IMG/VR virus record: IMGVR_UViG_3300033061_000668
Coordinates: 3,303 to 67,302 of that record
Origin: a virus
Lineage: Duplodnaviria > Caudoviricetes
Length of the DNA stretch: 64,000 nt
Direction: 5' to 3' (one strand)
Shown here: positions 1 to 64,000 of the stretch, piece by piece
How the letters are laid out: each line of letters starts with the position of its first letter
How positions within the stretch are numbered: position 1 is the stretch's first letter
Program-made: the position numbers and the translations under genes
Notes under the pieces: generated by a model
What the model saw: only the letters and a program-made list of their open reading frames with translations
What the model was told of the DNA's origin: nothing
Database searches by the model: none

Positions 1-302
1 GACGCTTTCTTGGCAATAACTGCTGTACCCGTATCGATCGCCTTGAACTCCTTGCCGTCGATGATTACGGTACTGCCATACGGTATAATCTTAGGGTCGA
101 CAGCGCACGTTCTTCCAGACTTTAGAGTATACCCCGTCGAGGATTTGAACCTTGAGGTATCCGGGTCTTGACCAACCCAATAAGCTGTGAGCCTCACCTT
201 AATTTTTTTGGCAGGCTTTTTAGGCTGCGTTTCAATTAATACATTGGAAGCCAACGTAGGAACTGAAAACAGCATAGCTAGGGCTATGGCTATATTTCTC
301 AT
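1..302 (-). CDS. 3D-domain (MltA-like) cell-wall protein with signal peptide, truncated by window start
   Basis: Not in ORF track. Manual translation from ATG 302: MRNIAIALAMLFSVPTLAS...VRLTAYW...CAVDPKIIPYGSTVIIDGKEFKAIDTGTAV; AVDP-IPYGS-A-DTG is the 3D signature. Confidence 0.75.
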   Translation of the reverse strand, partial: MRNIAIALAMLFSVPTLASNVLIETQPKKPAKKIKVRLTAYWVGQDPDTSRFKSSTGYTLKSGRTCAVDPKIIPYGSTVIIDGKEFKAIDTGTAVIAKKA

Positions 303-329
303 AAGCAGTGTTTCAAGCGTGGAACCAGC

Positions 330-2459
330 CTAAACAGCCGGAGCCGCCTCGTCAACAGGGATCTTCCAGAGTACCTTGCCCTGGATCGTCACCCGTTCGA
401 TACCTTTAGTCGTCATTAGCTTTGCCAACCGCTGGCCCATCTTCTCCGGAGTGGAGGCGTAATGGCGGGTAAGATTGGTAAGGCTTTGATCATTCAGCAT
501 CTGGTTAAGTAGCTGGGTAGCTGAACCCTTCCATGTTCTTTCCTTTGGGTTGGCCTGGTTGAATCCGATAAGAAATTCGTCCAGTAACTCCGAAAAGGCA
601 TGGTTAGGATGGGTAGTCCTGGTATCCTCTAGGATATCGGCATGGTGGTAGCACTTAACTTGGAACCGATTTGAGCACTTAAGCTCCTCCGGAATCTCAA
701 AGTCAGTCAACCATCTTGCAAACGCTGGAAGCTCACCGTCTAAGATACGCTGTAGTTCTTGAGAGTGGGGAAAGTCCATACCCTTAGACGACGCCTTGAA
801 CAACATAAGCTTGTCCAAGATACTCGCGTCTGTGTATGGAACCGCCCGCATGGAGTCGGGATCGTCGTTCAATGTAACGAATACCCTACCCGACCATTCG
901 ATGGTGGCAGGATTCTTCCACATGGCGCGGTAACGATGGCGACGATTGGCAACAAACTTCTTCACCGTATTGGAGAAAAGCAAGTGCTTCTCGTGGCTCG
1001 TCGAAGCAATGGTATCGTCGACGTTGAGTACGCCCACCTCGAACATCTCCGAGTTGAACTCGCTTTCCCCGGAGATATGCCCCGAGGCGTCGCAACCACC
1101 ACCCATCAGTCTGGATACAATCTGAGTACCCATGAGCGTCTTACCAACTCCCACCGGACCGGCGATAAAGATCGCCTGACCTTGTGACTGCTTTCCCGAC
1201 TTGGCAGATACGTAGAAGTGGTGAAGCCATGCTAGGAAGTACTGGAGGGAATCGTGCGGATTAAAGAACCCATCGAGGAACTTTGCGATCCAAGGGAATC
1301 CATCGCCCCACTTCTCACAGACTTCAGTCCTAGGTTCTAGAACTTTGACCCGCGAGATGTTGAGAACGGTACGTCCGCCCATGTAAACCACTTCCTCTTT
1401 GCTAAACAGGATTGGACCGGCATCGTCAACCCGCCGTGTTTCGCGCACACGCAAAACCGTCTGATCGACTTCACACATTCCACCTCGTTGCATTGGAGCA
1501 AGAGACAGTCCGTAGATACCAGCAATATCCTTGCGGGTAGTCTCGGAGTCTGTATCGCGCCAGATGCCGCGACCGTCCTGCCTCCAATAACGCTTGCCGT
1601 CGAAGTAATAGTTAGCCAGAGGCGCGCCTAAACGATCCTCTTCGAACTCCTTGACCCAGCCAGCACCGAGAATTTCAGCCCAGCTATAAAAACTCTTGTC
1701 CTGCGAGAAGCTGACGATACCGGTGGGAGTAACCACGCAAGCAGTAGGGTTATCCGAAGTCGCAGTCCAGAACGCATTAGTTCTACCGTTCACTTCGAGA
1801 TTGCCCAGCAACTTGTCGGGGTACATTTCATGTACGCGATTACGCACACGATCCATCGGGATCTCAACTGGGCCTTCCCCGCGGTACTTATGGTCAGCGT
1901 CGATCGTCGAAGCAAACCAACTATACAAAGTCTCTGTCCTTAAAGGGACATCTCCTACTTTGGTCATCGGTACATACCAAGCGTAGTACTGCTCGGGCTT
2001 AACATGATTGTCATCAAGCCCAGCAAACAAACGCTTCGCTCCCAGCTCTTTGGCGACTCGCTTTAAGAATGCTGGAAGCAGACCTACCGGAATCTGCATT
2101 GGGGTTTCAAACATCCAGATGACCCGCGCACCCCCACTCGGAGTGCGGTGAGCGTACATAGGCTTTAGTCCAGCTTTGGCTTTAGCTCCAACACCAGATA
2201 TAAACTCTTCGGATGTAAGTTCACAATCATAGTCTGCAATAAACGCGTGCATCTTTGCTGGCGGATTGTCTCTGGTGACACGCATAGCTGCGGCACGACC
2301 TTCGAATCCACTAACAAACATTCCATCAGTTGAATTCTGAACGGCCCAACGTTTTGCAACTTCTGGCTCAAGACTCGGTGGCTGGTTTACATTACCATCC
2401 CAAGGTGTGCATGGGCTGGCAATCGAGGACGATAAATTAGGTATACGAAAAAGGTTCAT
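330..2459 (-). CDS. Primase-polymerase (AEP-like) fused to SF3/NrS-1-type helicase
   Basis: N-terminal IADYDC and HRTPSGGARVIW motifs; C-terminal Walker A GPVGVGKT and Walker B LNVDD. Start moved from 2516 to ATG 2459, which overlaps the polymerase stop (ATGA). Confidence 0.8.
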   Translation of the reverse strand: MNLFRIPNLSSSIASPCTPWDGNVNQPPSLEPEVAKRWAVQNSTDGMFVSGFEGRAAAMRVTRDNPPAKMHAFIADYDCELTSEEFISGVGAKAKAGLKPMYAHRTPSGGARVIWMFETPMQIPVGLLPAFLKRVAKELGAKRLFAGLDDNHVKPEQYYAWYVPMTKVGDVPLRTETLYSWFASTIDADHKYRGEGPVEIPMDRVRNRVHEMYPDKLLGNLEVNGRTNAFWTATSDNPTACVVTPTGIVSFSQDKSFYSWAEILGAGWVKEFEEDRLGAPLANYYFDGKRYWRQDGRGIWRDTDSETTRKDIAGIYGLSLAPMQRGGMCEVDQTVLRVRETRRVDDAGPILFSKEEVVYMGGRTVLNISRVKVLEPRTEVCEKWGDGFPWIAKFLDGFFNPHDSLQYFLAWLHHFYVSAKSGKQSQGQAIFIAGPVGVGKTLMGTQIVSRLMGGGCDASGHISGESEFNSEMFEVGVLNVDDTIASTSHEKHLLFSNTVKKFVANRRHRYRAMWKNPATIEWSGRVFVTLNDDPDSMRAVPYTDASILDKLMLFKASSKGMDFPHSQELQRILDGELPAFARWLTDFEIPEELKCSNRFQVKCYHHADILEDTRTTHPNHAFSELLDEFLIGFNQANPKERTWKGSATQLLNQMLNDQSLTNLTRHYASTPEKMGQRLAKLMTTKGIERVTIQGKVLWKIPVDEAAPAV

Positions 2460-4246
2460 TTTTTGTACCTCACTGCATCTGTCGCTTCCGCACCTATTGG
2501 ACACCCATCCAACCATTCAGGACAGACGCTCATGAGACGTTCAATCTCACCAGCCGAAATAGAATTGTCAACTTCGCAAACAGCCTCGTCGTGAATATGC
2601 ATGACGACAGGGAAACCAGCTTTTTCCAAACGCAATACCGCTGCGCCCATGACGTCGCGAGCTACAGCCTGGACAAGATTCTCGCACAGCTTCCCTCCGT
2701 AGAATGGGATTTGTGGCCCTCCTCTTTCTACGCTAGCCGTCCATGCCGCTTTCCTAGCTTTACCACTTTTATCATACTTCTGCTTGTCTGGCCATTGCGA
2801 CATGATATTGCGGTAGGTAAGAACGCGACCGCTTGGAAGACCCACTTCCAACTGCTTGTCTGCTTTAGCCCGTTGGAAGTCGCCCTCCAGCTTGCGCCAC
2901 AAGTCCAAGATAGGTTGATTTCTGGTACGAAAATCATTGACGATCATATTTGATTTTGTTTCCGTAATGTCGATTCCGTATTGCATCTTGGCAATAAGAG
3001 CAAACTTCTTTGCCCCGGCACCGTAGCCAAGGCCAAGCACCATCGCCTTTACCAATTGATACAATGGAGCGTCAGTCTTTTTCAATGTCCCTTTTGGGCC
3101 ATTCCATAAACTCATGTTCTTAGCAGCCGCCTCATAGATGCCATAACCGTTCCTGATTGCGTCTAAAAGTCCTTCGTTACCAGACAACCAAGCAAGTACT
3201 CGAGGCTCAATCTGAGCCAAGTCACATATAACAAACTTCTTACCTGGCCGGGGTACGATGCAACCTCTTAGGTCTACTCCAAACATTTCATTGCGAGGAA
3301 GATTCTGAACGTTGAACTTTGAGTCACCAGACCAACGACCAGTATGAGCGCCCATATATTTCAATCCATAGCTCATCGTTCCGTCTGGTTTGATACGACC
3401 CTGCATGACCTTTAGCTTAGCCAGCAAAGAGTTTGCCTTACGCCAATCACGCATTATCCCAACAAATGGAACTTGCTCACCGTACTGAGATTCCCACAAC
3501 GCGCACTCCTCAGAGTTCTCCGCCAAAGACGTAGGCCATGGAATACCAGCTTTCGCACACTCTCTTCGAAATGCCTTCGTTGAAAGAACCACTCCGTCTG
3601 TTTCATCGATCCATGGTAATGAGTTCTCGCTCTCCCAAGTAACTTTTTGAAGAGCCTTAATCCCAGCGGAAACAGCATCTTGGTCAACCTGAATCCCGCG
3701 CCAGCCCATCTCAATGGTGTGTTTCGAAAGCTCGGACTCCGCCGGAAGCATATCGCTAGAGAACTTCTCATAAATACCAAGACATGCTTTGGCATCCTGG
3801 CGAGCATACTCCAGCACTTCTTTTCCAAACTCAGTACCATCGACATCACTCCACTTCTTGGAGTGCATCTTGTCACGAGGATCTTTGTCGATATGACGAT
3901 CTAGCAATTCCCTGGAGGCACCCAACAAGTTACGTGGAGCTCCCACGGCAACCGAAAGGTTTGCAGTACAGTTCCAAGCTACAGGCTTGGCTTGAACACA
4001 TCCTTGTTCCCGCAACCTTTCGATCACCGCGCCGTCGAAGCTGTAGTTATGAGCTACCCACTTGTGGCCATCAATCTTGGCCCACGGGGCTTTTTTAGGA
4101 CAGCCTACGTAGTCAACATCCGGTCCCTGAATCGCAACCATATAAATGTCTGAGGCTGGACTACGCAAATAGTGCCACTGCCCAAGTGTAGTGATTGATG
4201 TTTCCTTGTCGTAATATGTTTCAAAGTCAATTGCATATGTATTCAT
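2456..4246 (-). CDS. polA: Family A DNA polymerase with 3'-5' exonuclease
   Basis: ExoI IDFETY, ExoII AHNYSFD; motif A CDLAQIEPRV, motif B KAMVLGLGYG, motif C HIHDE. Confidence 0.93.
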   Translation of the reverse strand: MNTYAIDFETYYDKETSITTLGQWHYLRSPASDIYMVAIQGPDVDYVGCPKKAPWAKIDGHKWVAHNYSFDGAVIERLREQGCVQAKPVAWNCTANLSVAVGAPRNLLGASRELLDRHIDKDPRDKMHSKKWSDVDGTEFGKEVLEYARQDAKACLGIYEKFSSDMLPAESELSKHTIEMGWRGIQVDQDAVSAGIKALQKVTWESENSLPWIDETDGVVLSTKAFRRECAKAGIPWPTSLAENSEECALWESQYGEQVPFVGIMRDWRKANSLLAKLKVMQGRIKPDGTMSYGLKYMGAHTGRWSGDSKFNVQNLPRNEMFGVDLRGCIVPRPGKKFVICDLAQIEPRVLAWLSGNEGLLDAIRNGYGIYEAAAKNMSLWNGPKGTLKKTDAPLYQLVKAMVLGLGYGAGAKKFALIAKMQYGIDITETKSNMIVNDFRTRNQPILDLWRKLEGDFQRAKADKQLEVGLPSGRVLTYRNIMSQWPDKQKYDKSGKARKAAWTASVERGGPQIPFYGGKLCENLVQAVARDVMGAAVLRLEKAGFPVVMHIHDEAVCEVDNSISAGEIERLMSVCPEWLDGCPIGAEATDAVRYKK

Positions 4247-4539
4247 TTTGATTTTTTGTATTTTTTATTTGAGAACATTTCTTCAAAAACCACAAGGCGC
4301 CCAAGCATATCAGACACCTGAGTCGTGATTTCATCGTAAGTGTTCGTTCCTTCTGCTTTTTTTCTTTTGTTTAATAATATTTCCAAGGCATGAAGAATAA
4401 GATCGGCTACCTCGGCGGGTTTTATCCCACCATTAAGCAAAACCGAATACTCAGCCTCGATTGCATCGCGATGCCCACCCACGAATGGGTATGGAATCAC
4501 GGTGAATTCTTCGGCCAGTTGAGCACTGGCAGAAGACAT
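4243..4539 (-). CDS. Hypothetical protein
   Basis: 98 aa, coupled to neighbours by start/stop overlaps. Confidence 0.65.
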   Translation of the reverse strand: MSSASAQLAEEFTVIPYPFVGGHRDAIEAEYSVLLNGGIKPAEVADLILHALEILLNKRKKAEGTNTYDEITTQVSDMLGRLVVFEEMFSNKKYKKSK

Positions 4540-4883
4540 TAGTCTATGATAATGCTAGAGTCTTTATCTCGGGTTTCAGGTCCCTCTTCGGGTTGAATCA
4601 AACCTTTTTTCCTGAGATATTCTTCATCCATTGGTATAGAAGTTGGTACTCCGTTTTTATCCAGAATAGATGATTCTTGTTCCGGAATAGGTTGTGCAAT
4701 TTTTTCCATTTTACGGAATCCTTCTCCACCTAATAGACCATTGAGAAGATTTACAACGTGAGGAAAAAGTCCTGTAAGAACATCTTTTTCCACACTGTTG
4801 GCATCACTATCGTAAGGCAGAACCTCTACGCTAATCTTGTCAGTTCCCTCTTGGTTTTCAATTCTAATACCTAGCTCAATCAT
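4539..4883 (-). CDS. Hypothetical protein
   Basis: 114 aa, coupled in operon. Confidence 0.65.
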   Translation of the reverse strand: MIELGIRIENQEGTDKISVEVLPYDSDANSVEKDVLTGLFPHVVNLLNGLLGGEGFRKMEKIAQPIPEQESSILDKNGVPTSIPMDEEYLRKKGLIQPEEGPETRDKDSSIIID

Positions 4884-5188
4884 TTATTTTCTTCTTTCTG
4901 ATGTGGTAGTAATTCGAGGACGGCTGACCTGACCTTGTGTCGGAATGACGAGCATTCCTCTTCAAGATCTGCCATAGAGCCAAGGAGTTCCTGGCAGAAC
5001 TCCCTTAGCCCTTCGTTCTCATTTTCTAACCGCCCATTCTCCTCCACAAGAGTAGAGGCGGTTTTATGGTTTGCTTCCGCCAGATCTGTTACACGTTTGT
5101 AAAACTGATGGACACGATGGATCTCTCTCTGCATAAAAACAGGCTGATCGCTCATAGCTTCTTTATCAATAATAGCGTCAATGCTCAT
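4880..5188 (-). CDS. Hypothetical coiled-coil protein
   Basis: Heptad-like helix; start placed at ATG 5188 (MSIDAII), which overlaps the stop of the upstream small ORF. Confidence 0.6.
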   Translation of the reverse strand: MSIDAIIDKEAMSDQPVFMQREIHRVHQFYKRVTDLAEANHKTASTLVEENGRLENENEGLREFCQELLGSMADLEEECSSFRHKVRSAVLELLPHQKEENK

Positions 5189-5328
5189 ATGCGAGCCTCC
5201 CGGCTTAAAACAATGCGAGGTTCTTTCGTGTTCTTTAGGCATAAAAATCCTTCCTTTAAAAGGTAATCCAATTCTGCAACAATCTCTTTTGCAAGTCTAT
5301 CGTTTTCTAGATCGCTTTGATTTTCCAC
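5185..5328 (-). CDS. Small hypothetical protein (47 aa)
   Basis: Below ORF-track cutoff; GTG start, VENQSDLENDRLAKEIVAELDYLLKEG...; stop overlaps next ATG. Confidence 0.4.
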   Translation of the reverse strand: MENQSDLENDRLAKEIVAELDYLLKEGFLCLKNTKEPRIVLSREARI

Positions 5329-5434
5329 TTAACACCTTACCTTTCTTTTTTGGCATGGTTGTACTTTTTGTTTCTGTTTCGGGAGTTTCCAAATAGGGAA
5401 ACCCAGTTTTCTTCCAAACCCAATGAAATATCAT
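5297..5434 (-). CDS. Small basic hypothetical protein (45 aa)
   Basis: MIFHWVWKKTGFPYL...KSKRSRKR; ATG overlaps upstream stop (ATGA). Confidence 0.4.
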   Translation of the reverse strand: MIFHWVWKKTGFPYLETPETETKSTTMPKKKGKVLSGKSKRSRKR

Positions 5435-5613
5435 TTCTTTACTTCCTTTCTTCCTTTTTCTAGCAGCTCCATATATTGATCGGCATGTTCATTATCTACA
5501 AAAAATGAAATAGAACTTGTCCGGTCAGTTCCTGGTTCTGTTCCAAAAACAACAGAATTAAACCAAAGTTTGCTTATCTTAACAAATACCCACAATAAAA
5601 ATGTGTCAATCAT
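5431..5613 (-). CDS. Hypothetical protein
   Basis: 60 aa, ATGA-coupled on both sides. Confidence 0.55.
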   Translation of the reverse strand: MIDTFLLWVFVKISKLWFNSVVFGTEPGTDRTSSISFFVDNEHADQYMELLEKGRKEVKK

Positions 5614-5912
5614 GTTATTTTTCCTCTTTTACATTTAAATAATAAGAAAGCAGCTCTTACTAAAGCCCTTTCCAAATGATCAATTGGTGTCTCTCCATTT
5701 GCGTCCGGGTCTTGCCTATTTCCGTCAATTTGCATCATGGCCTGACATATATGGTTAATAACCCTATCAGAATTATAACGTCTAGAATCTTTATCAAACC
5801 ATTCCCCAAAAGCGCTTTTATCAGAACCTTTTTCCATAATCTTAGTTACCGTAGTAAAAGCTTCTGAAGCCACCTCATGAATTGAAGGAGGAACTATTTT
5901 GTTTTGACCCAT
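5610..5912 (-). CDS. Putative dATP/dGTP diphosphohydrolase-like domain protein (DUF5664-like)
   Basis: Pattern VTKIMEKG-K...W...NH...DPDANGE...HLERA...FLL resembles DUF5664; the KYG motif is degenerate (KSA). Confidence 0.5.
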   Translation of the reverse strand: MGQNKIVPPSIHEVASEAFTTVTKIMEKGSDKSAFGEWFDKDSRRYNSDRVINHICQAMMQIDGNRQDPDANGETPIDHLERALVRAAFLLFKCKRGKIT

Positions 5913-5982
5913 ACACCCTTTACTTGCGTTACATTTTGAAATTTTGATTCCAGTAGTTCAGAAAAGAATTCAATTGCTTGGC

Positions 5983-6065
5983 GGAGGACGTCCGGTGTTT
6001 CACGCGGCAGGACACACCTAACCTGTCGACGCTTCTCGCGCCGCACCATGCCGGAACGTCTCCCC
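5983..6065 (-). ncRNA. Putative structured RNA element downstream of SSB-like gene
   Basis: GGGG-A-GACGU-U-CCGG pairs with CCGG-ACGUC-CUCC; inner GCGGC/GCCGC stem with sub-hairpins; GC-rich island in an intergenic gap. Confidence 0.45.
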
Positions 6066-6077
6066 TTTTTCATCTAT

Positions 6078-6794
6078 TTAGATCAAGCTGGAAGCCCAAG
6101 CCTGGAACTCGTCATTGTTCGTTCCAGCCAACTTGAACGTGGGCGTAAACCAGCTACCCATCGTGTTGGTATTTAGCTTGCTGCTAACTTGATACCGACC
6201 CTTAGTCAATCCACCACGAAGGACGGTCTGACTGTCGGTTAGCAACTGACGACCCGCTCCGCGGTACGCACTCTTGGTGAGATTGTACTGCGCCAGCGCG
6301 TAGTTCTTTTTATCCGGTCCCTCAAGAGAGAAGATCGGATTCTTATCTTTCGGCTCTGCAACCAAAAGGGTCAAGACAAGGAACGGAATATACCGATCCA
6401 CATCATCCGACTCGGAGATATCCAAAGTTCCACCCGCAGCTTCTACCTCGGCTTGCGAGGCAAAAATCTTTGGGATGACATCCGTCCCATAAGGGATTTC
6501 TTGGATGTATTTCTTTTGGATGTGAGTGATGATGGCTTCCATTGCGGAGTCCTTGCTGCCAACGACCATCTCTTTGTTAAATACAAAGGAGCCCGGTTGA
6601 AAGTTATTGCTAAGGTTGCCAGTCTTACCCACAAGGTTAATCCTAGGGATAAGGAAGTCGGAAGCTTTGAACTCTCCGTCTACCCCAGCGTTACGGTTAG
6701 TGATGGCAGGAGACTTGCTCTCCGCCACAGCTAACGCTTTATCTTCGGTTGCCTCTACGGCTTCTTTATCTTTCTTACTGAATGATGTTTTCAT
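6078..6794 (-). CDS. Putative ssDNA-binding/annealing protein
   Basis: DFLIPRINLVGKT..PG pattern; position between exonuclease and polymerase typical of this module. Confidence 0.5.
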   Translation of the reverse strand: MKTSFSKKDKEAVEATEDKALAVAESKSPAITNRNAGVDGEFKASDFLIPRINLVGKTGNLSNNFQPGSFVFNKEMVVGSKDSAMEAIITHIQKKYIQEIPYGTDVIPKIFASQAEVEAAGGTLDISESDDVDRYIPFLVLTLLVAEPKDKNPIFSLEGPDKKNYALAQYNLTKSAYRGAGRQLLTDSQTVLRGGLTKGRYQVSSKLNTNTMGSWFTPTFKLAGTNNDEFQAWASSLI

Positions 6795-7663
6795 TTTATT
6801 TGTTTTATCTCTTTTATTTCTTTATTTTTTCTTAGTTGATAAGATGGCTCACCACGCGTCATTGCTTCGGCAGCGATGAGGTCATCTTCCAGTTGTTCTT
6901 TCGCCACGGTCTTCTGACCGCGAGGCGCCTTGGCCGCAACTAGATCGGCCAAATCTGTGAACTTAATCTCGCAGGCGGAGCTGAACTCCTCCGGAGTAAG
7001 TTTACCTTTCACCAAATCCCAAGCCTTCTGAGAGTCTTTAATTTCCCTGCGGCCCTGGATTTCCTTTAATCCATATCCTGGGATTTCACCACCCTCTTTA
7101 GCAAATTCTAAATTGTGTTTACGAACGCTTGAACACCAAGCTTCCATGACCATTGCAATGCGTTGGGCTTGAGCCCGACGCTCTGGAGTAGATAACTGGC
7201 TTGGCTGAAATAATTCTGGCAACTGAGCGTCATGCGTCATGTCATAAGCTTTAACGATCTGCATTGTAGCTCCGTGGACTGCTGGGCAGTCTGCTAACTT
7301 GTGGCAGTAAACGCATTGATCCCCAGGTGTGTAGTCGGCTTCTGTATGATTTTTGCATTTGTCGATGATTCCTTTTATTCGTTTGTGTATTTTTTGGTAG
7401 TCTCCCTCACGGGTAAATGTGTGAGTGAAGATAAGATCTAGACGGGGTTGTAAAATGTGTACAGTAACTTCTTTGATATAATCGTGTTTATCAAAAACAC
7501 CGAGAGTATACGCCCACATTTGAGCATTATGTTCCGCATCATCAACGGGGTTAAATCCAAATTTGTAATCAATAAGATGAGCCTTGTTGCCACGAATCAT
7601 TAATCGGTCTACAAAACCCCATTGGTCAAAAACCTCTAGTTTAATTTCTTTTAGATCAAGCAT
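6791..7663 (-). CDS. PD-(D/E)XK exonuclease (DUF2800/Cas4-like), catalytic C-terminal part
   Basis: GFVD...LIDYKFG...NAQMWAYTLG; CxxC (CVYC..DC) cluster. Confidence 0.8.
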   Translation of the reverse strand: MLDLKEIKLEVFDQWGFVDRLMIRGNKAHLIDYKFGFNPVDDAEHNAQMWAYTLGVFDKHDYIKEVTVHILQPRLDLIFTHTFTREGDYQKIHKRIKGIIDKCKNHTEADYTPGDQCVYCHKLADCPAVHGATMQIVKAYDMTHDAQLPELFQPSQLSTPERRAQAQRIAMVMEAWCSSVRKHNLEFAKEGGEIPGYGLKEIQGRREIKDSQKAWDLVKGKLTPEEFSSACEIKFTDLADLVAAKAPRGQKTVAKEQLEDDLIAAEAMTRGEPSYQLRKNKEIKEIKQIK

Positions 7664-7892
7664 TGGTGGATAACTCCGCTCTCAAACGCTCAATATAATC
7701 CAAACACTTCATAACGAGCTTAGTTTCATCAGCATTTAATTTTGAAAAATCAGATACTTCGCAAGCGTAATGCATAGCAGTACCACGCTGAGTAACTATA
7801 TGAACTTCCCCATCCCGTTTAGGTTCGTAACCTGGGCATAATTCCCGGCTTTTTAGAGTGCTAGGGCTATATCTTGCGTGTTGTGTATCCAT
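7656..7892 (-). CDS. PD-(D/E)XK exonuclease, N-terminal part (separate frame)
   Basis: HARYSPS...CPG...RGTAMH is the usual N-terminus of this family; ends at TGA with an 8-nt overlap onto the next ATG in the +1 frame. Confidence 0.7.
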   Translation of the reverse strand: MDTQHARYSPSTLKSRELCPGYEPKRDGEVHIVTQRGTAMHYACEVSDFSKLNADETKLVMKCLDYIERLRAELSTNA

Positions 7893-7905
7893 CAGCGTGC
7901 CGTGG

Positions 7906-7933
7906 ATTGTGACCCCAAAAACCTAATCGTCAA
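7906..7933 (-). promoter_or_regulatory. Sigma70-like promoter TTGACG-N16-CACAAT
   Basis: 13 nt upstream of ATG 7892; member of a recurring promoter family. Confidence 0.6.
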
Positions 7934-7936
7934 GTG

Positions 7937-9241
7937 CTAATTGTGAGTTAGCAAATCACCATCGTTCAACAAATCAATATTCCTAAGTTTTGTTTTTACT
8001 GACTTGCTGACCTCCTCTTCAACCGAGTTGGCTGCAAATAGGATGTATTGTAGCGCGGGAGTTTTAGCTCCCGTGCGGTGAATACGACCGAGAGCCTGTT
8101 TGAGATCCACAGCAGAATAAGTAGGACTAATTAGCGAAACCCTTGGTTTTCCATGAAGATCGTGAAGACTGACCCCCACACCCCCGGCCGCAATTTGGCA
8201 GATGATTAAGTGTGACTTGTTTGCCTGAAAAGAAGCAATTGCTGATTCTCTTTGATCGGTTGTTTGATCGCCAAGAATATAAACTGGTTTGTGTTTTTTC
8301 ATTCTTTCCCCGATGGCGTCGAGTGTTTGCCTAAAGTTTACAAAGCACACAACGCTTTTGCCTTCCTCAATGAACTCCTCTGCCATTTCCGTAATCACAG
8401 GAACTCGGAGCAGTTCAATTTCCTGCCTCATGCGTAAACGTTTAGTGAGAGGATTCTCTGGATCTACGTCAGTACGAGACCGGTCTTTTAACTCCAAAAT
8501 TTCCTCTTCAACTTTCTGGTATAACTCACCAATCTTTGGAGAGATGTCCAGCACCTCGGCGTTTACCTGGTTACTCGGAAACGCATCCCCAAGTTCACTG
8601 ATCCGAATACGAACGCCTTTAGTCGGAAATATCTTGGAGTGAATATCGGTTAGCACACGCTTCCCGCCGCGGAATGTCATGCCACCCCACGGAGCCTTGA
8701 CCACACCGTTTTTGTGTAGCCACCTAAAGTAATTCACTCCGTTGTGAAGCCCGAGAAGTCGCCCAGTAAAACGCATATCCATAGGACTCCCCGCGGCAGT
8801 GGCGGATAGCATGAGAACATTTGCACCAGCCGCGGCCTCAAGCATTGCTCCGTTTTGGGATTTGTAACTCTTGCAACGATGCACTTCGTCAAATATATAA
8901 AGGAAATCTTTCCCCTTGTGTTTCCAGTTCCATTGCTTGTTCGCCAGTTTAGTTATGAATTCTGTATTGCCCATCCGTAGCTTTTCATAATTCAGCACAA
9001 ATTTTGGTTGTAGCCCAAAAGTGCTACACCAACTTTTCCAAGCTGGAAGTACAATCTTGGGAGCTATAATGGCAAATTCAAGGCCAAGTTCTTTTGCTAC
9101 AGCACAAGCCGTAACAGTTTTTCCCGTTCCAGTATCAGAGCAATCCAGCGCGATCGAGTGGTTCCGAATTGCCTGAAGTATAATACTTTTTGATTTCTCC
9201 TGCCACGGACGGAGTTGAACAAGCGTCTGAGTGCTTTTCAC
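7937..9241 (-). CDS. SF2 (SNF2-like) DNA helicase
   Basis: Q motif LRPWQ, TGTGKT, DEVH, LSAT, QALGRIHR. Confidence 0.9.
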   Translation of the reverse strand: MKSTQTLVQLRPWQEKSKSIILQAIRNHSIALDCSDTGTGKTVTACAVAKELGLEFAIIAPKIVLPAWKSWCSTFGLQPKFVLNYEKLRMGNTEFITKLANKQWNWKHKGKDFLYIFDEVHRCKSYKSQNGAMLEAAAGANVLMLSATAAGSPMDMRFTGRLLGLHNGVNYFRWLHKNGVVKAPWGGMTFRGGKRVLTDIHSKIFPTKGVRIRISELGDAFPSNQVNAEVLDISPKIGELYQKVEEEILELKDRSRTDVDPENPLTKRLRMRQEIELLRVPVITEMAEEFIEEGKSVVCFVNFRQTLDAIGERMKKHKPVYILGDQTTDQRESAIASFQANKSHLIICQIAAGGVGVSLHDLHGKPRVSLISPTYSAVDLKQALGRIHRTGAKTPALQYILFAANSVEEEVSKSVKTKLRNIDLLNDGDLLTHN

Positions 9242-9536
9242 GAACTAGTTCAAGCCAATCTTCCGCAGCCATCGTAACAAGCCACGGGCACTTGTTTTTT
9301 CTATGGGCCACCACTGGCACACTCTTGCCACTATCTCGTTTGGCCTGTTCCATAGCTTTGTTAATGTTGAGGGCCTCAACCCGCTTGACTTCAAAGTGAA
9401 ACGGGAGGTTGCTGACAACGTCGGGCGATTCCGGGCTGCCAGAAAATTGCCGACCACGGCGCGCTTCGAAGCCCTTCGCTTTGAGGACATCGCGCCACTC
9501 ACGCTCTCCAACTTTGCCTTTTGTACAACTGTTCAT
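9135..9536 (-). CDS. Holliday junction resolvase (Hjc-like PD-(D/E)XK)
   Basis: KGKVGERE...SPDV...FEVK...AMEQA...PVVAHR...WLV. Confidence 0.8.
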   Translation of the reverse strand: MNSCTKGKVGEREWRDVLKAKGFEARRGRQFSGSPESPDVVSNLPFHFEVKRVEALNINKAMEQAKRDSGKSVPVVAHRKNKCPWLVTMAAEDWLELVREKHSDACSTPSVAGEIKKYYTSGNSEPLDRAGLL

Positions 9537-9565
9537 TTTTTAAGGGTGTATTCATCGTGCTGGCT

Positions 9566-9608
9566 AGGGTGAACTCAAATTGACAACTGTCAAGTGATTA
9601 TGCAGAGT
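9566..9608. promoter_or_regulatory. Divergent promoter pair with palindromic -35 elements (TTGACA-AC-TGTCAA)
   Basis: Minus: TTGACA(9593-9588)-N16-CACCCT(9571-9566). Plus: TTGACA(9580-9585)-N17-CAGAGT(9603-9608). Sits at the replication/morphogenesis divergence. Confidence 0.6.
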
Positions 9609-9614
9609 AGTTCC

Positions 9615-11333
9615 TTGCCTATAGAAAAATATGGAAAGTCCTGGCCAGACGGAGCTGGAGACCTCGACATTGAGTTATTGGCTTTCAAAATGGGATTGAA
9701 GCCTGAAGACGGGGGTTTGGGCAAAGCCCAGCACTTTAAGAATGTAGTAAATCTTCTTTGGCCTTACCACAAAACAAAAAACAAGAATGGTTTCCATTGG
9801 CATCCTTGGGCTGACTGGATGATTGAACGAGCTTGCGAAGAAAACTATTTGGCTATTTCCGGGCCAAAATCTTCGGCGAAAACATCTACCATGGCTATGT
9901 GGGGATTAGTAAATTGGCTTTGCGCCCCGCATGAAACGTTGGTGTTAGTTACAACAACCAGCGTTCGAGAAGCACGAAAACGTTTGTGGGGTTCGATCCG
10001 CGAGCGGTATATGCAAGTCCCAGGATTACCAGGAAAGTTAGTCGATTCGATGGGTAAGATTGTTCTTGATGCCTCTGAATCCGGCGAAGCATCGGATCGT
10101 TCATCAATTACCCTGGTTCCTTCAAGCCCCGACAAAGAGAAAGAAGCTACGGCAAAACTAATCGGGTTAAAAAACAAAAGAGTATTCCTTATTATTGACG
10201 AAGCAACAGACGTAACCAATTCAGTATTTGAGGCCATCTCTAATCTTAACGCAAACCCTCAATTTCAATGCGTGGCTCTTGGTAATTTTAATTCTCAATA
10301 CGATCCTTTCGGAGTTTTCTCTACACCAAAAGACGGGTGGAATTCCGTTACAGTCGACGCAGAAGAGTGGGAAACAAAATCTGGCAAGTGCATTCATTTG
10401 GACGGACTCAAAACCCCGAACATCGAGCATGACGACAAATGGCCTTTCTTGTTAACATCAAAACAAGTTAAGTATGCTATTGACAACGAAGGTGAAAACT
10501 CACTTTCATTCTGGCGATTCATTCGAAGCTTTCCAGCCCCTGTGGGCGCAGAAGAAGGCATTTACTCAGAAGCAGATTTCAGAAAGTATGATGTTACTAA
10601 AGAGCCAAGATGGTCAAACCCTCCGCTTTACTTGGCCGGGTTTGATCCTGCGTTTACAAACGGAGGAGACAGATCTGTACTAGCTATTCTTAAATATGGT
10701 CAGAGTGACGAATCCGGTCCAGCAGTGGCTTTACACAAGTTTCATAGCCTTCGAGAAGACGTAACCAAACCCGAACCTCGCAACTTTCAGATTGCTAAAG
10801 AGGTAATGCGAATTTGCCAGGAAGCCGGGATTCCGCCAGAAAGAGTAGCTATCGACGCCACTGGAGCAGGAGATCCGTTTTGCGACATTTTATCTGAGAT
10901 ATGGTCAAATCGAATTCTTCGAATAAAGTTTGGTGAAAGAGCGTCTACGCTTCCTGTTAGCGTAACTAACCCGATTCGGGGAATTGATAAGTACACTAAC
11001 CGAGTTACAGAACTTTGGTTCTCTGGGGTGGAATACATGAGGTCGGGCCAGTTGAAAGGTATAGTGCCGGATTTAGCCAAAGAGATGACTGGTAGAAAGT
11101 ACAATACTACCGCTGGTGGCAAAGTCACTGTAGAACCAAAACGAGATTACAAACTTCGGTTAGGAAAGTCACCCGACTTGGCGGATGCATTTTTTCTTGG
11201 CCTAGACCTAGCTAGGCAGAAACTTGGTATTTCAGCTGGGTCTATGGTGGGTGGAAAACTACGGTCTACGTGGCAAGAGCAGGCTAGAAAACTAGATAGC
11301 ACTTTGGCGGCATCCTCCTTCTTGTCCGAGTAA
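9615..11333 (+). CDS. terL: Terminase large subunit
   Basis: Walker A GPKSSAKT, Walker B IIDEAT, nuclease GFDPA and SPDLAD; likely leaderless TTG start at 9615 (track start 9594). Confidence 0.92.
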   Translation: MPIEKYGKSWPDGAGDLDIELLAFKMGLKPEDGGLGKAQHFKNVVNLLWPYHKTKNKNGFHWHPWADWMIERACEENYLAISGPKSSAKTSTMAMWGLVNWLCAPHETLVLVTTTSVREARKRLWGSIRERYMQVPGLPGKLVDSMGKIVLDASESGEASDRSSITLVPSSPDKEKEATAKLIGLKNKRVFLIIDEATDVTNSVFEAISNLNANPQFQCVALGNFNSQYDPFGVFSTPKDGWNSVTVDAEEWETKSGKCIHLDGLKTPNIEHDDKWPFLLTSKQVKYAIDNEGENSLSFWRFIRSFPAPVGAEEGIYSEADFRKYDVTKEPRWSNPPLYLAGFDPAFTNGGDRSVLAILKYGQSDESGPAVALHKFHSLREDVTKPEPRNFQIAKEVMRICQEAGIPPERVAIDATGAGDPFCDILSEIWSNRILRIKFGERASTLPVSVTNPIRGIDKYTNRVTELWFSGVEYMRSGQLKGIVPDLAKEMTGRKYNTTAGGKVTVEPKRDYKLRLGKSPDLADAFFLGLDLARQKLGISAGSMVGGKLRSTWQEQARKLDSTLAASSFLSE

Positions 11334-11342
11334 AGATGCTGA

Positions 11343-11371
11343 TTGACAGGAATATTGCCTTCCCGCATACT
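11343..11371 (+). promoter_or_regulatory. Promoter TTGACA-N17-CATACT
   Basis: 10 nt upstream of in-frame GTG 11382. Confidence 0.55.
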
Positions 11372-11381
11372 AGTCGGACTT

Positions 11382-13649
11382 GTGGAACCCAAATATCCAT
11401 CCAACGCATCTCCTAATTCCGATCTTTTAAACCTTTCCGAAGACGGCAAACCGCCGAAAACAAGGATAAGTGACCATAAAGGTTTGTTTGGTTTGTATAA
11501 AAATATTTACTTGGCTGATGAAGCTTCGGCTCGCGATCGGACTCGGATCATGGATATGTTTGACGGAGCGGCTCCGTATGATCCTATTGTACTACGTAGG
11601 TTGGGACAAAGTTACCGCGCTAATTTAAATTTTGGTGAAGCCGCAGCGGATCTTGAAAAAGCCCTTACATCCTATAATGATTTGGTAACTTCTGTCGACA
11701 GACTTGTAAATATCAAGACACGATTTGGAGATGACAGCCAACGTGAAGAATATGCAGCAATTATTGCGGAAGAATTTCACAGACTTCTTTGCAAAGACTG
11801 GTCGGCTTTTTATTTTCGTCAGCAGTTGCTTTCTTATTATTTTATTTCACAAGGATTGGCTGTTGCTTTTTTTGAAGACGAACGTAACTGGCAGTGGAAT
11901 GTATGTCCTATTGGAGATTTCTTAATTCCCCGCGGGACACAAGCCACAGAAGACAAAGTAGAGATTGCTTGCGTTCGTCGCATTTATTTGACGCACGAAT
12001 TATTCCAATATATCGAGAACCCCAAGATTGCCGAACAGGCTGGTTGGAATGTGGAAGCAGTAAGACAAGCTATTAGAGACGCTACCACGACTTATCCCAC
12101 GGACGCCTTTAACTGGGAAGAATTGCAGAGACAGATTAAGGATAACGATTTGTATTTTGCCCACGTAAGAAGTCGCGAAGTACATGTTATTCATTATTAC
12201 GTCCGAGAATTTGACGGGTCGTACTCGCACGCAATTGGGCGTCGTGACGGAAGTGGTGATTTCCTATTTAAGAAAATAAGCAGATTTAAGAGTGCTTCCG
12301 AAGCTTTTCATATCTTTACGTATGGGGTTGGAAATGGTAACTATCATTCTATTCGTGGTCTTGGGTACAAAATTTTCCCCCATATCCAGATGACTAACCG
12401 CTTGCGTTGCGCTATGGCCGACGGAGCTATGTTGCAAACTTCAGTTCTTCTCCAGCCCCAGACTTCGGAAGATATTTCGAAGATGACGATGGCTTATTCC
12501 GGACCACTTTCTTTCTTGCCACCGGGATTAAATGTTGTTCAAACTCAGTACCCTAATCTGGCTGCTAATGTTCAGCCGATTGTAAACGAGATGGCTATGG
12601 TCCGCCAGAGCAACACTGGGTCTTACCGGACTCAGATGAACGCCCCGACTGGCAAACCCCGCACAGCTACCGAAGTTGAAGCTCAGTTGGCGAACGAAGC
12701 AATCCTTACGACCAACGCCATGAACTTGTTTTATGTGCCTTGGGGCAAATTGCTACGCGAACAGTTCCGCAGATTGCAACGGGATACCTGGGTCCCCGGA
12801 GAACCTGGAGCAGATGAAGCCAAGAAGTTTAGAAGCCGCCTTGAAGAGCGTGGAGTCCCATGGGAAGCAGTTAAAGCTGTATATTCTGTCGATGCAGTTA
12901 AGGCAGTTGGGCTTGGGTCTCCCGCCGCTCGTCTTTCGGCGTTCAATGAATTTATGCAGATGTTGCCCAGATTTGACGAGGTTGGTCAGCTCAACGCAGT
13001 TCGCGATCGCGTAGCCGCGCGGGTTGGATACGATCAGGTTGACCGTTACATTCCTAATCCTACTGTCAAGAATCGTATCCCAGCAGATGCCAAAATTGCC
13101 GAGTTGGAAAATGGTGCCATGCAGGCGGGCAGAAAAGTTACCGTCATGCCGAATGAGAATCACGCTATTCATTTAACGATGCATCTTAAAGAAACTCAGC
13201 CTATTGTTCAGGCTGTTCAGAATAACCAGATTCAAGACAAGCAGAATACTATGATGTTCCTTACGCTTGTATACGAACACTCCAACGAACACTTGATTAA
13301 GATTGCTGACGATCCCACAAAACAAGGCGAGATTGGCCAAGCAAAACTTGCTATGAATTTGTTGCGCGAAGCTGTTGTTAATTTACAACGTGACGTTGAA
13401 GAAGATATCCGCAACGCAAACGAACAACAACAGCAGACGGCTTTACAGCAAGGGCAGATCCAAGGTATCTCCCCTCAAATGCAGATGAAGATGCAAGAAC
13501 ATCAGTTGGATATGCAGTTAAAACAAGAAAAAGCACAGATGGATGCTCGATTTAAAGAGGCGGAATTAAAGCAAAAATTAGCTTTACAAGATGCTCAGAC
13601 CGCAGCTAACCTTCGTAGCGCGATGAGCAACACCGCCCAAAAAGCATGA
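11382..13649 (+). CDS. Portal protein
   Basis: About 755 aa directly after terL, helical with a long Gln-rich coiled-coil C-terminus (P22-like barrel); start moved to GTG 11382. Confidence 0.72.
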   Translation: MEPKYPSNASPNSDLLNLSEDGKPPKTRISDHKGLFGLYKNIYLADEASARDRTRIMDMFDGAAPYDPIVLRRLGQSYRANLNFGEAAADLEKALTSYNDLVTSVDRLVNIKTRFGDDSQREEYAAIIAEEFHRLLCKDWSAFYFRQQLLSYYFISQGLAVAFFEDERNWQWNVCPIGDFLIPRGTQATEDKVEIACVRRIYLTHELFQYIENPKIAEQAGWNVEAVRQAIRDATTTYPTDAFNWEELQRQIKDNDLYFAHVRSREVHVIHYYVREFDGSYSHAIGRRDGSGDFLFKKISRFKSASEAFHIFTYGVGNGNYHSIRGLGYKIFPHIQMTNRLRCAMADGAMLQTSVLLQPQTSEDISKMTMAYSGPLSFLPPGLNVVQTQYPNLAANVQPIVNEMAMVRQSNTGSYRTQMNAPTGKPRTATEVEAQLANEAILTTNAMNLFYVPWGKLLREQFRRLQRDTWVPGEPGADEAKKFRSRLEERGVPWEAVKAVYSVDAVKAVGLGSPAARLSAFNEFMQMLPRFDEVGQLNAVRDRVAARVGYDQVDRYIPNPTVKNRIPADAKIAELENGAMQAGRKVTVMPNENHAIHLTMHLKETQPIVQAVQNNQIQDKQNTMMFLTLVYEHSNEHLIKIADDPTKQGEIGQAKLAMNLLREAVVNLQRDVEEDIRNANEQQQQTALQQGQIQGISPQMQMKMQEHQLDMQLKQEKAQMDARFKEAELKQKLALQDAQTAANLRSAMSNTAQKA

Positions 13650-13939
13650 CATTAGAAGAGTGGAATAAAAGAGAAGATTATAAGATTGCCTGGAAATCTT
13701 TTTCAGGATCTGAAGCCGGTAAAGCTCTTTTAAATTTATTGTTTTTTTCAGGAACTCCTGTTCCTTCTATGCCACCAGTAGGAGTTGATTTTATTGATTG
13801 GAACGCCACAGTAAATTCTCGTAGAGAAGGATATTTTGAAGCCCTGAGATTGCTAAAGTCTTTGACTGAAGAAACCAAACAAAAAGATGATCTTCCAGCG
13901 CCCTGGGAGAAACAACTAAACGAAACCATAGAAGAATAA
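13646..13939 (+). CDS. Small protein between portal and scaffold (Bbp19-like)
   Basis: F-GSEAGKALL...REG...L pattern and synteny. Confidence 0.5.
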   Translation: MTLEEWNKREDYKIAWKSFSGSEAGKALLNLLFFSGTPVPSMPPVGVDFIDWNATVNSRREGYFEALRLLKSLTEETKQKDDLPAPWEKQLNETIEE

Positions 13940-13951
13940 GGAAAATAAAAT

Positions 13952-15196
13952 ATGAGCGAAAACGCAACCGCGACACCAGAACCAGCAGCCAAAAATTCTG
14001 CCGGAGCAGATAACTTTGTAAGTTTGGCCGACGCAATTGATTCAGGATTTGATGCTTTGGATAAATCGCCAGCATCAGATACAGTGGCAGAATCTTCTCC
14101 CACAATTTCACAACCAGTTTCTGAAAGAGTTGTAGAGAGACCAATTGAGAAAGCAGTTGAGCCATCTAAAACTGATGCTTCAGCAAATACTAACCCGTTA
14201 GATATTTTAACAAAACGGCTTACTGGAAAAGAAGAAATCAATAAAACCGAAACTATTTCCGACGATTTAGATACAAAAGCTCCCGATAATCTTAAACCCG
14301 AAGCTCAAACTGCATGGGCTCGTTTGACAAAAGATTTGCGTGATGCCCGCGCCAAAATCAAAGAGTTTGAAACAAAGAGTTCTGAAGCTCCTAAGGATTC
14401 CGTTGAACAAATTGACCTTAAAGCTCAACTAGATTCGCTCAAAGAAGAGCGGGATGAGTATGAAAATGAACTTCGATTTGCTCGCCTTGAGTCTACCCGT
14501 GAGTATAAACAGGCAGTGACCGAACCTTTGAACAGCATTCAAAAGGAAGTATCAGATATTGCTGGTTTGTACGAAGGAGTTGACCCTCGCAATATTTACG
14601 CCGCTATGGTTGAGCCAGATGTTGCCAAGCGAAGGGCATTATTGAAAGAAGCAACAGCCTCATTAGACCCAGTAGATTCTCTTTCGATTAGGAATAAAGC
14701 TGAAGAATTGCAGAAAGTCTTTGAGCGCAGGGATTTGCTAACAAAAGATGTACAAACTGTTCTTCAAATGCTTGATAGCGATCAGAAGCAATACATGGAG
14801 AATTTGCAGAAACAATCCCAAGCTGAACTTGAAGTTGCTTACAAAGCGGAATGGGAAAATATTCAAAGAGAAAACGCAATTCTTCGCCCAATTGAAGGAA
14901 ACGAAGCATGGAACAATGCTATTAGCAACATCCAACAAGAGGCAATGAAGATTGAAGATACTGAATTAGACCCAAGGTCTAAAGCCAGATTAACCTTCAA
15001 TGCGGCTGCTATGCCTGTAGTTATGTCAGTATTCCAAGATTATGTATCCAAGGCGCAATCAAGGATTACCGAACTTGAAAAACTCACAAAAGAGTTGAGA
15101 TCTGTATCGCCTTCGGCTGGGGCGGAAAAAGGAAGCGCTCCGGAGATTTCCTCTGATTTGGGATTCTTAGAAGCTTTAGAACGAGGGCTCAAATAA
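13952..15196 (+). CDS. Capsid scaffolding protein
   Basis: Acidic, disordered N-terminus plus coiled coils, directly before the capsid gene. Confidence 0.6.
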   Translation: MSENATATPEPAAKNSAGADNFVSLADAIDSGFDALDKSPASDTVAESSPTISQPVSERVVERPIEKAVEPSKTDASANTNPLDILTKRLTGKEEINKTETISDDLDTKAPDNLKPEAQTAWARLTKDLRDARAKIKEFETKSSEAPKDSVEQIDLKAQLDSLKEERDEYENELRFARLESTREYKQAVTEPLNSIQKEVSDIAGLYEGVDPRNIYAAMVEPDVAKRRALLKEATASLDPVDSLSIRNKAEELQKVFERRDLLTKDVQTVLQMLDSDQKQYMENLQKQSQAELEVAYKAEWENIQRENAILRPIEGNEAWNNAISNIQQEAMKIEDTELDPRSKARLTFNAAAMPVVMSVFQDYVSKAQSRITELEKLTKELRSVSPSAGAEKGSAPEISSDLGFLEALERGLK

Positions 15197-15216
15197 CAAA
15201 TATTTGATAAAAGGTA

Positions 15217-15244
15217 TTGACACGTTCCATCCGGTTGATACTTT
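15217..15244 (+). promoter_or_regulatory. Capsid promoter TTGACA-N16-TACTTT (extended -10 TG)
   Basis: Predicted start about 15251, the first base of the leader hairpin. Confidence 0.65.
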
Positions 15245-15250
15245 TAACTA

Positions 15251-15453
15251 GTTCAGTGCAGGTATAAAGATTGAGATCCTTACTGAACAAGACCTATAAA
15301 GATTGAGACGGTCTAGCAGAATTCGGGCATTAAAAGCTCTGGGATGCCGCCAGGGAAAAGTTTTGAGAAATAATGAGAACGGATAGCCTCGATAGGGGCT
15401 GGCGCAATCATTGTAAATCATAACCTACCCTTTGTGCGAGCAGGGGGAAGGTT
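15251..15453 (+). ncRNA. Structured 5' leader of capsid mRNA with two hairpins carrying identical loops
   Basis: TATAAAGATTGAGA at 15263 and 15295, each closed by a different stem; further hairpins GGCAT/ATGCC, AGCCTC/GGGGCT, AACCT/AGGTT. Confidence 0.6.
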
Positions 15454-15474
15454 GAAAGGAAAATAGAAACTACT

Positions 15475-16869
15475 ATGTCTACTACGTATTCGATTCAGCA
15501 GCTTCTTGTTAAAGAAGCGGGTCGTATCGGACCGGAAATTTATCGCCGGACGATCGACACCTCTGCTTGGCTCAAACTGACCAAGCAGGAACAGTTCCCC
15601 GAGGAGATGGGCGATGTGATCAGTTCGGTCACTTTCGAACGTTTCTACCCCTCTAGCGCACTTGCTTCCTCCGCTGATACCGCCAACGGTTATTCCGTGA
15701 ACGATATCAAATCGGATGCAGGCACTAACTGGAGGGTTCTGGGATCCAATCAGGTCACCCAAAACTACCAGGGATTCAACCCCTACACCCAGGTTACGAG
15801 CACAACCGGCGCTGGCGCCGCTGTTGACTCGAACTCCACTGCCGGTAACGTTCTGCCCGCCGCTCTTAACGGGGTGACGTTTGGCCAGAAACTCCGTCAG
15901 TACTCCCTGGAATGGGCCTCGGTTGACTCCCCTGACATCGCTCTAGAAGACTTGCGCTTCGCAGTGAAACGTCGGGAACAGCTCTCCAACATCATGGATG
16001 TCCTCACTGAGTCGACCTCTTTGATTTGGCAGGACCGTTACCGGAACTTGTACACCAATACGGTTGCCCTCGAAGGAAACCTTGTTTACCCTAGCACCAC
16101 TGCTAACGGTATCATTGCTTCCACTTCGACCAGCTCTGGTGATGCAAAAATTATTTACAACGCCGTAACCGGTGGAGTAGGTACTGCTGCTTCTGGTGCA
16201 ATCACCGCCGCCAACTTGCCTAACAGCCAGTTGACTCAGGGAATCCTGAAACGGCTCTACATGAAACTTATCCGCGACGGCGCGGGAACCAACGCCATGG
16301 GCCGTGAAAACGGAGCCCCGGTGTTCATGTTGATCTGCGGTGCCGAAACCAGCGAAAGCTTGATCCGCTTGAATGCTGACATTCGTCAGGACTTCAGGTG
16401 GGCCAAGCCGAATGAATTGCTCACTCCTCTCGGTATTGAGCGTTCTTACGGTGGCTTCTACCACTCTGTTGATCCGTATCCTCCCCGGTTTGCCGTGTAT
16501 GATACGACTAACGATACGCTTATCCGCGTGTATCCTTTCCGCAAGGAAACGACCACCAAGGGTACTGCGTACAACATTAACCCTGCTTACGAGACTGCGT
16601 CCTACGAGATCAGCTACATCTTCCATCAAGATGTATTCCGTTCCGTGGTTCCGTCTCCTATCAACACCGCCAACAAGATGGCGTTCAACCCCCAGAACTA
16701 CCGTGGTGAGTTCAAATGGGTTAACATCCTTGATCGGCAATACAATCCGGACGGAAATGTCGGATATTTCCGCGGTGTTGTGGCGAGCGGTGCTCGGCCC
16801 GTGTTCCCGCAATATGGCTATGTCATAATGCATAACCGGTCCAGCATCAGCCTTGACTACGTTAGCTAA
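15475..16869 (+). CDS. Major capsid protein
   Basis: 464 aa after scaffold, strongly C-ending codon usage suggesting high expression, own promoter, terminator downstream of next gene. Confidence 0.8.
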   Translation: MSTTYSIQQLLVKEAGRIGPEIYRRTIDTSAWLKLTKQEQFPEEMGDVISSVTFERFYPSSALASSADTANGYSVNDIKSDAGTNWRVLGSNQVTQNYQGFNPYTQVTSTTGAGAAVDSNSTAGNVLPAALNGVTFGQKLRQYSLEWASVDSPDIALEDLRFAVKRREQLSNIMDVLTESTSLIWQDRYRNLYTNTVALEGNLVYPSTTANGIIASTSTSSGDAKIIYNAVTGGVGTAASGAITAANLPNSQLTQGILKRLYMKLIRDGAGTNAMGRENGAPVFMLICGAETSESLIRLNADIRQDFRWAKPNELLTPLGIERSYGGFYHSVDPYPPRFAVYDTTNDTLIRVYPFRKETTTKGTAYNINPAYETASYEISYIFHQDVFRSVVPSPINTANKMAFNPQNYRGEFKWVNILDRQYNPDGNVGYFRGVVASGARPVFPQYGYVIMHNRSSISLDYVS

Positions 16870-16891
16870 TTGAAGAAAGGAGAACTCTAAA

Positions 16892-17206
16892 ATGAGCTTC
16901 CCTCTTCAAACGGCTACGCAGAACAAGGTTCTTGCGGCACAAGTTCGTGGCGTGTTGAATCAGGGCCCCGAATGGGGAACCGCTGGTTCAACGGTTGCGA
17001 CCATTGGAGCTGCTTCGGGTGGTGCTGCCACTACCCTCAGCACTCTTACGGCTGCTTCTGGAACTGTCAGTGCAACATCAACTCTTGTTGATGTCACGGT
17101 CACTCCTACGCAAGCAACAATCAATGCTAACTTCCAGACTTTGGCAACAAAGCTGAACGTTGTATTGAACATGCTGCGTAATTTGAATCTGCCCTCGGAT
17201 CTATAA
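16892..17206 (+). CDS. Head fibre/decoration protein
   Basis: Ala/Thr-rich, ends in INANF..LATKLNVVLNMLR helix; co-transcribed with capsid. Confidence 0.5.
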   Translation: MSFPLQTATQNKVLAAQVRGVLNQGPEWGTAGSTVATIGAASGGAATTLSTLTAASGTVSATSTLVDVTVTPTQATINANFQTLATKLNVVLNMLRNLNLPSDL

Positions 17207-17215
17207 TATCGAATC

Positions 17216-17260
17216 GATCCCCCCAAGGTTCTATCCCTTGGGGGGATCACACTATTTTCT
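17216..17260 (+). terminator. Intrinsic terminator
   Basis: Perfect 13-bp stem GATCCCCCCAAGG/CCTTGGGGGGATC followed by a short T-run. Confidence 0.75.
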
Positions 17261-17277
17261 AAAGAAAGATATCTAAT

Positions 17278-17541
17278 ATGAAAAATATTTCATTTCCAGT
17301 ACCCAAAGGCTTTACACCTCCGTCAGGTGTTAAAGAAGGCGATTCGTTCGACTTCATGGCCAGCGGCTATTTTAAAGGACCAACCATGTATCTCACAGCA
17401 GTTGAAGGTTCAGAAGTCGATGAAGCCGCTTCTGAAGCTAAAGCAGAAAATGCTGCCGAACAATCTTCTGGGAAACCCGAAGTCGAAATGGGAATGGTTG
17501 ATGCCGTTGAAAAAGGAATGTCCAAGAACGAAATGACGTAA
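17278..17541 (+). CDS. Hypothetical protein
   Basis: 87 aa with acidic tail. Confidence 0.6.
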   Translation: MKNISFPVPKGFTPPSGVKEGDSFDFMASGYFKGPTMYLTAVEGSEVDEAASEAKAENAAEQSSGKPEVEMGMVDAVEKGMSKNEMT

Positions 17542-17545
17542 AGCC

Positions 17546-17770
17546 GTGGATAAGCTCATCTTGGCGGTTGTCAAGCAAGCCTGGAACGATCTCCAGGATC
17601 TTGATGCTGGCAAGAAACCCTCCAGGCCAAAAGCCTGTTATGATCGGGAATCGTTCGAACTTTGTTTTGAGCTGTTCTTGCCATTGCTAGGGGTCGAGAG
17701 CTATACTGCAAATAAGATGAGATCACGGTTATACCCCACCCTAGATAGGATATTTAGTCATGGAAAATGA
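17546..17770 (+). CDS. Hypothetical protein
   Basis: 74 aa, GTG start, coupled. Confidence 0.5.
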   Translation: MDKLILAVVKQAWNDLQDLDAGKKPSRPKACYDRESFELCFELFLPLLGVESYTANKMRSRLYPTLDRIFSHGK

Positions 17771-17975
17771 TCATCTGATTACCCTTCTTGAGCGTACCGC
17801 CCGCATGGACGAAAAGCTTGACTCTTTGCTTGAGTCTAGAGATAAGCATGACGAGCGAATTGGCAAGGTAGAGAAGCATATTCATATGGGCTATGGTGTC
17901 GTGGCAGTAATGACTTTTATGGTTTCCACGTTTGCCGAATTCTTCTGGTCAAAGATTTTTGGCAAGAACAGTTGA
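17760..17975 (+). CDS. Small membrane protein (coiled coil plus C-terminal TM; holin/XhlA-like)
   Basis: RMDEKLD...RIGKVEK followed by hydrophobic MGYGVVAVMTFMVSTFAEFFW. Confidence 0.5.
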   Translation: MENDHLITLLERTARMDEKLDSLLESRDKHDERIGKVEKHIHMGYGVVAVMTFMVSTFAEFFWSKIFGKNS

Positions 17976-17999
17976 CAAACAAAAATAAGACTACACAAT
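17972..17999 (+). promoter_or_regulatory. Promoter TTGACA-N16-CACAAT
   Basis: Followed by AGGAG and ATG 18011. Confidence 0.6.
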
Positions 18000-18010
18000 A
18001 GGAGAACTTT

Positions 18011-18322
18011 ATGGCATTTCTTAATGAAAATATTTCCCCTTCAGTAACGCAGGAAACTGATGCCGCGCTTGTGTCTCTCGGCCAGCGTGGTTGTGTGTGT
18101 ATTTATGATGCTTCCGGTAGTGCAACCGGAAACTTTGCAGCCGTTCAATGCATTACTGATTGTATATTTTCTACTTTAAACACCGTTAACGGGTCTAGCG
18201 AGAATTCTCCATTTTTTCCTTTTGTTGATAGCAATTTATCAATCCCCGCAGGAACTATTTTTTACGCCCCATTTATTCTTGTTGACGCAAACTCTGGTAG
18301 TTTTATAGCCTACAAGGCTTAA
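18011..18322 (+). CDS. Hypothetical beta-rich (probably virion) protein
   Basis: 103 aa, SD AGGAG. Confidence 0.6.
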   Translation: MAFLNENISPSVTQETDAALVSLGQRGCVCIYDASGSATGNFAAVQCITDCIFSTLNTVNGSSENSPFFPFVDSNLSIPAGTIFYAPFILVDANSGSFIAYKA

Positions 18323-18328
18323 ACAGCC

Positions 18329-20380
18329 ATGCCGAAACTCGGCTTAGGCTTATCGTTACCGCAGACTAGGGTTACTTCAGCTCCCCTGATCCCACCTTCT
18401 GGCCTATCCCTATGGCTCAAGGCCGATGCTGGGGTTACAACTTTTTCTTATTCGTATAAATCAAACATAACTTTAAGTTTGGCTGGGGAGTCATCAATTA
18501 ACGGATCGTATACTGCATCAGATCCAAGCAACGGGACTAGTTCCTATATAATGAGTGGTCCAAATAATAATAGGATTCAAGTAAGGCCATCTTCTACACC
18601 AAGATACAGATTATATAATTTAGATAATTCTACAGGTTCTACACCTTGGTTCTATCCGTTCACCTCTAGTGACGGAGTAAGTTGGACTGCCGTAGGAAAG
18701 AAACCTGTTTCAATTACGCTTTCTGGTTTGACAGGAGTATCATCAGCATCAAATGGAACATATAATTCGTTTGAGTGGGATCCTGCAAATCAAAGTTTTA
18801 TAAGCCCTAAATCGGTAGTTGGTGGTGTTAATACAAATATTGTAGTTGAAATTTATCCCAGTGGATCTGCGGCAGCTTATATTATTTCTCCAGTATTCTT
18901 TGTTTCAGCACAGAAATCTACTGGTTGGGGCATTGGTTCTTGGACTGTTGAAGAAGGTACAGGAAGCCCAGTCGGAACTGGAACTTTATATCCAACAGGA
19001 GGAGTACCAACAGGGGTTGTTACAACTACAACTGTAAACACAGATAATGTAACAACATGGGCAGATCAGAGTGGGAATGGGAATAATGCTACCGCCAGCG
19101 GAACCCCCACGCTGGTTGCAAATTCACTAAATGGTAAAAGCGGAATCTCCTTGGATGGCCAGGGTTCAAATGACGGATTTTTGACCTCCCCAATTTTTTC
19201 TTTGGCTTACAACACGCCAATCAGCTTGTTTGGGGTAGTTAAAGCATCGGCTAGTACCGTAAGAGGAGGGCAAGCTGCTGCCAGATGGTTTATGAACAAA
19301 GGGGGCTCTGAAGATTTTGGAATTGGTTTTACTTTTGGAGGGTATCAGTCAAGTTTAGAATTTTCTGGTTTTTTGGGTTCCATCATAACGTCAGATATTA
19401 ACCTTCTAGGGGATAGCCTTGGGGAAAATCAAGCCAATATTGCATCATTGATAAGTAATGGCTCAACAAGCACCTTTTATCAAAACGGCACATCAAAAAA
19501 TTCGGCTAATAATTCAGAGTTAGATTTTACAAATAGCTCAAACAACGGATTTTCCATAGGCTATCAAGCGGCGGTTGTTGATGAGTTTTTCTGTAACTGC
19601 ATTGTCTATGAGCTTTTAATTTACAACCGAGCCGTAAGTAGCACAGAACGTCAGCAAGTTGAGGCTTATCTAATGGACAAATATGAAATTGTTCCCCCTG
19701 TAATCCCTCCTGCCGGCCTATCCCTATGGCTCAAGGCCGATGCTGGGGTTACTCTTTCTGGGTCAAATGTAACATCTTGGGCAGATCAGAGTGGGAATGG
19801 AAATAATGCAACATCTCCAGATACCAATCCAACATTTTTATCATCTTCAATAAACAGCAAGCCAGCAATTTCATTTAATAACGATGGTTCGTGGATGCAA
19901 ATACCCCAAAGCAATATTGGAGATAATGGCAATATATCAATCTTTATTGTTATAAACTATTATAGCGGTTATATATTTCTGAACAAAGGGGATGCAGCAA
20001 CTTTTGGAGATACCTCTTGGGAATTTTCGACAATAACTGGATTCGGCTTTGTTGATACAAATAATGGCGATCCAATTTGGAATGCTGTTGAAGTAAGTGT
20101 AGACACAGATACACCTCAAATTTTAGAAGGATTTTCAAATGCAGGAGTTTCACAACTTGCATTTAATGGGAGTAATAGCGGAAGCCCATCTAGTGCCAAT
20201 GTTGGATTTAATAATATTTCACAATACATTGGAATTGGTGGTGGTGGAACAAATGGCCAAAGTTCAGGAGAACCTCTTGATGCAAGAATAGCAGAAATTA
20301 TTATTTACAATAGACAAGTAACAACACCAGAACGCCAGCAAGTTGAGGCGTATTTAAATACTAAATATGCGATTTATTAA
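18329..20380 (+). CDS. Virion protein with two LamG/concanavalin-like domains
   Basis: Two SGLSLWLKADAGVT...WADQSGNGNNA...E(L/I)(L/I)IYNR...ERQQVEAYL units. Confidence 0.75.
   Translation: MPKLGLGLSLPQTRVTSAPLIPPSGLSLWLKADAGVTTFSYSYKSNITLSLAGESSINGSYTASDPSNGTSSYIMSGPNNNRIQVRPSSTPRYRLYNLDNSTGSTPWFYPFTSSDGVSWTAVGKKPVSITLSGLTGVSSASNGTYNSFEWDPANQSFISPKSVVGGVNTNIVVEIYPSGSAAAYIISPVFFVSAQKSTGWGIGSWTVEEGTGSPVGTGTLYPTGGVPTGVVTTTTVNTDNVTTWADQSGNGNNATASGTPTLVANSLNGKSGISLDGQGSNDGFLTSPIFSLAYNTPISLFGVVKASASTVRGGQAAARWFMNKGGSEDFGIGFTFGGYQSSLEFSGFLGSIITSDINLLGDSLGENQANIASLISNGSTSTFYQNGTSKNSANNSELDFTNSSNNGFSIGYQAAVVDEFFCNCIVYELLIYNRAVSSTERQQVEAYLMDKYEIVPPVIPPAGLSLWLKADAGVTLSGSNVTSWADQSGNGNNATSPDTNPTFLSSSINSKPAISFNNDGSWMQIPQSNIGDNGNISIFIVINYYSGYIFLNKGDAATFGDTSWEFSTITGFGFVDTNNGDPIWNAVEVSVDTDTPQILEGFSNAGVSQLAFNGSNSGSPSSANVGFNNISQYIGIGGGGTNGQSSGEPLDARIAEIIIYNRQVTTPERQQVEAYLNTKYAIY
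18401..19800 (+). repeat. Exact direct repeats at LamG domain boundaries
   Basis: 38-nt identity at 18401-18438 and 19715-19752; 23-nt identity at 19058-19080 and 19778-19800. Confidence 0.9.
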
Positions 20381-20753
20381 CCCTCTCTTGTTTTGCATTA
20401 TCTTGTCATCTTGCGCTTCCACGAAGTATAGTTCGTCTGGCTCCTTGACCCTTCAAGCCACGACTGATTCAGTCTTAAAAGCTCAGTCCATTGCGCGTTC
20501 AATCCCAGCCTGCAAACCAGTAGCCGATGAGCTGGACAACACCAAAGACCAGATCCTAAAGCTTCAGTCTCAGGTCGATAAGAACTTCAAGGAACGTTCG
20601 GAGATGGCCGAGAGGCTTGAATATCTTGAGGCTAAGTACAGCAAAGCCGTTGGGATGCTGTGGAAGTGGCGTTTGATTGGTATTGGCGGGGTGCTTCTAC
20701 TTCCCGCATTTTTGGCCTTGCGTAATTTCTTTCCATTTCTTAAACTATTTTAA
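20367..20753 (+). CDS. Putative unimolecular spanin
   Basis: Lipobox LSSC (Cys16), coiled coil, C-terminal TM; first gene of lysis cassette. Confidence 0.6.
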   Translation: MRFINPLLFCIILSSCASTKYSSSGSLTLQATTDSVLKAQSIARSIPACKPVADELDNTKDQILKLQSQVDKNFKERSEMAERLEYLEAKYSKAVGMLWKWRLIGIGGVLLLPAFLALRNFFPFLKLF

Positions 20754-21095
20754 GTGAAAAAGTGGCTAAAGGATAACGTCCAAGGGTTGGGCGCTTTGTC
20801 GTGCGGGCTTACTCTATTTCTTGGTCTTGGCCCTATCCTCCACGCTATTGACCCCGGGGCTGGTATTGTAGACCTCGGAGCCCTTCATGTTGTTTTATTT
20901 GCCGGCGTTAAGTTACTCTTTGCTGTAACATTAGCTTGGCTAATAATCAATATTGAGTTCAAATTTCTTGACCAGTATATGGACAATAACGCTTTGGAGG
21001 ACGACTGGAAGGAGCTAGATGGGCATGTACGAGCAACCATATTGGTCGCCGTATTTCTTGGCCTTGTAATAGCTTTTGCCCTGTTATGCGGATAA
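20754..21095 (+). CDS. Putative holin
   Basis: 113 aa, three hydrophobic segments, adjacent to endolysin. Confidence 0.6.
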   Translation: MKKWLKDNVQGLGALSCGLTLFLGLGPILHAIDPGAGIVDLGALHVVLFAGVKLLFAVTLAWLIINIEFKFLDQYMDNNALEDDWKELDGHVRATILVAVFLGLVIAFALLCG

Positions 21096-21628
21096 TTTAT
21101 GCGTTGGCTCTGGCGTCTATATCTTTGCTGGGTACCCGAGAGGCAGTTGCTCAAGGAGTCATACCGACGCGAGGAGAAAGATTATCGCGACTTATTGAAG
21201 TGGCTAGACAAACCATTGGACTTCGAGAAGAACCTGGAAACTCCGGGCCCATGGTGGACAAGATCCTAGCCTCGGTAGGTCTAGAAGGTACAGGGGCTCC
21301 CTGGTGCGCAGCTTGGGTGGTATACATAGGAGATGAAGCGTTCGGCAAGAAAGAAAACCCGTTCCCGAGATCTGCTTGGAGCCCAGATTTCGTTAAAAGT
21401 CCTACATGGGACAGAGGTCGGGGAAAGAAGCCAAATCGAGCCGATGCCTTTGGGATTTATTTTCAAAGTCTTAAACGCGTGGCTCACACGGGAATCATCG
21501 AAAAAGTCGACGGAAAATGGGCTGTAACGATAGAAGGCAATACAAACGACGATGGTAGTCGCGAGGGGGATGGGGTCTATCGCAAGCGTCGACCCCTTGG
21601 TACAATACTCGCAAGGAGCTGGTTATGA
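21086..21628 (+). CDS. CHAP-domain endolysin with N-terminal signal peptide
   Basis: PWCAAW, AHTGI, IEGNT catalytic motifs; MRIIYALALASISLLG..AVA/QG signal. Confidence 0.85.
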   Translation: MRIIYALALASISLLGTREAVAQGVIPTRGERLSRLIEVARQTIGLREEPGNSGPMVDKILASVGLEGTGAPWCAAWVVYIGDEAFGKKENPFPRSAWSPDFVKSPTWDRGRGKKPNRADAFGIYFQSLKRVAHTGIIEKVDGKWAVTIEGNTNDDGSREGDGVYRKRRPLGTILARSWL

Positions 21629-22017
21629 GTAATAACATTAGACTAGGAGCAATAGGTGTACAAAAGGTTTCCACCAGATTGATGGAGCAAGGATTTCTTG
21701 TAAGCCTACCTATTTATGACGATGGTTATGATTTGGTCACGGACTGGAAGGGAAAGATGATGCGAGTCCAAGTTAAAACGACAGGAGGAACTGAAGACTG
21801 CCGGAGAAGGAAGTTAAAGTTCTTTGCAATTCGCGGCCCAGGATTTGGGCATATGGAGAAAAGGCTATATACAAAAGGAGATTGCGACATATTTATATTT
21901 CTACATACAACTTTAGACGCCATATTTGTCATACCAAGGGAAAAGCTTCCCCGCACAAAGTCCATCTATTTGGAACCCAACTGCAAATGGCGGGATAACT
22001 GGAACGTTCTCAAATAA
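21625..22017 (+). CDS. Free-standing PD-(D/E)XK endonuclease
   Basis: GAIG..KV...GF.VSLP...YDLV...RVQVKT. Confidence 0.7.
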   Translation: MSNNIRLGAIGVQKVSTRLMEQGFLVSLPIYDDGYDLVTDWKGKMMRVQVKTTGGTEDCRRRKLKFFAIRGPGFGHMEKRLYTKGDCDIFIFLHTTLDAIFVIPREKLPRTKSIYLEPNCKWRDNWNVLK

Positions 22018-22024
22018 GGATTGC

Positions 22025-22052
22025 TTGACTCATAATTATAGACAGGCATAAT
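22025..22052 (+). promoter_or_regulatory. Promoter TTGACT-N16-CATAAT (leaderless)
   Basis: 7 nt upstream of ATG 22060. Confidence 0.65.
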
Positions 22053-22059
22053 CACTGCG

Positions 22060-22965
22060 ATGAGTTTCCCTAATCCCGACAACTACGCCCGAGATTGCGA
22101 TTGCGGAACAGCCGGGGCGAATACTACTCCTCCCCCCGCTAATCTTGTCGCAGCACTTATCCCAAACCCTCTTCTTCTGCCACTCGGCGGTTCAATCGAC
22201 ACTAGAAACAAAAATGGTAGTGGAGGATATATTAACACAAGCGGAGATGAAGGCGGTCAATCAGGCGGGTATATAGACACGTCATCAAAAGACGGCGGTT
22301 CTAGGGGCGGGTTCATTAACACAACAGGACGCGATGGTCAGGGCGGAGACATCGATACAAGGGGTTCTAGTTATGGTTACAATGGGGGGTCAATCGATAC
22401 TTCGGGTGGTATGAGCGGCGGAGGTGGTAACATTAATACAAATGGAGGAGGAGGTGGTTTTGGAGGAGACATAAACACTTTTGGAACGTCTGAGGGGCCT
22501 GGTGGATCTATAAATACTTCTGCTGATGGCGGCTCAATTAATACTTCAAACGGAGGTGGTTCTATAAACACTCGTGGAACTGGGTCTATTCAGTTTGGAA
22601 TTCCTGCAACCAGAACTATTTTGAATGGTTCAGCTACCGCTGCCCGAACAGTCACTCTTCCCAATATTACCGGGACATTACCTATCGCTTTGATTAGTAC
22701 TTCTACATCACTTTCTTTTGGTGCTATCACTGCAGGGGGGTTTGTAGATTTAACAATTACACTTACTGGTGCAGCTACTACCGATGTTGTTTTTGTAACT
22801 TGCTTAGATACGGCTGGTCGTGGAATTACCAACGGAAAACTTGTTTTTGAAGCTTTTGTATCAGCCGCCAATACGGTAACTGTTAGGGCTCACAATCCGA
22901 CATCCGGAACAATTACCCCGGGAGCCGCTTATAACTTCAAAGTTGCCATTATCAAAACTGCATAA
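22060..22965 (+). CDS. Fibre-like protein with GGxI(D/N)T repeats
   Basis: 11 repeats plus C-terminal domain similar to that of the next gene. Confidence 0.6.
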   Translation: MSFPNPDNYARDCDCGTAGANTTPPPANLVAALIPNPLLLPLGGSIDTRNKNGSGGYINTSGDEGGQSGGYIDTSSKDGGSRGGFINTTGRDGQGGDIDTRGSSYGYNGGSIDTSGGMSGGGGNINTNGGGGGFGGDINTFGTSEGPGGSINTSADGGSINTSNGGGSINTRGTGSIQFGIPATRTILNGSATAARTVTLPNITGTLPIALISTSTSLSFGAITAGGFVDLTITLTGAATTDVVFVTCLDTAGRGITNGKLVFEAFVSAANTVTVRAHNPTSGTITPGAAYNFKVAIIKTA

Positions 22966-22976
22966 AGGAGAACTAA

Positions 22977-24725
22977 ATGAGCTGCGATTGTAACACACTT
23001 GTTGTTGGAGAAGCTGGGCCTCAAGGACCACAGGGTCTTGGCGGATCAAATGGTACAAATGGTACTAATGGAATCAATGCTTTTACAACTTTAAGCGCAA
23101 GCTTTACTCAGCCAGCATTAAATGTTTCCGTTACTTTTAGTGTTGTAGAAAACCGTTGGATTGCAATTGGCCAAACAATTTATATTTCAAATGCAGGATT
23201 TTATAGGGTTACGTCACTTGGCGGCTCGCCTTACTCATCAGTAACCGCAGTGTTGGTCAAAACAGATGGAGTGGTTACTCCGTCTTCCGTAAGTTCCGGG
23301 TTGAAAGTTTCTCCTTCATCTGGTGCTACGTATACAGAACCTCTTTCTTCTCTTACCGTATCTGGGTCACCAGGAACCTCTAATTTAGACGGAGCGGTGA
23401 CTATAAATGACAGTGGAGCCGCCGTTGATTTTCGTGTTGAAAGCGATACACAGACGCATGTTTTATATACACAAGGCAGTTCAAATCAAGTTGGAATTCG
23501 AACAAATTCTCCTGGGGCAGCCCTTGATGTAAACGGAACGTTTAAATCCAGGTCGACAGCAGAATTTTCAGTTGGGGCTACAGTTAACTTTACTCAAGCC
23601 GACGCAGATTTTTCAGTTAGAACTCAAACTTCCACAAATACTTTGTATGTAAAAGCCAGCACAAATAGCGTTGGGATAGGAACAAATGCTCCATCTAAAT
23701 TGCTCGATGTAGCCGGAGCGGCAGAAATGGACAGTCTTTTAGTTAATCCATCTGGAATTGCTAATAATACTAGTCCAGTTTTTCAAATTTTGGGAACAAG
23801 CGCGAGTATCTATCCGATTACAGTTAAGGCTACATCGGGGCCCACAGTTAACAGAGTAGGAATCTTTAACGCATCTCCGTCTGTAGAATTAGACGTAACT
23901 GGGGAAACTAAAATAAGCGGGAATTTATCTGTTGATACAAATGTTCTCAAAGTTGATACTACTGGAAATTTTGTAGGAATTAACAAAACAACTCCAACAG
24001 TTGCTCTTGATGTTGTTGGCGCGGCGGCAGTTAGCGGAGCTTCTACTCTCAACTCCCTCACAGTAACTAATGCGGCAAGCGTTGGGGGTGCGCTTAGTGC
24101 TGGGACTACATTTAGTTCCGCAGGGGCATCTACACTTAATTCGTTAGTCGTAGACACAACCGCATCAATCACTGGAAATCTGTCTGTCAATACTAACGTT
24201 CTAAAAGTAAATGCTGGTAGTGGTCTTGTTGGAATTAATCAAACAACTCCGACCGTGGCTTTAGATGTAGTTGGCGCAGCAAAAATAAGCACCGATCTAA
24301 CTGTAAATGATGCTCTGTATGTCATAAACTCTTCTGGTTTTGTCGGCATTAATAAACCATCGCCTTCGGTTGAACTTGAAGTAAATGGTTCTGTTAAAGC
24401 AAATGATTACAGAATTGCTATTAATCCCGCGCATTCCAACGCAAAGCTAACAAAATTTTTATACGGGAGTGGTTCTGACACGTTTGCTCTTGGGGTAAAT
24501 AGCACAGATGATATCACGTTTACAGTTACGGGGGCAGTTGTTGGGGATTTCGTACAGGTATCTTATAGCTCAATTCCGTCCACTACACCAAACCTATTAA
24601 CATTATTCGGATATGTTAGCTCTGCTAATAATGTTACTGTAGTTGTGTCTAACGGAAGTGCTACTTCCGTGGCATCTCAAACTTACTCCGTTAACGTACT
24701 AGTAATTGGCGCCACAGCGTCATGA
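22977..24725 (+). CDS. Tail fibre protein
   Basis: Short collagen-like GPQGPQG stretch, repeated VGI-x-T-x-P-x-x-x-LDV-x-G units, Ig-like C-terminus. Confidence 0.7.
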   Translation: MSCDCNTLVVGEAGPQGPQGLGGSNGTNGTNGINAFTTLSASFTQPALNVSVTFSVVENRWIAIGQTIYISNAGFYRVTSLGGSPYSSVTAVLVKTDGVVTPSSVSSGLKVSPSSGATYTEPLSSLTVSGSPGTSNLDGAVTINDSGAAVDFRVESDTQTHVLYTQGSSNQVGIRTNSPGAALDVNGTFKSRSTAEFSVGATVNFTQADADFSVRTQTSTNTLYVKASTNSVGIGTNAPSKLLDVAGAAEMDSLLVNPSGIANNTSPVFQILGTSASIYPITVKATSGPTVNRVGIFNASPSVELDVTGETKISGNLSVDTNVLKVDTTGNFVGINKTTPTVALDVVGAAAVSGASTLNSLTVTNAASVGGALSAGTTFSSAGASTLNSLVVDTTASITGNLSVNTNVLKVNAGSGLVGINQTTPTVALDVVGAAKISTDLTVNDALYVINSSGFVGINKPSPSVELEVNGSVKANDYRIAINPAHSNAKLTKFLYGSGSDTFALGVNSTDDITFTVTGAVVGDFVQVSYSSIPSTTPNLLTLFGYVSSANNVTVVVSNGSATSVASQTYSVNVLVIGATAS

Positions 24726-26656
24726 TCAACGATCAAAATCGACTGATGGAGGGCATTGCCACCTTCATCGGTGGCGCAAATTCTAGCGTCGACCCAGCCC
24801 TTTTGCCTCCGAATCAATACTCTTGGGGGGTCAATGTAAGCGTTCGTGGCGGTTATCCAAGAACCCGTCCCGGATTCCGGTTTATAAAAGCACTTCCTAA
24901 TGGAGTAATTCAAGGGGCATCTTATTTTAAAAATACTTCTTCCGAACAATTAATGACTCTTATTGGAGGCAGACTTTATGATACTCAAGTTTTAAATCCA
25001 GATGCCGCTGTACTTGATGTCACCCCAGCCAATGAATCTAATAATTATGTGTCGAGAAGAGCATCAATGGTCGCAGCTAACAATTATTTGGTCGTACAAG
25101 ATGGAGTAAATCCGGCGATTGTGTATACTGGATTTAATTCCTATAGGTCTCAGAATATTCTTGAAGAGCTTCAATCGTTTGTTGAGTTGCAAATAACCAT
25201 GGGCGCTAACAACCCAAGAATAAATGTTTCTTCCACGGCCGGTTTATTTCCAGGAATGCTTGTACAAGTAGCCAGAGGCATACCAGCAAACACAGTTATT
25301 GTCTCAGTAGATTCCTCTACAACAGTTACTTTAAGTAAAAATTGTTCACTTACAGCTCTTGCTTCAGCTAAGTTTTTTCCTCCAGGACCGCTGCAATTAA
25401 ATGTATCTATCCCCGTTGGAGAGCTTATGGTGTTCGGAAATGGAAGACTATGGGTTGCAAATGGGAATGAATTATATGCTGGCGATTTAGCCGGAAGTTA
25501 TGCTGGATCAGAAGTTCGTTTTTCAGAAACACAGTATTTAAATGGTGGCGGCAATTTTTCATTTGACGCCCCTATAACTGCTTTGGCATTTCTTCCTGGG
25601 GCAGACACAAGCACTGGGCAGGGAGATTTGATTGTCTTTACTCGGAATGAAATTGCCGCAATTCGGTCAAATATTTTTGATAGAACTACTTGGCAAGCAA
25701 CACCCGGAATGCAAAGAAAATTGTTTCTTAGTGGTGGGGCAGAAAGTCAGGATTCAATCATTACAACAAATAATGATATTTTTTTTAAATCACTAGATGG
25801 AATTCGCTCTTTGCTCCAAACCTATCAGGATGTAAAACAAAGGAACGTAAGTCTTGCTAATAGCATTGAAGCCTATCGCGTGGTTACTTTTGAAACGCAA
25901 AGGTGGATCAAATATTCTCCGTCAGCTTATTTTATTGATCGAGCATTTCACGGATGTACACCAAAAATTCAAGTAGTGAGCGGGGATCCCGCTTCATACA
26001 ATATTGTTTTTACCAAAATTGTTTCGCAAGACTTTAACCCTGGAATCTACGAAGGTAATTTCCCACCCGTTTATGACGGAGAATGGACGGGTCTTCAAGT
26101 TTGCAAATTTGTTACCGGAGTATTTGACGGGGCAAAGAGATGCTTTGCCTTGGTTTGTGGGTCAGACGGAAATAACGCTTTGTACGAAATTACTACAGAC
26201 GACTATTACGATACTGTCCCAGATGGTAACGGTGGGACAACATCGCTTCCAATTACATCTCAAGTTGAATGCAGGCGTATGGCTTTCCAAACTCCCGATG
26301 AAATAAAAGAATTAGTCCGAGCTGATATAAACTTTTCGGATATTTACGGATCAGTTTCTTGGTCACTGGAATTTACTCCAGATTATTATCCTTCTTATTT
26401 CCCGATTCAAACTGGACAGATAGCCTTTGATACCCAGACCCAGGAACTTGAAACATGTTCGCCACCTGATCTTGGGCTAGGTTATAAAACAATTCGAACA
26501 GTCAAACCTTCTGATTCATGCGTTATTGGTATATCCAGAAAAGCTAGGTTTGGATATTTATTCCAGCCAAGGATTTCATGGACTGGGTATGCAAAACTTG
26601 CGATTTTCAAATTCCATGCTTCTAAGAAGGACATCAGCGATTTAGGGGAATGTTAA
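24722..26656 (+). CDS. Tail tube/nozzle protein (P22 gp10 or T7 gp12-like)
   Basis: 644 aa beta-rich, LPPNQYSWGVNVSVRGG N-terminus, synteny. Confidence 0.55.
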   Translation: MINDQNRLMEGIATFIGGANSSVDPALLPPNQYSWGVNVSVRGGYPRTRPGFRFIKALPNGVIQGASYFKNTSSEQLMTLIGGRLYDTQVLNPDAAVLDVTPANESNNYVSRRASMVAANNYLVVQDGVNPAIVYTGFNSYRSQNILEELQSFVELQITMGANNPRINVSSTAGLFPGMLVQVARGIPANTVIVSVDSSTTVTLSKNCSLTALASAKFFPPGPLQLNVSIPVGELMVFGNGRLWVANGNELYAGDLAGSYAGSEVRFSETQYLNGGGNFSFDAPITALAFLPGADTSTGQGDLIVFTRNEIAAIRSNIFDRTTWQATPGMQRKLFLSGGAESQDSIITTNNDIFFKSLDGIRSLLQTYQDVKQRNVSLANSIEAYRVVTFETQRWIKYSPSAYFIDRAFHGCTPKIQVVSGDPASYNIVFTKIVSQDFNPGIYEGNFPPVYDGEWTGLQVCKFVTGVFDGAKRCFALVCGSDGNNALYEITTDDYYDTVPDGNGGTTSLPITSQVECRRMAFQTPDEIKELVRADINFSDIYGSVSWSLEFTPDYYPSYFPIQTGQIAFDTQTQELETCSPPDLGLGYKTIRTVKPSDSCVIGISRKARFGYLFQPRISWTGYAKLAIFKFHASKKDISDLGEC

Positions 26657-26657
26657 T

Positions 26658-27344
26658 ATGCCGGAGAGACTTGAGTACTCTGGAAATCCATTGCCATCTG
26701 GTTTACCAGGTTTTGGCGGTGGTACTATAGATGTTCTTACTTTGCCCGGGTTTAATCGTGTTGTAGCTGCTCAAAAGTTTGGGCCAGTTAACGACGCTCC
26801 AAATGCAACTCCACCAAATCCAAAACCTCCCGCTGGAAGTAACCCAGAAGATCCCACCGATGAGGTTGTGAATCCAACTAATCCTCCAACCCAACCTGGA
26901 ATTCCCACTCCTATTTTTTGTAAAGAATGTGCGGACCAAGGAGATTTTGGAGATGCTCCATTGATGTACGGGGTTAAAAATTCAGATAGTTGCGTAGATT
27001 GCAGCGGGAAGCCAAAAACAGTTAGTAGATATTTTTCCGAACTCGCTGCTTCTTCCCCGTCATCCGGAATTTTTTATAGTGATACAGCTTCAATAAAAGG
27101 AAAACTAGGAGGAAAAGAATGGACTATTTCTCCTACCGAATTAATCTTAGATGGAAGTCAGGGTGGAGTAGCCTTAAACGAAACCCATTTGGTATTGGGA
27201 TATACTAACGCACGACAAACCTATTATCAATTTGGTCCAGAGATTATAGACCCAGACGGAAATCATTATACGCCACAAGAGTTACAGGTATGTGAAGGCG
27301 GCCAAACCAAAACATGGAAAGTACTTGCTTATAAACCTGAATAG
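26658..27344 (+). CDS. Hypothetical tail-associated protein
   Basis: 228 aa, Pro-rich linker. Confidence 0.55.
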   Translation: MPERLEYSGNPLPSGLPGFGGGTIDVLTLPGFNRVVAAQKFGPVNDAPNATPPNPKPPAGSNPEDPTDEVVNPTNPPTQPGIPTPIFCKECADQGDFGDAPLMYGVKNSDSCVDCSGKPKTVSRYFSELAASSPSSGIFYSDTASIKGKLGGKEWTISPTELILDGSQGGVALNETHLVLGYTNARQTYYQFGPEIIDPDGNHYTPQELQVCEGGQTKTWKVLAYKPE

Positions 27345-27359
27345 TTTGTATACTTATAT

Positions 27360-27812
27360 ATGGCCGAATACCCGTTAACCGTAACAACCATACCGGATAA
27401 TACTTGTTATCCTACTACAGTTCAACCACTTCTGAACTTAGTCGCGGAATACTCTACACTTGTTATTCCTGGGAATCAGGCGGCTTATCTTATAAGCGAT
27501 ACAACTCCTTCTTCTGAAAATCAAAATAAATTGTGGTTTCAGACGCAATCTTCTGGATCTGGATACGGGTCACCAAAAGTAGTTAGATGGTACGTAAACG
27601 GGTCATGGCTTGAGTTTGCTCAATTGTCCCAAGGAGACAGAATTCTTGTATCTTCTGGATCAATCATATCTTCCCCGTGGGGTGAGTTTGGGTATACCTA
27701 TAACTTTTCAGGTCTTGGAATTAGTTCTTATACTCCCACCCAAGCGCCAACACCGCCAGATGGTTTGAAGTACAAAACCTATGTTGGATATTGGACATCC
27801 AAAACACCCTAA
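27360..27812 (+). CDS. Virion protein, paralogue A
   Basis: Shares YP..VQ.LL, KxWFQT, GSW.EF, SSPWG, YK.YVGY with the next gene. Confidence 0.65.
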   Translation: MAEYPLTVTTIPDNTCYPTTVQPLLNLVAEYSTLVIPGNQAAYLISDTTPSSENQNKLWFQTQSSGSGYGSPKVVRWYVNGSWLEFAQLSQGDRILVSSGSIISSPWGEFGYTYNFSGLGISSYTPTQAPTPPDGLKYKTYVGYWTSKTP

Positions 27813-27816
27813 ATAG

Positions 27817-27844
27817 TTGACACAAAATACCAAGACGTTAATCT
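27817..27844 (+). promoter_or_regulatory. Promoter TTGACA-N16-TAATCT
   Basis: 9 nt upstream of ATG 27854. Confidence 0.6.
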
Positions 27845-27853
27845 AATTAAGCT

Positions 27854-28279
27854 ATGGCTGTTTACACGATATCCGCCGGAACCGTCCCTTTAAACACCGG
27901 ATATCCAGCTAATGTACAAGGTTTGTTGCAGTTATTGCAATCATATCTTTCTGTAAATGCTGGGTCCAATTTAAGTTCCGTTGTTGTTTCTGGGTCTACT
28001 CCAGCCTCGCAAGATAATGATAAAATCTGGTTTCAAACCGAAACTGGTGTTACAGGACTTCCACAATCAGTGAGGCTTTACAGCCAAGGATCTTGGAAAG
28101 AATTCACACCATTTACTTTTGGGGACATTGTATTGGCAGATGCAAACGCAGCCATCTCATCTCCTTGGGGTATTGGAAATACAACTTATGTTGTGGATGG
28201 CATTAGTAAGTTAACTCCAACCCTTCCAGTTGCTCCAGCTAATGCGCAGTACAAAGTTTATGTGGGGTATTACGCATGA
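27854..28279 (+). CDS. Virion protein, paralogue B
   Basis: Collinear similarity to the previous gene. Confidence 0.65.
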   Translation: MAVYTISAGTVPLNTGYPANVQGLLQLLQSYLSVNAGSNLSSVVVSGSTPASQDNDKIWFQTETGVTGLPQSVRLYSQGSWKEFTPFTFGDIVLADANAAISSPWGIGNTTYVVDGISKLTPTLPVAPANAQYKVYVGYYA

Positions 28280-29490
28280 TCCGGAGAACTTATGGGTCAG
28301 TTAAAGAACAATTGGCACGCGTCACCCAGAACGGGATGTGCGCAACTGATCCTCAGTTACTAGCCCGCACCAACGAAGCACAGGAACGTTTACTGAATAA
28401 AGGATTGTATGCCGGGACTTACGGACGTTATTCCGTTTGTGTTTATGGTGGGTGCATTACTTTGCCTCGCGAGTTTGAATCAATTTTAGGGTACAATTAC
28501 GATGGCGTTCCGGCGCAGGTGTACAACCAATGGTATGAGTTTATGGCAAACGGCCCCGGGATCGCTCCTGTTGGAGATTGGCGACGACTGCTAGACCGCG
28601 GATTTGTTCCCTGCTTTCGTTCGCTTGAAGCGCAGAAATATCTCCGCGTCTATACTGACCTTGTTGAAGATGCTACCTCAACTATTTTATTCCGCGGTTC
28701 TGATACCTACAACAACCGAATCCAGACTCAGGAAAATGGAGCTTACATCGACGGCGAACGTTTGAATTTAAGCGCTGGATCGGGTAATTCCAGCGTGTTG
28801 GTTTCTGGATATGCAGAATCTTATGTAAATGGAGTTTATTTTTGGTTCACAACTTCAGATTCAAGGCCCGCTTATAGAAATCAAGCTGGTTATATTCTTA
28901 GGTATAATTCCTCAGATACTTGGTGGGAGATTGCGGCTCCTGACACTTCGATATACGACAATAGCTTCGGGATAGACGTTGGTTATCCATGGCTAGCTAG
29001 TTGGATTCCCGGAAGAATTTTCACGGAACTCCCCCGAACCACAGTCAATGCTTTCCGCTCCATCGATGCCATAAACAAAACTGCAACGAAAGGTTGGGTA
29101 CGTGTTTATGCAGTCGATCCGACCACGGGTTCTGAGTCCTGCATCGCCATACTTGCGCCCGACGAAACGTTGCCCCAGTATAGGCGGTATGCAATTCCAG
29201 GATTTGAACGAGAGGATGGAGCTACTGTGACAGTGCTCGCCAAGCGGAAGTTTATCCCTGTAATCAGTGATGACGACGATTTAATTGTTACCAATCTTGG
29301 TGCTTTAAAAATGATGGCGATTGCCATTGAAAAAGAGGAAAACAATAATCTGGACGAAGCCATGAAGTATGAGCAGAAGGCCGTCGAACTCTTGCGTGAA
29401 GAGTTGAAAGAAGTCGAAGGAGCTAACATTGGCAGACCCCAGGTTCAAATGGAGATGTTCGCTATGGGAGAAATCCCGAACATGGCATAA
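28276..29490 (+). CDS. Putative head-tail adaptor (tail tubular protein A-like) with an inserted beta module
   Basis: Helical termini (LARTNEAQERLL; LGALKMMAIAIEKEE) around a beta core; synteny before ejection genes. Confidence 0.45.
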   Translation: MIRRTYGSVKEQLARVTQNGMCATDPQLLARTNEAQERLLNKGLYAGTYGRYSVCVYGGCITLPREFESILGYNYDGVPAQVYNQWYEFMANGPGIAPVGDWRRLLDRGFVPCFRSLEAQKYLRVYTDLVEDATSTILFRGSDTYNNRIQTQENGAYIDGERLNLSAGSGNSSVLVSGYAESYVNGVYFWFTTSDSRPAYRNQAGYILRYNSSDTWWEIAAPDTSIYDNSFGIDVGYPWLASWIPGRIFTELPRTTVNAFRSIDAINKTATKGWVRVYAVDPTTGSESCIAILAPDETLPQYRRYAIPGFEREDGATVTVLAKRKFIPVISDDDDLIVTNLGALKMMAIAIEKEENNNLDEAMKYEQKAVELLREELKEVEGANIGRPQVQMEMFAMGEIPNMA

Positions 29491-29492
29491 TT

Positions 29493-30497
29493 ATGGCAGC
29501 AATTACATCTAGACCAGGCGAATCAACAACTTATTTTGCACCATCTTCCAATCCTGCAAGAGGAAGTCTTGGTATGGGAATTCCAGGTTCAACAACCACT
29601 AACCAATTTGGATGGGAAACTACTAAACCGGGACAAGCAGCTTATGGTCCTATGCTTCAAGGTACTAACGGGAACACGTTTAGAAAACTTGAAGGAGGCG
29701 GGTACGTGGATCAGTATGGAGAAAAAGTTTCCGGGTTTACAACTCCATCCCGCGGAGGTGGGGGTGGAGGTGGTGGTGGGGGTGGATACGGAGGTGGTGT
29801 AGCCCCACAAGCAACACCTGTAGAATTTTATCTTGGGCCAGCCCCAACGTTGGAGCAACTTAATTTAAATTGGGAGGAGATGGGCAAGCGAGCGATGGAT
29901 GTAAACAAACCTTATGCTGAGCAGTATAAACAATTTGCCCCAGGAACTGAAGCCGGAACCAGAGCTCTTTCAAATCTTGGTGCTACGATGGCAACAGGAC
30001 AATTATCACAAGATATGGCGAGCCAGATTGGGCGAGGAGCTGCCCAATTAGGTTTTAGTACCGGGCTTGGCGGGCGTTCTGGAATTGGTCGGAATATTCT
30101 TGCTCGTGATCTTGGGTTGAGTTCCTTGCAAGTTCAACAGCAAGGCGCGGATTTCTTGTCCAAATCTTCCCAACTTGCTCAACAAGCACAGCAAGCAATG
30201 TCTCCAATTTCCCCGACTGAAGTATTCGGGACAGCAGCGAATCAAGCTTCTTACAACAACCAAATTCAAAATCAAAATCTTCTTAATACTTGGTTGTCCC
30301 AAGGATTGCCTGGGCAGTTTGATATCCAGAAAGGTAAATATATTGGATTCCAACCTGGAAGTTATTCTGATTATAGACCATCACTCGCCTCCGCTCCCAC
30401 AATAAAAACAGATGCTTATGGCAAGAAGACAAGTGTTCCGAATTCAATAGCTAATTGGACTGGCTCATCAGCGACTCCAAGATATTTATACGGATAA
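29493..30497 (+). CDS. Putative DNA pilot/ejection protein
   Basis: Gly/Gln/Ala-rich low complexity, position before giant internal protein. Confidence 0.45.
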   Translation: MAAITSRPGESTTYFAPSSNPARGSLGMGIPGSTTTNQFGWETTKPGQAAYGPMLQGTNGNTFRKLEGGGYVDQYGEKVSGFTTPSRGGGGGGGGGGGYGGGVAPQATPVEFYLGPAPTLEQLNLNWEEMGKRAMDVNKPYAEQYKQFAPGTEAGTRALSNLGATMATGQLSQDMASQIGRGAAQLGFSTGLGGRSGIGRNILARDLGLSSLQVQQQGADFLSKSSQLAQQAQQAMSPISPTEVFGTAANQASYNNQIQNQNLLNTWLSQGLPGQFDIQKGKYIGFQPGSYSDYRPSLASAPTIKTDAYGKKTSVPNSIANWTGSSATPRYLYG

Positions 30498-30500
30498 TTT

Positions 30501-32039
30501 ATGGCACTATCCCCTAACGCTCCGGATTACGTAAGCCAAGTTCGTGGAGTTATCAACGACCTTCGCCAGAACTACGTTCAAAAACAGCAGTTATTCCAGC
30601 AAGAACAACAAGCGCAAGCCCAGATTGGATTGGGGTATGCTCAGCTTGCGTCTCAGCGTGATAATCAGGCTAGACAAGCTGCTCTTGATGAGCAAAGGAT
30701 TGCAGTGCAAAGTTTGCAAAGCCAACGTGATCTTGAAAATTTGGCCTTTAACAGAGAACGTCAAGCCGCTTCCGACCGCATGGAAGCTCAGAAATTTGAT
30801 CTACTCCAAAAGGAAAGAGATCAAAAAATGGAAGAGATTGACAATAAGAATAAAGAAGAAGCCGAATCTGGAAGACTTTTTTCTCTTGTTCGAGATGCAA
30901 GACTTTCTGGTGACCTAGATAAAATTGCAAAAGCTGAAGGGGAATTAGACAACGCTGCTTTATCCGCAGCACTTAAAGGTCAAATTTTAGACCGACTTGA
31001 TATCGCAGATGCACGCAGATTAAAATTCCAAACAGATAATGAGATTAGGCAAAAACGTCCACAAGTTAATGATGTGTTGGCCCAAGCCGCCAATCTTCCA
31101 ATTGGCAACATGCTTCCTGATGATGCTCAGGATGAATTAAACAATTTGTACGCAACCTACCAAAAAATTGGATCTCCAGATCCAGATTCCGCCAGCAAGC
31201 TTAACGCAATTTTTTCCCAGAAGCAGGCTCAATTGCTCAAGTTACGTGATGATGTAACTGTTCAAGGCATCACCCAATTAGTCGAGGATGGAGCGCAAGA
31301 AAATTTCTTTACTCGGCAATACCCAGGATCGGCTGGAGTAGCCTTTCAAAAACGATACGATGAAATTACTAAAGGAATCCCAAAGGGAGAAAGAATTAAG
31401 GACCCAACTATTTTTAGTAAACTTAAAGGTCTTGCTGCTGATATTCATTTGGTAGAAAGCCAAGAGAGTTTGGATAATACAAAAGCAAGTTTTATCATAG
31501 CTCAAGAAAATCTTGTAAAGAAAAATCCTAATTTGGCAATAGAAACAATAGACCAAACTACCGGAGATAAAAGAATTACATTTGTGATGCCGATGCCAAA
31601 TATGACATTAGGCCCGAACGATGTAGATCTTCGTACTGGAAAAATAACTAAAGAAAAACAAAGAGAGATTGACCAATACCAAAATCTGCTCAATAGAACA
31701 TTGGCTGGCGATTTTAATCCGCTCAATATGTTACTCGGCAGAACGATTAGCCAAAGCCCAGCGGCCAAAAGTAGCAATGCCCCGTTTGTACCAAATGATC
31801 CTTATGCCACTACGGCTCAAACTCCTGTCACTCCTACTGGTACAGCAGTTGTAAGGACTGGTACGCCAACGCCTACCGCCCCCAATGAAGAGCAGATTAT
31901 GGCTATGGGGGCTGATCCTAAAACTGCCAGCACACTTATCCCTGGGTCTTCTAAGACCTACGGAGAGGCAGCTAAGTTCCTAGCGGATAAAAAGAAAGCT
32001 CAACAAGGAAAAAGCGTAGCAAATCCGAATAGCTATTGA
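30501..32039 (+). CDS. Putative ejection (internal virion) protein
   Basis: Gln-rich coiled-coil N-terminus, 512 aa. Confidence 0.45.
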   Translation: MALSPNAPDYVSQVRGVINDLRQNYVQKQQLFQQEQQAQAQIGLGYAQLASQRDNQARQAALDEQRIAVQSLQSQRDLENLAFNRERQAASDRMEAQKFDLLQKERDQKMEEIDNKNKEEAESGRLFSLVRDARLSGDLDKIAKAEGELDNAALSAALKGQILDRLDIADARRLKFQTDNEIRQKRPQVNDVLAQAANLPIGNMLPDDAQDELNNLYATYQKIGSPDPDSASKLNAIFSQKQAQLLKLRDDVTVQGITQLVEDGAQENFFTRQYPGSAGVAFQKRYDEITKGIPKGERIKDPTIFSKLKGLAADIHLVESQESLDNTKASFIIAQENLVKKNPNLAIETIDQTTGDKRITFVMPMPNMTLGPNDVDLRTGKITKEKQREIDQYQNLLNRTLAGDFNPLNMLLGRTISQSPAAKSSNAPFVPNDPYATTAQTPVTPTGTAVVRTGTPTPTAPNEEQIMAMGADPKTASTLIPGSSKTYGEAAKFLADKKKAQQGKSVANPNSY

Positions 32040-32074
32040 CGTAGCGGGTTTGTTTCCCTTTAATAGGAAAGGTT

Positions 32075-35000
32075 ATGGCAGATCCTCTTGATCCTGAACA
32101 GACGCAAGAGGAAACCCTTCCGGAAACTGAACCGACTCAAGTTACGCCCCCAGTCCAAGCCCAACCAGATACTAGTTTAGACCAGTTTTTGTACGGGGAT
32201 AAACAGCCCCAACAATCCCAGCAGGATCTAAACACATTCCTTTACGGTACTCCCAAGGACAAAGACGCGATTGACAGTAGGCTCGCTGTAGCGCAGCAAG
32301 TTATCGATATGGCCAATGACCCAATGGCCACCGACTTATTTACTTCCATAGGCAGGAAGTTAACCGAGCCCGGTAAAAGTGAAGCCGCTTGGAAAGACTA
32401 CGAGAAAAATCTAGTTAATTTTGACCCAGCTCCTTACGAGAAGTTTAAGGAAGCCCAAGACAAGGGCGATTGGAAAACAATGGCCTCCACCGGCCTTCAG
32501 ATAATCGGTCAGGATTGGGGTAATTATATTGCCGGAGCCCTTGGGATGACAAATGAAGAACGCGAAAAAACGCAACAAAGTTACGGTGCAAAGATGATCG
32601 TTGGTAAAATTACCGATCCTAAAGAAGCAGCCGAAGCAATGGTGCTCACAGATAAGTACAAAGAAGATTTAAAAGCTGGAAAATCTATCGCCCCGGAAGG
32701 CCAAACGTCGGCTATGTCTTTAGGCGGTGGGCAGTTAAGTCTCAAGGTCGGAATGAATCTTACTCAGGCCGACGAATATTTAAAGACTTTACAGGACACC
32801 AAAACACAAGCCTTCGGACAAGGGGCTTTGCGTAATTTTGCTATCCAGTCTGGCGATGCTTTCATTCCGTTTGTTTCTGTTGGCGATATTATCATTGACG
32901 AAAAAGATAAAGATCAAGTTGCAAGGCGTGCGGCATTAGCCGAAGCGATCAATCAAACGATTTCAAAAGATTATTTCTATAGCACTGTTTCCGGGCAAGC
33001 CTTGGGTTCCCTTGGTAGTTTTATGGCAGCCGGAGCTGGCACAACATCATTACTTGGCGAAAGTGCTAACATGGCCGGGAAGGTAATTAAAGTACCCACG
33101 AAGCTTTCTCAGGGAGTGATGTATGGGTTGATGGGAACTTCGCAGTCCGTAAAAACTGACGAAAGAAATCTAAGCCCAATGGAACGACTGGCATCAATTG
33201 CCAGCGAATCTTTTGTTCTAGGTCTTTCAGAAGGAGGTGGAGATCTTCTTGGTGATCAAATTGACCATGGTGTAGCTAATCTACTTAAAACTCAAGCTAT
33301 GGCTAAACTCGCGCCAGAGTTTGCTCCGGTTGCGGGTGGGGTTGGAAAAGCATTATCCATTATGATTGGGGAATCAGCATCCGATCAACTGGATGCGGCA
33401 GCAAGAGGAAAAAATCCTTTTGAAGATCTGGCTCTTAGCTACGGGACAAATTTTGGTATTGGAGCTGGATTGGCTATTGCCGGATTTCCAAGAGCATTCC
33501 GCAGAGCACGGGTTATGGCACAAGCAGATGACTCTCTTGCAGCTGATTTTACTAAAGGACTTTCTGCAATCAGAAACGATACAAATAAAACAGATGAACA
33601 AAAACTTGCGGAAGTAGACACCATCAAACGTGCGTTTGGAAACAACGAGCGTGTCAACACTTTGATCGACCGCTCTTGGGCTTTGTCGGCCGTTGACGAG
33701 AACACAGCCCCCGAGACTCATCAGGTTCTTAAAGAATCCGTCGATGCAGCAAAGAGAGGAATTGTAGAAACTATTCTTGACGCAGGTCTCAATAAAGAAA
33801 ATCAACAAGAAAATGTTCAAGCAGTTGGGCAACAAACTGGCGAGTTGATGCCTGGAGTTCCTCTTCCTGGGGATCAAGAACAGGCCGAGCTGGAGAAGAT
33901 GAAGAATTATTTCTTAGCTGGGAACAAAGAAATTCGGCTCGAGAATACTATTGAAAACGCGGAGAAAATTAAATGGCTTGAGTCAAAGGGTTATATTTAC
34001 GGTAACTTAGTTGAGAATGGTTCAGCTTATGTTGTAAAAGGAGTTCGAATGGGCCAAGGAGATTTGGCCAAATGGTATGGTGAAGATGATCCTCGCGAAA
34101 GATTCCAAGGAGAAAAAGATGATCTCGATAAAGCAATCACAAAAGCGCATACGGGAACAAGCCAAGAACTGGATGTCAAGGTAGAAGAGATTCAGAACGC
34201 GGCTACCTATGATGACCTTCGAAGGATTGGTAACAAGTATCTTGGTGTTCCACTTACTGAAAGAATTCTTGAGGGAAAGCTGATTGAAACTCAAGACCGG
34301 ATTGCCGAAGAAAACGCAATCAACGCAAGACTTAAAGTTCTGAACTCCAATCTAGCGGCGATCAGAAAACAGCGCGAACAAAGTCCAGAAGATGAGCAGG
34401 CCCCGCTTGACGAAACAATCGCAAAGTTTGAGCAGGAGATTGAAAAACTAACTACTGGTAAAAAAGCTCAAGGCGAAGCAAACGTACTCCGTATCGTGAA
34501 AAATATGGAAGACCAGATCGATGAAGAAATTGATTCTGGTAAAATTGCGCCTGAAGTTTTAGCTAACCCGGAAGTAATTATTGCTATCTTAAATCCTAAG
34601 AATGCTTCCCACAGAGAACATGCGCTTTCTGAGCCAAGCCCGATTGAGGAAGACCCGACAAAACTTGGAGAAGCTTTTGATCTTGAAGATGCTCGTGTTG
34701 TCGAAAACTTAAAACGTATCGGTGCTATTGACGATCAGGGCCGCCCATTGATGACCCCTGCCGGGGCTATTGCTGCCTACGCCTTGGACAAGCGAAACTA
34801 TCTTACTAGCAAATCCCTTTCGGGTTATCAGTCATACGGTATTGCAGATCAGGTTTATAACGCCACAGTCAACAAAGCTTTGCTGGAACTCCGCAAGGGT
34901 AACAAGATTGCTCTTAGCACAATCTTCAATAGCAATCTAATTGACTTCATTCGTAAAGCCAAAGTCAGAATGCGTTCCGGAGTTGGGCTTGGCGCGATGA

Positions 35001-38000
35001 CGCAATTAAAAGAACAGGTTAAGAAAGCCGACCCAGAAAAATTGATTGAAGATCTTGGGCTGGACGAGAATCAAGCCCAGCTTGTAAAGGATACTTTTGA
35101 TGAGATATCTGCTACGGACGCCGAGTGGCAAGCCTCTCAGCCCGGAGCCGTCGCGACTCCATCGGTAACAGAGCGCGTAGAAGCCACAGCTATAATCGCC
35201 AACGAGATTGCCCCGCTATTTAGGCAGTCGCTTAAGTCTGATCTTGAACGGCTGGCATTTGATTCTCTTGTCGATTCGAAAGTAATGGCAAAGCTTGATT
35301 CGTTGGCTAGAGAACTTGGGTCAAATATCAACGAAGTTAAAACCATTCAACAAAATCTTCAGAAGCAATTGATCGAACAGATTAAAGCCGAGTACCGCGC
35401 ACGTCTTACAGCCGATAATCTTCCGTTGCTTCCCGCCCCCGAGGGAGAAGTCAGGAAGGCTGGAAATCTAACCAGCGAGCAACTCAAGCCAACTGAGAAT
35501 TTCTTTGCCCGAGCCAAAGAAGAAACTTTGATGACGGACGAAGAGCTTAAAGATTTTGAGGAACAGATGGCAGTCATTCGTTCTGGGCGTCGAGTTGAAG
35601 ACCTCCGCAACTTCCAACAGGAATTGATTGCTTTGATAGATTCAAAGTTAGGAATTGAGGATGGAGTATTTAGTGCTGATGTCCTTAATGATTGGGTAGA
35701 ACTTCTTGGTGGAGTGGAAAGCAACCCAGATATGCCGGGGCAACTTAATATTTCATTAGCGAAAGGTGTAATCACACAAGCCGACTACGATACTTTATTA
35801 AAACAACTTAACGCCTCAATGGATAAGGCTGTCAACCTTATCAGCAATGCAAAGGATATTAAAGATGTTAGGGCCGCGGCTCGTGAAGCCCGCGCTTCCT
35901 TTGTAAGAATCAACAACGCCATCCTACCAAAGGAGAAGAAAACAAATGCAAAACCAATCGCTAAACAAGCTGGCATATCTACCACAAGTGGATCTGACCA
36001 AACTAAACCCGTCTCTAAAGAACAGCAAAAAACAGCCAAGCCCGGGGAAGGTAAGCAACCCGCTAAGCCCGGAAAAACTAAGGGAAGTACTTCCGTGGCA
36101 GGAGGGGTATCTCGAGTATTACAAAGGATCGGTGCTGCCATACTCCCAAAAACCTTCTCAACCCCAAAAGGACAAGGAACCGTCCCCTACTCAGAAGATG
36201 TAATCACAAGCCTTGGTGGAAAGTTTACTGATCTTCAGGAGTTCAGCGCAGATCAAAGACAAGATACATCCGCGGCTATCGCCAGCATGGAAGGATCAAA
36301 AAACAAATCCTTCTATTTGGCGAACGGAGCTGGCACTGGGAAGACCCGTATTCTATTGGCCGTCGCTCAGCACTACCTTAACAAAGGAAAGAAAGTTCTT
36401 TATCTCACGGCTCATGATGCCGTAACTCCTGACTGGAAGAACCGCACGATTGGTGGAACCATCCAGCAGGACGCAGAGAGATTTGGTGTTCCGATTGTTG
36501 CTTATGGTGGAAAAGCCAGCGGTCTTAACGAGCTGACTTCAATTCCCTCTGGGACTGTTGTTGTGTCCACATACAACGACAAGTACATGGCCAAAATGCT
36601 TAGCATGGTCGATAACGACACAGTAGTTATTTTTGACGAGCATCATAATGGTAGGAATATTTTCCAAGCAAACCAGGAAGGAAACGCGGAGACTAAATGG
36701 CCCGTATTGATGGACAACATAGCCAAGAAAGCCGGCGCCGTGATGATGGCCTCCGGCACACCTTTTGATAAACCCGATCAGCTCCTGTCCCTGGCTCGGC
36801 TTGGTATCTTCGACAACATCTCCGAGGAACAGTTGCTGTTCAATCTTGGTTTTCAAAAATATGAACTCTCCACAAGCAACAAGTTTTATTGGGATCTTGC
36901 CCCTGGCGTTACGCTCGACGAGATGCAGAATCGAATGGAGAAGTATTTCGACAAGCTAGCTTTGAATGGAGTCTTCCGTTCTAGGTCGCTCAAGCTTGAT
37001 GGCGTCAACGTAGAATTTAAAAACGTCCCGCTTGACGCGGGAATCAGGGCAACGCTCGATTCCATAGCCGAGAGATTCGGCGGGAGCGAATCAATGGCAT
37101 CCCGCATGGCGGCTGTTGTGGCTCAGAAGCGGGCTCTTGAAACCTATAAGGTCAAGGCCGCGGCTCAGCAGGCATACGATGCAATCAAGCGTGGAGTGAA
37201 GCCGATTGTGTATGTAGGGTTTGTATCAAAGGAAGATTCGAAAGGCAACAAAGTAGATCAGGTTTCGAAACAGGTTGAGGAAGAACTCAAGAGAATTATT
37301 GCCCAAGATAATCCCGAGCTAGCCGCTAGGTTAAATGTTGCCCGCTTGTTTTCTGGCGGAGACGGCAAGCAACTAGCGATGGATAAGTTTAATAACCAAG
37401 GCGCTGATGTTCTGATCGCCACCGTTCAGATGGGCGGAACTGGCATTGAGTTGGACGACAAGGCCGGCGATCAGCCCCGCGAGATGATCATCATGTCGCC
37501 TCCAATCTCGGCCATCTCCGCCGTTCAGTTGATCTATCGTGTGTGGCGCGCTGATACAGCCAGTCGCCCAAACATTGTGTTCATGACCGCTGAACATCAG
37601 GTCGACCAAGAGCCTCTGGATAAGATGCGTCAACGTATGCGCTTGCTCGACGCCACTATGGGCGCTGGCTTCCAAGCTCTCAAAGGTGAAAGCAAATCTA
37701 AACTTTCAGAAGAATATTTAAGTACCCAGACCATTCCAAGTTCATTCTGGAAACTACCAGGAATTAATTTTGACGCACAAAGGACATTAAGTGATGCAGC
37801 TTTTGCGGCGAGGCATGAACTAGATTTGTTTGAAGAGGGAGAAGAAGGAGTAAGTAAAAGCGAATATAACACGATTAAAAATTGGTTAGATAAGAATGTT
37901 CCTGGGTATTATGAAGCTACCAAAATAACTTACGCCGGAAGAGGAACGGCAAAGGAAGAAATTCAAATTCCGGTCAAGGGTTCTCCGGAGAATATTAAAT

Positions 38001-41000
38001 TTGTAAACGATAAGATGACCAGCATCTTTAAGGGCGACTTCAAAGACGGAGTCGTAACGATTAAAGATCCTTCGGGCAAGACCGTGATGACGTACAAGTT
38101 CAACTTGTACTCTGGTTTTGACGGCCCAGCTCGCGCTGACTTCGGACAAGTCGATGAGGAAGATACCATCACTCTCAACCCAGATCGTATGGCCGCCGCC
38201 GCAAAAGTTCTCGGTGATAAGTTCGATGCATGGCTTCAGGCAGTCGTCCTAGAAGAAGCTCTTCATCTTGAGACGGTTCGTATGTGGAGAGCAGAGGGTA
38301 AAGACATTTCTGCCGAGTTAAGAAAAGTCGCGAGGGGAATGAGCGCAGAGACCAGGAGATCAAGAGCAAGACTTTATTTTGCTGCTCAAGGGTACGACTT
38401 AAACAATCCTGAGATAAAGGCAAAGATAGAAGCTTTGGCCGCGGATGACTTGCAGATTGCCTTCGAGGCTCTACGCCAAAACGCACAGCTCGCTTTGTAC
38501 GGGGTTGTTTCTGAGCAGCTTGCCGTTGTATCTGCGGCAGATATAGCTCGCGTAAAGGCCGTGGCGGATGAAGCCCTTCGTTCTGAAATAGATGATGAAG
38601 ACAAGACAATGTTCAGTACCATCCTGTCTTACATCAATAATATGCTCGCTGTTTTGAAGCGTGGGTTTGGTGCACCACAAGCGATGGCGAGAATCTCAAT
38701 GCGTGAAGCTCTTCAAGAAGCTGCGACCAGACTTACCAAAATCAAATCTGAATATACAGAACTTGCCGATACCACAGAACCAGAAGCCGCTCCATTCCAA
38801 GGATCGCCGGCACAACCTATCTCTCTTGGTGTCTTCGGAAGCTACGATCTTCGGGTCAACAAACTCATTGAGGATCACCTCGACAATCTTTCTGACAATG
38901 TGTTTGGGTTGAAAGCCGCAAACGATAGCGGTCGCACAGTCGACAAACAAGATTGGTTGTTCGCCATCGAACAAGCTTACAAGAACGGAACGATCACCAA
39001 GTTTGAGCGCAACATGTACAGGGCAGCCGGTCTTGATTCTTCATTTAATAATCGCGTCTCGTTGACCATGGTTCCAGTTAAAGCTCTCGAGATCGGTGAA
39101 GCCATGGAGACTGGAACGTTTGAGGGTAGCAGGAGCGCAGTTGCAATTCCTACAGTTGCGTTGACACCTTTCGCAACGGTCGAGAATGCACCAGTCACGG
39201 ATTCGAAGATTCAAGGAAAAGAACTATATCGGTTCACTCTCCGCGGGTATCTTCCGCAGAAAACACAGGCCAACTCGATTGACCAAGGTCTATCTCAAGG
39301 TGTAGCTAAACTTCTGTCTACTCGCGAGAAGGTTATCTACGAAGGTCAGGATTATACATGGAATAGACGTGGTGCTCTGGTTCGTGAGTTGCAAAAGCGT
39401 GGGGCAAACAATTACGTATCGAAAGTTATTCCGTCGGCAGCCGAACCAGTTTCGACTGTTCCTCCAATCACATTATCCGTTTCATTAACTGGAGATGTTG
39501 TAACAACCCCAGTAGCCGAGCCAACTCCAATCGCGCCACAAGCAGCCGGTCCTCGCGTGGTTGAAAGCCAGGCTATGAAGAACTTGCTTGGTACGTTTGG
39601 AGATAATCTTCCCGATGTTCCCTTCAAGCAGAGACTCATGGAGGATCTGTACAATAACTCAGTCACGATGGAACAACAGTTTGAAGATGCTAGGAATTAT
39701 ATTGAAGGACAGAATAGCTTTTCCGACGCCGTAAGACATTATCTTAGCAACTCAATCGACACTCCTCTCCCTATCCAAGCGGCTGTTGGGTTTGAACTTC
39801 TCCGCGTTCTCTCACCTCAAGCCAAGACTGATCGATATGCCCGCGAGGTTATGACGCAAGTCATGCTGGTTCAGAAGCAACGGTATGGAACTGATCCCGG
39901 AAGAACGGTTCAGTTGTGGGCAGCTCTTAGCGAGATGTCCGATAACCCCGAAGCCATGAAGATGTATGTCCATGAAGAACTATCCAGCATAGCCGCTGGT
40001 CGCTTGGAACCTTATAAGCGGGATCTGGACGACGCCAGGATTGGGTTGCAGGAAGCTGGGCGTAAAGCCGCTGATCGTGTCGCAACAGACCCGACTCTCA
40101 AATCTACCATTGACAAGATTGCCCAGCTCATTGAAAAGAATCGAAAAGAACAAAACTTTGAGGGGATCGATAAGGCAATGTATGACGTTATTCTTAGCGA
40201 TGAAGCTGCCGCACTCGGCGATGCATTCCTCGGTCCGATTGCTATAAAGCCACAGGCTAGCGATGTGCCTGGCTTTGACGCTGATGAAATTCGTCTTGCT
40301 CCCGAGCGGATTAAAAATCTTGGAACTCTGATTGCTAAAATTATCAATAGTTCCGACAACCCTGATGCTCTTCAAGCTGATTCCGAGAAACTTCGATCGC
40401 TTGTTTATCTTACTAAATCTTTGCGAAATAACCCAAATCAGGCTGAAGTCCGTCGGCTTGTTGAACTTTATTTTGATGCTGCTTTTACATACTCCCAAGC
40501 ATTGAGAGAAGCCGAAAGCAAAGGAGTTAAAATTGCTCCAATAACTTCTATTACAAAAGGTGAAGCTACTAAACAAGCGGAGCAAGCTAGAATTAGAGCA
40601 GAAGATGCCGCGCCAGTCATATTGAATACTGATTTAGGCAATGAGCTTTTGATGTACGCAGATGCTGCTGCCACTCTTTTCGAACGTAAATCCAAGAGAC
40701 TTCAAGAAGAACCTAAGAAAAAAGAATTTGTAGAAGAGATGGCCAAGATGATTCGCATGGATTTGGACAAACAAATTCGTGAAAAGGGCGGGCTAAAGCC
40801 TAAGTTTGAAAAACCAATTCCCCGGACGCCAGCTCAAAATATGTTGCTTGCCGTACAGAATATCGATGCAGTACGGATGTATATCGCTGAGATCCGGGAC
40901 ATCCTTCTTGAACGATACAAAGGAAAAGAAGCTGAACTCGTTGGTCTTGAGCCCTTGATCGACGATGCATTAGATCATCCTCTCTCGGTATCCGCAGTCG

Positions 41001-43753
41001 CCAAGACAATCAAGTCGCTTCAAAGCATCGGTGGTCCAAAGGTCAATGTACGCGAACTCATCCGTTCCAGCCGTGGTGATATTGAAGCGTTTGAAAATAA
41101 ACTAAGCGAGCTGCTGACCCAGAACTCTAAGCTCGATGCAGCTCAGATCAAGGTTGTCAATGATTACCTCCGCGATGCCATGGCCAAGTTTGTGGCAGAA
41201 GAACGTAAAAAAGAACTAGAACGTATCAAGAGACGGATTGAAGAGAAGCGTGGTGGGAAGAAGGCAAAGAGACAGGTTTCTTCAGCCCTTTCTAAATTGA
41301 TGGAAGCAGGAAACCTGGGTGTGCTGAGAGACCAAGAATTGTTTGATAGCATGCGTGTTCAGCTCGGGCTCCCCGAGATGACTCCGGAACAACTCGCCCA
41401 CCTAGACAAGATGATCGAGGATCTGCCCAACTGGCCAAAAGGTAGGGTACGTAACCAGAAGATCTCCAAAATGTACGAGTACGTAAAGCTACTATCCCCG
41501 ATGACTGTCACTGAGTTGCTCGTTAACTACCAAACGATGAACTTGTTGCTCGGTCTTGGAACGATTGGAATCAATGCCTCATCGTCGTTCGCCAATAACA
41601 TCGCGCAGTCCGCTATCATCGCGGCTCGTGGAGCAACCAAGGTTGTCACTGGGACTATCTTCAACAAACCTGCCGAGACGATTCGTGGTATCGGTTATCT
41701 CAAAGCCGCGATCGAAACCTACAAGCCTTTCACAAGCTGGAAGAAGGGCATCGGGCTGCAAGCTGCTAAAGAAATCTTCCTCAAGGGCGACTTCTCCAGC
41801 GTTCAAAGCGTGACAACGATGGAGATGGGTGGCGTCAATATGTTCGAAGCTTTCTCCAACCAGCTCGATTCTTATCTCAAGAAAAGTTCTGGCGCGATGA
41901 AGCCAGAGATCACGATTAAGACCCCGGGCTGGCTGGAGTGGATCGGTTTGAATCCTGAGTACACATTCAGTTTGGCCAACAAGTACGCCTGGAGCAAATT
42001 CAATCCCGCGACAGTCGGACCTTTCATTATCTTCGGTCGCGCCATGGCAGCCGGTGACGCGATGAATACAATCTCGGCCAAGAAGATGTATCAGACAGCG
42101 GAAGCGTACAACGTAGCTTTAAAGAAGGGGTTGACCAGTCGCGTCGAAGTCGAGCAGGAAGTAGCGAGGTTGCTGAACAACACGCCTGAAGCTCGCGCCC
42201 GTGCCGAAGCTATCGCAAAAGCCGAAAGCAAGGAGATGAATTATACTCCTTACCAGTACGCTCTACGTGTCGAAGAGATCATTGAACAGAACCGCCCGCA
42301 GGACGAGATCTCTCAGGACTTGATTAAGCGTACAGAAAAGTTCGCCGAACGCTCTAACTTCCGCAATAACTTTGAAGGTGTACTTGGAGCGGCGGCGGCT
42401 TCTGCCGTCACTTTGTCCAATGTATTTCCTCCTGCAAAGTTTGTTCTTAAGTACCTCAAGACAGGAGCGGCTTTGGGTAACGCGGCCTTGGATGTTGTTC
42501 CACTTCTCGGAACTTGGCGGTATTATAAAGGAATTGGAAACTTTGAGCGGATGCGTGACTCTAAATTCTTCTCGCCTCCCCCTCAGAAAGATACCGTCGA
42601 GCAGGATATCGCACTTGGAAAGATGTGGCTTAGCTACATTTTAGGACTTGGGTTGCTTGCCTTACTCCGCAAAGCTCTGGACCGCGACCCAGACCCCGAT
42701 TTCAATATCCATATCAGCGGGCCCAAAGACCCAGCGCAACGTAAGGCATTGCTTGCGGCAGGATGGAAAGCCCGTTCGATTCAGATTGGTAGCTTTGCCG
42801 ATGGCAATCCACGCTTCATAAGTTTTGAAGCTCTACCTCCGTTCCTTGCTGGCATGTTTATCCCACTCGGGGCTTTCACAGAAGCCATTCGTTACGAGAA
42901 ACGTTCCAAGCAGGAAGCACTTGTTCCCACGATTGCAGCCGCAAGCTGGATGACAATCTACGCCATGCTGGATTACTCTTTCTTATCCGGTATCCGCGGG
43001 CTTATCCAATTGGCAGCTCCATCCAACGGAGCCACAACCTCCACGGGACAGCTCGAGAATATCATCAAGTTTACCGGGAACGTTGCCTCCACATTAGTAC
43101 CCGGGTACGCAATCCTCCGAGACGTCGAGAAGATGGTCGAAGGTATCTATGGTCTGCCTACCGGAAGACTCTATCAAGACTCGTACCTGTCGGTGTTCCT
43201 AGCCAGCGTACCTTTTGCTTCGAAGGTCGGTGAGCCAGCTCTCGACTTCCTTGGCGGAACAACCCGCGCCAAGTTCTGGAACTCCGTCCCTTTCGTCCGC
43301 CGTATCATGACGACCGGTGCTGATACTTCCGAATACGCTCAAGGTGTCCGTACTGAGGACGCAATTCACGACAAGCTCATAAGCTTGTTTGCCAAAAATC
43401 AAACGGCACTGGATTGGGAAGCTGGACCACTAAAGGTATTCGCAGCCGCAGAACTGGCAACTAAACCGACAGTTGGTATATCGGAAATCTTGACCTTGAA
43501 ACGCGAGCTAACCGAAACTGAAAAATATGCTTGGTTGAAGAAAGCTTATCCCTACATTATCGAATCCCTTGGTGGCAATATCGAAGCTCTAGAATCCCTT
43601 GAGCCGGAAGAATTCAAATACGTGGTAGGCCAGCTAGCCCGTCCGTTCATGAAGCTAGCGCTTTACGAAGTCCTCGGTGAAGAGAACCAAAGCGGAATCA
43701 TCAACGAACTCAGCCCCGAGGCAACCAACGTATTGCCTCCAGAAACTAAATAA
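32075..43753 (+). CDS. Giant polyvalent internal virion protein (sigma-like domain, strawberry-notch-like SF2 helicase, degenerate zincin, LPD38-like C-terminus)
   Basis: 3892 aa open frame; ANGAGTGKT, FDEHH, MASGTP, QLIYRVWR helicase motifs; VLEEALH; GWKARSIQIG. Confidence 0.75.
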   Translation: MADPLDPEQTQEETLPETEPTQVTPPVQAQPDTSLDQFLYGDKQPQQSQQDLNTFLYGTPKDKDAIDSRLAVAQQVIDMANDPMATDLFTSIGRKLTEPGKSEAAWKDYEKNLVNFDPAPYEKFKEAQDKGDWKTMASTGLQIIGQDWGNYIAGALGMTNEEREKTQQSYGAKMIVGKITDPKEAAEAMVLTDKYKEDLKAGKSIAPEGQTSAMSLGGGQLSLKVGMNLTQADEYLKTLQDTKTQAFGQGALRNFAIQSGDAFIPFVSVGDIIIDEKDKDQVARRAALAEAINQTISKDYFYSTVSGQALGSLGSFMAAGAGTTSLLGESANMAGKVIKVPTKLSQGVMYGLMGTSQSVKTDERNLSPMERLASIASESFVLGLSEGGGDLLGDQIDHGVANLLKTQAMAKLAPEFAPVAGGVGKALSIMIGESASDQLDAAARGKNPFEDLALSYGTNFGIGAGLAIAGFPRAFRRARVMAQADDSLAADFTKGLSAIRNDTNKTDEQKLAEVDTIKRAFGNNERVNTLIDRSWALSAVDENTAPETHQVLKESVDAAKRGIVETILDAGLNKENQQENVQAVGQQTGELMPGVPLPGDQEQAELEKMKNYFLAGNKEIRLENTIENAEKIKWLESKGYIYGNLVENGSAYVVKGVRMGQGDLAKWYGEDDPRERFQGEKDDLDKAITKAHTGTSQELDVKVEEIQNAATYDDLRRIGNKYLGVPLTERILEGKLIETQDRIAEENAINARLKVLNSNLAAIRKQREQSPEDEQAPLDETIAKFEQEIEKLTTGKKAQGEANVLRIVKNMEDQIDEEIDSGKIAPEVLANPEVIIAILNPKNASHREHALSEPSPIEEDPTKLGEAFDLEDARVVENLKRIGAIDDQGRPLMTPAGAIAAYALDKRNYLTSKSLSGYQSYGIADQVYNATVNKALLELRKGNKIALSTIFNSNLIDFIRKAKVRMRSGVGLGAMTQLKEQVKKADPEKLIEDLGLDENQAQLVKDTFDEISATDAEWQASQPGAVATPSVTERVEATAIIANEIAPLFRQSLKSDLERLAFDSLVDSKVMAKLDSLARELGSNINEVKTIQQNLQKQLIEQIKAEYRARLTADNLPLLPAPEGEVRKAGNLTSEQLKPTENFFARAKEETLMTDEELKDFEEQMAVIRSGRRVEDLRNFQQELIALIDSKLGIEDGVFSADVLNDWVELLGGVESNPDMPGQLNISLAKGVITQADYDTLLKQLNASMDKAVNLISNAKDIKDVRAAAREARASFVRINNAILPKEKKTNAKPIAKQAGISTTSGSDQTKPVSKEQQKTAKPGEGKQPAKPGKTKGSTSVAGGVSRVLQRIGAAILPKTFSTPKGQGTVPYSEDVITSLGGKFTDLQEFSADQRQDTSAAIASMEGSKNKSFYLANGAGTGKTRILLAVAQHYLNKGKKVLYLTAHDAVTPDWKNRTIGGTIQQDAERFGVPIVAYGGKASGLNELTSIPSGTVVVSTYNDKYMAKMLSMVDNDTVVIFDEHHNGRNIFQANQEGNAETKWPVLMDNIAKKAGAVMMASGTPFDKPDQLLSLARLGIFDNISEEQLLFNLGFQKYELSTSNKFYWDLAPGVTLDEMQNRMEKYFDKLALNGVFRSRSLKLDGVNVEFKNVPLDAGIRATLDSIAERFGGSESMASRMAAVVAQKRALETYKVKAAAQQAYDAIKRGVKPIVYVGFVSKEDSKGNKVDQVSKQVEEELKRIIAQDNPELAARLNVARLFSGGDGKQLAMDKFNNQGADVLIATVQMGGTGIELDDKAGDQPREMIIMSPPISAISAVQLIYRVWRADTASRPNIVFMTAEHQVDQEPLDKMRQRMRLLDATMGAGFQALKGESKSKLSEEYLSTQTIPSSFWKLPGINFDAQRTLSDAAFAARHELDLFEEGEEGVSKSEYNTIKNWLDKNVPGYYEATKITYAGRGTAKEEIQIPVKGSPENIKFVNDKMTSIFKGDFKDGVVTIKDPSGKTVMTYKFNLYSGFDGPARADFGQVDEEDTITLNPDRMAAAAKVLGDKFDAWLQAVVLEEALHLETVRMWRAEGKDISAELRKVARGMSAETRRSRARLYFAAQGYDLNNPEIKAKIEALAADDLQIAFEALRQNAQLALYGVVSEQLAVVSAADIARVKAVADEALRSEIDDEDKTMFSTILSYINNMLAVLKRGFGAPQAMARISMREALQEAATRLTKIKSEYTELADTTEPEAAPFQGSPAQPISLGVFGSYDLRVNKLIEDHLDNLSDNVFGLKAANDSGRTVDKQDWLFAIEQAYKNGTITKFERNMYRAAGLDSSFNNRVSLTMVPVKALEIGEAMETGTFEGSRSAVAIPTVALTPFATVENAPVTDSKIQGKELYRFTLRGYLPQKTQANSIDQGLSQGVAKLLSTREKVIYEGQDYTWNRRGALVRELQKRGANNYVSKVIPSAAEPVSTVPPITLSVSLTGDVVTTPVAEPTPIAPQAAGPRVVESQAMKNLLGTFGDNLPDVPFKQRLMEDLYNNSVTMEQQFEDARNYIEGQNSFSDAVRHYLSNSIDTPLPIQAAVGFELLRVLSPQAKTDRYAREVMTQVMLVQKQRYGTDPGRTVQLWAALSEMSDNPEAMKMYVHEELSSIAAGRLEPYKRDLDDARIGLQEAGRKAADRVATDPTLKSTIDKIAQLIEKNRKEQNFEGIDKAMYDVILSDEAAALGDAFLGPIAIKPQASDVPGFDADEIRLAPERIKNLGTLIAKIINSSDNPDALQADSEKLRSLVYLTKSLRNNPNQAEVRRLVELYFDAAFTYSQALREAESKGVKIAPITSITKGEATKQAEQARIRAEDAAPVILNTDLGNELLMYADAAATLFERKSKRLQEEPKKKEFVEEMAKMIRMDLDKQIREKGGLKPKFEKPIPRTPAQNMLLAVQNIDAVRMYIAEIRDILLERYKGKEAELVGLEPLIDDALDHPLSVSAVAKTIKSLQSIGGPKVNVRELIRSSRGDIEAFENKLSELLTQNSKLDAAQIKVVNDYLRDAMAKFVAEERKKELERIKRRIEEKRGGKKAKRQVSSALSKLMEAGNLGVLRDQELFDSMRVQLGLPEMTPEQLAHLDKMIEDLPNWPKGRVRNQKISKMYEYVKLLSPMTVTELLVNYQTMNLLLGLGTIGINASSSFANNIAQSAIIAARGATKVVTGTIFNKPAETIRGIGYLKAAIETYKPFTSWKKGIGLQAAKEIFLKGDFSSVQSVTTMEMGGVNMFEAFSNQLDSYLKKSSGAMKPEITIKTPGWLEWIGLNPEYTFSLANKYAWSKFNPATVGPFIIFGRAMAAGDAMNTISAKKMYQTAEAYNVALKKGLTSRVEVEQEVARLLNNTPEARARAEAIAKAESKEMNYTPYQYALRVEEIIEQNRPQDEISQDLIKRTEKFAERSNFRNNFEGVLGAAAASAVTLSNVFPPAKFVLKYLKTGAALGNAALDVVPLLGTWRYYKGIGNFERMRDSKFFSPPPQKDTVEQDIALGKMWLSYILGLGLLALLRKALDRDPDPDFNIHISGPKDPAQRKALLAAGWKARSIQIGSFADGNPRFISFEALPPFLAGMFIPLGAFTEAIRYEKRSKQEALVPTIAAASWMTIYAMLDYSFLSGIRGLIQLAAPSNGATTSTGQLENIIKFTGNVASTLVPGYAILRDVEKMVEGIYGLPTGRLYQDSYLSVFLASVPFASKVGEPALDFLGGTTRAKFWNSVPFVRRIMTTGADTSEYAQGVRTEDAIHDKLISLFAKNQTALDWEAGPLKVFAAAELATKPTVGISEILTLKRELTETEKYAWLKKAYPYIIESLGGNIEALESLEPEEFKYVVGQLARPFMKLALYEVLGEENQSGIINELSPEATNVLPPETK

Positions 43754-43766
43754 CTAGAGTTTATAT

Positions 43767-44324
43767 ATGGCCGATATCGAATCACTCCTACGCAAAAAGT
43801 ACGGGCCAGAATACAAAAAGAAGATTGAGTATTTTAAGGCCGCGGCACCTGAAGCTGTCGTAGCTGGCGAACGTCTTGGCGTAGACCCCAAACTTCTTCT
43901 TACTCAGACTGCGCTTGAATCTGGCTGGGGCAAGTCGGGCCTAGCTGTACAGGCCAATAACCTTGCTGGCGTTAAAGCTAAACCCGGCCAACCGTTCATT
44001 GAAGCCGAGTCTGCTGAAGGCTATGGGCCAAACGAACGTATGGTTAAAAGCAAGTTTGTCGCTTATCCGTCAAAGGGTTCTTTCTTTGAAGATTGGTCTG
44101 GCTTCCTAAAAAATAAAAGATATGCCGAAGCTATCAAACAAAAAGAACCAGATGCCTACGCAAGAACAATTGGCAAAGCTGGGTATTACACTGGAGATCA
44201 AAACGTGTATGCTAACAATATGAAACGTATCTATAAGGACATCGATAAGATGATGCTTGACCCAGATGTTATTGGGCAAAGAATCAAAGATTCGACGATT
44301 GCTGGAGGGGAAGTAGCAAAATAA
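43767..44324 (+). CDS. GH73 glucosaminidase (FlgJ-like) peptidoglycan hydrolase
   Basis: QTALESGWG, NNLAGVK, FVAYPS, GYYT. Confidence 0.85.
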   Translation: MADIESLLRKKYGPEYKKKIEYFKAAAPEAVVAGERLGVDPKLLLTQTALESGWGKSGLAVQANNLAGVKAKPGQPFIEAESAEGYGPNERMVKSKFVAYPSKGSFFEDWSGFLKNKRYAEAIKQKEPDAYARTIGKAGYYTGDQNVYANNMKRIYKDIDKMMLDPDVIGQRIKDSTIAGGEVAK

Positions 44325-44620
44325 TGCCAGGTCTAGGTAAAGCTAGTATGCCTTGTAACAAGCCACGGCCGAGCACTCGGCCAGGAAAAAAGCGTATGGT
44401 CAAAGCCTGCGAGAATGGCAAGGAAAGACTCGTACATTTTGGGGCCAAAGGATACGGCAATAACTACTCAGCCGCTGCCCGCAAATCCTTCCGGGCCCGC
44501 CATCATTGCTCTACACCTGGAAGCAAACTTAGCGCTCGTTATTGGGCCTGTAAAAATCTTTGGGCTGGGCCAGGCGGACCAACTACAGCTAACCCGAGTA
44601 ATCGCCAAGGAAAGTACTAA
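44324..44620 (+). CDS. Small basic Cys/His protein (DUF5824/DUF5754-like)
   Basis: LVHFGAKGY...RKSFRARHHC...SARYWACK.LW. Confidence 0.65.
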   Translation: MPGLGKASMPCNKPRPSTRPGKKRMVKACENGKERLVHFGAKGYGNNYSAAARKSFRARHHCSTPGSKLSARYWACKNLWAGPGGPTTANPSNRQGKY

Positions 44621-44621
44621 T

Positions 44622-44771
44622 ATGCCACTTGGGAAAAAGAAAGCTAATGACGCCTGTACCCGTAAGGTTAAAGCTCGTTATACTGTATGGCCGTCGGCTT
44701 ACGCCAGCGGTGCACTTGTTAGATGTCGTAAGGTAGGGGCAAAAAACTGGGGTAATAAAGGAAATAAATAA
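44622..44771 (+). CDS. Small basic protein with WPSAYASG motif
   Basis: DACTRKVKARYTVWPSAYASGALVRCRK; true start is ATG 44622 inside track ORF 44415. Confidence 0.65.
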   Translation: MPLGKKKANDACTRKVKARYTVWPSAYASGALVRCRKVGAKNWGNKGNK

Positions 44772-45001
44772 TGGCTTTTGAGCTCGAGAAAAAGAAGGGC
44801 TTGCATGGTTGGTTCTCTAGGAATAAAGGAAAGGGATGGGTTAACTGCAAGACTGGTGGACCTTGCGGGCGCGAAAGCGCCAGTTCCGGTGGAAGCTATC
44901 CAGCTTGCCGCCCAACTAAAGCTATGTGCAATTCCTCGGCTAAGAAAAAGACAAGCTCAAAACCCATAAGTTGGAAAAAGAAAACTGGGTTAGGCAAATG
45001 A
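44771..45001 (+). CDS. Small basic Cys-rich protein
   Basis: LHGWF...WVNCKTGGPCGR...YPACRP. Confidence 0.65.
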   Translation: MAFELEKKKGLHGWFSRNKGKGWVNCKTGGPCGRESASSGGSYPACRPTKAMCNSSAKKKTSSKPISWKKKTGLGK

Positions 45002-45195
45002 TCTTTTGGCCTGTAATATTTTTTGTTGGAATTGTAGTAATCCTAATCCTTTGGAGGCCAAAGAGTAGGACTGAATCATGGACGGAGATGTCTGCCGAGG
45101 AGAAGTATATGCTAGCCAAACAGATTTTCACGCGAGACCCATCCACATTTAAAGACAAGGATTTAGATGGCGTTGAAGATTTACTTGAGAAATAG
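44998..45195 (+). CDS. Small membrane-anchored protein
   Basis: MIFWPVIFFVGIVVILILW N-terminal TM; ATG overlaps upstream stop. Confidence 0.55.
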   Translation: MIFWPVIFFVGIVVILILWRPKSRTESWTEMSAEEKYMLAKQIFTRDPSTFKDKDLDGVEDLLEK

Positions 45196-45198
45196 GTA

Positions 45199-45227
45199 TT
45201 TACATGGAACCCACAGTTATCTAACCT
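45199..45227 (+). promoter_or_regulatory. Promoter TTTACA-N17-TAACCT (leaderless)
   Basis: 6 nt upstream of ATG 45234. Confidence 0.5.
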
Positions 45228-45233
45228 TATCCT

Positions 45234-45791
45234 ATGTCCGACATTAATACTTTTAGATACAAGACCATTGAAGAACGCCAAGCTGAAAGCCAGGCTCAAC
45301 TTGAAGCGCAAGCCGCAAGAGAGCAAGAAAAAATGGCTTATGACCGAGAGGCTCGAGCCCAAGCTAGAATGGAAGAGTACGATGCCAAGCGTGCTAAATG
45401 GAAATCTGGGGGCGCACTTCCGAAACTTCAAGGACTCGGGCAAAATGTAGATTTACAAGACCTACCCCGCGGGCAGCAAGAAGAAATCCAGCAGATAAAA
45501 ACTAATAAACCCGCCGCTTCTTTGCAAGAATTTTGGAATAGATATAATACATGGTTAAATGTTGGCCGCGAACAAGCAGCTCAGAACGCTTTGAACAAAC
45601 AGTATATTACTATGGTCACACCTAAAGAAGGGGTGATTGCAACTGACGCAAGCACAGGTGAAAGAAAACTTTATCAACCAGGTGAGAAATATAAAGCTCT
45701 TGCCAGTGGAAAAACTCCTCTCTTCCCCGGTAATTATGGTTGGGTTGACCCATCACAGAAAAACAAAATTAAAAATAATACAGCACTATAA
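45234..45791 (+). CDS. Hypothetical protein
   Basis: 185 aa, coiled-coil N-terminus. Confidence 0.65.
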   Translation: MSDINTFRYKTIEERQAESQAQLEAQAAREQEKMAYDREARAQARMEEYDAKRAKWKSGGALPKLQGLGQNVDLQDLPRGQQEEIQQIKTNKPAASLQEFWNRYNTWLNVGREQAAQNALNKQYITMVTPKEGVIATDASTGERKLYQPGEKYKALASGKTPLFPGNYGWVDPSQKNKIKNNTAL

Positions 45792-45800
45792 GGAGAACAT

Positions 45801-45956
45801 ATGCCATTAGGAAAAAACGTATCTAAAAATATCAGCGAACTTTACGCTGACAATAAGAAAAAAGGTAAAGAGCGTGGAGCTATGGGCAAACCCCGTTCCC
45901 GCCAGCAGATAATTGCCATTGCGTTGAGCGCGGCTGGCAAATCGAAAGGAAAATAA
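45801..45956 (+). CDS. Small basic protein (51 aa)
   Basis: SD AGGAG; MPLGKNVSKNISELY...QIIAIALSAAGKSK, a pattern I recognise from many phages. Confidence 0.65.
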   Translation: MPLGKNVSKNISELYADNKKKGKERGAMGKPRSRQQIIAIALSAAGKSKGK

Positions 45957-45957
45957 T

Positions 45958-46812
45958 ATGGACTTTCGTGGACTTACTACAAAAGAATTGGCTGGTTATG
46001 GCAGTGCACTTGAAAGATATCTTAAAGATCCAGAGTATCAGAAGGTAATAGATGATTTTGCCAAGAGCAAAGGTATTGGTAGTGGGCATCTTCCTGAAGT
46101 GCAAGGTGTAGATCAGCAACTCCGAATGACCGGGGTAGATAACGCTGGAAGCGGAGATAAACTTTATCCATCTTCTAAAAATAATGAAGCTGTTAGAAAA
46201 TTTATTTCTGATAAAGAAGTAACTAAAAGTATTTATAATCCTGCGACTACCTTGACTGATGCCCAAAAAAAATATCTTATGGAGTTAAAGAATGCTCCTG
46301 GCACTGGTAAATCTAGAACGATGATAGAGATGCTCAACAAAATGACACCAGAAGCTCAAGCAGATGTTGTCGCCAGACCTGATGTCGTGAGAAACATTGA
46401 AAGTAGTATTGCCAAGGCCGCTCCTTATGAACTGTCAGAAATTAGAACCCTTACCAAATCAGATGTTGGACGTGGCCTTGGTTCTCTTGGGAGAAAACTT
46501 GTAGGACCAGCAGTTGCAGCCGGTGAGGTTGCGGCCGGAGAAAATGATATTGGTAAACTTGCTGCTGGATATGTTGGGGCTGATGTTATGGGAGAACTTG
46601 GAGCCGCGGCAGGTGGGCTCTTAGGCAAAGGACCAGGAGCTGTGGCTGGTGCATTGGGTGGCTCTATTGGTGGTTATGCCGCCGGGCAGAAACTGTACGA
46701 CAAGTATGCTCCAGAAGGAGTCAAGAAAGCAATGAGCATATCGCCTGAGGAGAGACTTAAGGTTAAACAATTGTTGCAAGATTTAAAATCTAAAGCTAAA
46801 CTTACTAAATAA
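45958..46812 (+). CDS. Hypothetical protein with glycine-zipper C-terminus
   Basis: GAAAGGLLG..GAVAGALGGSIGG. Confidence 0.65.
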   Translation: MDFRGLTTKELAGYGSALERYLKDPEYQKVIDDFAKSKGIGSGHLPEVQGVDQQLRMTGVDNAGSGDKLYPSSKNNEAVRKFISDKEVTKSIYNPATTLTDAQKKYLMELKNAPGTGKSRTMIEMLNKMTPEAQADVVARPDVVRNIESSIAKAAPYELSEIRTLTKSDVGRGLGSLGRKLVGPAVAAGEVAAGENDIGKLAAGYVGADVMGELGAAAGGLLGKGPGAVAGALGGSIGGYAAGQKLYDKYAPEGVKKAMSISPEERLKVKQLLQDLKSKAKLTK

Positions 46813-46813
46813 T

Positions 46814-47239
46814 ATGCCAGCCAAACCCTGTCCCCCCGAGACTCAAGATATTGCAGCCAATCTTGCCAACCGCAAGAAGGCAATCAAGACGGCCATGTAT
46901 GGCCCGATGAACCCTAATGAACCCAACGATGAGTATTGGGCAAAGTTAGCTGAAGAGTTTGGTAATACTCCAGAGGAAGCAAAGAAGTCCCGATGTGGGA
47001 ACTGCGCAGCTTTCAACGTGACTACACGCATGAAAAACTGTATTGCCCAAGGCTTGGGACAAGACCAGGGAGACGAGTGGGTAACTATTGACGCTGGCGA
47101 TTTGGGATACTGTGAAGCATTTGATTTCAAGTGTGCGGCCCTGCGTACCTGCAAAGCTTGGATTGTGGGAGGTCCGCTTGACGACGCCAAGGATAACGAA
47201 AAGAAAAGCTTTGTAGATGCAGTAGAAGAGCAGGTATAG
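46814..47239 (+). CDS. Conserved Cys-rich phage protein
   Basis: RCGNCAAF...C...GYC..FDFKCAA.RTC.AW. Confidence 0.7.
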   Translation: MPAKPCPPETQDIAANLANRKKAIKTAMYGPMNPNEPNDEYWAKLAEEFGNTPEEAKKSRCGNCAAFNVTTRMKNCIAQGLGQDQGDEWVTIDAGDLGYCEAFDFKCAALRTCKAWIVGGPLDDAKDNEKKSFVDAVEEQV

Positions 47240-47248
47240 AAAGAATAT

Positions 47249-47719
47249 ATGCCAAGCAAATTTGAAGTATATCTGCAAACAGCAGAAGCCAAGCGTCCCG
47301 TCCAGATGAAGCCGCAGGATGTTGTTCCAAAAGCTACGCAGGGTGGAAGCAAAGGAGACATGCTTCTTACTGCTTTGATGACGGCCCACAATCAATTTAA
47401 AATTTTTCATTGGCAGACCAAATCTTTTTCTCAGCATGAAGCTTTTGGAAAAATCTATGAGTCTCTTGGGGAGAACATGGACGAATTTATTGAGACTTAC
47501 ATGGGAAGGTATCAACGCATCTATGCTTCGAAGGGCAGGTTCCTGATTAATCTGGATAACTATTCCGAGAGTTACCTGGCTTTTGTGGATGCCTTCATCT
47601 ACTTCTTGCAGGATGAGTTGCCGACTTGCCTCGGACCAAAAGATACCGATCTGCTAAATATCCGCGACGAGATTCTCGGTAACGTCAACCAGCTCAAGTA
47701 TCTTTTGACATTCCCCTAA
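47249..47719 (+). CDS. Ferritin/Dps-like four-helix protein (DUF5856-like)
   Basis: HWQTKSFSQHEAFG..YE...MDEFIE...IRDEIL..VNQLKYLLT. Confidence 0.75.
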   Translation: MPSKFEVYLQTAEAKRPVQMKPQDVVPKATQGGSKGDMLLTALMTAHNQFKIFHWQTKSFSQHEAFGKIYESLGENMDEFIETYMGRYQRIYASKGRFLINLDNYSESYLAFVDAFIYFLQDELPTCLGPKDTDLLNIRDEILGNVNQLKYLLTFP

Positions 47720-47735
47720 TTCGGAGGGTTGGGTT

Positions 47736-47834
47736 ATGCCGGACTATTTCCCGGAAAATAATACAGCCCTGTGGTCGGACACGGGGGTTCGCAGTCTTCA
47801 GACTTATTTGCTTCGATGGACTGGGAAGAAATAA
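47736..47834 (+). CDS. Small hypothetical protein (32 aa)
   Basis: GGAGG upstream; MPDYFPENNTALWSDTGVRSLQTYLLRWTGKK. Confidence 0.4.
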   Translation: MPDYFPENNTALWSDTGVRSLQTYLLRWTGKK

Positions 47835-47935
47835 GTCGTTAGTTCTTGTGGTATAACGCCAGCTTGGCTACCTTATCAAGCAAGCCCTGACGTGGTCGAT
47901 GAGAATGATCGATTAAGCTCTTAACCTTTTTCTTT

Positions 47936-48196
47936 TTATTTTTGGCCACGGATTTTTCTAAATCCAACAATAGGTACTTCGCTCCAGGCCAAGGCTACGT
48001 GCAGCTCATTATCCTCAAACCAAACATCTATCTCTGGATTGTAGCCTTGCTTTAATTTATCGTGGAGATCATGGAAAGCTTTTCGGGTAATAACCAGCTC
48101 TTCCGATTTACCATCGACCGCAGCAGCGGCGAGTAATACACGGAGGAACTGTTCGGATAGTTCGCCGAACTTTGCTTCTGCAAGCTTCTTGGGCAC
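47936..48196 (-). CDS. Hypothetical protein
   Basis: 86 aa, GTG start 6 nt after a promoter -10. Confidence 0.6.
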   Translation of the reverse strand: MPKKLAEAKFGELSEQFLRVLLAAAAVDGKSEELVITRKAFHDLHDKLKQGYNPEIDVWFEDNELHVALAWSEVPIVGFRKIRGQK

Positions 48197-48202
48197 AATT
48201 CA

Positions 48203-48230
48203 ATGCTGACTGGCAGGGTTGCCAAGTCAA
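48203..48230 (-). promoter_or_regulatory. Promoter TTGACT-N16-CAGCAT (leaderless)
   Basis: 6 nt upstream of GTG 48196; spacer is itself an inverted repeat (TGGCA/TGCCA). Confidence 0.6.
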
Positions 48231-48321
48231 TATAGCTGGGACAAACTGGGGAAATGAGGAACACAAAGCGCGATATTATTTGGCTGACGTATCTGGTCAC
48301 GCTTTCAATTATTAAAACTGT

Positions 48322-48513
48322 ATGTATACTTATCGGAAGAAGGATAAAACTGTGCTAAAAAATATTCCCGAGTCCCCAGAGTTGGCGATACTTCCAGAAC
48401 AAGTCACGGATATTTTGCAATTTGCGCGTGCTTGTTCTCTCGGTATCATCACCCCTGAGGAACTCGGGAATAAATTAGATGACTTTGAAACTTGGATTGG
48501 TGAGAACTTTTAG
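48322..48513 (+). CDS. Hypothetical protein
   Basis: 63 aa, lone plus-strand ORF. Confidence 0.45.
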   Translation: MYTYRKKDKTVLKNIPESPELAILPEQVTDILQFARACSLGIITPEELGNKLDDFETWIGENF

Positions 48514-48668
48514 GTTCTAACCGCTACAAGCTTCTTATGGATGTTGACCATCGCGGTCTGCAAACATCCAATCAATCCAAGATATCCGAACCATAGAAAT
48601 ACGGTTACGGATAACATGACGATTCCAAAACTAACTGCTTCGAATAACCATTGTAGTCTTGGCTTCAT
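48510..48668 (-). CDS. Small membrane protein (52 aa)
   Basis: MKPRLQWLFEAVSFGIVMLSVTVFLWFGYLGLIGCL; ATGA-coupled. Confidence 0.5.
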   Translation of the reverse strand: MKPRLQWLFEAVSFGIVMLSVTVFLWFGYLGLIGCLQTAMVNIHKKLVAVRT

Positions 48669-48874
48669 CCTTGAACACCTGCCAATCGGAGGGCTTCATC
48701 TGCACCTGCCTTGTACACGTTCTGAAGAACGTCATCAAGGAACTCTGGGTCCAGTTCTAATTTTAGATTTTCCACCTTCTTATTGGCTGTGTCCACTTCT
48801 GCTTTGAATGCGATCTTATGGATGCTGTCACCAGCGCCCCAAAGAATCTCACCATTTACTTTTTTCATATTCAT
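48665..48874 (-). CDS. Hypothetical protein
   Basis: 69 aa, coupled. Confidence 0.6.
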   Translation of the reverse strand: MNMKKVNGEILWGAGDSIHKIAFKAEVDTANKKVENLKLELDPEFLDDVLQNVYKAGADEALRLAGVQG

Positions 48875-49509
48875 TCTAATGCCTCACTCCAGTACCGACT
48901 ATTTTTATACCCCTGCAACTTATCCCACCAGATGAATCTGGCGGTAGCCGCTGGGATACCGTACTCCTGCGAGCAGGTCTGCCACTCGTTCTCAAGCGCG
49001 AGGTAGTCAGTCCTGTTCACTTTCCTATCCCTCTTGTGGATAGACTTGAGCACACGACGATCGAGGCAAACAACGTTTGACTCCTCGTGATGCTTCATCT
49101 CCACATAGAAGCTTGACTTAGCAATCGCCAACCCTGGCACGTTGTCTGCAATCCTATCACGGTATTGCGTCAACGGCTCGTTGGCATAACGCTCGAAGAT
49201 GTGAGGCTTGGCCTGGAACATCTGATCAAACTTCCAGATGCTCACGGCTTTCGTCCGCCACAGTCCAGTCTTGGTTTGGTACAGTTCGAACTGTAACTTG
49301 CCGAGATCGGACTTCCACGAGTCGCGATTCTTGATTGCGTTAAAGGCTTTCACGTTCTGCTTCCAACCAAAGTTGGCCGCAAGAATCGAGAAAATCCAGA
49401 AGCGCCATTCGTCTTCTCGGGACTTGGGCTTAATCTTGTCCCAGTAGTTGACGTAACGGCTGACCTCTCGGGACTTCAGTCCCTCAAATACTTCACGTAC
49501 CCCAGTCAT
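48871..49509 (-). CDS. HhH-GPD superfamily DNA glycosylase-like protein
   Basis: FSILAAN, HhH VPGLAIAKSSF, VVCLDRRV, YLALE..W, RFIWW; start moved to ATG 49509. Confidence 0.65.
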   Translation of the reverse strand: MTGVREVFEGLKSREVSRYVNYWDKIKPKSREDEWRFWIFSILAANFGWKQNVKAFNAIKNRDSWKSDLGKLQFELYQTKTGLWRTKAVSIWKFDQMFQAKPHIFERYANEPLTQYRDRIADNVPGLAIAKSSFYVEMKHHEESNVVCLDRRVLKSIHKRDRKVNRTDYLALENEWQTCSQEYGIPAATARFIWWDKLQGYKNSRYWSEALE

Positions 49510-49717
49510 AAAACAAGGGAAGCGTGACTCCGTCGGGAGACGGATGCTGTCGCACCTCGCCTCCATGCTTCGTTGCATCGTTGTTCAAGGCTTCCATCTC
49601 CTCAGAAGTGTAGCCTCGGATGGAGTCATTACGGATACCCGTGATAAAGTCCACCCACGTTTCATCGATCGATAGGAACTTTTGTTCCGTTGGTTTTGTA
49701 ATACAATAACAGTTCAT
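49493..49717 (-). CDS. Hypothetical protein
   Basis: 74 aa, coupled. Confidence 0.5.
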   Translation of the reverse strand: MNCYCITKPTEQKFLSIDETWVDFITGIRNDSIRGYTSEEMEALNNDATKHGGEVRQHPSPDGVTLPLFYDWGT

Positions 49718-49878
49718 CGTGAGCTCCTTTCATTATCTATGTAGATTGAAATGTCTGACTTTAACTCTGATGGTTTGATTTTGCCATTGGCTATATCGGC
49801 TAAAATGTAATAGACATCATCCATTTCTATTAACCAATCCTCAACCATCCTTGGTGTTATTTTTTTTGTTATACTCAT
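49714..49878 (-). CDS. Hypothetical protein (54 aa)
   Basis: MSITKKITPRMVEDWLIEMDDVYYILADIANG; ATGA-coupled both sides. Confidence 0.55.
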   Translation of the reverse strand: MSITKKITPRMVEDWLIEMDDVYYILADIANGKIKPSELKSDISIYIDNERSSR

Positions 49879-50093
49879 AGTGTTGCTCCTGACTTGTGCT
49901 CGTGAACCATGATACTCAACAAGCCAATGACCTTGGCTTCGAAGGTATCGATGAACTCACTACTAACTCTCGACGGGGCAGACTTCGTAGGGGCAAGCCC
50001 CATTTCCAGCCTCGTCTTATTACGCTCCTTGAACTTGGCATTCGCCATGTCCAGAGCCGACCGCTTAACTGATGCTCTATTTATTAGACTCAT
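49875..50093 (-). CDS. Putative histone-fold protein (alpha3-truncated)
   Basis: LINRASVK (alpha1), RVSSEF (L1), long alpha2, terminal GATL (L2). Confidence 0.55.
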   Translation of the reverse strand: MSLINRASVKRSALDMANAKFKERNKTRLEMGLAPTKSAPSRVSSEFIDTFEAKVIGLLSIMVHEHKSGATL

Positions 50094-50956
50094 ACAACTC
50101 CTTGCCCAAAGTATTTCAACTTTGGAAATAAGTTTTCCATACCTTCACGAATCCAAGGACTCCAGTATTTATCTGGAACCAACCAGCAACCAACTACAGC
50201 AAGGGCAACTGCTAGCGCAGTCTTCCTGCTATAACCTGTCCACCCGATCTTGCGAAGGGCAGACAATGACTTGGCTGCGAAACTACCCGCGGGTTGTGTC
50301 CCGTGGATGAGCAACGCAAACGGCTTGCCAGACTTGTAAGCGTGGCTGTCGTCGTGGTCGATCTCTAGCTTCTTGTCCTCTGCTTCCTTGGTACTGAACA
50401 CAACCTCTGCATACTTCAGGTCGTGCTTGGCGATCAACTCATCGTGGGCTCCGCCTCGACTTGCATTGAGCGCAAAGTTCTTTGGGATATCCCCGATACG
50501 CCGAATCCAGAAGGGTAAGCTTTTGGTATAGGCATAGAAGGTGCGGAGTGGTTGGCATCTGGCCACATGCATCCATGCATCGAAGTAGAACTGGTTGAAG
50601 AAGTCACCCGATACGTGAACCCGAATGATACCAGCTTGTCTTGGGAGACTTGCTTGAATCAGTTCGGACATCTCGGCTGTCGATTTGCCTTTCAGCAACT
50701 CGAAGTTGTGCCACCTCTGCAACCGCGTGTTCTTGTACTGAGCCTCATCGGATGCGGCAAAGCAACGGAACTTGGTGTCAGTACCGTCCGTAATCTTGCC
50801 CGTATCACGATTGGCTTTGGACAAACACTCCAATGCACCTGGGCAGGCAAACCCTGCTGGGAGACTGAAGGTCCAGATGTCTCGCCCAAGCTTCGCGTTA
50901 CCGCGATTAAATTTGAGCAAGTCTGATTTCACGGGTGTAGATCTTTTTGTTTTCAT
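50090..50956 (-). CDS. Gp88-like (radical-SAM-related) protein
   Basis: FSLPAGFACPG..EC...RCFA, RVHVSGDF, FYAYTK; start moved to ATG 50956. Confidence 0.7.
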   Translation of the reverse strand: MKTKRSTPVKSDLLKFNRGNAKLGRDIWTFSLPAGFACPGALECLSKANRDTGKITDGTDTKFRCFAASDEAQYKNTRLQRWHNFELLKGKSTAEMSELIQASLPRQAGIIRVHVSGDFFNQFYFDAWMHVARCQPLRTFYAYTKSLPFWIRRIGDIPKNFALNASRGGAHDELIAKHDLKYAEVVFSTKEAEDKKLEIDHDDSHAYKSGKPFALLIHGTQPAGSFAAKSLSALRKIGWTGYSRKTALAVALAVVGCWLVPDKYWSPWIREGMENLFPKLKYFGQGVV

Positions 50957-51185
50957 CTTTTTGGTTCCATGGTTTCTTACCTTCGAATCGTTCCTTGCGG
51001 ACCAGATTGCTATTGCTGTCCAATCCAGTTGCCTCACACCATTCGGCAAGAAGAACCGAAGCGTCTCCGCCTCGAAGCTTCAATGTTTCGATGATGGATG
51101 CATCCTCTTTGTGCCAGCCCAAGCCATAAGGGAACTTAGTTCCCGCGATGTCTCTAGCTTGCTTACCTGTGTACACGGCTTCCAT
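50907..51185 (-). CDS. Hypothetical protein
   Basis: 92 aa. Confidence 0.5.
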   Translation of the reverse strand: MEAVYTGKQARDIAGTKFPYGLGWHKEDASIIETLKLRGGDASVLLAEWCEATGLDSNSNLVRKERFEGKKPWNQKDENKKIYTREIRLAQI

Positions 51186-51325
51186 TATGATCTCCTCGCT
51201 AGTTCTTCCACAATGTGTCTGGCGTATAGGCTAGCGGATTCGTCGCCTTTCGCAGGACGCTCATCCGTTTTCGGATAAGACGTCCGTAGGTCTTCAAGTT
51301 TCTTCATCAGGTTTTCTTTTGTCAT
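51185..51325 (-). CDS. Hypothetical protein (46 aa)
   Basis: MTKENLMKKLEDLR...; TAATG coupling. Confidence 0.45.
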   Translation of the reverse strand: MTKENLMKKLEDLRTSYPKTDERPAKGDESASLYARHIVEELARRS

Positions 51326-51336
51326 ATATTTAATTT

Positions 51337-51576
51337 TCATGCAGGCTCCTTTTCATCAAGTTGATATTGAATTTCATTCTCAATACTTTCTTTAATTACT
51401 TGTTCTTCACTTTCGGAATCAATGTTTTCCAAGGCTTGATACCACATTCTATTGGTTATTTTTTGGTTCTCGAAGTTATCCTCAAACTCGTCTTTAGCCC
51501 AAAACATAACGTAAAGGACATCGGAAGGTTCGAAGAGAGCTAACTTCTTTTTTAGTTGACTTACTGTGTAGATCAT
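51337..51576 (-). CDS. Hypothetical acidic protein
   Basis: 79 aa, SD AAGGA. Confidence 0.6.
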   Translation of the reverse strand: MIYTVSQLKKKLALFEPSDVLYVMFWAKDEFEDNFENQKITNRMWYQALENIDSESEEQVIKESIENEIQYQLDEKEPA

Positions 51577-51591
51577 AATTTCCTTTTAATT

Positions 51592-51620
51592 GGGGCGGAT
51601 GGGATTTGCCCACCCGCCCC
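51592..51620 (-). promoter_or_regulatory. GC-rich RNA hairpin after rIIB (stability element or weak terminator)
   Basis: 12-bp stem; G-U pair only on the minus strand; no U-tract. Confidence 0.4.
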
Positions 51621-51626
51621 GAATGA

Positions 51627-52478
51627 TTAGCGATTCGATACTGCGTCGAGCAACTGACGAGCCGCGGTACGGATTGCCGTAACAAGGCTGTCGTCGCTGT
51701 CAGTTTCATCAGTCTCGACATCTTCTTCGTTGTAGATGTCATCTTCTGTGGAGTCATACGACTCAGCGTATGTCTTGGGTAGTGGGCCCGTGTAGTCCGC
51801 GACAACCTCATACTTTGCAGTACGAAGCTTCTGGAACTCGCAGTCATTGGGCACCGACACCACATCCTCGGGGTTGATCTTGACGATCACGACCCGACGA
51901 TCGGCACCACCGAAGTTGCCAGCGTAGTCGATCGAGCCAGCATGGAATCCGTAAGAACATCCGTTCTCGGGATTGTCGTCCACACTGCGACGAGCGATAC
52001 TCAACACCTGGCCGACTCTGTTCGAGAACTTGCCAGTGTGGTGGTCCATATAGTTCTCATCAACCGACTTGTAAGCCAAGAAACAGCCATCCTCAGTGAT
52101 CGGCATGTTCTTGTGCTCCAAGAATTGGTAGAGTTGAGCACGACTATTGTGGCTCGGATTGTTGTAGAGATTCTCCAAGAACCGAGTCATCGGTTCCACT
52201 GGTAGATTCTCCTGCATGAAGTTGAGGATTCGTTTGGCGATACGCTCGTCAACGATCTCACCGCGGTGATACACCGAACCGTCTTTCACCTCGACGGAGT
52301 TGCCGAGATACGCATTGAGTGCGTTGGTGATGTCCATCAATTGCTCGATGTCACCCTCCGCACGACCCTCTGCGATCGCGTTAATTACCATCTTTGCATT
52401 TGCGTGGTCACGACGGAGAGTGTGAGACTTCCCGTTGATGACCGCTGTTATTGTTTCGTCAGTTATGATGTAGTTCAT
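51627..52478 (-). CDS. rIIB: RIIB-like protein
   Basis: PITEDGCFLAYK, VDDNPENGCSYGFH, VKINPEDVVSVP, KLRTAKYEVV. Confidence 0.9.
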   Translation of the reverse strand: MNYIITDETITAVINGKSHTLRRDHANAKMVINAIAEGRAEGDIEQLMDITNALNAYLGNSVEVKDGSVYHRGEIVDERIAKRILNFMQENLPVEPMTRFLENLYNNPSHNSRAQLYQFLEHKNMPITEDGCFLAYKSVDENYMDHHTGKFSNRVGQVLSIARRSVDDNPENGCSYGFHAGSIDYAGNFGGADRRVVIVKINPEDVVSVPNDCEFQKLRTAKYEVVADYTGPLPKTYAESYDSTEDDIYNEEDVETDETDSDDSLVTAIRTAARQLLDAVSNR

Positions 52479-52499
52479 ACTTACTGTGTCCTTTCGTTT

Positions 52500-54839
52500 T
52501 TATTTTGTTTTGCGAGCTGCATCTACAAGATGCACATACTCGACAGTGCCTTCTGTTGCATACTCCATTACATCTGTCTGCCAGTTGTTGTGGCGGAATA
52601 ATGGGTACCGCGAAGCTATTTTAGTTCCCTCACCTTTCAGATCATAAGAAGGTTTAGGTAACAACGCTTTGAGTTGTTGATACACGCCTTTCTTATCATC
52701 GTTATTTGATCGGCCAAGAGCCCAAGTATTCTTTGGTTCTTCAAGCCAAGCTGGCAAGGTTTTCTCATCATTCTCTAAAGCAGCAACCATTTCCAGAACC
52801 TTATCCATAAAGATTCGGAATGGGCTGTCGGACTTGATGTCTTTGAGTGGACCAGTCTTTGGATTAGCCCAACGATCAAAGGAAGATCGCTCAAAGAAGC
52901 AACCCTCTTTCCTAAGCCTATCGGTGTGATACGTTCCACGAGAGTTGAAGAAACCCAAGACAGCATAACGATCAGCAATCTTCTGAGCCTTATCGGGATT
53001 AGCTTTGAGAAAAGCTCGTGTCCCCTCCTCGATTGCATCCTGCAATTTAGTCCAAGTTGCATCAACCTTCTTGTCGACATCAGCTTCCTTCACGCCATAG
53101 ATTTGATCGCAATACCCGATTGCTTTCAAGTATTCTTTTGCTCGATGCAGAGGATAATGCTCCTCCATATCAAAGTCCTTACCAGGCATTGACCACTTGA
53201 ATTGGTCGAGTGTTACGTAGACTTTCTTGCCAGTCGTAGGTGCTGCTGAGATTCCCCAATAGTCACTACGCTTGTCTTGGCGTTGATACTTGGCATATAA
53301 AGCAAACACATTCCCCTTGGTGTGTTTGACATTCTTGTCGTATTCAACTTCATCACCATTCGCATCGACACCTTTCTGCTTTGGCGGAGGCGTTGGCAAA
53401 GCCGACACCTGTTGGAATGTCATAGTTGCAAACCACGGGAGAGTCTTGTTGAGAAACTCTCGGCCACCGTTCTTATAGTTGATGATAGTTACGGTTGCCC
53501 CAGCTGGCCCGCTGTTCATCAGCCAGTGACGAACGCGAGCTTCCCCCGAGCCAGTGCCAGTATCATTGATCATCACGACTGCGTCTTTGTGGACAATCAG
53601 TTCATCGACCTCACGATCAACATTGAACTTAGCCTTGCCCCAACTACGCTTGCTTATGCTCATAGCACTGATGCCGTGAGACTTAAGTAACTCGATTTCA
53701 GTCTGATCTTTCTTGAGAGGCGAAGCACACAAGGGGATGCGATTATCGTCATGCATATCGATTCCCTTCCACTTCAGCTTGCCTTTCAGCTTCTTGACAA
53801 TGCCCTCACGGAAACTGGAGGAACTATATCCGCCAGTGCCAGTGAACCTACGCAAGATCAAGTGAGCTTGGAAGTAATCTGGAGCCGATTGAATGTCGGC
53901 AAGCAAGGTCGACCCCATCGAGTCAATGACTGGATTGAGATGCTTGACCAAGCCTTGGATTGTCTTCTGCGAATACTGCAAGTCCTCACGAGACGGAGCG
54001 ACTTGGACATCGCCAAGATCGACCCTCACGTAGACTCCAGCGTCAATCAACTGCTTGATTACTGGTGAGCCAGAGAAGTCAGACTTGAGCGGGTAAAGCA
54101 CAAGACCCATCTGGAGCCAGCTTTGGCCTTCACCATTGAAAGACCAGTTGGTTCCTTTGATAATGCCATCTTTGTATGTCTGAGTGGCATACTCTTTCTT
54201 CTCTTCTGGCGTTAGGTTGACGATGTCAGGCCGAACATCAAAGACACGATAGACCTGAATCGCAGTGCTGCGAAACCGACTAATGTCTTGAGGCCGAACT
54301 GGAATCGAGATCTCAACACCAGAGGGTTCGTTGGTCTTGGTCTCGCTTAACAGCGATGCCTTGCCCACCTCACTCTCGTCGATGTGACAATTCCAGATAC
54401 GCTTGACTCCGTCTTTGTGGGGGGTAACTCCGTTGTAATCGGTTACCGTGATGGCATCCGTATAGGCACCATACGATTTGCAACCGATACCAAGACAGCC
54501 CGTGAAGGCGTTGCTTGCCCGCTTGTCGCTACCACCATACGAGCAGAACAACTCTTGGAACTTCTCCTTGCCAAGTCCAGGGCCGAAGTCACGAATCGTG
54601 AATACTGGCTTCATACCAGTCGGAAGCGAGACTTGGATGGGCTTGTTGGTTTTACCATTGAGGATGTGACCCTCGCAGGCATTGGTGCCATACTCACGCA
54701 CAACCGCTCTGATCGGGTCAGAGTAAGCTTTGCGTAGGATACTGGCGATGTGACCGAGGTTGGACGCATCGATCTTGTAGTCGATCGTGTCGGTAACCCC
54801 GCTCGATACTGGCGTGTTTCTAGATGACGTAATTATCAT
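52500..54839 (-). CDS. rIIA: RIIA-like protein (GHKL/Hsp90-like ATPase N-terminus)
   Basis: VVREYGTNA, IRDFGPG, GCLGIGCKS; adjacent to rIIB. Confidence 0.88.
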   Translation of the reverse strand: MIITSSRNTPVSSGVTDTIDYKIDASNLGHIASILRKAYSDPIRAVVREYGTNACEGHILNGKTNKPIQVSLPTGMKPVFTIRDFGPGLGKEKFQELFCSYGGSDKRASNAFTGCLGIGCKSYGAYTDAITVTDYNGVTPHKDGVKRIWNCHIDESEVGKASLLSETKTNEPSGVEISIPVRPQDISRFRSTAIQVYRVFDVRPDIVNLTPEEKKEYATQTYKDGIIKGTNWSFNGEGQSWLQMGLVLYPLKSDFSGSPVIKQLIDAGVYVRVDLGDVQVAPSREDLQYSQKTIQGLVKHLNPVIDSMGSTLLADIQSAPDYFQAHLILRRFTGTGGYSSSSFREGIVKKLKGKLKWKGIDMHDDNRIPLCASPLKKDQTEIELLKSHGISAMSISKRSWGKAKFNVDREVDELIVHKDAVVMINDTGTGSGEARVRHWLMNSGPAGATVTIINYKNGGREFLNKTLPWFATMTFQQVSALPTPPPKQKGVDANGDEVEYDKNVKHTKGNVFALYAKYQRQDKRSDYWGISAAPTTGKKVYVTLDQFKWSMPGKDFDMEEHYPLHRAKEYLKAIGYCDQIYGVKEADVDKKVDATWTKLQDAIEEGTRAFLKANPDKAQKIADRYAVLGFFNSRGTYHTDRLRKEGCFFERSSFDRWANPKTGPLKDIKSDSPFRIFMDKVLEMVAALENDEKTLPAWLEEPKNTWALGRSNNDDKKGVYQQLKALLPKPSYDLKGEGTKIASRYPLFRHNNWQTDVMEYATEGTVEYVHLVDAARKTK

Positions 54840-55029
54840 TGACTTTTTCCTTTCTGTTCAGTTCAACTTTCCAGATGATGGCTTCACCATTCTCGTAACA
54901 GTAAGCAATTTTCTGCGCCCGTTCGTAGTGTGTGAATAACTGGTCGTTGAGTAATACATTGTCTTTGTCAAACAAAGCGTAGCCATCCCACTTTGTTATC
55001 TCGTCTGCAATCTTTACAGCCTCACTCAC
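54820..55029 (-). CDS. Hypothetical protein
   Basis: GTG 55029 overlaps upstream stop. Confidence 0.5.
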   Translation of the reverse strand: MSEAVKIADEITKWDGYALFDKDNVLLNDQLFTHYERAQKIAYCYENGEAIIWKVELNRKEKVNDNYVI

Positions 55030-55339
55030 CTGTAGGAATCCTACGAGCTGTGAAGTGCCACTCTTCGCTCGAGACGGTTGAAGCCTCGATGATGTGGTTG
55101 ACTTGCTCTGGTGTAAGATACTTGAGCAGGTTGGATTTGAGCAAAGGTTTGGCAAGTCTTGCCTTATCGTGCTCATCCATCTGAACCGTGAAGTGCTGGC
55201 CTACCCAGCTTTTGATTCCTTGCTTCGCGGATTCTAGGAATAGACTCCGATACTCTTTGCGTTTCTCATTGGATAGTTTGAGCCACTCGGTCGCCCGACC
55301 GAACTCATCTACCACTTCTGATGGTATTGTTAGTTCCAT
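55022..55339 (-). CDS. Hypothetical protein
   Basis: AAAGGACACA then ATG 55339. Confidence 0.55.
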   Translation of the reverse strand: MELTIPSEVVDEFGRATEWLKLSNEKRKEYRSLFLESAKQGIKSWVGQHFTVQMDEHDKARLAKPLLKSNLLKYLTPEQVNHIIEASTVSSEEWHFTARRIPTGE

Positions 55340-55365
55340 ATTGTGTCCTTTCATTTTGGTTTTCG

Positions 55366-55433
55366 TTTGTTTCCAGCCGATCGGCCAGACTGCTACCCCG
55401 CCGTGTGAGCGACGGGGCAGAGTGTCTAGTCGC
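55366..55433 (-). ncRNA. Repeated structured element, copy 1
   Basis: UAGAC/GUCUG stem, variable inner hairpin, GCC-GAUC-GGC hairpin, UGGAAACAAA tail. Confidence 0.55.
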
Positions 55434-55752
55434 TTAATTCAGCCGCCCTATCTTGCGCGATTTCTTGAGTCGCGTCATACAAGGCTTCCTGCGCGGCGTC
55501 AACAAGTTCTTTCGAAGGGTTAGGAACTTCTTCCATCCCTTCGTCTGGATAGATTGCCAAGCTATCGAACTCACATTCCGAGAACTCGCTTTGTTCGACA
55601 ATCCTGCTGTCGTAACCACGCGAACCCCAGAACTCATAAGAACCGACGCCGATATCTTCGGTCTCGGTATTGTGGATGGCTGTGCCAGTTACCGAATACT
55701 TCTTGCCGTCGTATTCGAACTTAACATCATCCTTCTCTACTTCGATTCTCAT
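55426..55752 (-). CDS. Hypothetical acidic protein
   Basis: 108 aa, contains GSYEFWG. Confidence 0.6.
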   Translation of the reverse strand: MRIEVEKDDVKFEYDGKKYSVTGTAIHNTETEDIGVGSYEFWGSRGYDSRIVEQSEFSECEFDSLAIYPDEGMEEVPNPSKELVDAAQEALYDATQEIAQDRAAELSD

Positions 55753-56051
55753 GCGAGTGCCGCGTCCTCGGCGAGCTGTCTCTTCTCTTCACGAATCGCA
55801 TGCATGATTACTTCCGCATCATACAACGCTTTGAGCCTGTCGGTGCGTTTGTATTTCTGACCAGTGATCTGAGATATGATCTCCATACAACGACCCGAGG
55901 TTGCTGTTCGAGTCAACATCATTCCACGATTCAAAGCTTCAAGACCTTGCATCGCTACAAGGAACTGAATAAATGGAACTCCGTTGAGGTTTCCGTCCGT
56001 CCGATCGATCGTCATAACTTTCTCTGTTACCTTTGCTTTTTTCTTTTTCAT
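55749..56051 (-). CDS. Hypothetical protein
   Basis: 100 aa, SD AAGGAG. Confidence 0.6.
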   Translation of the reverse strand: MKKKKAKVTEKVMTIDRTDGNLNGVPFIQFLVAMQGLEALNRGMMLTRTATSGRCMEIISQITGQKYKRTDRLKALYDAEVIMHAIREEKRQLAEDAALA

Positions 56052-56061
56052 TGGTTACTCC

Positions 56062-56274
56062 TTATGTAATGATTGCGCGGTTGTCTTGAATGACGATGCT
56101 ACGGGCATCGCCCCATACAACTGCTAGTGGTTGCTTCTTGCGTTTTCGATCGTGTGTAGCCACACGACAGTCAAAGCCTTTGATGGGGACGCACTGGTTC
56201 TGGTAGTGGATTGTCCACCAGACATCTTTGCGTCGTTGCGTCAAAGGTTTGTTGAAGTGGTAGAAGAATCTCAT
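56062..56274 (-). CDS. Hypothetical protein
   Basis: Start at ATG 56274 (MRFFYHFNKP), ATGA-coupled. Confidence 0.55.
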   Translation of the reverse strand: MRFFYHFNKPLTQRRKDVWWTIHYQNQCVPIKGFDCRVATHDRKRKKQPLAVVWGDARSIVIQDNRAIIT

Positions 56275-56486
56275 AATCTTTCCCACTCTCCCCAACCAAG
56301 CTCTTCGGATGTTGTTTCTGGACAAGAACCGTCTGATACTTTCCTGAGCCAACGCCTAGCTTTTGTTTCTTGACCTTCATGCTTTGCAGTGTCTAAGTCA
56401 ACAACAAGAACATCGACTCCCCTGGGAAGTCTGTACCCATGTACGAGTCCTTGTTCGACTGTTATAAGTAATGGTTTCTTTTTCAT
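56271..56486 (-). CDS. Hypothetical protein
   Basis: 71 aa, coupled. Confidence 0.55.
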   Translation of the reverse strand: MKKKPLLITVEQGLVHGYRLPRGVDVLVVDLDTAKHEGQETKARRWLRKVSDGSCPETTSEELGWGEWERL

Positions 56487-56746
56487 TTTTTTCTCCTTTT
56501 TAACTTTCTCCTATGTTTAGCAGTTGCCTTATCGACTATTAACACCGAAGACCAAGGCAGGGTCGTGTGCCCGCACTTGTCGCACTTGTGCAACAAGAGA
56601 TTGGGAATCCGTTCGCCAGCTACCTTGTAGACCTCTCTAACCTTTCGATACTTGCCTTTGCATTTGGGAGCGTTGTCTTCTAAGAAGTAACGAGCGCATT
56701 TATTCTGTAACCCCATATGTCCTCCTTTAATCCACCATATGATCAT
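56483..56746 (-). CDS. YgiT/MqsA-type zinc-ribbon protein
   Basis: C...C.G.Y...IPNL...KCDKCG. Confidence 0.5.
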   Translation of the reverse strand: MIIWWIKGGHMGLQNKCARYFLEDNAPKCKGKYRKVREVYKVAGERIPNLLLHKCDKCGHTTLPWSSVLIVDKATAKHRRKLKRRKK

Positions 56747-56936
56747 AAATCAGATCATAAAAAAGATTGGGATGATTTTCTTTTAACGCATCAAGATCCT
56801 CGTCACTCATCTTAGTGCCATCCTTATACTGGCCAGCACTAAAGAATGCATCGCAGAAGTCTGGAGCGTCTCTGCCATCAATACCTTCGAGCTCAAGTGA
56901 GCTCGTGTCGACAACCCGTCCGTTCAGCATTATCAT
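56727..56936 (-). CDS. Conserved acidic phage protein
   Basis: GID..DAPDFCDAF...G...SDEDLDAL; start at ATG 56936. Confidence 0.6.
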   Translation of the reverse strand: MIMLNGRVVDTSSLELEGIDGRDAPDFCDAFFSAGQYKDGTKMSDEDLDALKENHPNLFYDLIYDHMVD

Positions 56937-57181
56937 ATAGCTTCCTCCACTGGTTTGATTTGGTAGCCATATGCCCAATGCCCATTGTCCAAATCGAAAA
57001 CGCAGTTCTCGATAATGGTTGTAGGCACCCAAGGCACAAGGAGTCCGTTTTCTTTCTGGCCTGGACGGACGAGTTCAATCCGATGAACCTTCGCCTTCTC
57101 CCAGCCATCGTTGCCAAAGCTTCCGCGCCACCACACGGTGTCGCCTTGCCTAATCTCTTGAGGTGTCAGCTTGGTAGTCAT
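56933..57181 (-). CDS. Hypothetical SH3/KOW-like protein
   Basis: IRQGDTVWWRG...KAKVHRI. Confidence 0.55.
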   Translation of the reverse strand: MTTKLTPQEIRQGDTVWWRGSFGNDGWEKAKVHRIELVRPGQKENGLLVPWVPTTIIENCVFDLDNGHWAYGYQIKPVEEAI

Positions 57182-57513
57182 CGCATCATCTCCTCGATGA
57201 ACATCGGGGTATACTCGCCAACATAAGCCCAGCGGGTATTGAAGTGGAAGTATTCTTCAGCTTCATCCCAGCTCCACTTGTTGTCGAGTTGAAGTGTGTG
57301 GATGCAGGAAAAGATTCCATACACCGCCACTTGTGTTCCGTGTTGTCCATCTCGATAGGAAAGCCCAAGGAAAGCTTTGTCCAAGCCATCGAGTAGGATG
57401 ATGTTTTCCTTGTGGTCTTCATCAGCGTAGATGTCGATGAAGTCGAGTATCTTGAGCCTTCCAGCTTGGTCTTTGGTCAGCTTCGTCTTACTAGATTTCG
57501 TCTTGGTAGCCAT
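57178..57513 (-). CDS. Conserved phage protein
   Basis: DGLDKAFLG...AVY...EAEEYFHFN...AYVGEYTPMFI. Confidence 0.65.
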   Translation of the reverse strand: MATKTKSSKTKLTKDQAGRLKILDFIDIYADEDHKENIILLDGLDKAFLGLSYRDGQHGTQVAVYGIFSCIHTLQLDNKWSWDEAEEYFHFNTRWAYVGEYTPMFIEEMMR

Positions 57514-57877
57514 TGGATTCCTTTCTCATAAGGGCATCGACTTTGGCTTCGATGGCCTTGATGGTTCCGACAAACGCGTCAAGTTCAGATTTCTTCAGGA
57601 CTCCAGAGTTGAAATGATAATACATTTCATCACTGGCAACTCTTCCTTGGCTTGTGTATTCAAACACAGGGCCGACGTGACACACTGCTCTGTAACCTTT
57701 GGGGTTAGAGTAGTAGAACGCATAAGCTCCGCCCTCTGACAAGGTGGGAACTCTGTTTGTTCTGATGGTCACCTTCCCTTTCGGGAAGTTGCCAGTTGAT
57801 GTTCGGTCGATGGGGTCCAGCCCTAGCCTGCGCTGGAGCGTCCCCTTTTCAGCTACGACTTCTATTGGGTAACTCAT
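57491..57877 (-). CDS. Hypothetical protein
   Basis: 128 aa, SD AAAGGA. Confidence 0.55.
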   Translation of the reverse strand: MSYPIEVVAEKGTLQRRLGLDPIDRTSTGNFPKGKVTIRTNRVPTLSEGGAYAFYYSNPKGYRAVCHVGPVFEYTSQGRVASDEMYYHFNSGVLKKSELDAFVGTIKAIEAKVDALMRKESNGYQDEI

Positions 57878-58041
57878 TTGGTTTCCTTTCTATAGTTTTC
57901 GACTAATTGTTTGATAGGTTCGTGGTCAATGTAACTTAAGAGATCTTCAACCAATTCATGCGTCGATTGGCCGTAAAACCTCTCATATACAAACTCGCAC
58001 TCTGCTTCCGTGCAAGTATCTAAGTATTTGTCAGCCTTCAT
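57874..58041 (-). CDS. Hypothetical protein (55 aa)
   Basis: MKADKYLDTCTEAECEFVYERFY; ATGA-coupled both sides. Confidence 0.5.
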   Translation of the reverse strand: MKADKYLDTCTEAECEFVYERFYGQSTHELVEDLLSYIDHEPIKQLVENYRKETK

Positions 58042-58223
58042 TTGCCCAACTTGATCATCAGCGTACCGATGACAAGCTCCAAGTAAATGATTGCCGATGT
58101 CGCCCCGCGGTAGAATTCAAAGCCAAGAGGCCGAAACTCCACGTTAGCCACGATGGCGTTGTTGAATCTGTTTGCGAAGAAGTGGAAACGCATCCACCCC
58201 CAACCAAGCTTAACTTTAATCAT
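58038..58223 (-). CDS. Hypothetical protein
   Basis: Start at ATG 58223. Confidence 0.45.
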   Translation of the reverse strand: MIKVKLGWGWMRFHFFANRFNNAIVANVEFRPLGFEFYRGATSAIIYLELVIGTLMIKLGK

Positions 58224-58563
58224 TTTCGTTCTCCTCATTGTTGATTGTTTCTTCGATGTCGATTCCCTGCTCTTTCTTGCGAGCACGGAACAACCAGTCA
58301 CCAGTCCACGAGCGGATAACCGCAAGCAAACGGCGGAAGGTTGGGAAACGCCACGGGCGTTCCAGCTCACCCAAAGGCAAGCTGACCCAGCGGGCGTCAC
58401 CGACTTTCACATTCAGTTCCTTCGGCACCATCGTGTCATCGGTGTAGATGTCGCCAGCTACCTCGACCACGCCAGTGTTCAAGCGGAACTTCCGCCCAAG
58501 ATTGTGACCTTTCAAGATCTCAATCATTTGGGCATCGACCCAAAGCTTATCCCCAGGTTTCAA
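58216..58563 (-). CDS. Hypothetical protein
   Basis: 115 aa, TTG start overlapping upstream stop. Confidence 0.5.
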   Translation of the reverse strand: MKPGDKLWVDAQMIEILKGHNLGRKFRLNTGVVEVAGDIYTDDTMVPKELNVKVGDARWVSLPLGELERPWRFPTFRRLLAVIRSWTGDWLFRARKKEQGIDIEETINNEENEND

Positions 58564-58700
58564 CTGATTTCCTCCAACGCCATCTTAAGAAGGCGGTTGA
58601 TTAGAATCACAGCCGCCACAATGGAAGCTGGGATAATTAGGAATGCACAGACGAGTTGGATGATGATCGTCATCACCTCAAAGAACTCCGCCCAACTCAC
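58560..58700 (-). CDS. Small membrane peptide (46 aa)
   Basis: MSWAEFFEVMTIIIQLVCAFLIIPASIVAAVILIN. Confidence 0.45.
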   Translation of the reverse strand: MSWAEFFEVMTIIIQLVCAFLIIPASIVAAVILINRLLKMALEEIS

Positions 58701-58930
58701 GAGACCACCTCGAAGTTTAGGCGCGTTCCAAACACGCGGTTGTTGTGGTGAAGCTTGGTCAAAGCTTCCGCACGGGTTTGATGCACATCACGCACCGCGT
58801 CCGCTTCGGTCAAGCCCTCACCAGTCCAGCCATCAATGCTGGCCATATAATAACGGCCGTTCAGACTTCCGTCCGATGACACGCCGTGTTTCACTTCAAT
58901 GACTATCTTACCTTCGTTATTCAGTTTCAT
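58697..58930 (-). CDS. Hypothetical protein
   Basis: 77 aa. Confidence 0.55.
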   Translation of the reverse strand: MKLNNEGKIVIEVKHGVSSDGSLNGRYYMASIDGWTGEGLTEADAVRDVHQTRAEALTKLHHNNRVFGTRLNFEVVS

Positions 58931-58961
58931 ATTTACTGATTCTTTCTTGGTTAGTGTTACT

Positions 58962-59024
58962 TTTGTTTCCAGCCTATCGGCCAGACTTGTGCCCCCGTGC
59001 TAGGGGGGCACTCTGTCTATCCGC
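58962..59024 (-). ncRNA. Repeated structured element, copy 2
   Basis: 25/26-nt identity to copy 1 (58962-58987 vs 55366-55391); different but paired inner hairpin GTGCCCCC/GGGGGCAC. Confidence 0.55.
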
Positions 59025-59101
59025 CTAGTTCTTTCCGTGCCAAAGCGTTGGTGATGGGGTTTGGTAAGCTAACCAAATCCACAACTTAATTCGCTCGACA
59101 C

Positions 59102-59386
59102 TCATCCGCACATAACCCAAGCAAGCCCAAGCTTCTTGGTTACCTTGTTGCGTTGGTAAGCTTGGTCGGGAGTCATCATCGCTTTCTTGATGATGCTCCG
59201 ATGAATATCAGTCAACGCATACTGATACTCCAAGCCTTCTTTCCGCTTGATCGCGATAGTGGCTCGGCTCTGGCGGTTCGCCATCTTGACGTTCCTTTGC
59301 CAGTCTTTCTTATTGAGTCTGCGACCATAGTAAGCTTGGCTTGCATTGGTCATGATATACTTGGGGTCGATAGATCTACCGATCAT
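59102..59386 (-). CDS. Hypothetical basic protein
   Basis: 94 aa. Confidence 0.55.
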   Translation of the reverse strand: MIGRSIDPKYIMTNASQAYYGRRLNKKDWQRNVKMANRQSRATIAIKRKEGLEYQYALTDIHRSIIKKAMMTPDQAYQRNKVTKKLGLAWVMCG

Positions 59387-59748
59387 ATGTCACGCCCTCC
59401 GCTTTGAGTGATGACCATCTTCCACTGACCCATCTTTGAGATGTAAGCTCTGCGTCTGAACATCTGTCCAGGTGCCTCGCAGTCATCCCTGTCCACATCA
59501 ATCCAGCTCGCATAGTCCAGCGAGTGAACGAACGTAGAGTCATAGTGGTTGGGTAATGGCATCTCGGATTCGAAGACATACCAGTGAGTCCAGCTATCGT
59601 CCGAGGGTAGCTTGGAGACATCAATCGCCCGCTTGCCGACATACTCCGACATAGGGTGGTGGTTTCGGACTCCTCCTTTCACCAGCTTGCCGTAGTACTC
59701 GACTCCGTTGAGCTGGATGTAGGCGATTATTGGTAGGGGCACGCTCAT
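59383..59748 (-). CDS. Hypothetical protein
   Basis: Start at ATG 59748, coupled. Confidence 0.55.
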   Translation of the reverse strand: MSVPLPIIAYIQLNGVEYYGKLVKGGVRNHHPMSEYVGKRAIDVSKLPSDDSWTHWYVFESEMPLPNHYDSTFVHSLDYASWIDVDRDDCEAPGQMFRRRAYISKMGQWKMVITQSGGRDI

Positions 59749-59948
59749 TTGTTTACCTCTCCGTAGCCATCGCATTCCTCGCAGTGCGAGGCCATGCCGT
59801 TAGGCCATACATTGTTCCAATCCAAGCCCGTGCCCTTGCAAACAGGGCAGGCAGTCTTGGTTGGGTCTGCACCTTCCGCTGTGCCAGCGGCGAAAGCTCC
59901 GAACTGCTCGGGACTCCAGCGGGTCTGGCCGTTGATTTCGTGACTCAT
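59745..59948 (-). CDS. Small zinc-ribbon protein (DnaJ-type CxxCxGxG)
   Basis: CPVCKGTG...CEECDGYG. Confidence 0.6.
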   Translation of the reverse strand: MSHEINGQTRWSPEQFGAFAAGTAEGADPTKTACPVCKGTGLDWNNVWPNGMASHCEECDGYGEVNK

Positions 59949-60163
59949 ACGGTTTCCTCCCCGAACTCGAAGGTGAAGGTGGAGTTGCCGTGCAGGTGCT
60001 GGACGTTAATCCAGTGGTCACCACAGGTGAACCGCCGTGTCCCTCCGCGGGTCAGCTCACGCAGGAACTCGCCGATGGGCGTGTTCTCGGAAGCTTCCCA
60101 GTTAAGGACGCTGACCCTGTCTTTGGCCGTGTCCACGGCCATTATCGTATTCGTGATACTCAT
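59945..60163 (-). CDS. Hypothetical protein
   Basis: 72 aa, SD AAGGAG. Confidence 0.55.
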   Translation of the reverse strand: MSITNTIMAVDTAKDRVSVLNWEASENTPIGEFLRELTRGGTRRFTCGDHWINVQHLHGNSTFTFEFGEETV

Positions 60164-60184
60164 TTGGTTTCTGTCTCCTTTTGG

Positions 60185-60436
60185 TTATTGCGAGCGACCG
60201 CCATTGTCCAGCACATTCCGAAGTGCCGAACGCTGACCGACCCTGCGCGAAATTCGTTTGTAGTCTGCATAGCTATCGGGACTCATCACATTGATTGCCC
60301 CGCCCGTCTTGTCTGAGTAGACCATTGCACCCTTGACCTTGAGTTCGGGGTGCAGGAATGCACAGCCCTTGCACTTGGTAAAGCCAAGGTTGAACCGCTC
60401 CATCTCAATCGAATCGTCACAGATAACGCAGTTCAT
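60185..60436 (-). CDS. TraR/DksA C4-type zinc-finger-like protein
   Basis: CVICDDSIEMERF...TKCKGC. Confidence 0.55.
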   Translation of the reverse strand: MNCVICDDSIEMERFNLGFTKCKGCAFLHPELKVKGAMVYSDKTGGAINVMSPDSYADYKRISRRVGQRSALRNVLDNGGRSQ

Positions 60437-60924
60437 ACATCGTGCCTTGCTTGCCAGAGTAGAGCCAGCTTACGGCGGTAGACCGCCCGAACCGACTCGA
60501 CTGGAGTCTTGCCAAACCTGATCTTTCTGACCAGCCCACGGATAACATCATTGATGGGTTTGGCCTTGGGCTTACGACTAAAGGCATATAGTTTCCACTG
60601 GTCGGGTTTACCACCAGACCGAATCTCGGCCAGATATCCAGGGTTCTTCATCGTGTCCAGCTTGTGGGTATAAGGGGTGTCGGTATGAAAGCCGAGGGCT
60701 ACCGAAGACTTGCCAGACAACTTGCGGCAAGGGGCAGTCACCCCATCGATGGTGAGAGTCCTGTTCCTTCTTACTGGCTTACGGCGGGCTTGCGGGATAT
60801 GGGGCTTCTGGATATCCATCTGTAAGTCCTCCCATCGTTCAGCTCCGCTCATCGGGTCATGCACATCGCGTGCACGGGCTTGTTTACGCAGGAGTCCGAA
60901 GTCCTGCAAGTATGTGTTACTCAT
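60433..60924 (-). CDS. Hypothetical basic protein
   Basis: 163 aa, SD AAGGAG. Confidence 0.55.
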   Translation of the reverse strand: MSNTYLQDFGLLRKQARARDVHDPMSGAERWEDLQMDIQKPHIPQARRKPVRRNRTLTIDGVTAPCRKLSGKSSVALGFHTDTPYTHKLDTMKNPGYLAEIRSGGKPDQWKLYAFSRKPKAKPINDVIRGLVRKIRFGKTPVESVRAVYRRKLALLWQARHDV

Positions 60925-60983
60925 TGGTAGTTACTCCTTGGGTTAGGGTTGGTGCATCCTCGAATCGAGGAATCATTGATGCC

Positions 60984-61012
60984 TTGACCTTATGCACAAT
61001 GCTAGATAAGCT
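60984..61012 (+). promoter_or_regulatory. Promoter TTGACC-N17-TAAGCT (leaderless)
   Basis: 6 nt upstream of ATG 61019. Confidence 0.6.
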
Positions 61013-61018
61013 AGCCTT

Positions 61019-61483
61019 ATGCCTAAAGCCTTGGCTATAGACTGGAAAGCAGTTGAACGAGACTTCGTTGGAGGTAAGACTCGAAGCTTCATTGCATCGA
61101 CGTATGGGTTGAACCTCAACACCTTGGACAGTCATGCAAGGAGATGCAAGTGGGCTGAAAGGAAACAGTCCAATCTTGCCAAGTTGAGCACGCAGTTCGA
61201 TAGACAAGTAGTGCAGACTGCTACTGATAAGCAGGCTCGATATCTGTCGCGTATCACCAATCAAGTAGACCACAGCTTGGACGTCCTCGAATCCGAGATG
61301 CCTAGCTCCCGCAAAGAATTGAAAGATCATATTGAAGTCCTCGAGAAAGTTGATCGTATAGCTCGTCCCACATTGGGCTTGGCTTCGCAGAATCAAGGAA
61401 GCAGTGGCAAGACAATCGTTAACCTCGCTGTCCTTCGAACCGATGAGCCAGCAGCCCCCAAACCCGTAATCGATATTTCCTAG
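61019..61483 (+). CDS. Putative terminase small subunit (HTH)
   Basis: IDWKAVERDFVGG.TRSFIASTYGL..NTL...RCKW N-terminal HTH plus helical oligomerisation region. Confidence 0.55.
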   Translation: MPKALAIDWKAVERDFVGGKTRSFIASTYGLNLNTLDSHARRCKWAERKQSNLAKLSTQFDRQVVQTATDKQARYLSRITNQVDHSLDVLESEMPSSRKELKDHIEVLEKVDRIARPTLGLASQNQGSSGKTIVNLAVLRTDEPAAPKPVIDIS

Positions 61484-61545
61484 AATCATTGATTCGTGGA
61501 TAGCTCGGTGGTTAATCATAATAATGTTATTGCTTGGTAAAGGAA

Positions 61546-61575
61546 GGGAGGGGGTTTCCCCCCTCCCCCCTTTAT
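61546..61575. terminator. Probable bidirectional terminator
   Basis: GGGAGGGGG/CCCCCTCCC stem between convergent genes with T-rich flanks on both strands. Confidence 0.55.
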
Positions 61576-61581
61576 CTCTAA

Positions 61582-62052
61582 TTACTCAGCGGAATCGGCA
61601 ATGATGTCATCGATTTGTTCGGCTGTGTATTTGGGAGTGCCATCGGCTTTCGTCTTGGCTTTCAGTTTCGCACGCTGTGCTGAGTGCTGGTCATTCTCCT
61701 TCACTTCGAAGTAGATTTTCCCCTTCGCCTTGTCATAAAAGGCTCTGTCCATCGCCAGCGTTCCTTTAATGACTCCCTCGTGGGATTTGTGGAGGAGTTC
61801 CGCCCCCATCTTATTGAATGATGCCTTGGCTTCTAGGAATCCGAGGGTGGCTTCCCTGCCCTTCAATCCCGTCACTTTCTTAAAGGCGGTATTGCCCGCC
61901 ATCCTGCCCGTATCCGTCACAAGGAGATTCTGCTCCTCGCTCCAATTTACGAACCGAGCCTTAGTTACCCTTCCCGTTGTGGCGTTCGCTTTTTCTTCTG
62001 TAACTTGGTGGCGAGTCATCGCCAACCCTTCTGCTATGTTTGCTAGTTTCAT
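61582..62052 (-). CDS. Hypothetical protein (first gene of leftward early block)
   Basis: 156 aa, preceded by AAAGGACACA. Confidence 0.6.
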   Translation of the reverse strand: MKLANIAEGLAMTRHQVTEEKANATTGRVTKARFVNWSEEQNLLVTDTGRMAGNTAFKKVTGLKGREATLGFLEAKASFNKMGAELLHKSHEGVIKGTLAMDRAFYDKAKGKIYFEVKENDQHSAQRAKLKAKTKADGTPKYTAEQIDDIIADSAE

Positions 62053-62078
62053 ATGTTTAGTTTTTCCTTGTGTCCTTT

Positions 62079-62159
62079 CCCTTCCCCCCTCCCCCTATCG
62101 GGTTCGTGTGGGGTAGAATCGGACAACCCCTATACGCACCCCCCTCCCCCCTCCCCCCC
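62079..62159 (-). other. G-tract cluster (G-quadruplex-forming potential)
   Basis: Minus strand G7-A-G6-A-G6-TGCGTATA-G4 (62159-62127) and G5-A-G6-AA-G3 (62095-62079), followed on the plus strand by an AT-rich stretch. Confidence 0.6.
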
Positions 62160-62201
62160 GTGGGAAATTTGTAAACGTTACACCTACTTTAAAAATTTAT
62201 T

Positions 62202-62942
62202 TTATTTTTTAGTTTTTTCAGCTTCTTCCTTAAGGAAGTTTAAGTAATGCGACATGCTGCCGCGGTAGGTAAATGATCCGTCGTGGCCAAGGTCAATATT
62301 GGTATCAAGCATAATCTTGTAACCGCGCTCGCGAAGCTTGGTGCAGAAGTAAAAGTCTTCCGAGAGCATCTCGCCGTTCTTGATACCGCACTGAAACAAA
62401 TTCTTAACTTCAATCTGGTCGACGTTTAATTCGGGCTGGGTCACCTTCTCGGTATAAAACTCAGGCTCGTGGTCCATCAAGTCCTGCATGGCTTTCTTAG
62501 ATACGCGAAGGAATCCGGTACCAGTTGCCTCAACTTCAATGAGCCCGCGTTCGTCGGGAGTCTCGTTACCCTTAATCATCTTGATCGTAAAGTGACAGGA
62601 GTTGTGAATCTTCTTACGGTAAGTTCCGCAGACCACGTCTTCATCATGCAATACAAGCTTGAGCAGATCCTCGGGCTCCCAGGAAATGTCGGCGTCAATC
62701 CAAACAATACTTTCCCAATCATTCTTATCGTTGCGGAAAATGTCGGACACAATCTTGTTGCGGGCCATCGGAATCAAAGAATGGTTGGACAGAAAGGTAA
62801 CGTGGAGTTTCAAGCCATGGCTTTGGAACAAAGCGCTGGACCGAACAAGCGAGTTGACGTAGTTAACAGAAACATTTCCGCCATAACAAGGCGTGGCAAC
62901 TACGATTCCATTTGTATTGCGGGGTTTGTGTTTCTTGCTCAT
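62202..62942 (-). CDS. GT-A fold glycosyltransferase
   Basis: VATPCYGG, SLIPMARN, WIDAD (DxD), GTGFL, LSEDFYFC, LGHDG. Confidence 0.8.
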   Translation of the reverse strand: MSKKHKPRNTNGIVVATPCYGGNVSVNYVNSLVRSSALFQSHGLKLHVTFLSNHSLIPMARNKIVSDIFRNDKNDWESIVWIDADISWEPEDLLKLVLHDEDVVCGTYRKKIHNSCHFTIKMIKGNETPDERGLIEVEATGTGFLRVSKKAMQDLMDHEPEFYTEKVTQPELNVDQIEVKNLFQCGIKNGEMLSEDFYFCTKLRERGYKIMLDTNIDLGHDGSFTYRGSMSHYLNFLKEEAEKTKK

Positions 62943-63121
62943 TTGCGTCTCCTCTTTGATTTGTACTCATTGCTGATTCCAGTGGGTGGTACTTTCCACT
63001 TACCAAAGTTTGAAGTCGAACCGTAATGGAACACAGGGGCATGGTGCGTAGATCGATAAGCGCTGATTCGAAGGTTGAAGATGTAGCCAAATAGTCTGAA
63101 GTTAAGTCCAATTGATTTCAT
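62939..63121 (-). CDS. Hypothetical protein
   Basis: GGAGG upstream of ATG 63121; coupled to glycosyltransferase. Confidence 0.45.
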   Translation of the reverse strand: MKSIGLNFRLFGYIFNLRISAYRSTHHAPVFHYGSTSNFGKWKVPPTGISNEYKSKRRRK

Positions 63122-63228
63122 AGTTTCCTCCTGCACCAACCGCATCGTTTACGGCTTTGGTCATAAACCCAATAGATAAATAGACCAATGAAGATTCCCC
63201 AAAGCATTCGCAGAGTGTCTCAAACACT

Positions 63229-63256
63229 TTGACTTTTGTAAAGGACAAATCATACT
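63229..63256 (+). promoter_or_regulatory. Promoter TTGACT-N16-CATACT
   Basis: No start codon follows; predicted start about 63263. Confidence 0.6.
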
Positions 63257-63262
63257 AGCCTC

Positions 63263-63348
63263 GCTTTGCTGGGTGGGCGTTTTAGCACTTTCCTTGCCCT
63301 TCAGATTAGCCAAAGAGAGAAGTGCGTCAGGCAATCACCAGTCAAAGC
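63263..63348 (+). ncRNA. Putative stand-alone small RNA (about 86 nt)
   Basis: 5' and 3' ends pair (GCUUUG-CUGG / CCAG-U-CAAAGC); inner GCACUU/AAGUGC; 5' end coincides with the predicted start site. Confidence 0.5.
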
Positions 63349-63420
63349 ATCTAAAATAACCAATTTAACCCTAAAGGGCTACGATTTAGGGTGGGGGGGT
63401 GTCGCCGAGAATAGAGGGGA

Positions 63421-63448
63421 TTGACTTCTAACTAATTAAGACCACTAT
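63421..63448 (+). promoter_or_regulatory. Promoter TTGACT-N16-CACTAT (leaderless)
   Basis: 5 nt upstream of GTG 63454. Confidence 0.6.
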
Positions 63449-63453
63449 GGTGT

Positions 63454-64000
63454 GTGCCGACTCTGTTCCCTCTTCAAGTACGTACTATCGATAACGTGCT
63501 TGCCAGCCAGATAGCTGGCTTATTCCAAAATGGCGCAATCTTACAACTACCGTTAACGTCTCAATATTTTGTAGACGCCAACAGAACTGATACCTACGTC
63601 GAAGACGGTAACCTCTTAACGCCATTCAAAACATTGAGTGCTGCATATGCAGCTGCAAAAATTGGAGCCACCAGACTCAATCCCAAGTACATCAACTTGC
63701 TCAGCAGCATCACAGAAAATTTAACCATGGACACAGGTTATGTGGGATTGCAAGGATTCACCAATTCTGGTGTAAGAGCTCCCTTGTATTTGAATGGCAC
63801 CATCACCATTGCTCCTACTGCAGGCACAATCACTGACAATTTTTTTGGCATCACAAATTTGGCTATTCTCAAATCTGAAGTGACCAGTGGCAATTGCATT
63901 GATGTGCTGGGAGGTGCTGTACCCTTGAGAGTATTCCTGGAATCTGTTTGGCTTCAAAATGGAAGCACTGGTTCTTTTGGGATAAACATTGATAACACTG
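63454..64000 (+). CDS. Beta-helix/tailspike-like protein (DUF1565-like N-terminus), truncated by window end
   Basis: Not in ORF track (no stop). Open frame: MPTLFPLQ...YFVDANRTDTYVEDGNLLTPFKTLSAAYAAA... Confidence 0.6.
   Translation, partial: MPTLFPLQVRTIDNVLASQIAGLFQNGAILQLPLTSQYFVDANRTDTYVEDGNLLTPFKTLSAAYAAAKIGATRLNPKYINLLSSITENLTMDTGYVGLQGFTNSGVRAPLYLNGTITIAPTAGTITDNFFGITNLAILKSEVTSGNCIDVLGGAVPLRVFLESVWLQNGSTGSFGINIDNT

Follow-up and report, generated by a model that had tools for sequence, protein, structure and literature searches.

Bacteriophages secure the transcription of their early genes by an injected polymerase (N4, phiKZ and crAss-like phages), by injected modifiers of the host polymerase (T4 Alt), or through strong host-type promoters. 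Phage-encoded factors such as T4 gp55/gp33 and the SigF/RpoE-like proteins redirect the host core RNA polymerase; these are small free proteins made after infection and not domains of virion proteins.

Two described groups of giant phage proteins are the closest to the locus reported here. In the Schitoviridae, gp50 of N4 (about 3500-3900 aa) enters the cell together with the DNA by ejection and initiates early transcription (PMC13492108, PMC13434306). Polyvalent proteins are likewise thought to be delivered with the DNA and have been proposed to jump-start transcription (Iyer et al. 2017, PMC5512222).

A giant polyvalent-type protein in a lake phage

The window analyzed here comprises 64,000 nucleotides of the complete genome (67.3 kb, with terminal repeats) of an uncultured lake phage. 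On its plus strand, as are all features described below, an ORF at 32075..43753 was listed and translated as a polyvalent-type protein of 3892 aa (P0001). It sits in the late/structural gene block, with the terminase large subunit and virion structural genes upstream and an endolysin/endopeptidase-like gene directly after it. From this gene order and by analogy, we infer that the protein is located in the virion, and it is probably injected along with the phage DNA.

The giant protein resembles N4 gp50 in its size, in being encoded by a genome of about 70 kb with terminal repeats, and in an N-terminal region of about 900 aa that precedes a central nucleic-acid enzyme. However, no polymerase domain was detected in it and the central enzyme is a helicase. 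Additionally, no RNA polymerase gene was found among the scanned ORFs of this phage. While N4 supplies its own polymerase, this phage would need to recruit that of its host.

The helicase (36251..37693, aa 1393-1873) belongs to the Strawberry-notch type of SF2 helicases according to its Pfam matches (AAA_34, E 1.2e-8; ResIII, E 1.4e-8; Helicase_C_4, E 0.002), and helicase domains of the same three types are shared by two homologues (P0005 and P0007). In this respect the protein is like described polyvalent proteins such as the P1 DarB-like ones (PMC5512222), which are also multidomain, contain a Strawberry-notch-type SWI2/SNF2 helicase and are encoded among virion genes. As a very large multidomain phage protein with the enzymatic/effector domains typical of the class, it can be counted as polyvalent. 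The LPD Pfam families did not match the 3892-aa protein at E<=1, and homologue P0007 gave an ART-PolyVal match (PF18760, E 7.3e-7) at 30.5 bits, compared to a cut-off of 31.2.

Layout of a two-domain module upstream of the helicase

A preliminary description of this DNA, made by eye, had proposed a complete sigma70/ECF-like domain with regions 2 and 4 in the giant protein. The strings on which it was based do exist within 34780-35395 (aa 903-1107), together covering aa 923-965 and 1057-1103, and we assign them to two predicted domains. Domain 1 (34739..34987, aa 889-971) is a basic four-helix bundle of sigma-2-like topology and holds IADQVYNATVNKALLEL...FIRKAKVR, with IADQVYNATV starting at aa 923 (nt 34841) and FIRKAKVR at aa 958. 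Domain 2 (35162..35416, aa 1030-1114) is a sigma-4-like four-helix HTH domain holding LERLAFDSL...QKQLIEQI, which starts at aa 1057 (nt 35243) and ends at aa 1103. The linker between them (34988..35161, aa 972-1029) is acidic and poorly conserved (conservation 0.22), and consists of a disordered part followed by a helical hairpin packed against domain 2. The SF2 helicase that the preliminary description placed beside the sigma candidate begins about 280 aa downstream of the module, across a stretch of low conservation in which aa 1280-1345 are a K/P/G-rich linker.

The AlphaFold2 model of aa 870-1130 reached a mean pLDDT of 81.5, with values <50 at model residues 100-115 in the linker, and places the sigma-2-like domain N-terminal, followed by the low-pLDDT linker and the sigma-4-like domain. 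A separate model of aa 981-1121 was of high confidence (pLDDT 92.6, pTM 0.86), with helices 7-13 and 18-40 lying within the compact domain. Domain 1 and the helicase core are conserved to the same degree, and the distribution of charge and conservation is as in sigma factors (domain 1 conserved and basic, linker variable, domain 2 near neutral). The residues that are invariant across the homologues (R940, G942, L947 and R965) differ from the sigma signature.

Just ahead of domain 1 lies a helix-hairpin-helix motif, L..LGAID..G..MTPA (34691..34747, aa 873-891), for which DSSP of the model shows a helix, beta-hairpin, helix pattern and in which L, G, A, I and D are invariant columns of the homologue alignment. 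In homologues, a weak match to the HA2_N winged-helix family, below the cut-off (E 0.02-0.16), spans residues 7-21. Translation from an internal start, the Met of LMTPAG, was also considered and ruled out, because some homologues have Leu at this position.

Sequence similarity to sigma factors is at most marginal

Profile searches did not recover a sigma domain. Pfam Sigma70_r2, r4 and r4_2 found nothing at E<=10 when compared with aa 870-1130, with each of the strings from the preliminary description or with eight homologous regions, which includes the two region-4 models (PF04545, PF08281) against the module, and three whole giant proteins were equally without a Sigma70 match at E<=10. Six-frame searches of the whole phage genome with PF04542 and PF08281 found none at E<=10, under conditions in which control genomes do match. 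ECF sigma-2 and sigma-4 HMMs run against 14 full-length homologues (--max) gave negative, scattered scores and nothing at the module. Searches of PDB sequences (phmmer and profile) resulted in chance matches only, to aldose reductase and a designed repeat protein, and the profile search gave no sigma match.

Profile-profile alignment (hhalign) was performed with 28 ECF sigma genes from 40 sampled genomes, since queries with RpoE or RpoE plus FecI returned near-identical RpoE orthologues only and were unfit for a diverse profile. Domain 2 aligned to the ECF sigma-4 profile with a score of 19.6 (P 0.0026) that was reached by 0/100 column shuffles and ranked 3-4 among 124 windows of the same protein. 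Domain 1 scored 12.7 against sigma-2, a value reached by 5 of 100 shuffles and ranking sixth of the 124 windows. An alignment of the whole region was apparently collinear over 169 columns (score 20.5, probability 1.6%), and an unrelated helicase window used as control scored 20.2, matching it. The by-eye similarity therefore survives as a marginal signal for region 4, and its region-2 part is not significant.

The core-binding signature D..QE of region 2.2 is not conserved: in the low-confidence hhalign register the window reads D.VYNA and the homologues vary. The aromatic residues of region 2.3 are also without conservation in the homologues, and the predicted recognition helix is poorly conserved and varies freely among them. 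Divergent homologues resemble region 4 more than the window itself does, for example ...LPNDEDKAIFDSTYEGG...AAEINKSLQTVTRRQ. With a sequence match that is not significant in region 2 and marginal in region 4, a sigma relationship draws its support from fold prediction and language-model features.

Predicted fold and language-model features point to sigma factors

In the structural comparison of domain 1, a sigma factor was ranked first of 48,161 chains (best matches 1h3l_B, 5uxx_C and 8b3z_A). About 11 of the best 50 rows were sigma chains, including two-domain alignments with M. tuberculosis SigH and S. aureus SigB. For domain 2 (best matches 2h27_D, 5fgm_A and 8z6g_B), region 4 of sigmaE was found at rank 4 (69/69 residues, rmsd 2.8), and the list also contains region 4 of SigA, SigR and AlgU. 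In total, four different sigma-4 structures are present in the best 50 rows for domain 2, in which LuxR/GerE and other common HTH families were absent, although absence from such structural lists does not by itself rule out a family, be it LuxR/GerE or DEAH helicases.

When both domains were considered together, the Foldseek list was, on a second look, headed by sigma28 (141 aligned residues, model 25-240), FliA/FlgM, AlgU (143/174) and SigL (160/174), and whole sigma chains were collinear over both domains (6pmi_F, 6in7_B, 6dv9_F and 5zx2_F). Cellular and phage sigma factors appear repeatedly in the weak Foldseek rows of PDB and BFVD, among them several stand-alone phage sigma or minimal HTH factors (e.g., 7d7d_F). 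TFIIB/Brf/cyclin chains stand among these sigma rows, and the BFVD rows also list the DnaA C-terminal domain and DUF6456 HTH proteins. No Foldseek match reached E<=0.001.

Of the 30 named ESM-Atlas clusters nearest to domain 1, 23 carry Sigma70_r2 (PF04542), although 4-10% of shuffled proteins attain an ESM score of 0.91. For the module region as a whole, PF04542 was again the closest family with a name. Fold comparison and ESM features are both sequence-derived yet otherwise different methods, and both point to sigma.

The module is a fixed part of giant proteins

Homologues of the giant protein measure 3762-4629 aa, and the module was seen only inside such giants. All eight matches in a set of 1.84 billion representatives were giant proteins or fragments thereof (8/8), and a profile search among proteins of 140-468 aa found no free-standing form at E<=1. 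Judging by these homologues, the module is not a free-standing, dissociable subunit. Eleven related loci were obtained with the full-length alignment as query and none with the single module region. INPHARED phages, queried at the DNA and protein levels with the region and with the N- and C-termini, yielded no usable relative; the sole match was a marine fosmid (34% identity over 97 aa).

The phage's own promoters follow the pattern TTGAC-N16/17-CANNNT, which is primary-sigma-like but unusual in its C at -12; therefore, no phage sigma is required to read them. Counts of TTGAC-N16/17-(C/T)ANNNT in the related loci, considered for co-variation with the HTH helix, were uninformative, because they were at expectation and the loci consist mostly of the giant gene.

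Comparison with ECF sigma factors and alternative explanations

Like group 4 (ECF) sigma factors (S. coelicolor SigR, E. coli RpoE, P. aeruginosa AlgU), the module consists of a pair of helical domains that agree with theirs in order and are similar in size, and it shares with them a basic conserved domain 1, a variable linker and a weak HTH profile match. In contrast to them, it lacks a Pfam/HMM match and forms an internal part (aa 889-1114) of a 3892-aa protein, its linker is longer with an extra helical hairpin, and the signature residues of regions 2.2 and 2.3 are not conserved. Binding of core RNA polymerase and promoter recognition are putative for the module. We consider a sigma-like module plausible, and its standing as a true sigma factor remains putative.

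A basic bundle plus HTH could alternatively be a generic DNA-binding module that holds the phage DNA, e.g., the leading genome end, or loads the helicase without contacting RNA polymerase; the likeness to sigma would then be confined to the fold, given that sigma-4, too, is a plain HTH. The strongly basic domain 1, a sequence-level signal confined to the HTH, the occurrence of DnaA, DUF6456 and TFIIB/Brf/cyclin structures in the lists, the lack of conservation at core-binding residues and a helicase 280 aa downstream all agree with this explanation. We nevertheless regard it as rather unlikely, since the best 50 for domain 2 hold four sigma-4 structures and none of the common HTH families, two methods relate domain 1 to sigma-2, and most homologues have few basic residues in their predicted recognition helix. 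Less likely again is that the stretch serves as a helical structural segment within an ejection or internal-core protein and has no role towards nucleic acid or polymerase, in which case the sigma matches would be chance hits among small helical bundles. Sigma was the single a priori hypothesis before it came out first for domain 1, the ESM clusters and full-length sigma-4 matches for domain 2 agree with it in the correct order, and domain 1 is conserved like the helicase core.

A further alternative is a DEAH/HA2-type accessory domain of the helicase (winged-helix and ratchet-like), in favor of which six of nine homologues show a weak HA2_N match, at best with E 0.017, in the short L..LGAID..G..T motif. 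This winged-helix/ratchet identity was ruled out because the match, which is below the cut-off, covers only 15 residues. Further, DEAH helicases do not occur in the structural lists, and the module lies upstream of a helicase of the Sno type, not DEAH, across a 280-aa linker of low conservation, which leaves the accessory-domain explanation highly improbable.

A possible tethered adaptor for host RNA polymerase

Among these readings we tentatively favor, at slightly short of an even chance, that aa ~889-1114 of the polyvalent protein are a sigma-like module that has diverged very far and acts as a tethered adaptor for host RNA polymerase and/or DNA. The predicted order, from sigma-2 topology through an acidic linker with a hairpin to sigma-4 topology, would be that of ECF and group-3 sigma factors, and the module appears to be a fixed part of a polyvalent protein of 3.8-4.6 thousand residues in a phage without its own RNA polymerase gene. 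The giant protein would be packaged and then ejected with the DNA like N4 gp50 and other polyvalent proteins. The module may then work locally, docking the giant protein and the incoming end of the DNA onto the host's core RNA polymerase, onto DNA, or onto both, which would aid the first-round start of transcription beside the Strawberry-notch-type helicase. It would not be a free, exchangeable sigma subunit, and a role in promoter specificity is putative.

A stronger version, which we find doubtful, is a capsid-delivered true but very diverged sigma factor that captures the core RNA polymerase of the host at the incoming genome end, starts the first transcripts and may read TTGAC-N16/17-CANNNT, with the start being physically coupled to ejection and to the SWI2/SNF2-type motor. 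If so, it would add a third strategy to the virion polymerases of N4 type and the host-enzyme modification of T4 Alt type. The additional suggestion of the preliminary description that the module could block host RNA polymerase seems unlikely, because the protein is probably delivered in few copies per virion. The preliminary description named no earlier account of this architecture, and no description of a sigma module in polyvalent-type proteins was found in the literature. The survey of polyvalent proteins (PMC5512222) mentions no sigma domain, and the word "sigma" is absent from its text.

If the likeness exists at the level of fold only, this would still be a conserved module of DNA-binding type that is worth an entry in the catalogue of polyvalent domains. 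If a tethered, sigma-like adaptor is indeed present, its injection as part of a polyvalent protein would represent a fourth way for phages to secure early transcription, and the range of the sigma fold would be widened to covalently tethered forms beyond the reach of HMM searches. It would also provide a testable function for one part of the giant proteins that make up a large and uncharacterised family in freshwater phages.

Genome setting of the giant protein

The IMG/VR record, of which the window covers bases 3303-67302, has 67,302 bp, carries direct terminal repeats and is rated complete. On the plus strand, a block at 9.6-47.7 kb encodes the terminase large subunit, the virion structural proteins and the giant ORF (32075-43753, 3892 aa), directly 3' of which lies an endolysin/endopeptidase-like gene on the same strand. 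The minus-strand arms encode a family A DNA polymerase, a DUF5906 protein, a PD-(D/E)XK nuclease and an SF2 helicase, and an Ogg-type 8-oxoguanine DNA glycosylase-like protein is found at 48871-49578 (minus strand; PF22175, E = 7e-9). Additionally, homologues of rIIA (779 aa; phrog_612, E = 1.8e-89) and rIIB (283 aa; phrog_609, E = 2.1e-68) adjoin each other on the minus strand within 51627-54839 in this 67-kb phage without cultured relative. No RNA polymerase gene was seen among the ORFs scanned, and no tRNA genes were found.

In a Pfam search of the whole giant protein, only a Strawberry-notch-type helicase was matched (AAA_34/ResIII, aa 1393-1583; Helicase_C_4, aa 1772-1873). Between this helicase and the sigma-like module (aa ~889-1114) lies a low-complexity stretch rich in K, P, G, T and S (aa ~1280-1345; window 35900-36110), where the protein is least conserved (identity 0.12-0.24); this stretch could serve as a flexible tether or as a site of processing. 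The sole strongly hydrophobic segment of 19-20 residues (aa 3512-3531; window 42608-42667) lies within the C-terminal quarter, which is well conserved, and could insert into the membrane during ejection.

Using phmmer against 1.84 billion representatives, we matched 8 proteins, 6 of which are giant (3762-4629 aa) and have the module in the same position. A profile of the region searched against 5.8 billion proteins gave no match of 140-468 aa at E<=1. Therefore, there appears to be no free-standing form of the module, nor any protein linking it to annotated sigma factors. The 50,697 deposited phage records held no relative of this lineage, and IMG/VR yielded 11 relatives (loci L002-L012; 38-82 kb), all with the giant gene.

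Sequence-level comparison with sigma factors

The preliminary description had read, by eye, a complete sigma70/ECF domain from two strings. Both are real (aa 923-965, nt 34841-34969; aa 1057-1103, nt 35243-35383) and lie within the stretch assigned to the module. A complete domain is not established, and membership tests with family models failed. Sigma70 Pfam families gave no match at E<=10 in aa 870-1130, in either string alone or in the same region of 8 homologues; PF04542 and PF08281 gave none at E<=10 in the six-frame phage genome, whereas control genomes were matched. ECF HMMs run with filters off on 14 full-length homologues matched nothing at the region.

We further compared the region with an ECF sigma profile that combined RpoE and FecI of E. 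coli with 28 ECF genes of 40 sampled genomes. Whole-region hhalign was collinear over 169 columns in the register read by eye, with a probability of 1.6% and a score of 20.5, compared to 20.2 for a helicase window of the same protein. Domain 2 (aa 1030-1114, sigma-4-like HTH) scored 19.6 against sigma-4 (P = 0.0026), which no column shuffle reached (null 9.0 +/- 1.5), but ranked only 3-4 of 124 real windows of the giant protein; domain 1 (aa 889-971, sigma-2-like) against sigma-2 was not significant. The sequence-level tests are negative or marginal.

In charge, domain 1 (basic, +3 to +11) and domain 2 (near neutral) resemble the ECF sigma-2 and sigma-4 sets. Conservation peaks locally in domain 1 (0.46 vs 0.33 overall and 0.42 in the helicase), and the linker (aa 972-1029; 0.22) and domain 2 (0.28) are variable. 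The region-4-like pattern is clearer in divergent homologues than in the window.

Promoter-like sites

The phage has 10 sites of the form TTGAC-N16/17-CANNNT (4.9 +/- 2.0 expected; 0/100 shuffles reach 10), mostly intergenic; window sites lie at 7906, 9566, 17972, 22025, 48203, 63229 and 63421 (span 7906-63448). The T-first form, TANNNT, was not significantly enriched (7 sites vs 4.2 expected). These promoter-like sites with C at -12 look real and unusual, and by its sequence the motif is a predicted promoter of the primary-sigma type. The host holoenzyme could read it, so that a phage sigma would not be required.

Predicted structure and language-model features

AlphaFold2 models were built from an alignment of 9 sequences (the window and 8 related loci), with pLDDT 81.5 for aa 870-1130 and pLDDT 92.6 (pTM 0.86) for aa 981-1121. 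Foldseek against PDB and BFVD gave no match at E<=0.001; sigma factors, cellular as well as phage, and TFIIB were nevertheless frequent among the weak rows, and on a second look sigma28, FliA, AlgU and SigL were on top, with 134-160 residues aligned across both domains. In a Foldseek-independent search of the full model against 48,161 PDB representatives, SigH and SigB aligned over both domains, and sigma chains made up about 11 of the best 50 rows. The modelled structure thus points to sigma, within the twilight zone.

Language-model features, as a second method, agree for domain 1: Sigma70_r2 was carried by 23 of the 30 nearest named ESM-Atlas clusters (residues 20-104 of the region; top score 0.91), one of them viral, and also by the nearest named cluster for the whole region (0.87). 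Shuffled proteins reach ESM scores of 0.9 in 4-10% of cases, so that the ESM-Atlas result is a lead, not proof. The family is, however, the one that had been proposed beforehand.

Interpretation of the module

In favour of the sigma reading, two sequence-derived methods of different kinds arrived at the one hypothesis that had been stated in advance. Both domains were matched in the right order, with a fitting conservation and charge pattern. The D..QE core-binding signature is absent from the giant-protein family, the family's invariant residues differ from those of sigma, and the predicted recognition helix of domain 2 is not conserved; these features count against a working sigma. A plain DNA-binding bundle followed by an HTH is a somewhat doubtful alternative. 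It is unlikely that the region is a structural segment matched to sigma by chance. An HA2-like helicase accessory domain is very improbable. Just before domain 1 stands an invariant L..LGAID..G..MTPA motif (aa 873-891; window 34691-34747; helix, beta-hairpin, helix); in 6 of 9 homologues it was weakly matched to HA2_N, the winged helix of DEAH helicases, but no match reached the cut-off.

The homologue P0007 (4289 aa) carries an ART-PolyVal ADP-ribosyltransferase domain (aa 2497-2655, E = 7.3e-7) that the window's giant protein lacks; effector domains are thus exchanged mid-protein within the family. Together with the Sno-type helicase, this domain assigns the giants to the polyvalent proteins described by Iyer et al. 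(PMC5512222), which were proposed there to be delivered with the DNA and to jump-start transcription. That paper never mentions sigma, and a later jumbo-phage survey by the same group reports phage sigma factors only as free proteins and ART and GNAT domains in polyvalent proteins. The overall layout is comparable to that of N4 gp50 (NTD 1-919, polymerase domain 1008-2104, CTD 2123-3500). Global blocking of host polymerase is unlikely because the protein would be delivered in a few copies. The giant protein is a putative virion component and the module a putative polymerase binder. We tentatively propose that the module may serve as an adaptor, derived from sigma or resembling it, with a local role when the DNA enters.

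Follow-up and report, generated by a model that had tools for sequence, protein, structure and literature searches.

A strongly covarying folded RNA module in the intergenic regions of a lake-water phage and its putative role between swapped early genes

The window analysed here, a stretch of 64,000 nucleotides from a lake-water phage with a whole genome of 67,302 bp, contains two copies of a genuine, strongly covarying folded RNA module. Sequence comparison indicates that the module recurs in many uncultured freshwater phages, where it appears to sit between freely swapped early genes. With somewhat less than even confidence, we favour its interpretation as an intercistronic RNA adaptor that acts in cis to process, stabilise or insulate the mRNA and that doubles as a recombination joint. 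The true unit is larger than the motif described in the original prediction and comprises the whole intergenic module of ~100 nt, which consists, in this order, of the upstream stop codon, a helix P1 (YAGAC/GUCUR) around a variable hairpin P2, a small hairpin P3, UGGAA, an A-rich leader, and the start codon. The features of the two copies are as follows.

55340–55444, minus strand: copy 1, whole module (5' flank, P1, P2, P3, UGGAA, and A-rich leader to the start), matched by covariance model R1 at 55359–55444 (74.0 bits, E 1e-21)
55426–55428, minus strand: copy 1, UAG stop of the upstream ORF 55426–55752, which also forms the first 3 nt of P1 (from the sequence)
55424–55428, minus strand: copy 1, 5' strand of P1, UAGAC, pairing with 55386–55390
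55393–55420, minus strand: copy 1, P2 hairpin with an 11-bp stem (55410–55420 with 55393–55403) and the loop CUCACA (from folding)
55386–55390, minus strand: copy 1, 3' strand of P1, GUCUG, whose CUG alternatively takes part in an extended P3 (CUGGCC/GGCUGG; from folding)
55376–55385, minus strand: copy 1, P3 mini-hairpin GCC-GAUC-GGC (sequence and family alignment)
55371–55375, minus strand: copy 1, single-stranded UGGAA, invariant in the family alignment
55340–55370, minus strand: copy 1, leader, A-rich and G/U-poor, predicted unpaired, with the Shine-Dalgarno sequence GAAAGGA (55346–55352) before the ATG (55337–55339) of ORF 55022–55339
58931–59035, minus strand: copy 2, whole module, matched by R1 at 58955–59035 (82.3 bits, E 2e-24)
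59020–59027, minus strand: copy 2, 5' flank UAG-GCGGA, the CG of which is kept in 81–82 of the 82 family instances
59015–59019, minus strand: copy 2, 5' strand of P1, UAGAC (sequence, folding, and family alignment)
58989–59011, minus strand: copy 2, P2 hairpin with an 8-bp stem (GUGCCCCC/GGGGGCAC) and a 7-nt loop (from folding)
58982–58986, minus strand: copy 2, 3' strand of P1, GUCUG (sequence, folding, and family alignment)
58972–58981, minus strand: copy 2, P3 mini-hairpin GCC-GAUA-GGC (sequence and family alignment)
58967–58971, minus strand: copy 2, UGGAA, invariant (sequence and family alignment)
58931–58966, minus strand: copy 2, A-rich leader, predicted unpaired, before the ATG (58928–58930) of ORF 58697–58930

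The original prediction of two near-identical copies is borne out by the 26-mer AGTCTGGCCGATMGGCTGGAAACAAA, which has exactly two matches (55366–55391 and 58962–58987, both on the minus strand) and occurs nowhere else across the 67,302-bp genome; with up to three mismatches allowed, 100 shuffles yield an expectation of 0 matches. Read in the minus-strand sense, both copies have the wording that had been given for them. They are intergenic and precede A-rich leaders and start codons (at 55339 in copy 1 and 58930 in copy 2), and copy 1 begins at the stop of the upstream gene, all as described. The P2 hairpins differ in sequence between the copies, yet both of them pair, with stems of 11 and 8 bp in copies 1 and 2, respectively. 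Folding of the minus strand is more stable in both copies (copy 1, −34.3 kcal/mol, z −4.7; copy 2, −27.5 kcal/mol, z −3.2) than folding of the plus strand (−25.2 and −26.3 kcal/mol, respectively).

Covariation in homologues, which had been suggested as a check, was assessed in a family whose 82 distinct instances were drawn from freshwater metagenomes and from viral contigs, and it is far beyond what two copies alone could reveal. Across these instances, 98.1% of the cells at the proposed pairs are paired, as against only 22–49% in slid controls, and the covariation score is 0.41 versus 0.14 in shuffles. Double compensatory changes are present at nine of the ten P2 pairs, which extends to the whole family the claim that the inner hairpin changes but still pairs; the same P1, P2, and P3 are independently predicted by RNAalifold. 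Because G-U cells outnumber A-C cells in the family alignment (167 to 12), the fold belongs to the gene-sense strand, i.e., to RNA, in agreement with the minus-strand preference originally proposed.

The AGAC/GUCU of P1 is invariant in all 82 instances, and its closing pair is C-G in 52, U-G in 28, and U-A in 2 of them. The outer pair of P3 covaries from G-C to C-G in the variant CCC-GUGU-GGG, and the P3 loops of the family (GAUA, GAUC, GUGU, and GUUA) have only the first G in common. P1 and P2 are separated by an unconserved internal loop, which amounts to a 2-nt bulge in the largest group. Strict conservation ends directly after GGAA, beyond which the tail varies in length and sequence; the conserved block continues through the leader, which is predicted to be unpaired, to the ribosome-binding site. 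The placement between stop and leader is fixed, with the upstream stop located 0 or 7–9 nt before P1 and a spacing of 31–37 nt between GGAA and the start in nearly all instances measured. Genomes carry one or two copies, and in the largest group each locus has a single site; the variants CCC-GUGU-GGG and GCC-GAUA-GGC are both present within one genome (L009).

Two near-isoenergetic folds are predicted for the module, an irregular rod of 19–23 bp (about two helical turns, the geometry of RNase III-type sites) and the P3 state, with a mean difference of 1.6 kcal/mol. The G/A position that is common to P1 and the extended P3 keeps pairing in both folds. The GUUA and GUGU loop variants no longer form the lowest pairs of the rod (CUA/UAG); the pairs 18–70 and 19–69 of the 5' flank are invariant and therefore uninformative either way on the rod.

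The genes around the element are joined in a reticulate manner, with numerous unrelated genes on either side of it occurring in every combination. A single upstream family is found with 8 different downstream families, and a 172-aa downstream family with at least 6 upstream ones; in loci L013 and L016, the same element precedes a downstream gene other than that in the window. These combinations lend direct comparative support to the earlier suggestion of a cassette-shuffling site. The downstream genes include an ArdC anti-restriction gene (Pfam 1e-38, PHROG 1e-75), a weak Ocr-like match, and several ORFans with pI values of 4.1–4.4. The 172-aa gene is also present in places that lack the element, where it follows a promoter, a plain hairpin, or nothing, so that the element is dispensable for downstream genes. 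The element is tied to no particular gene, and its family is large and common to two otherwise unrelated phage groups. In the second of these, a short operon has a promoter-like site (TTGACG-N18-TAGTCT) directly before the start codon of its first gene and the element between genes 2 and 3, which points to internal transcription of the element. The element keeps its position even in relatives with an rIIA identity of only ~54%, and a location in the early operons of the phage is plausible.

The adaptor reading selects from the possibilities originally listed a processing site or protein-binding element, and it builds on the observed fold, strand, placement, and gene joining. The module would be transcribed within early polycistronic operons, and its conserved base (5' GCG, AGAC/GUCU, the P3 stem, and UGGAA) would be the recognition site of a host ribonuclease or RNA-binding factor. 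A candidate is a double-strand-specific nuclease that acts as RNase III does at the sites of phage T7; its target would be the 19–23-bp rod, in which the 5' flank is paired with the 5' half of P3. The trigger may be cleavage or, alternatively, refolding once the upstream ribosome stops 0–9 nt before P1. The upstream message would then end in the P2 hairpin, and the downstream message would begin with the alternative hairpin CUGGCC-N4-GGCUGG and the unstructured leader, by which any downstream gene might gain a stable, context-independent transcript. The early cistrons of T7 are divided by RNase III sites, which leave hairpins at the 3' ends, and bacterial mRNAs are stabilised by 5'-terminal hairpins. 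Since different phages share an identical module of ~100 nt, this may also act as a homologous-recombination joint for the swapping of early accessory genes, including anti-restriction genes. RNase III needs little sequence specificity and therefore fails to explain the invariant AGAC/GUCU, GCC/GGC, and UGGAA, an invariance that could partly reflect recent horizontal spread; also the one or two copies per genome are few for a general processing signal and count against the adaptor reading. A more elaborate and distinctly unlikely version is a bistable RNA device, in which a ribosome at the built-in stop, or a self-cleavage or factor-guided cut at the invariant P1/P3 junction, would flip the rod into a 5'-terminal hairpin and provide the downstream anti-defence gene with a standard, insulated, and stabilised message. 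If true, such a device would be a natural 'plug-and-play' expression socket common to unrelated phages.

Among the other explanations, an RNA that controls transcription is unlikely. It could be a processive antiterminator in the manner of HK022 put, in which two adjacent stem-loops act in cis on RNA polymerase, or of lambda nut, with P3 in the role of boxB, or a translation-sensing attenuator in which a ribosome at the stop flips P1 into the extended P3. Such an RNA would suit the two adjacent stem-loops with a conserved base, present once or twice per genome within long early operons, the stop codon 0–9 nt from P1, and the nearly isoenergetic alternative folds. A promoter of the form TTGAC-N16/17-YANNNT is absent from the minus strand at 48230–64000, so that one long transcript may need help. 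By contrast, neither fold is followed by a U-tract terminator, and the sole canonical terminator-like hairpin in the block (~61548–61567) lies upstream rather than downstream of copy 2. An intrinsic terminator in the element itself is rejected on the same grounds: downstream of P1-P2 comes GCC, and downstream of P3 come GGAA and an A-run; the terminator scan lists neither copy. Moreover, the P3 loop differs from boxB in that only its first G is conserved, and comparison of the two phage groups revealed no candidate antiterminator protein present in both. A true PeSL-type cassette, i.e., a terminator stem-loop combined with a promoter, is improbable; the promoter would be served by an unusual sigma factor or by a polymerase that the phage specifies, and it may be an N4/LUZ7-type hairpin promoter. 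The end of strict conservation right after GGAA is as expected at a start site, and we take GGAAC to resemble an ECF −35 and GCCGATA a sigma-28 −10. The layout is that of T4 PeSLs, with a stem-loop directly upstream of a conserved box and a Shine-Dalgarno sequence and start at the 3' end, beside swapped ORFans (PMC4122927); the exchange of flanking genes that characterises PeSLs is evident in the reticulate combinations. Small GC hairpins 11–15 nt upstream of start sites are used by N4 and LUZ7 (PMC4496689, PMC9163698). Against this explanation, a sigma-70-like −35/−10 pair (~17 nt apart) is absent from both copies, the GAUC and GUGU variants lack the TANNNT-like TAGGCT, and sequence-specific duplex recognition of the P3 stretch is ruled out because both P3 variants coexist in L009. 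N4 requires a template-strand hairpin with a conserved 3-nt loop and a central purine, whereas the loop here has 4 nt and the wobbles favour the non-template or RNA strand (167 to 12). The 3892-aa protein of the phage has only helicase-type Pfam matches (ResIII, AAA_34, and Sno-type), with no RNA polymerase or sigma match in Pfam and no PHROG family; judged by its sequence, the phage has no detectable giant virion RNA polymerase, and both an N4-like identity and an N4-type hairpin promoter are rejected. Nor is a polymerase or sigma gene common to both phage groups evident.

It is quite improbable that the element is an anti-defence RNA, namely an mRNA-embedded decoy that mimics a solitary CRISPR repeat (Racr-like, with a GC hairpin and a GGAAAC tail similar to the AUUGAAAC repeat end) or another host RNA. 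The element precedes anti-restriction-type genes, a short RNA strictly kept across unrelated phages fits the mimicry of a host molecule, and P3 with its tail presumably bears a loose resemblance to type I-F, I-D, and I-C repeats. Racr candidates are intergenic and clustered with anti-CRISPR genes (PMC10651486). By contrast, a CRISPR array with the 20-mer of the element was found neither in species-representative genomes (one for each of 185,579 species; 3 chance matches) nor in 120 metagenome loci, which never contain more than two copies each. Furthermore, the tail after GGAA is variable, the conserved stretch is shorter than usual repeats, and P1 and the 5' flank would be left without a role. 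Even less probable is a novel small self-cleaving ribozyme, by which the polycistronic mRNA would be cut between its cistrons. Several small ribozyme classes typically occur in phage intergenic regions, and the compact, conserved, and covarying fold superficially resembles a minimal hammerhead (CUG, small GC hairpin, GAAAC). Nevertheless, the CUGANGA core is absent, with ANGA missing beside the CUG and GAAA-like letters, and two helices meet without a third stem or three-way junction, which rejects a hammerhead. The suggested Rfam comparison agrees with the earlier failure to match the element to a familiar family: Rfam 15, which covers hammerhead, twister, pistol, hatchet, and HDV-like ribozymes, gives no match at gathering score in the whole window and, with permissive filters, none at E≤10 on either strand of 55300–55480. 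The internal loop that separates P1 from P2 is unconserved and a 2-nt bulge in the largest group, and there are few conserved unpaired nucleotides for an active site. We consider equally remote a DNA-level site that folds as single-stranded DNA, either an attC-like cassette-exchange site or a priming or origin signal. The architecture of attC consists of inverted cores that flank a variable symmetric centre, and the element has inverted cores (YAGAC...GTCTR) around such a centre right after stops, with genes shuffled on both sides; GGTC and GTC are recognition triplets of T7-type primases. However, attC sites have the cores RYYYAAC...GTTRRRY and a nearby tyrosine recombinase; these cores are absent from the element, and no recombinase was found among the annotated neighbours, so that attC is rejected. 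Loci of the largest group have a single site each and hence no flanked cassettes, the coding strand folds better, and the conserved block reaches the ribosome-binding site, which fits homologous exchange and a role in expression.

Several known systems resemble the element in part. In the early mRNA of T7, the spaces between cistrons contain about ten RNase III sites, irregular hairpins that have an internal loop, extend over about two helical turns, and resemble one another in sequence, and the sites of SP82 are similar; the first T7 site precedes the anti-restriction gene 0.3 (ocr). The phage element is alike in hairpin form and placement, but its cleavage is putative and its sequence invariance exceeds the needs of RNase III. 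The put sites of HK022 and the nut sites of lambda are likewise cis-acting, present in two copies per genome in early operons, and composed of conserved sequence and stem-loops between genes. The element shares no sequence similarity with them, lacks a boxA and a conserved P3 loop, and has neither identified downstream terminators nor an identified N-like protein. The hairpin promoters of N4 and LUZ7 (PMC4496689, PMC9163698) also place a small GC-rich hairpin in a conserved box upstream of early genes, whereas the present phage has no detectable virion RNA polymerase, and its fold favours the non-template strand and has an unconserved loop of 4 nt. RNA anti-CRISPRs, or solitary repeat units (PMC10651486), are short conserved RNAs with a hairpin and tail in viral intergenic regions beside anti-defence genes; the element has no matching array in the genomes and loci searched, forms part of an mRNA rather than a small RNA of its own, and carries a further conserved helix around a large hairpin.

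The PeSLs of T4-like phages (PMC2839356, PMC4122927) fill intergenic spaces of ~100 nt or less with a stem-loop, a conserved box, a Shine-Dalgarno sequence, and a start, are flanked by ORFans and adaptive genes in early or hyperplastic regions, and are implicated, like the element, in the swapping of flanking genes. PeSLs have sigma-70-type −35/−10 sequences and form long series, whereas the element has no promoter consensus and one or two copies per genome; a covarying RNA hairpin lies within its box, and an invariant helix encloses its stem-loop. The SAS and ESAS motifs of Cluster K mycobacteriophages (PMC3203893) are conserved motifs whose function is unknown and which precede the starts of non-structural genes of different families at a fixed distance, in some cases with an upstream inverted repeat, a variable spacer, and the upstream stop inside the motif. 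By contrast, the 13-nt SAS overlaps the ribosome-binding site, is located 3–7 nt from the start, and has many occurrences per genome (PMC3203893), whereas the box of the phage element ends 31–37 nt before the start, occurs in one or two copies, and is part of a fold with demonstrated covariation.

The 26-mer AGTCTGGCCGATMGGCTGGAAACAAA occurs at exactly two sites in the window, both on the minus strand (55366-55391 and 58962-58987), in a search that tolerated up to three mismatches and for which shuffled sequence is expected to give zero matches. The entire 67,302-bp virus record, in which the window covers bases 3303-67302, contains the same two sites and no others. Both are part of an intergenic element of about 100 nt, located in a block of minus-strand genes:

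~63121 down to 48871, minus strand: block of tightly packed small ORFans, then rIIA and rIIB
59102-59386, minus strand: ORF ending 78 nt short of copy 2
58931..59035, minus strand: element copy 2, next start codon at 58930, that of the downstream ORFan 58697-58930
55340..55444, minus strand: element copy 1, next start codon at 55339, that of the downstream ORFan 55022-55339
52500-54839, minus strand: rIIA
51627-52478, minus strand: rIIB

Read in the minus-strand sense, both copies contain all features described in the original prediction. The parts follow each other in one order: a stop codon, UAGAC, a GC-rich hairpin, GUCUG, GCC-GAUM-GGC, UGGAA, an A-rich leader, and a start codon. GUCUG pairs with UAGAC (YAGAC in the family form) in helix P1, which closes the GC-rich hairpin (P2); the small hairpin P3 follows on the 3' side. 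The P2 hairpins of the two copies are unrelated in sequence and comprise 11 bp in copy 1 and 8 bp in copy 2. Folding energies of the minus versus the plus strand are -34.3 versus -25.2 kcal/mol for copy 1 and -27.5 versus -26.3 kcal/mol for copy 2. A scan of the window with R1, the covariance model of the element, found no element beyond these two. A candidate third copy, the mini-hairpin CCC-GATA-GGG at ~62093-62102, was rejected because such sites occur at chance frequency and R1 gives no score.

The elements fill two of the five sizeable intergenic gaps of the block. TTGAC-N16/17-YANNNT promoter-like sites precede other gene blocks, but the 15-kb early/rII block (48230-64000) has none on its minus strand and therefore probably gives rise to very long transcripts. 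The region between the ORF at 59102-59386 and copy 2 (59028-59105) is conserved in relatives, and at two loci (L065 and L108) the homologous protein extends to a stop codon within P1; in the window, its C-terminus may have been replaced or lie in a different frame. Two other early intergenic gaps carry repeated minus-strand G-runs, GGGGGGAGGGGGG (62085-62165 and 61545-61575), which could represent a G-quadruplex or another repeated signal. Three G-runs of this type precede the gene at 62052-61582, and one more builds the hairpin GGGAGGGGG-UUUC-CCCCCUCCC, followed by UUCCUUU, and no other site in the block is like a canonical terminator; near 63390 (~63385-63400) there is a complementary C-run.

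Pattern scans located the element in 12 IMG/VR contigs and, among the matches listed, in more than 120 metagenome loci; most of the contig names are met repeatedly in freshwater-lake sets. After chance matches in GC-rich coding DNA had been discarded, 82 distinct instances were retained. Searches of GenBank phages by megablast, blastn and tblastn gave no match, including zero matches for TerL and the early region of the window. The first of two phage groups comprises relatives of the window (67-82 kb), which retain two syntenic copies even at ~54% rIIA identity. One contig of 81,730 bp (IMGVR_UViG_3300027971_000043; loci L016, L018, L023, and L025) has four copies, with two versions per syntenic site, and probably represents either a concatemer or two related strains joined in a chimera, not a larger genome.

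The second group consists of ~38-kb contigs that encode a head-portal-TerL-TerS block and a primase block on one strand and have almost no proteins in common with the window. Their short opposite-strand operon carries a promoter-like TTGACG-N18-TAGTCT immediately before the start codon of gene 1, and the element is located between gene 2 and the hypervariable gene 3; it is therefore transcribed within an mRNA. TTGAC-N17/18-TANNNT promoter-like sites are present in this group, and at locus L064 (7990-8050) the site lies only 7 nt ahead of the ATG of the first gene, which suggests a leaderless mRNA. A trans-acting factor common to both groups was considered and rejected: only TerL, a few ORFans, and two small basic late-region proteins are shared. 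The latter are a protein of 51 aa (45801-45956, plus strand) with an unusually high conservation (80-86% identity to its counterparts in the 38-kb group) and a Cys-containing protein of 98 aa (44324-44620, plus strand; 42-48% identity).

The fold was modeled on the alignment of the 82 sequences, with 5 bp in P1, 10 pairs in P2, and 3 bp in P3. Pairing cells amount to 98.1% in the alignment; shuffles reach 83%, and sliding the 3' partners lowers the share to 22-49%. The predicted covariation of the inner hairpin is borne out by double compensatory changes in 9 of the 10 P2 pairs, and RNAalifold, unaided, returns the same three helices. Many of the covarying sequences are related, so that fewer independent events occurred than such cell counts imply; the safer figure is that of at least five unrelated P2 stems, to which sub-variants such as ACACA/UGUGU, ACGCA/UGCGU, and AACCA/UGGUU are added. 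P1 is closed by C-G in 52 of the sequences, by U-G in 28, and by U-A in 2; in P3, the variant CCC-GUGU-GGG has C-G instead of G-C as its outer pair. Across the family, 167 G-U cells versus 12 A-C cells assign the fold to the gene-sense strand and thus to the transcript, which agrees with the strand originally proposed for the window. The absence of a known family likewise held: Rfam yielded no match at the gathering score or even at E<=10, which rejects any Rfam family, and R1 recovers one or two copies per locus.

The position of the element relative to its neighbors is fixed. The upstream stop codon either coincides with the three bases that open P1 or precedes P1 by 7-9 nt, whichever gene lies upstream, and the distance from GGAA to the start codon is 31-37 nt in nearly all measured instances, with the leader predicted to be unpaired. 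The flanking genes assort independently, as expected for the cassette-shuffling site among the functions first suggested: one upstream gene family is joined to eight downstream families, a downstream family of 172 aa is joined to at least six upstream families, and at two loci (L013 and L016) copy 2 of the window is followed by a different downstream gene. The 172-aa gene also occurs without the element; it is then preceded by a sigma-70-like promoter and another leader hairpin, by a plain hairpin, or by nothing, and its distant homologs are never associated with the element, which is therefore an interchangeable intergenic module and not a gene-specific regulator. At loci L157, L165, and L169, the 172-aa gene follows a TTGAC-N17/18-TANNNT-like site, and the conserved hairpin of its leader is another one (GAGGGAG...CUCCC). 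On one contig, the gene directly 3' of the element encodes an ArdC anti-restriction protein (L040, 1611-2459; Pfam 1e-38, PHROG 1e-75; ArdcN and zincin-like peptidase domains). Other downstream genes give a weak Ocr-like match or are ORFans, among them some for acidic proteins of 122-152 aa; several ORFans have a pI of 4.1-4.4 and may be DNA mimics.

AGAC/GUCU, the CG of the 5' flank, the P3 stem, and UGGAA are unchanged across the family, an invariance that is partly due to ascertainment because most instances were recovered with patterns that fix this box; P2 and both internal-loop strands vary freely. Elements fetched via the downstream protein family (n = 10) soften this bias without removing it; GTCTGGCC...GGCTGGAA is unchanged in 10 of 10, with GAUA, GUUA, or GUGU as the P3 loop. 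Two alternative pairings were identified. In one, GUCUG is released from P1 and lengthens P3 to CUGGCC/GGCUGG; in the other, pairing between the 5' flank and the 5' half of P3 gives a rod of 19-23 bp, whose mean energy is only 1.6 kcal/mol below that of the P3 state. Since its lowest pairs (CUA/UAG) are not retained in the P3 loop variants, the rod is only a possible conformer. A lower-stem extension of P1 was rejected: pairs 18-70 and 19-69 never vary, 20-68 and 21-67 are unpaired in most cases, and CUA/UAG is lost in the loop variants. Antitermination or a translation-sensing switch is an unlikely reading. Ribosomal bypassing of the T4 gene 60 type (GGA-UAG ... GGA) was rejected, as it fits only one sequence class, and a canonical terminator is contradicted by the lack of a U-tract.

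An unusual promoter is a slightly weaker candidate than a switch. Promoter scans were negative for a sigma-70-type promoter, and sigma-28, sigma-54, and sigma-70 readings of the box, or any recognition by duplex sequence, conflict with the CCC-GUGU-GGG and GCC-GAUA-GGC variants, which covary and coexist side by side within single genomes. A hairpin promoter of the N4/LUZ7 type (PMC4496689, PMC9163698) was rejected: the fold favors the wrong strand, and the 3892-aa ORF (32075-43753, plus strand) is not a virion RNA polymerase by any of the tests applied; it has only helicase-type matches (ResIII, AAA_34, and Strawberry-notch) and no PHROG family. An ECF-sigma domain suspected in this ORF (~34780-35395; residues ~880-1130), which would have made GGAAC a -35 element, was rejected because Pfam gave no sigma domain there even at E<=10. 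An RNA decoy, such as a mimic of CRISPR repeats, is more doubtful still; the genomic context fits a report of RNA anti-CRISPRs (PMC10651486), but no array with the 20-mer of the element was found among 185,579 bacterial species, represented by one genome each, or in the metagenome loci listed. Least probable, and equally so, are a new ribozyme, given that the hammerhead look-alike (CUG, a small GC hairpin, and GAAAC) has neither ANGA nor a third helix, and a site acting as single-stranded DNA.

The element is an RNA structure under selection inside putative early operons, is fixed in its place between a stop codon and a leader of standard form, and acts as a mosaic joint. The best-supported reading, tentative at somewhat less than an even chance, is an intercistronic RNA adaptor. 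A host nuclease or RNA-binding factor would recognize the invariant base of the fold; after cleavage or refolding, the upstream message would terminate in P2, and the downstream message would start with the extended P3 hairpin, followed by an open leader. If it is a processing or insulating adaptor, the element would be a natural counterpart of the insulator parts of synthetic operons. It occupies the slot where anti-restriction-type genes are exchanged, and an adaptor would offer a handle for new anti-defense genes, with any gene 3' of the motif as a candidate. R1 offers a seed from which a new RNA family can be built.

RNase III sites of T7 and stabilizing 5' hairpins are well established, and the cleavage or refolding proposed for the adaptor would run parallel to both. 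Two groups of uncultured freshwater phages that are otherwise unrelated carry the module with almost no letter changed. Its identity across phages makes it a recombination joint. In this respect it resembles the PeSL cassettes of T4-like phages, conserved intergenic sequences that allow the shuffling of accessory genes, but lacks their promoter (PMC4122927). A second analogue are the start-associated sequences of Cluster K mycobacteriophages, whose function is unexplained (PMC3203893). The element differs from both in that its conserved part is demonstrably an RNA structure and not a promoter.
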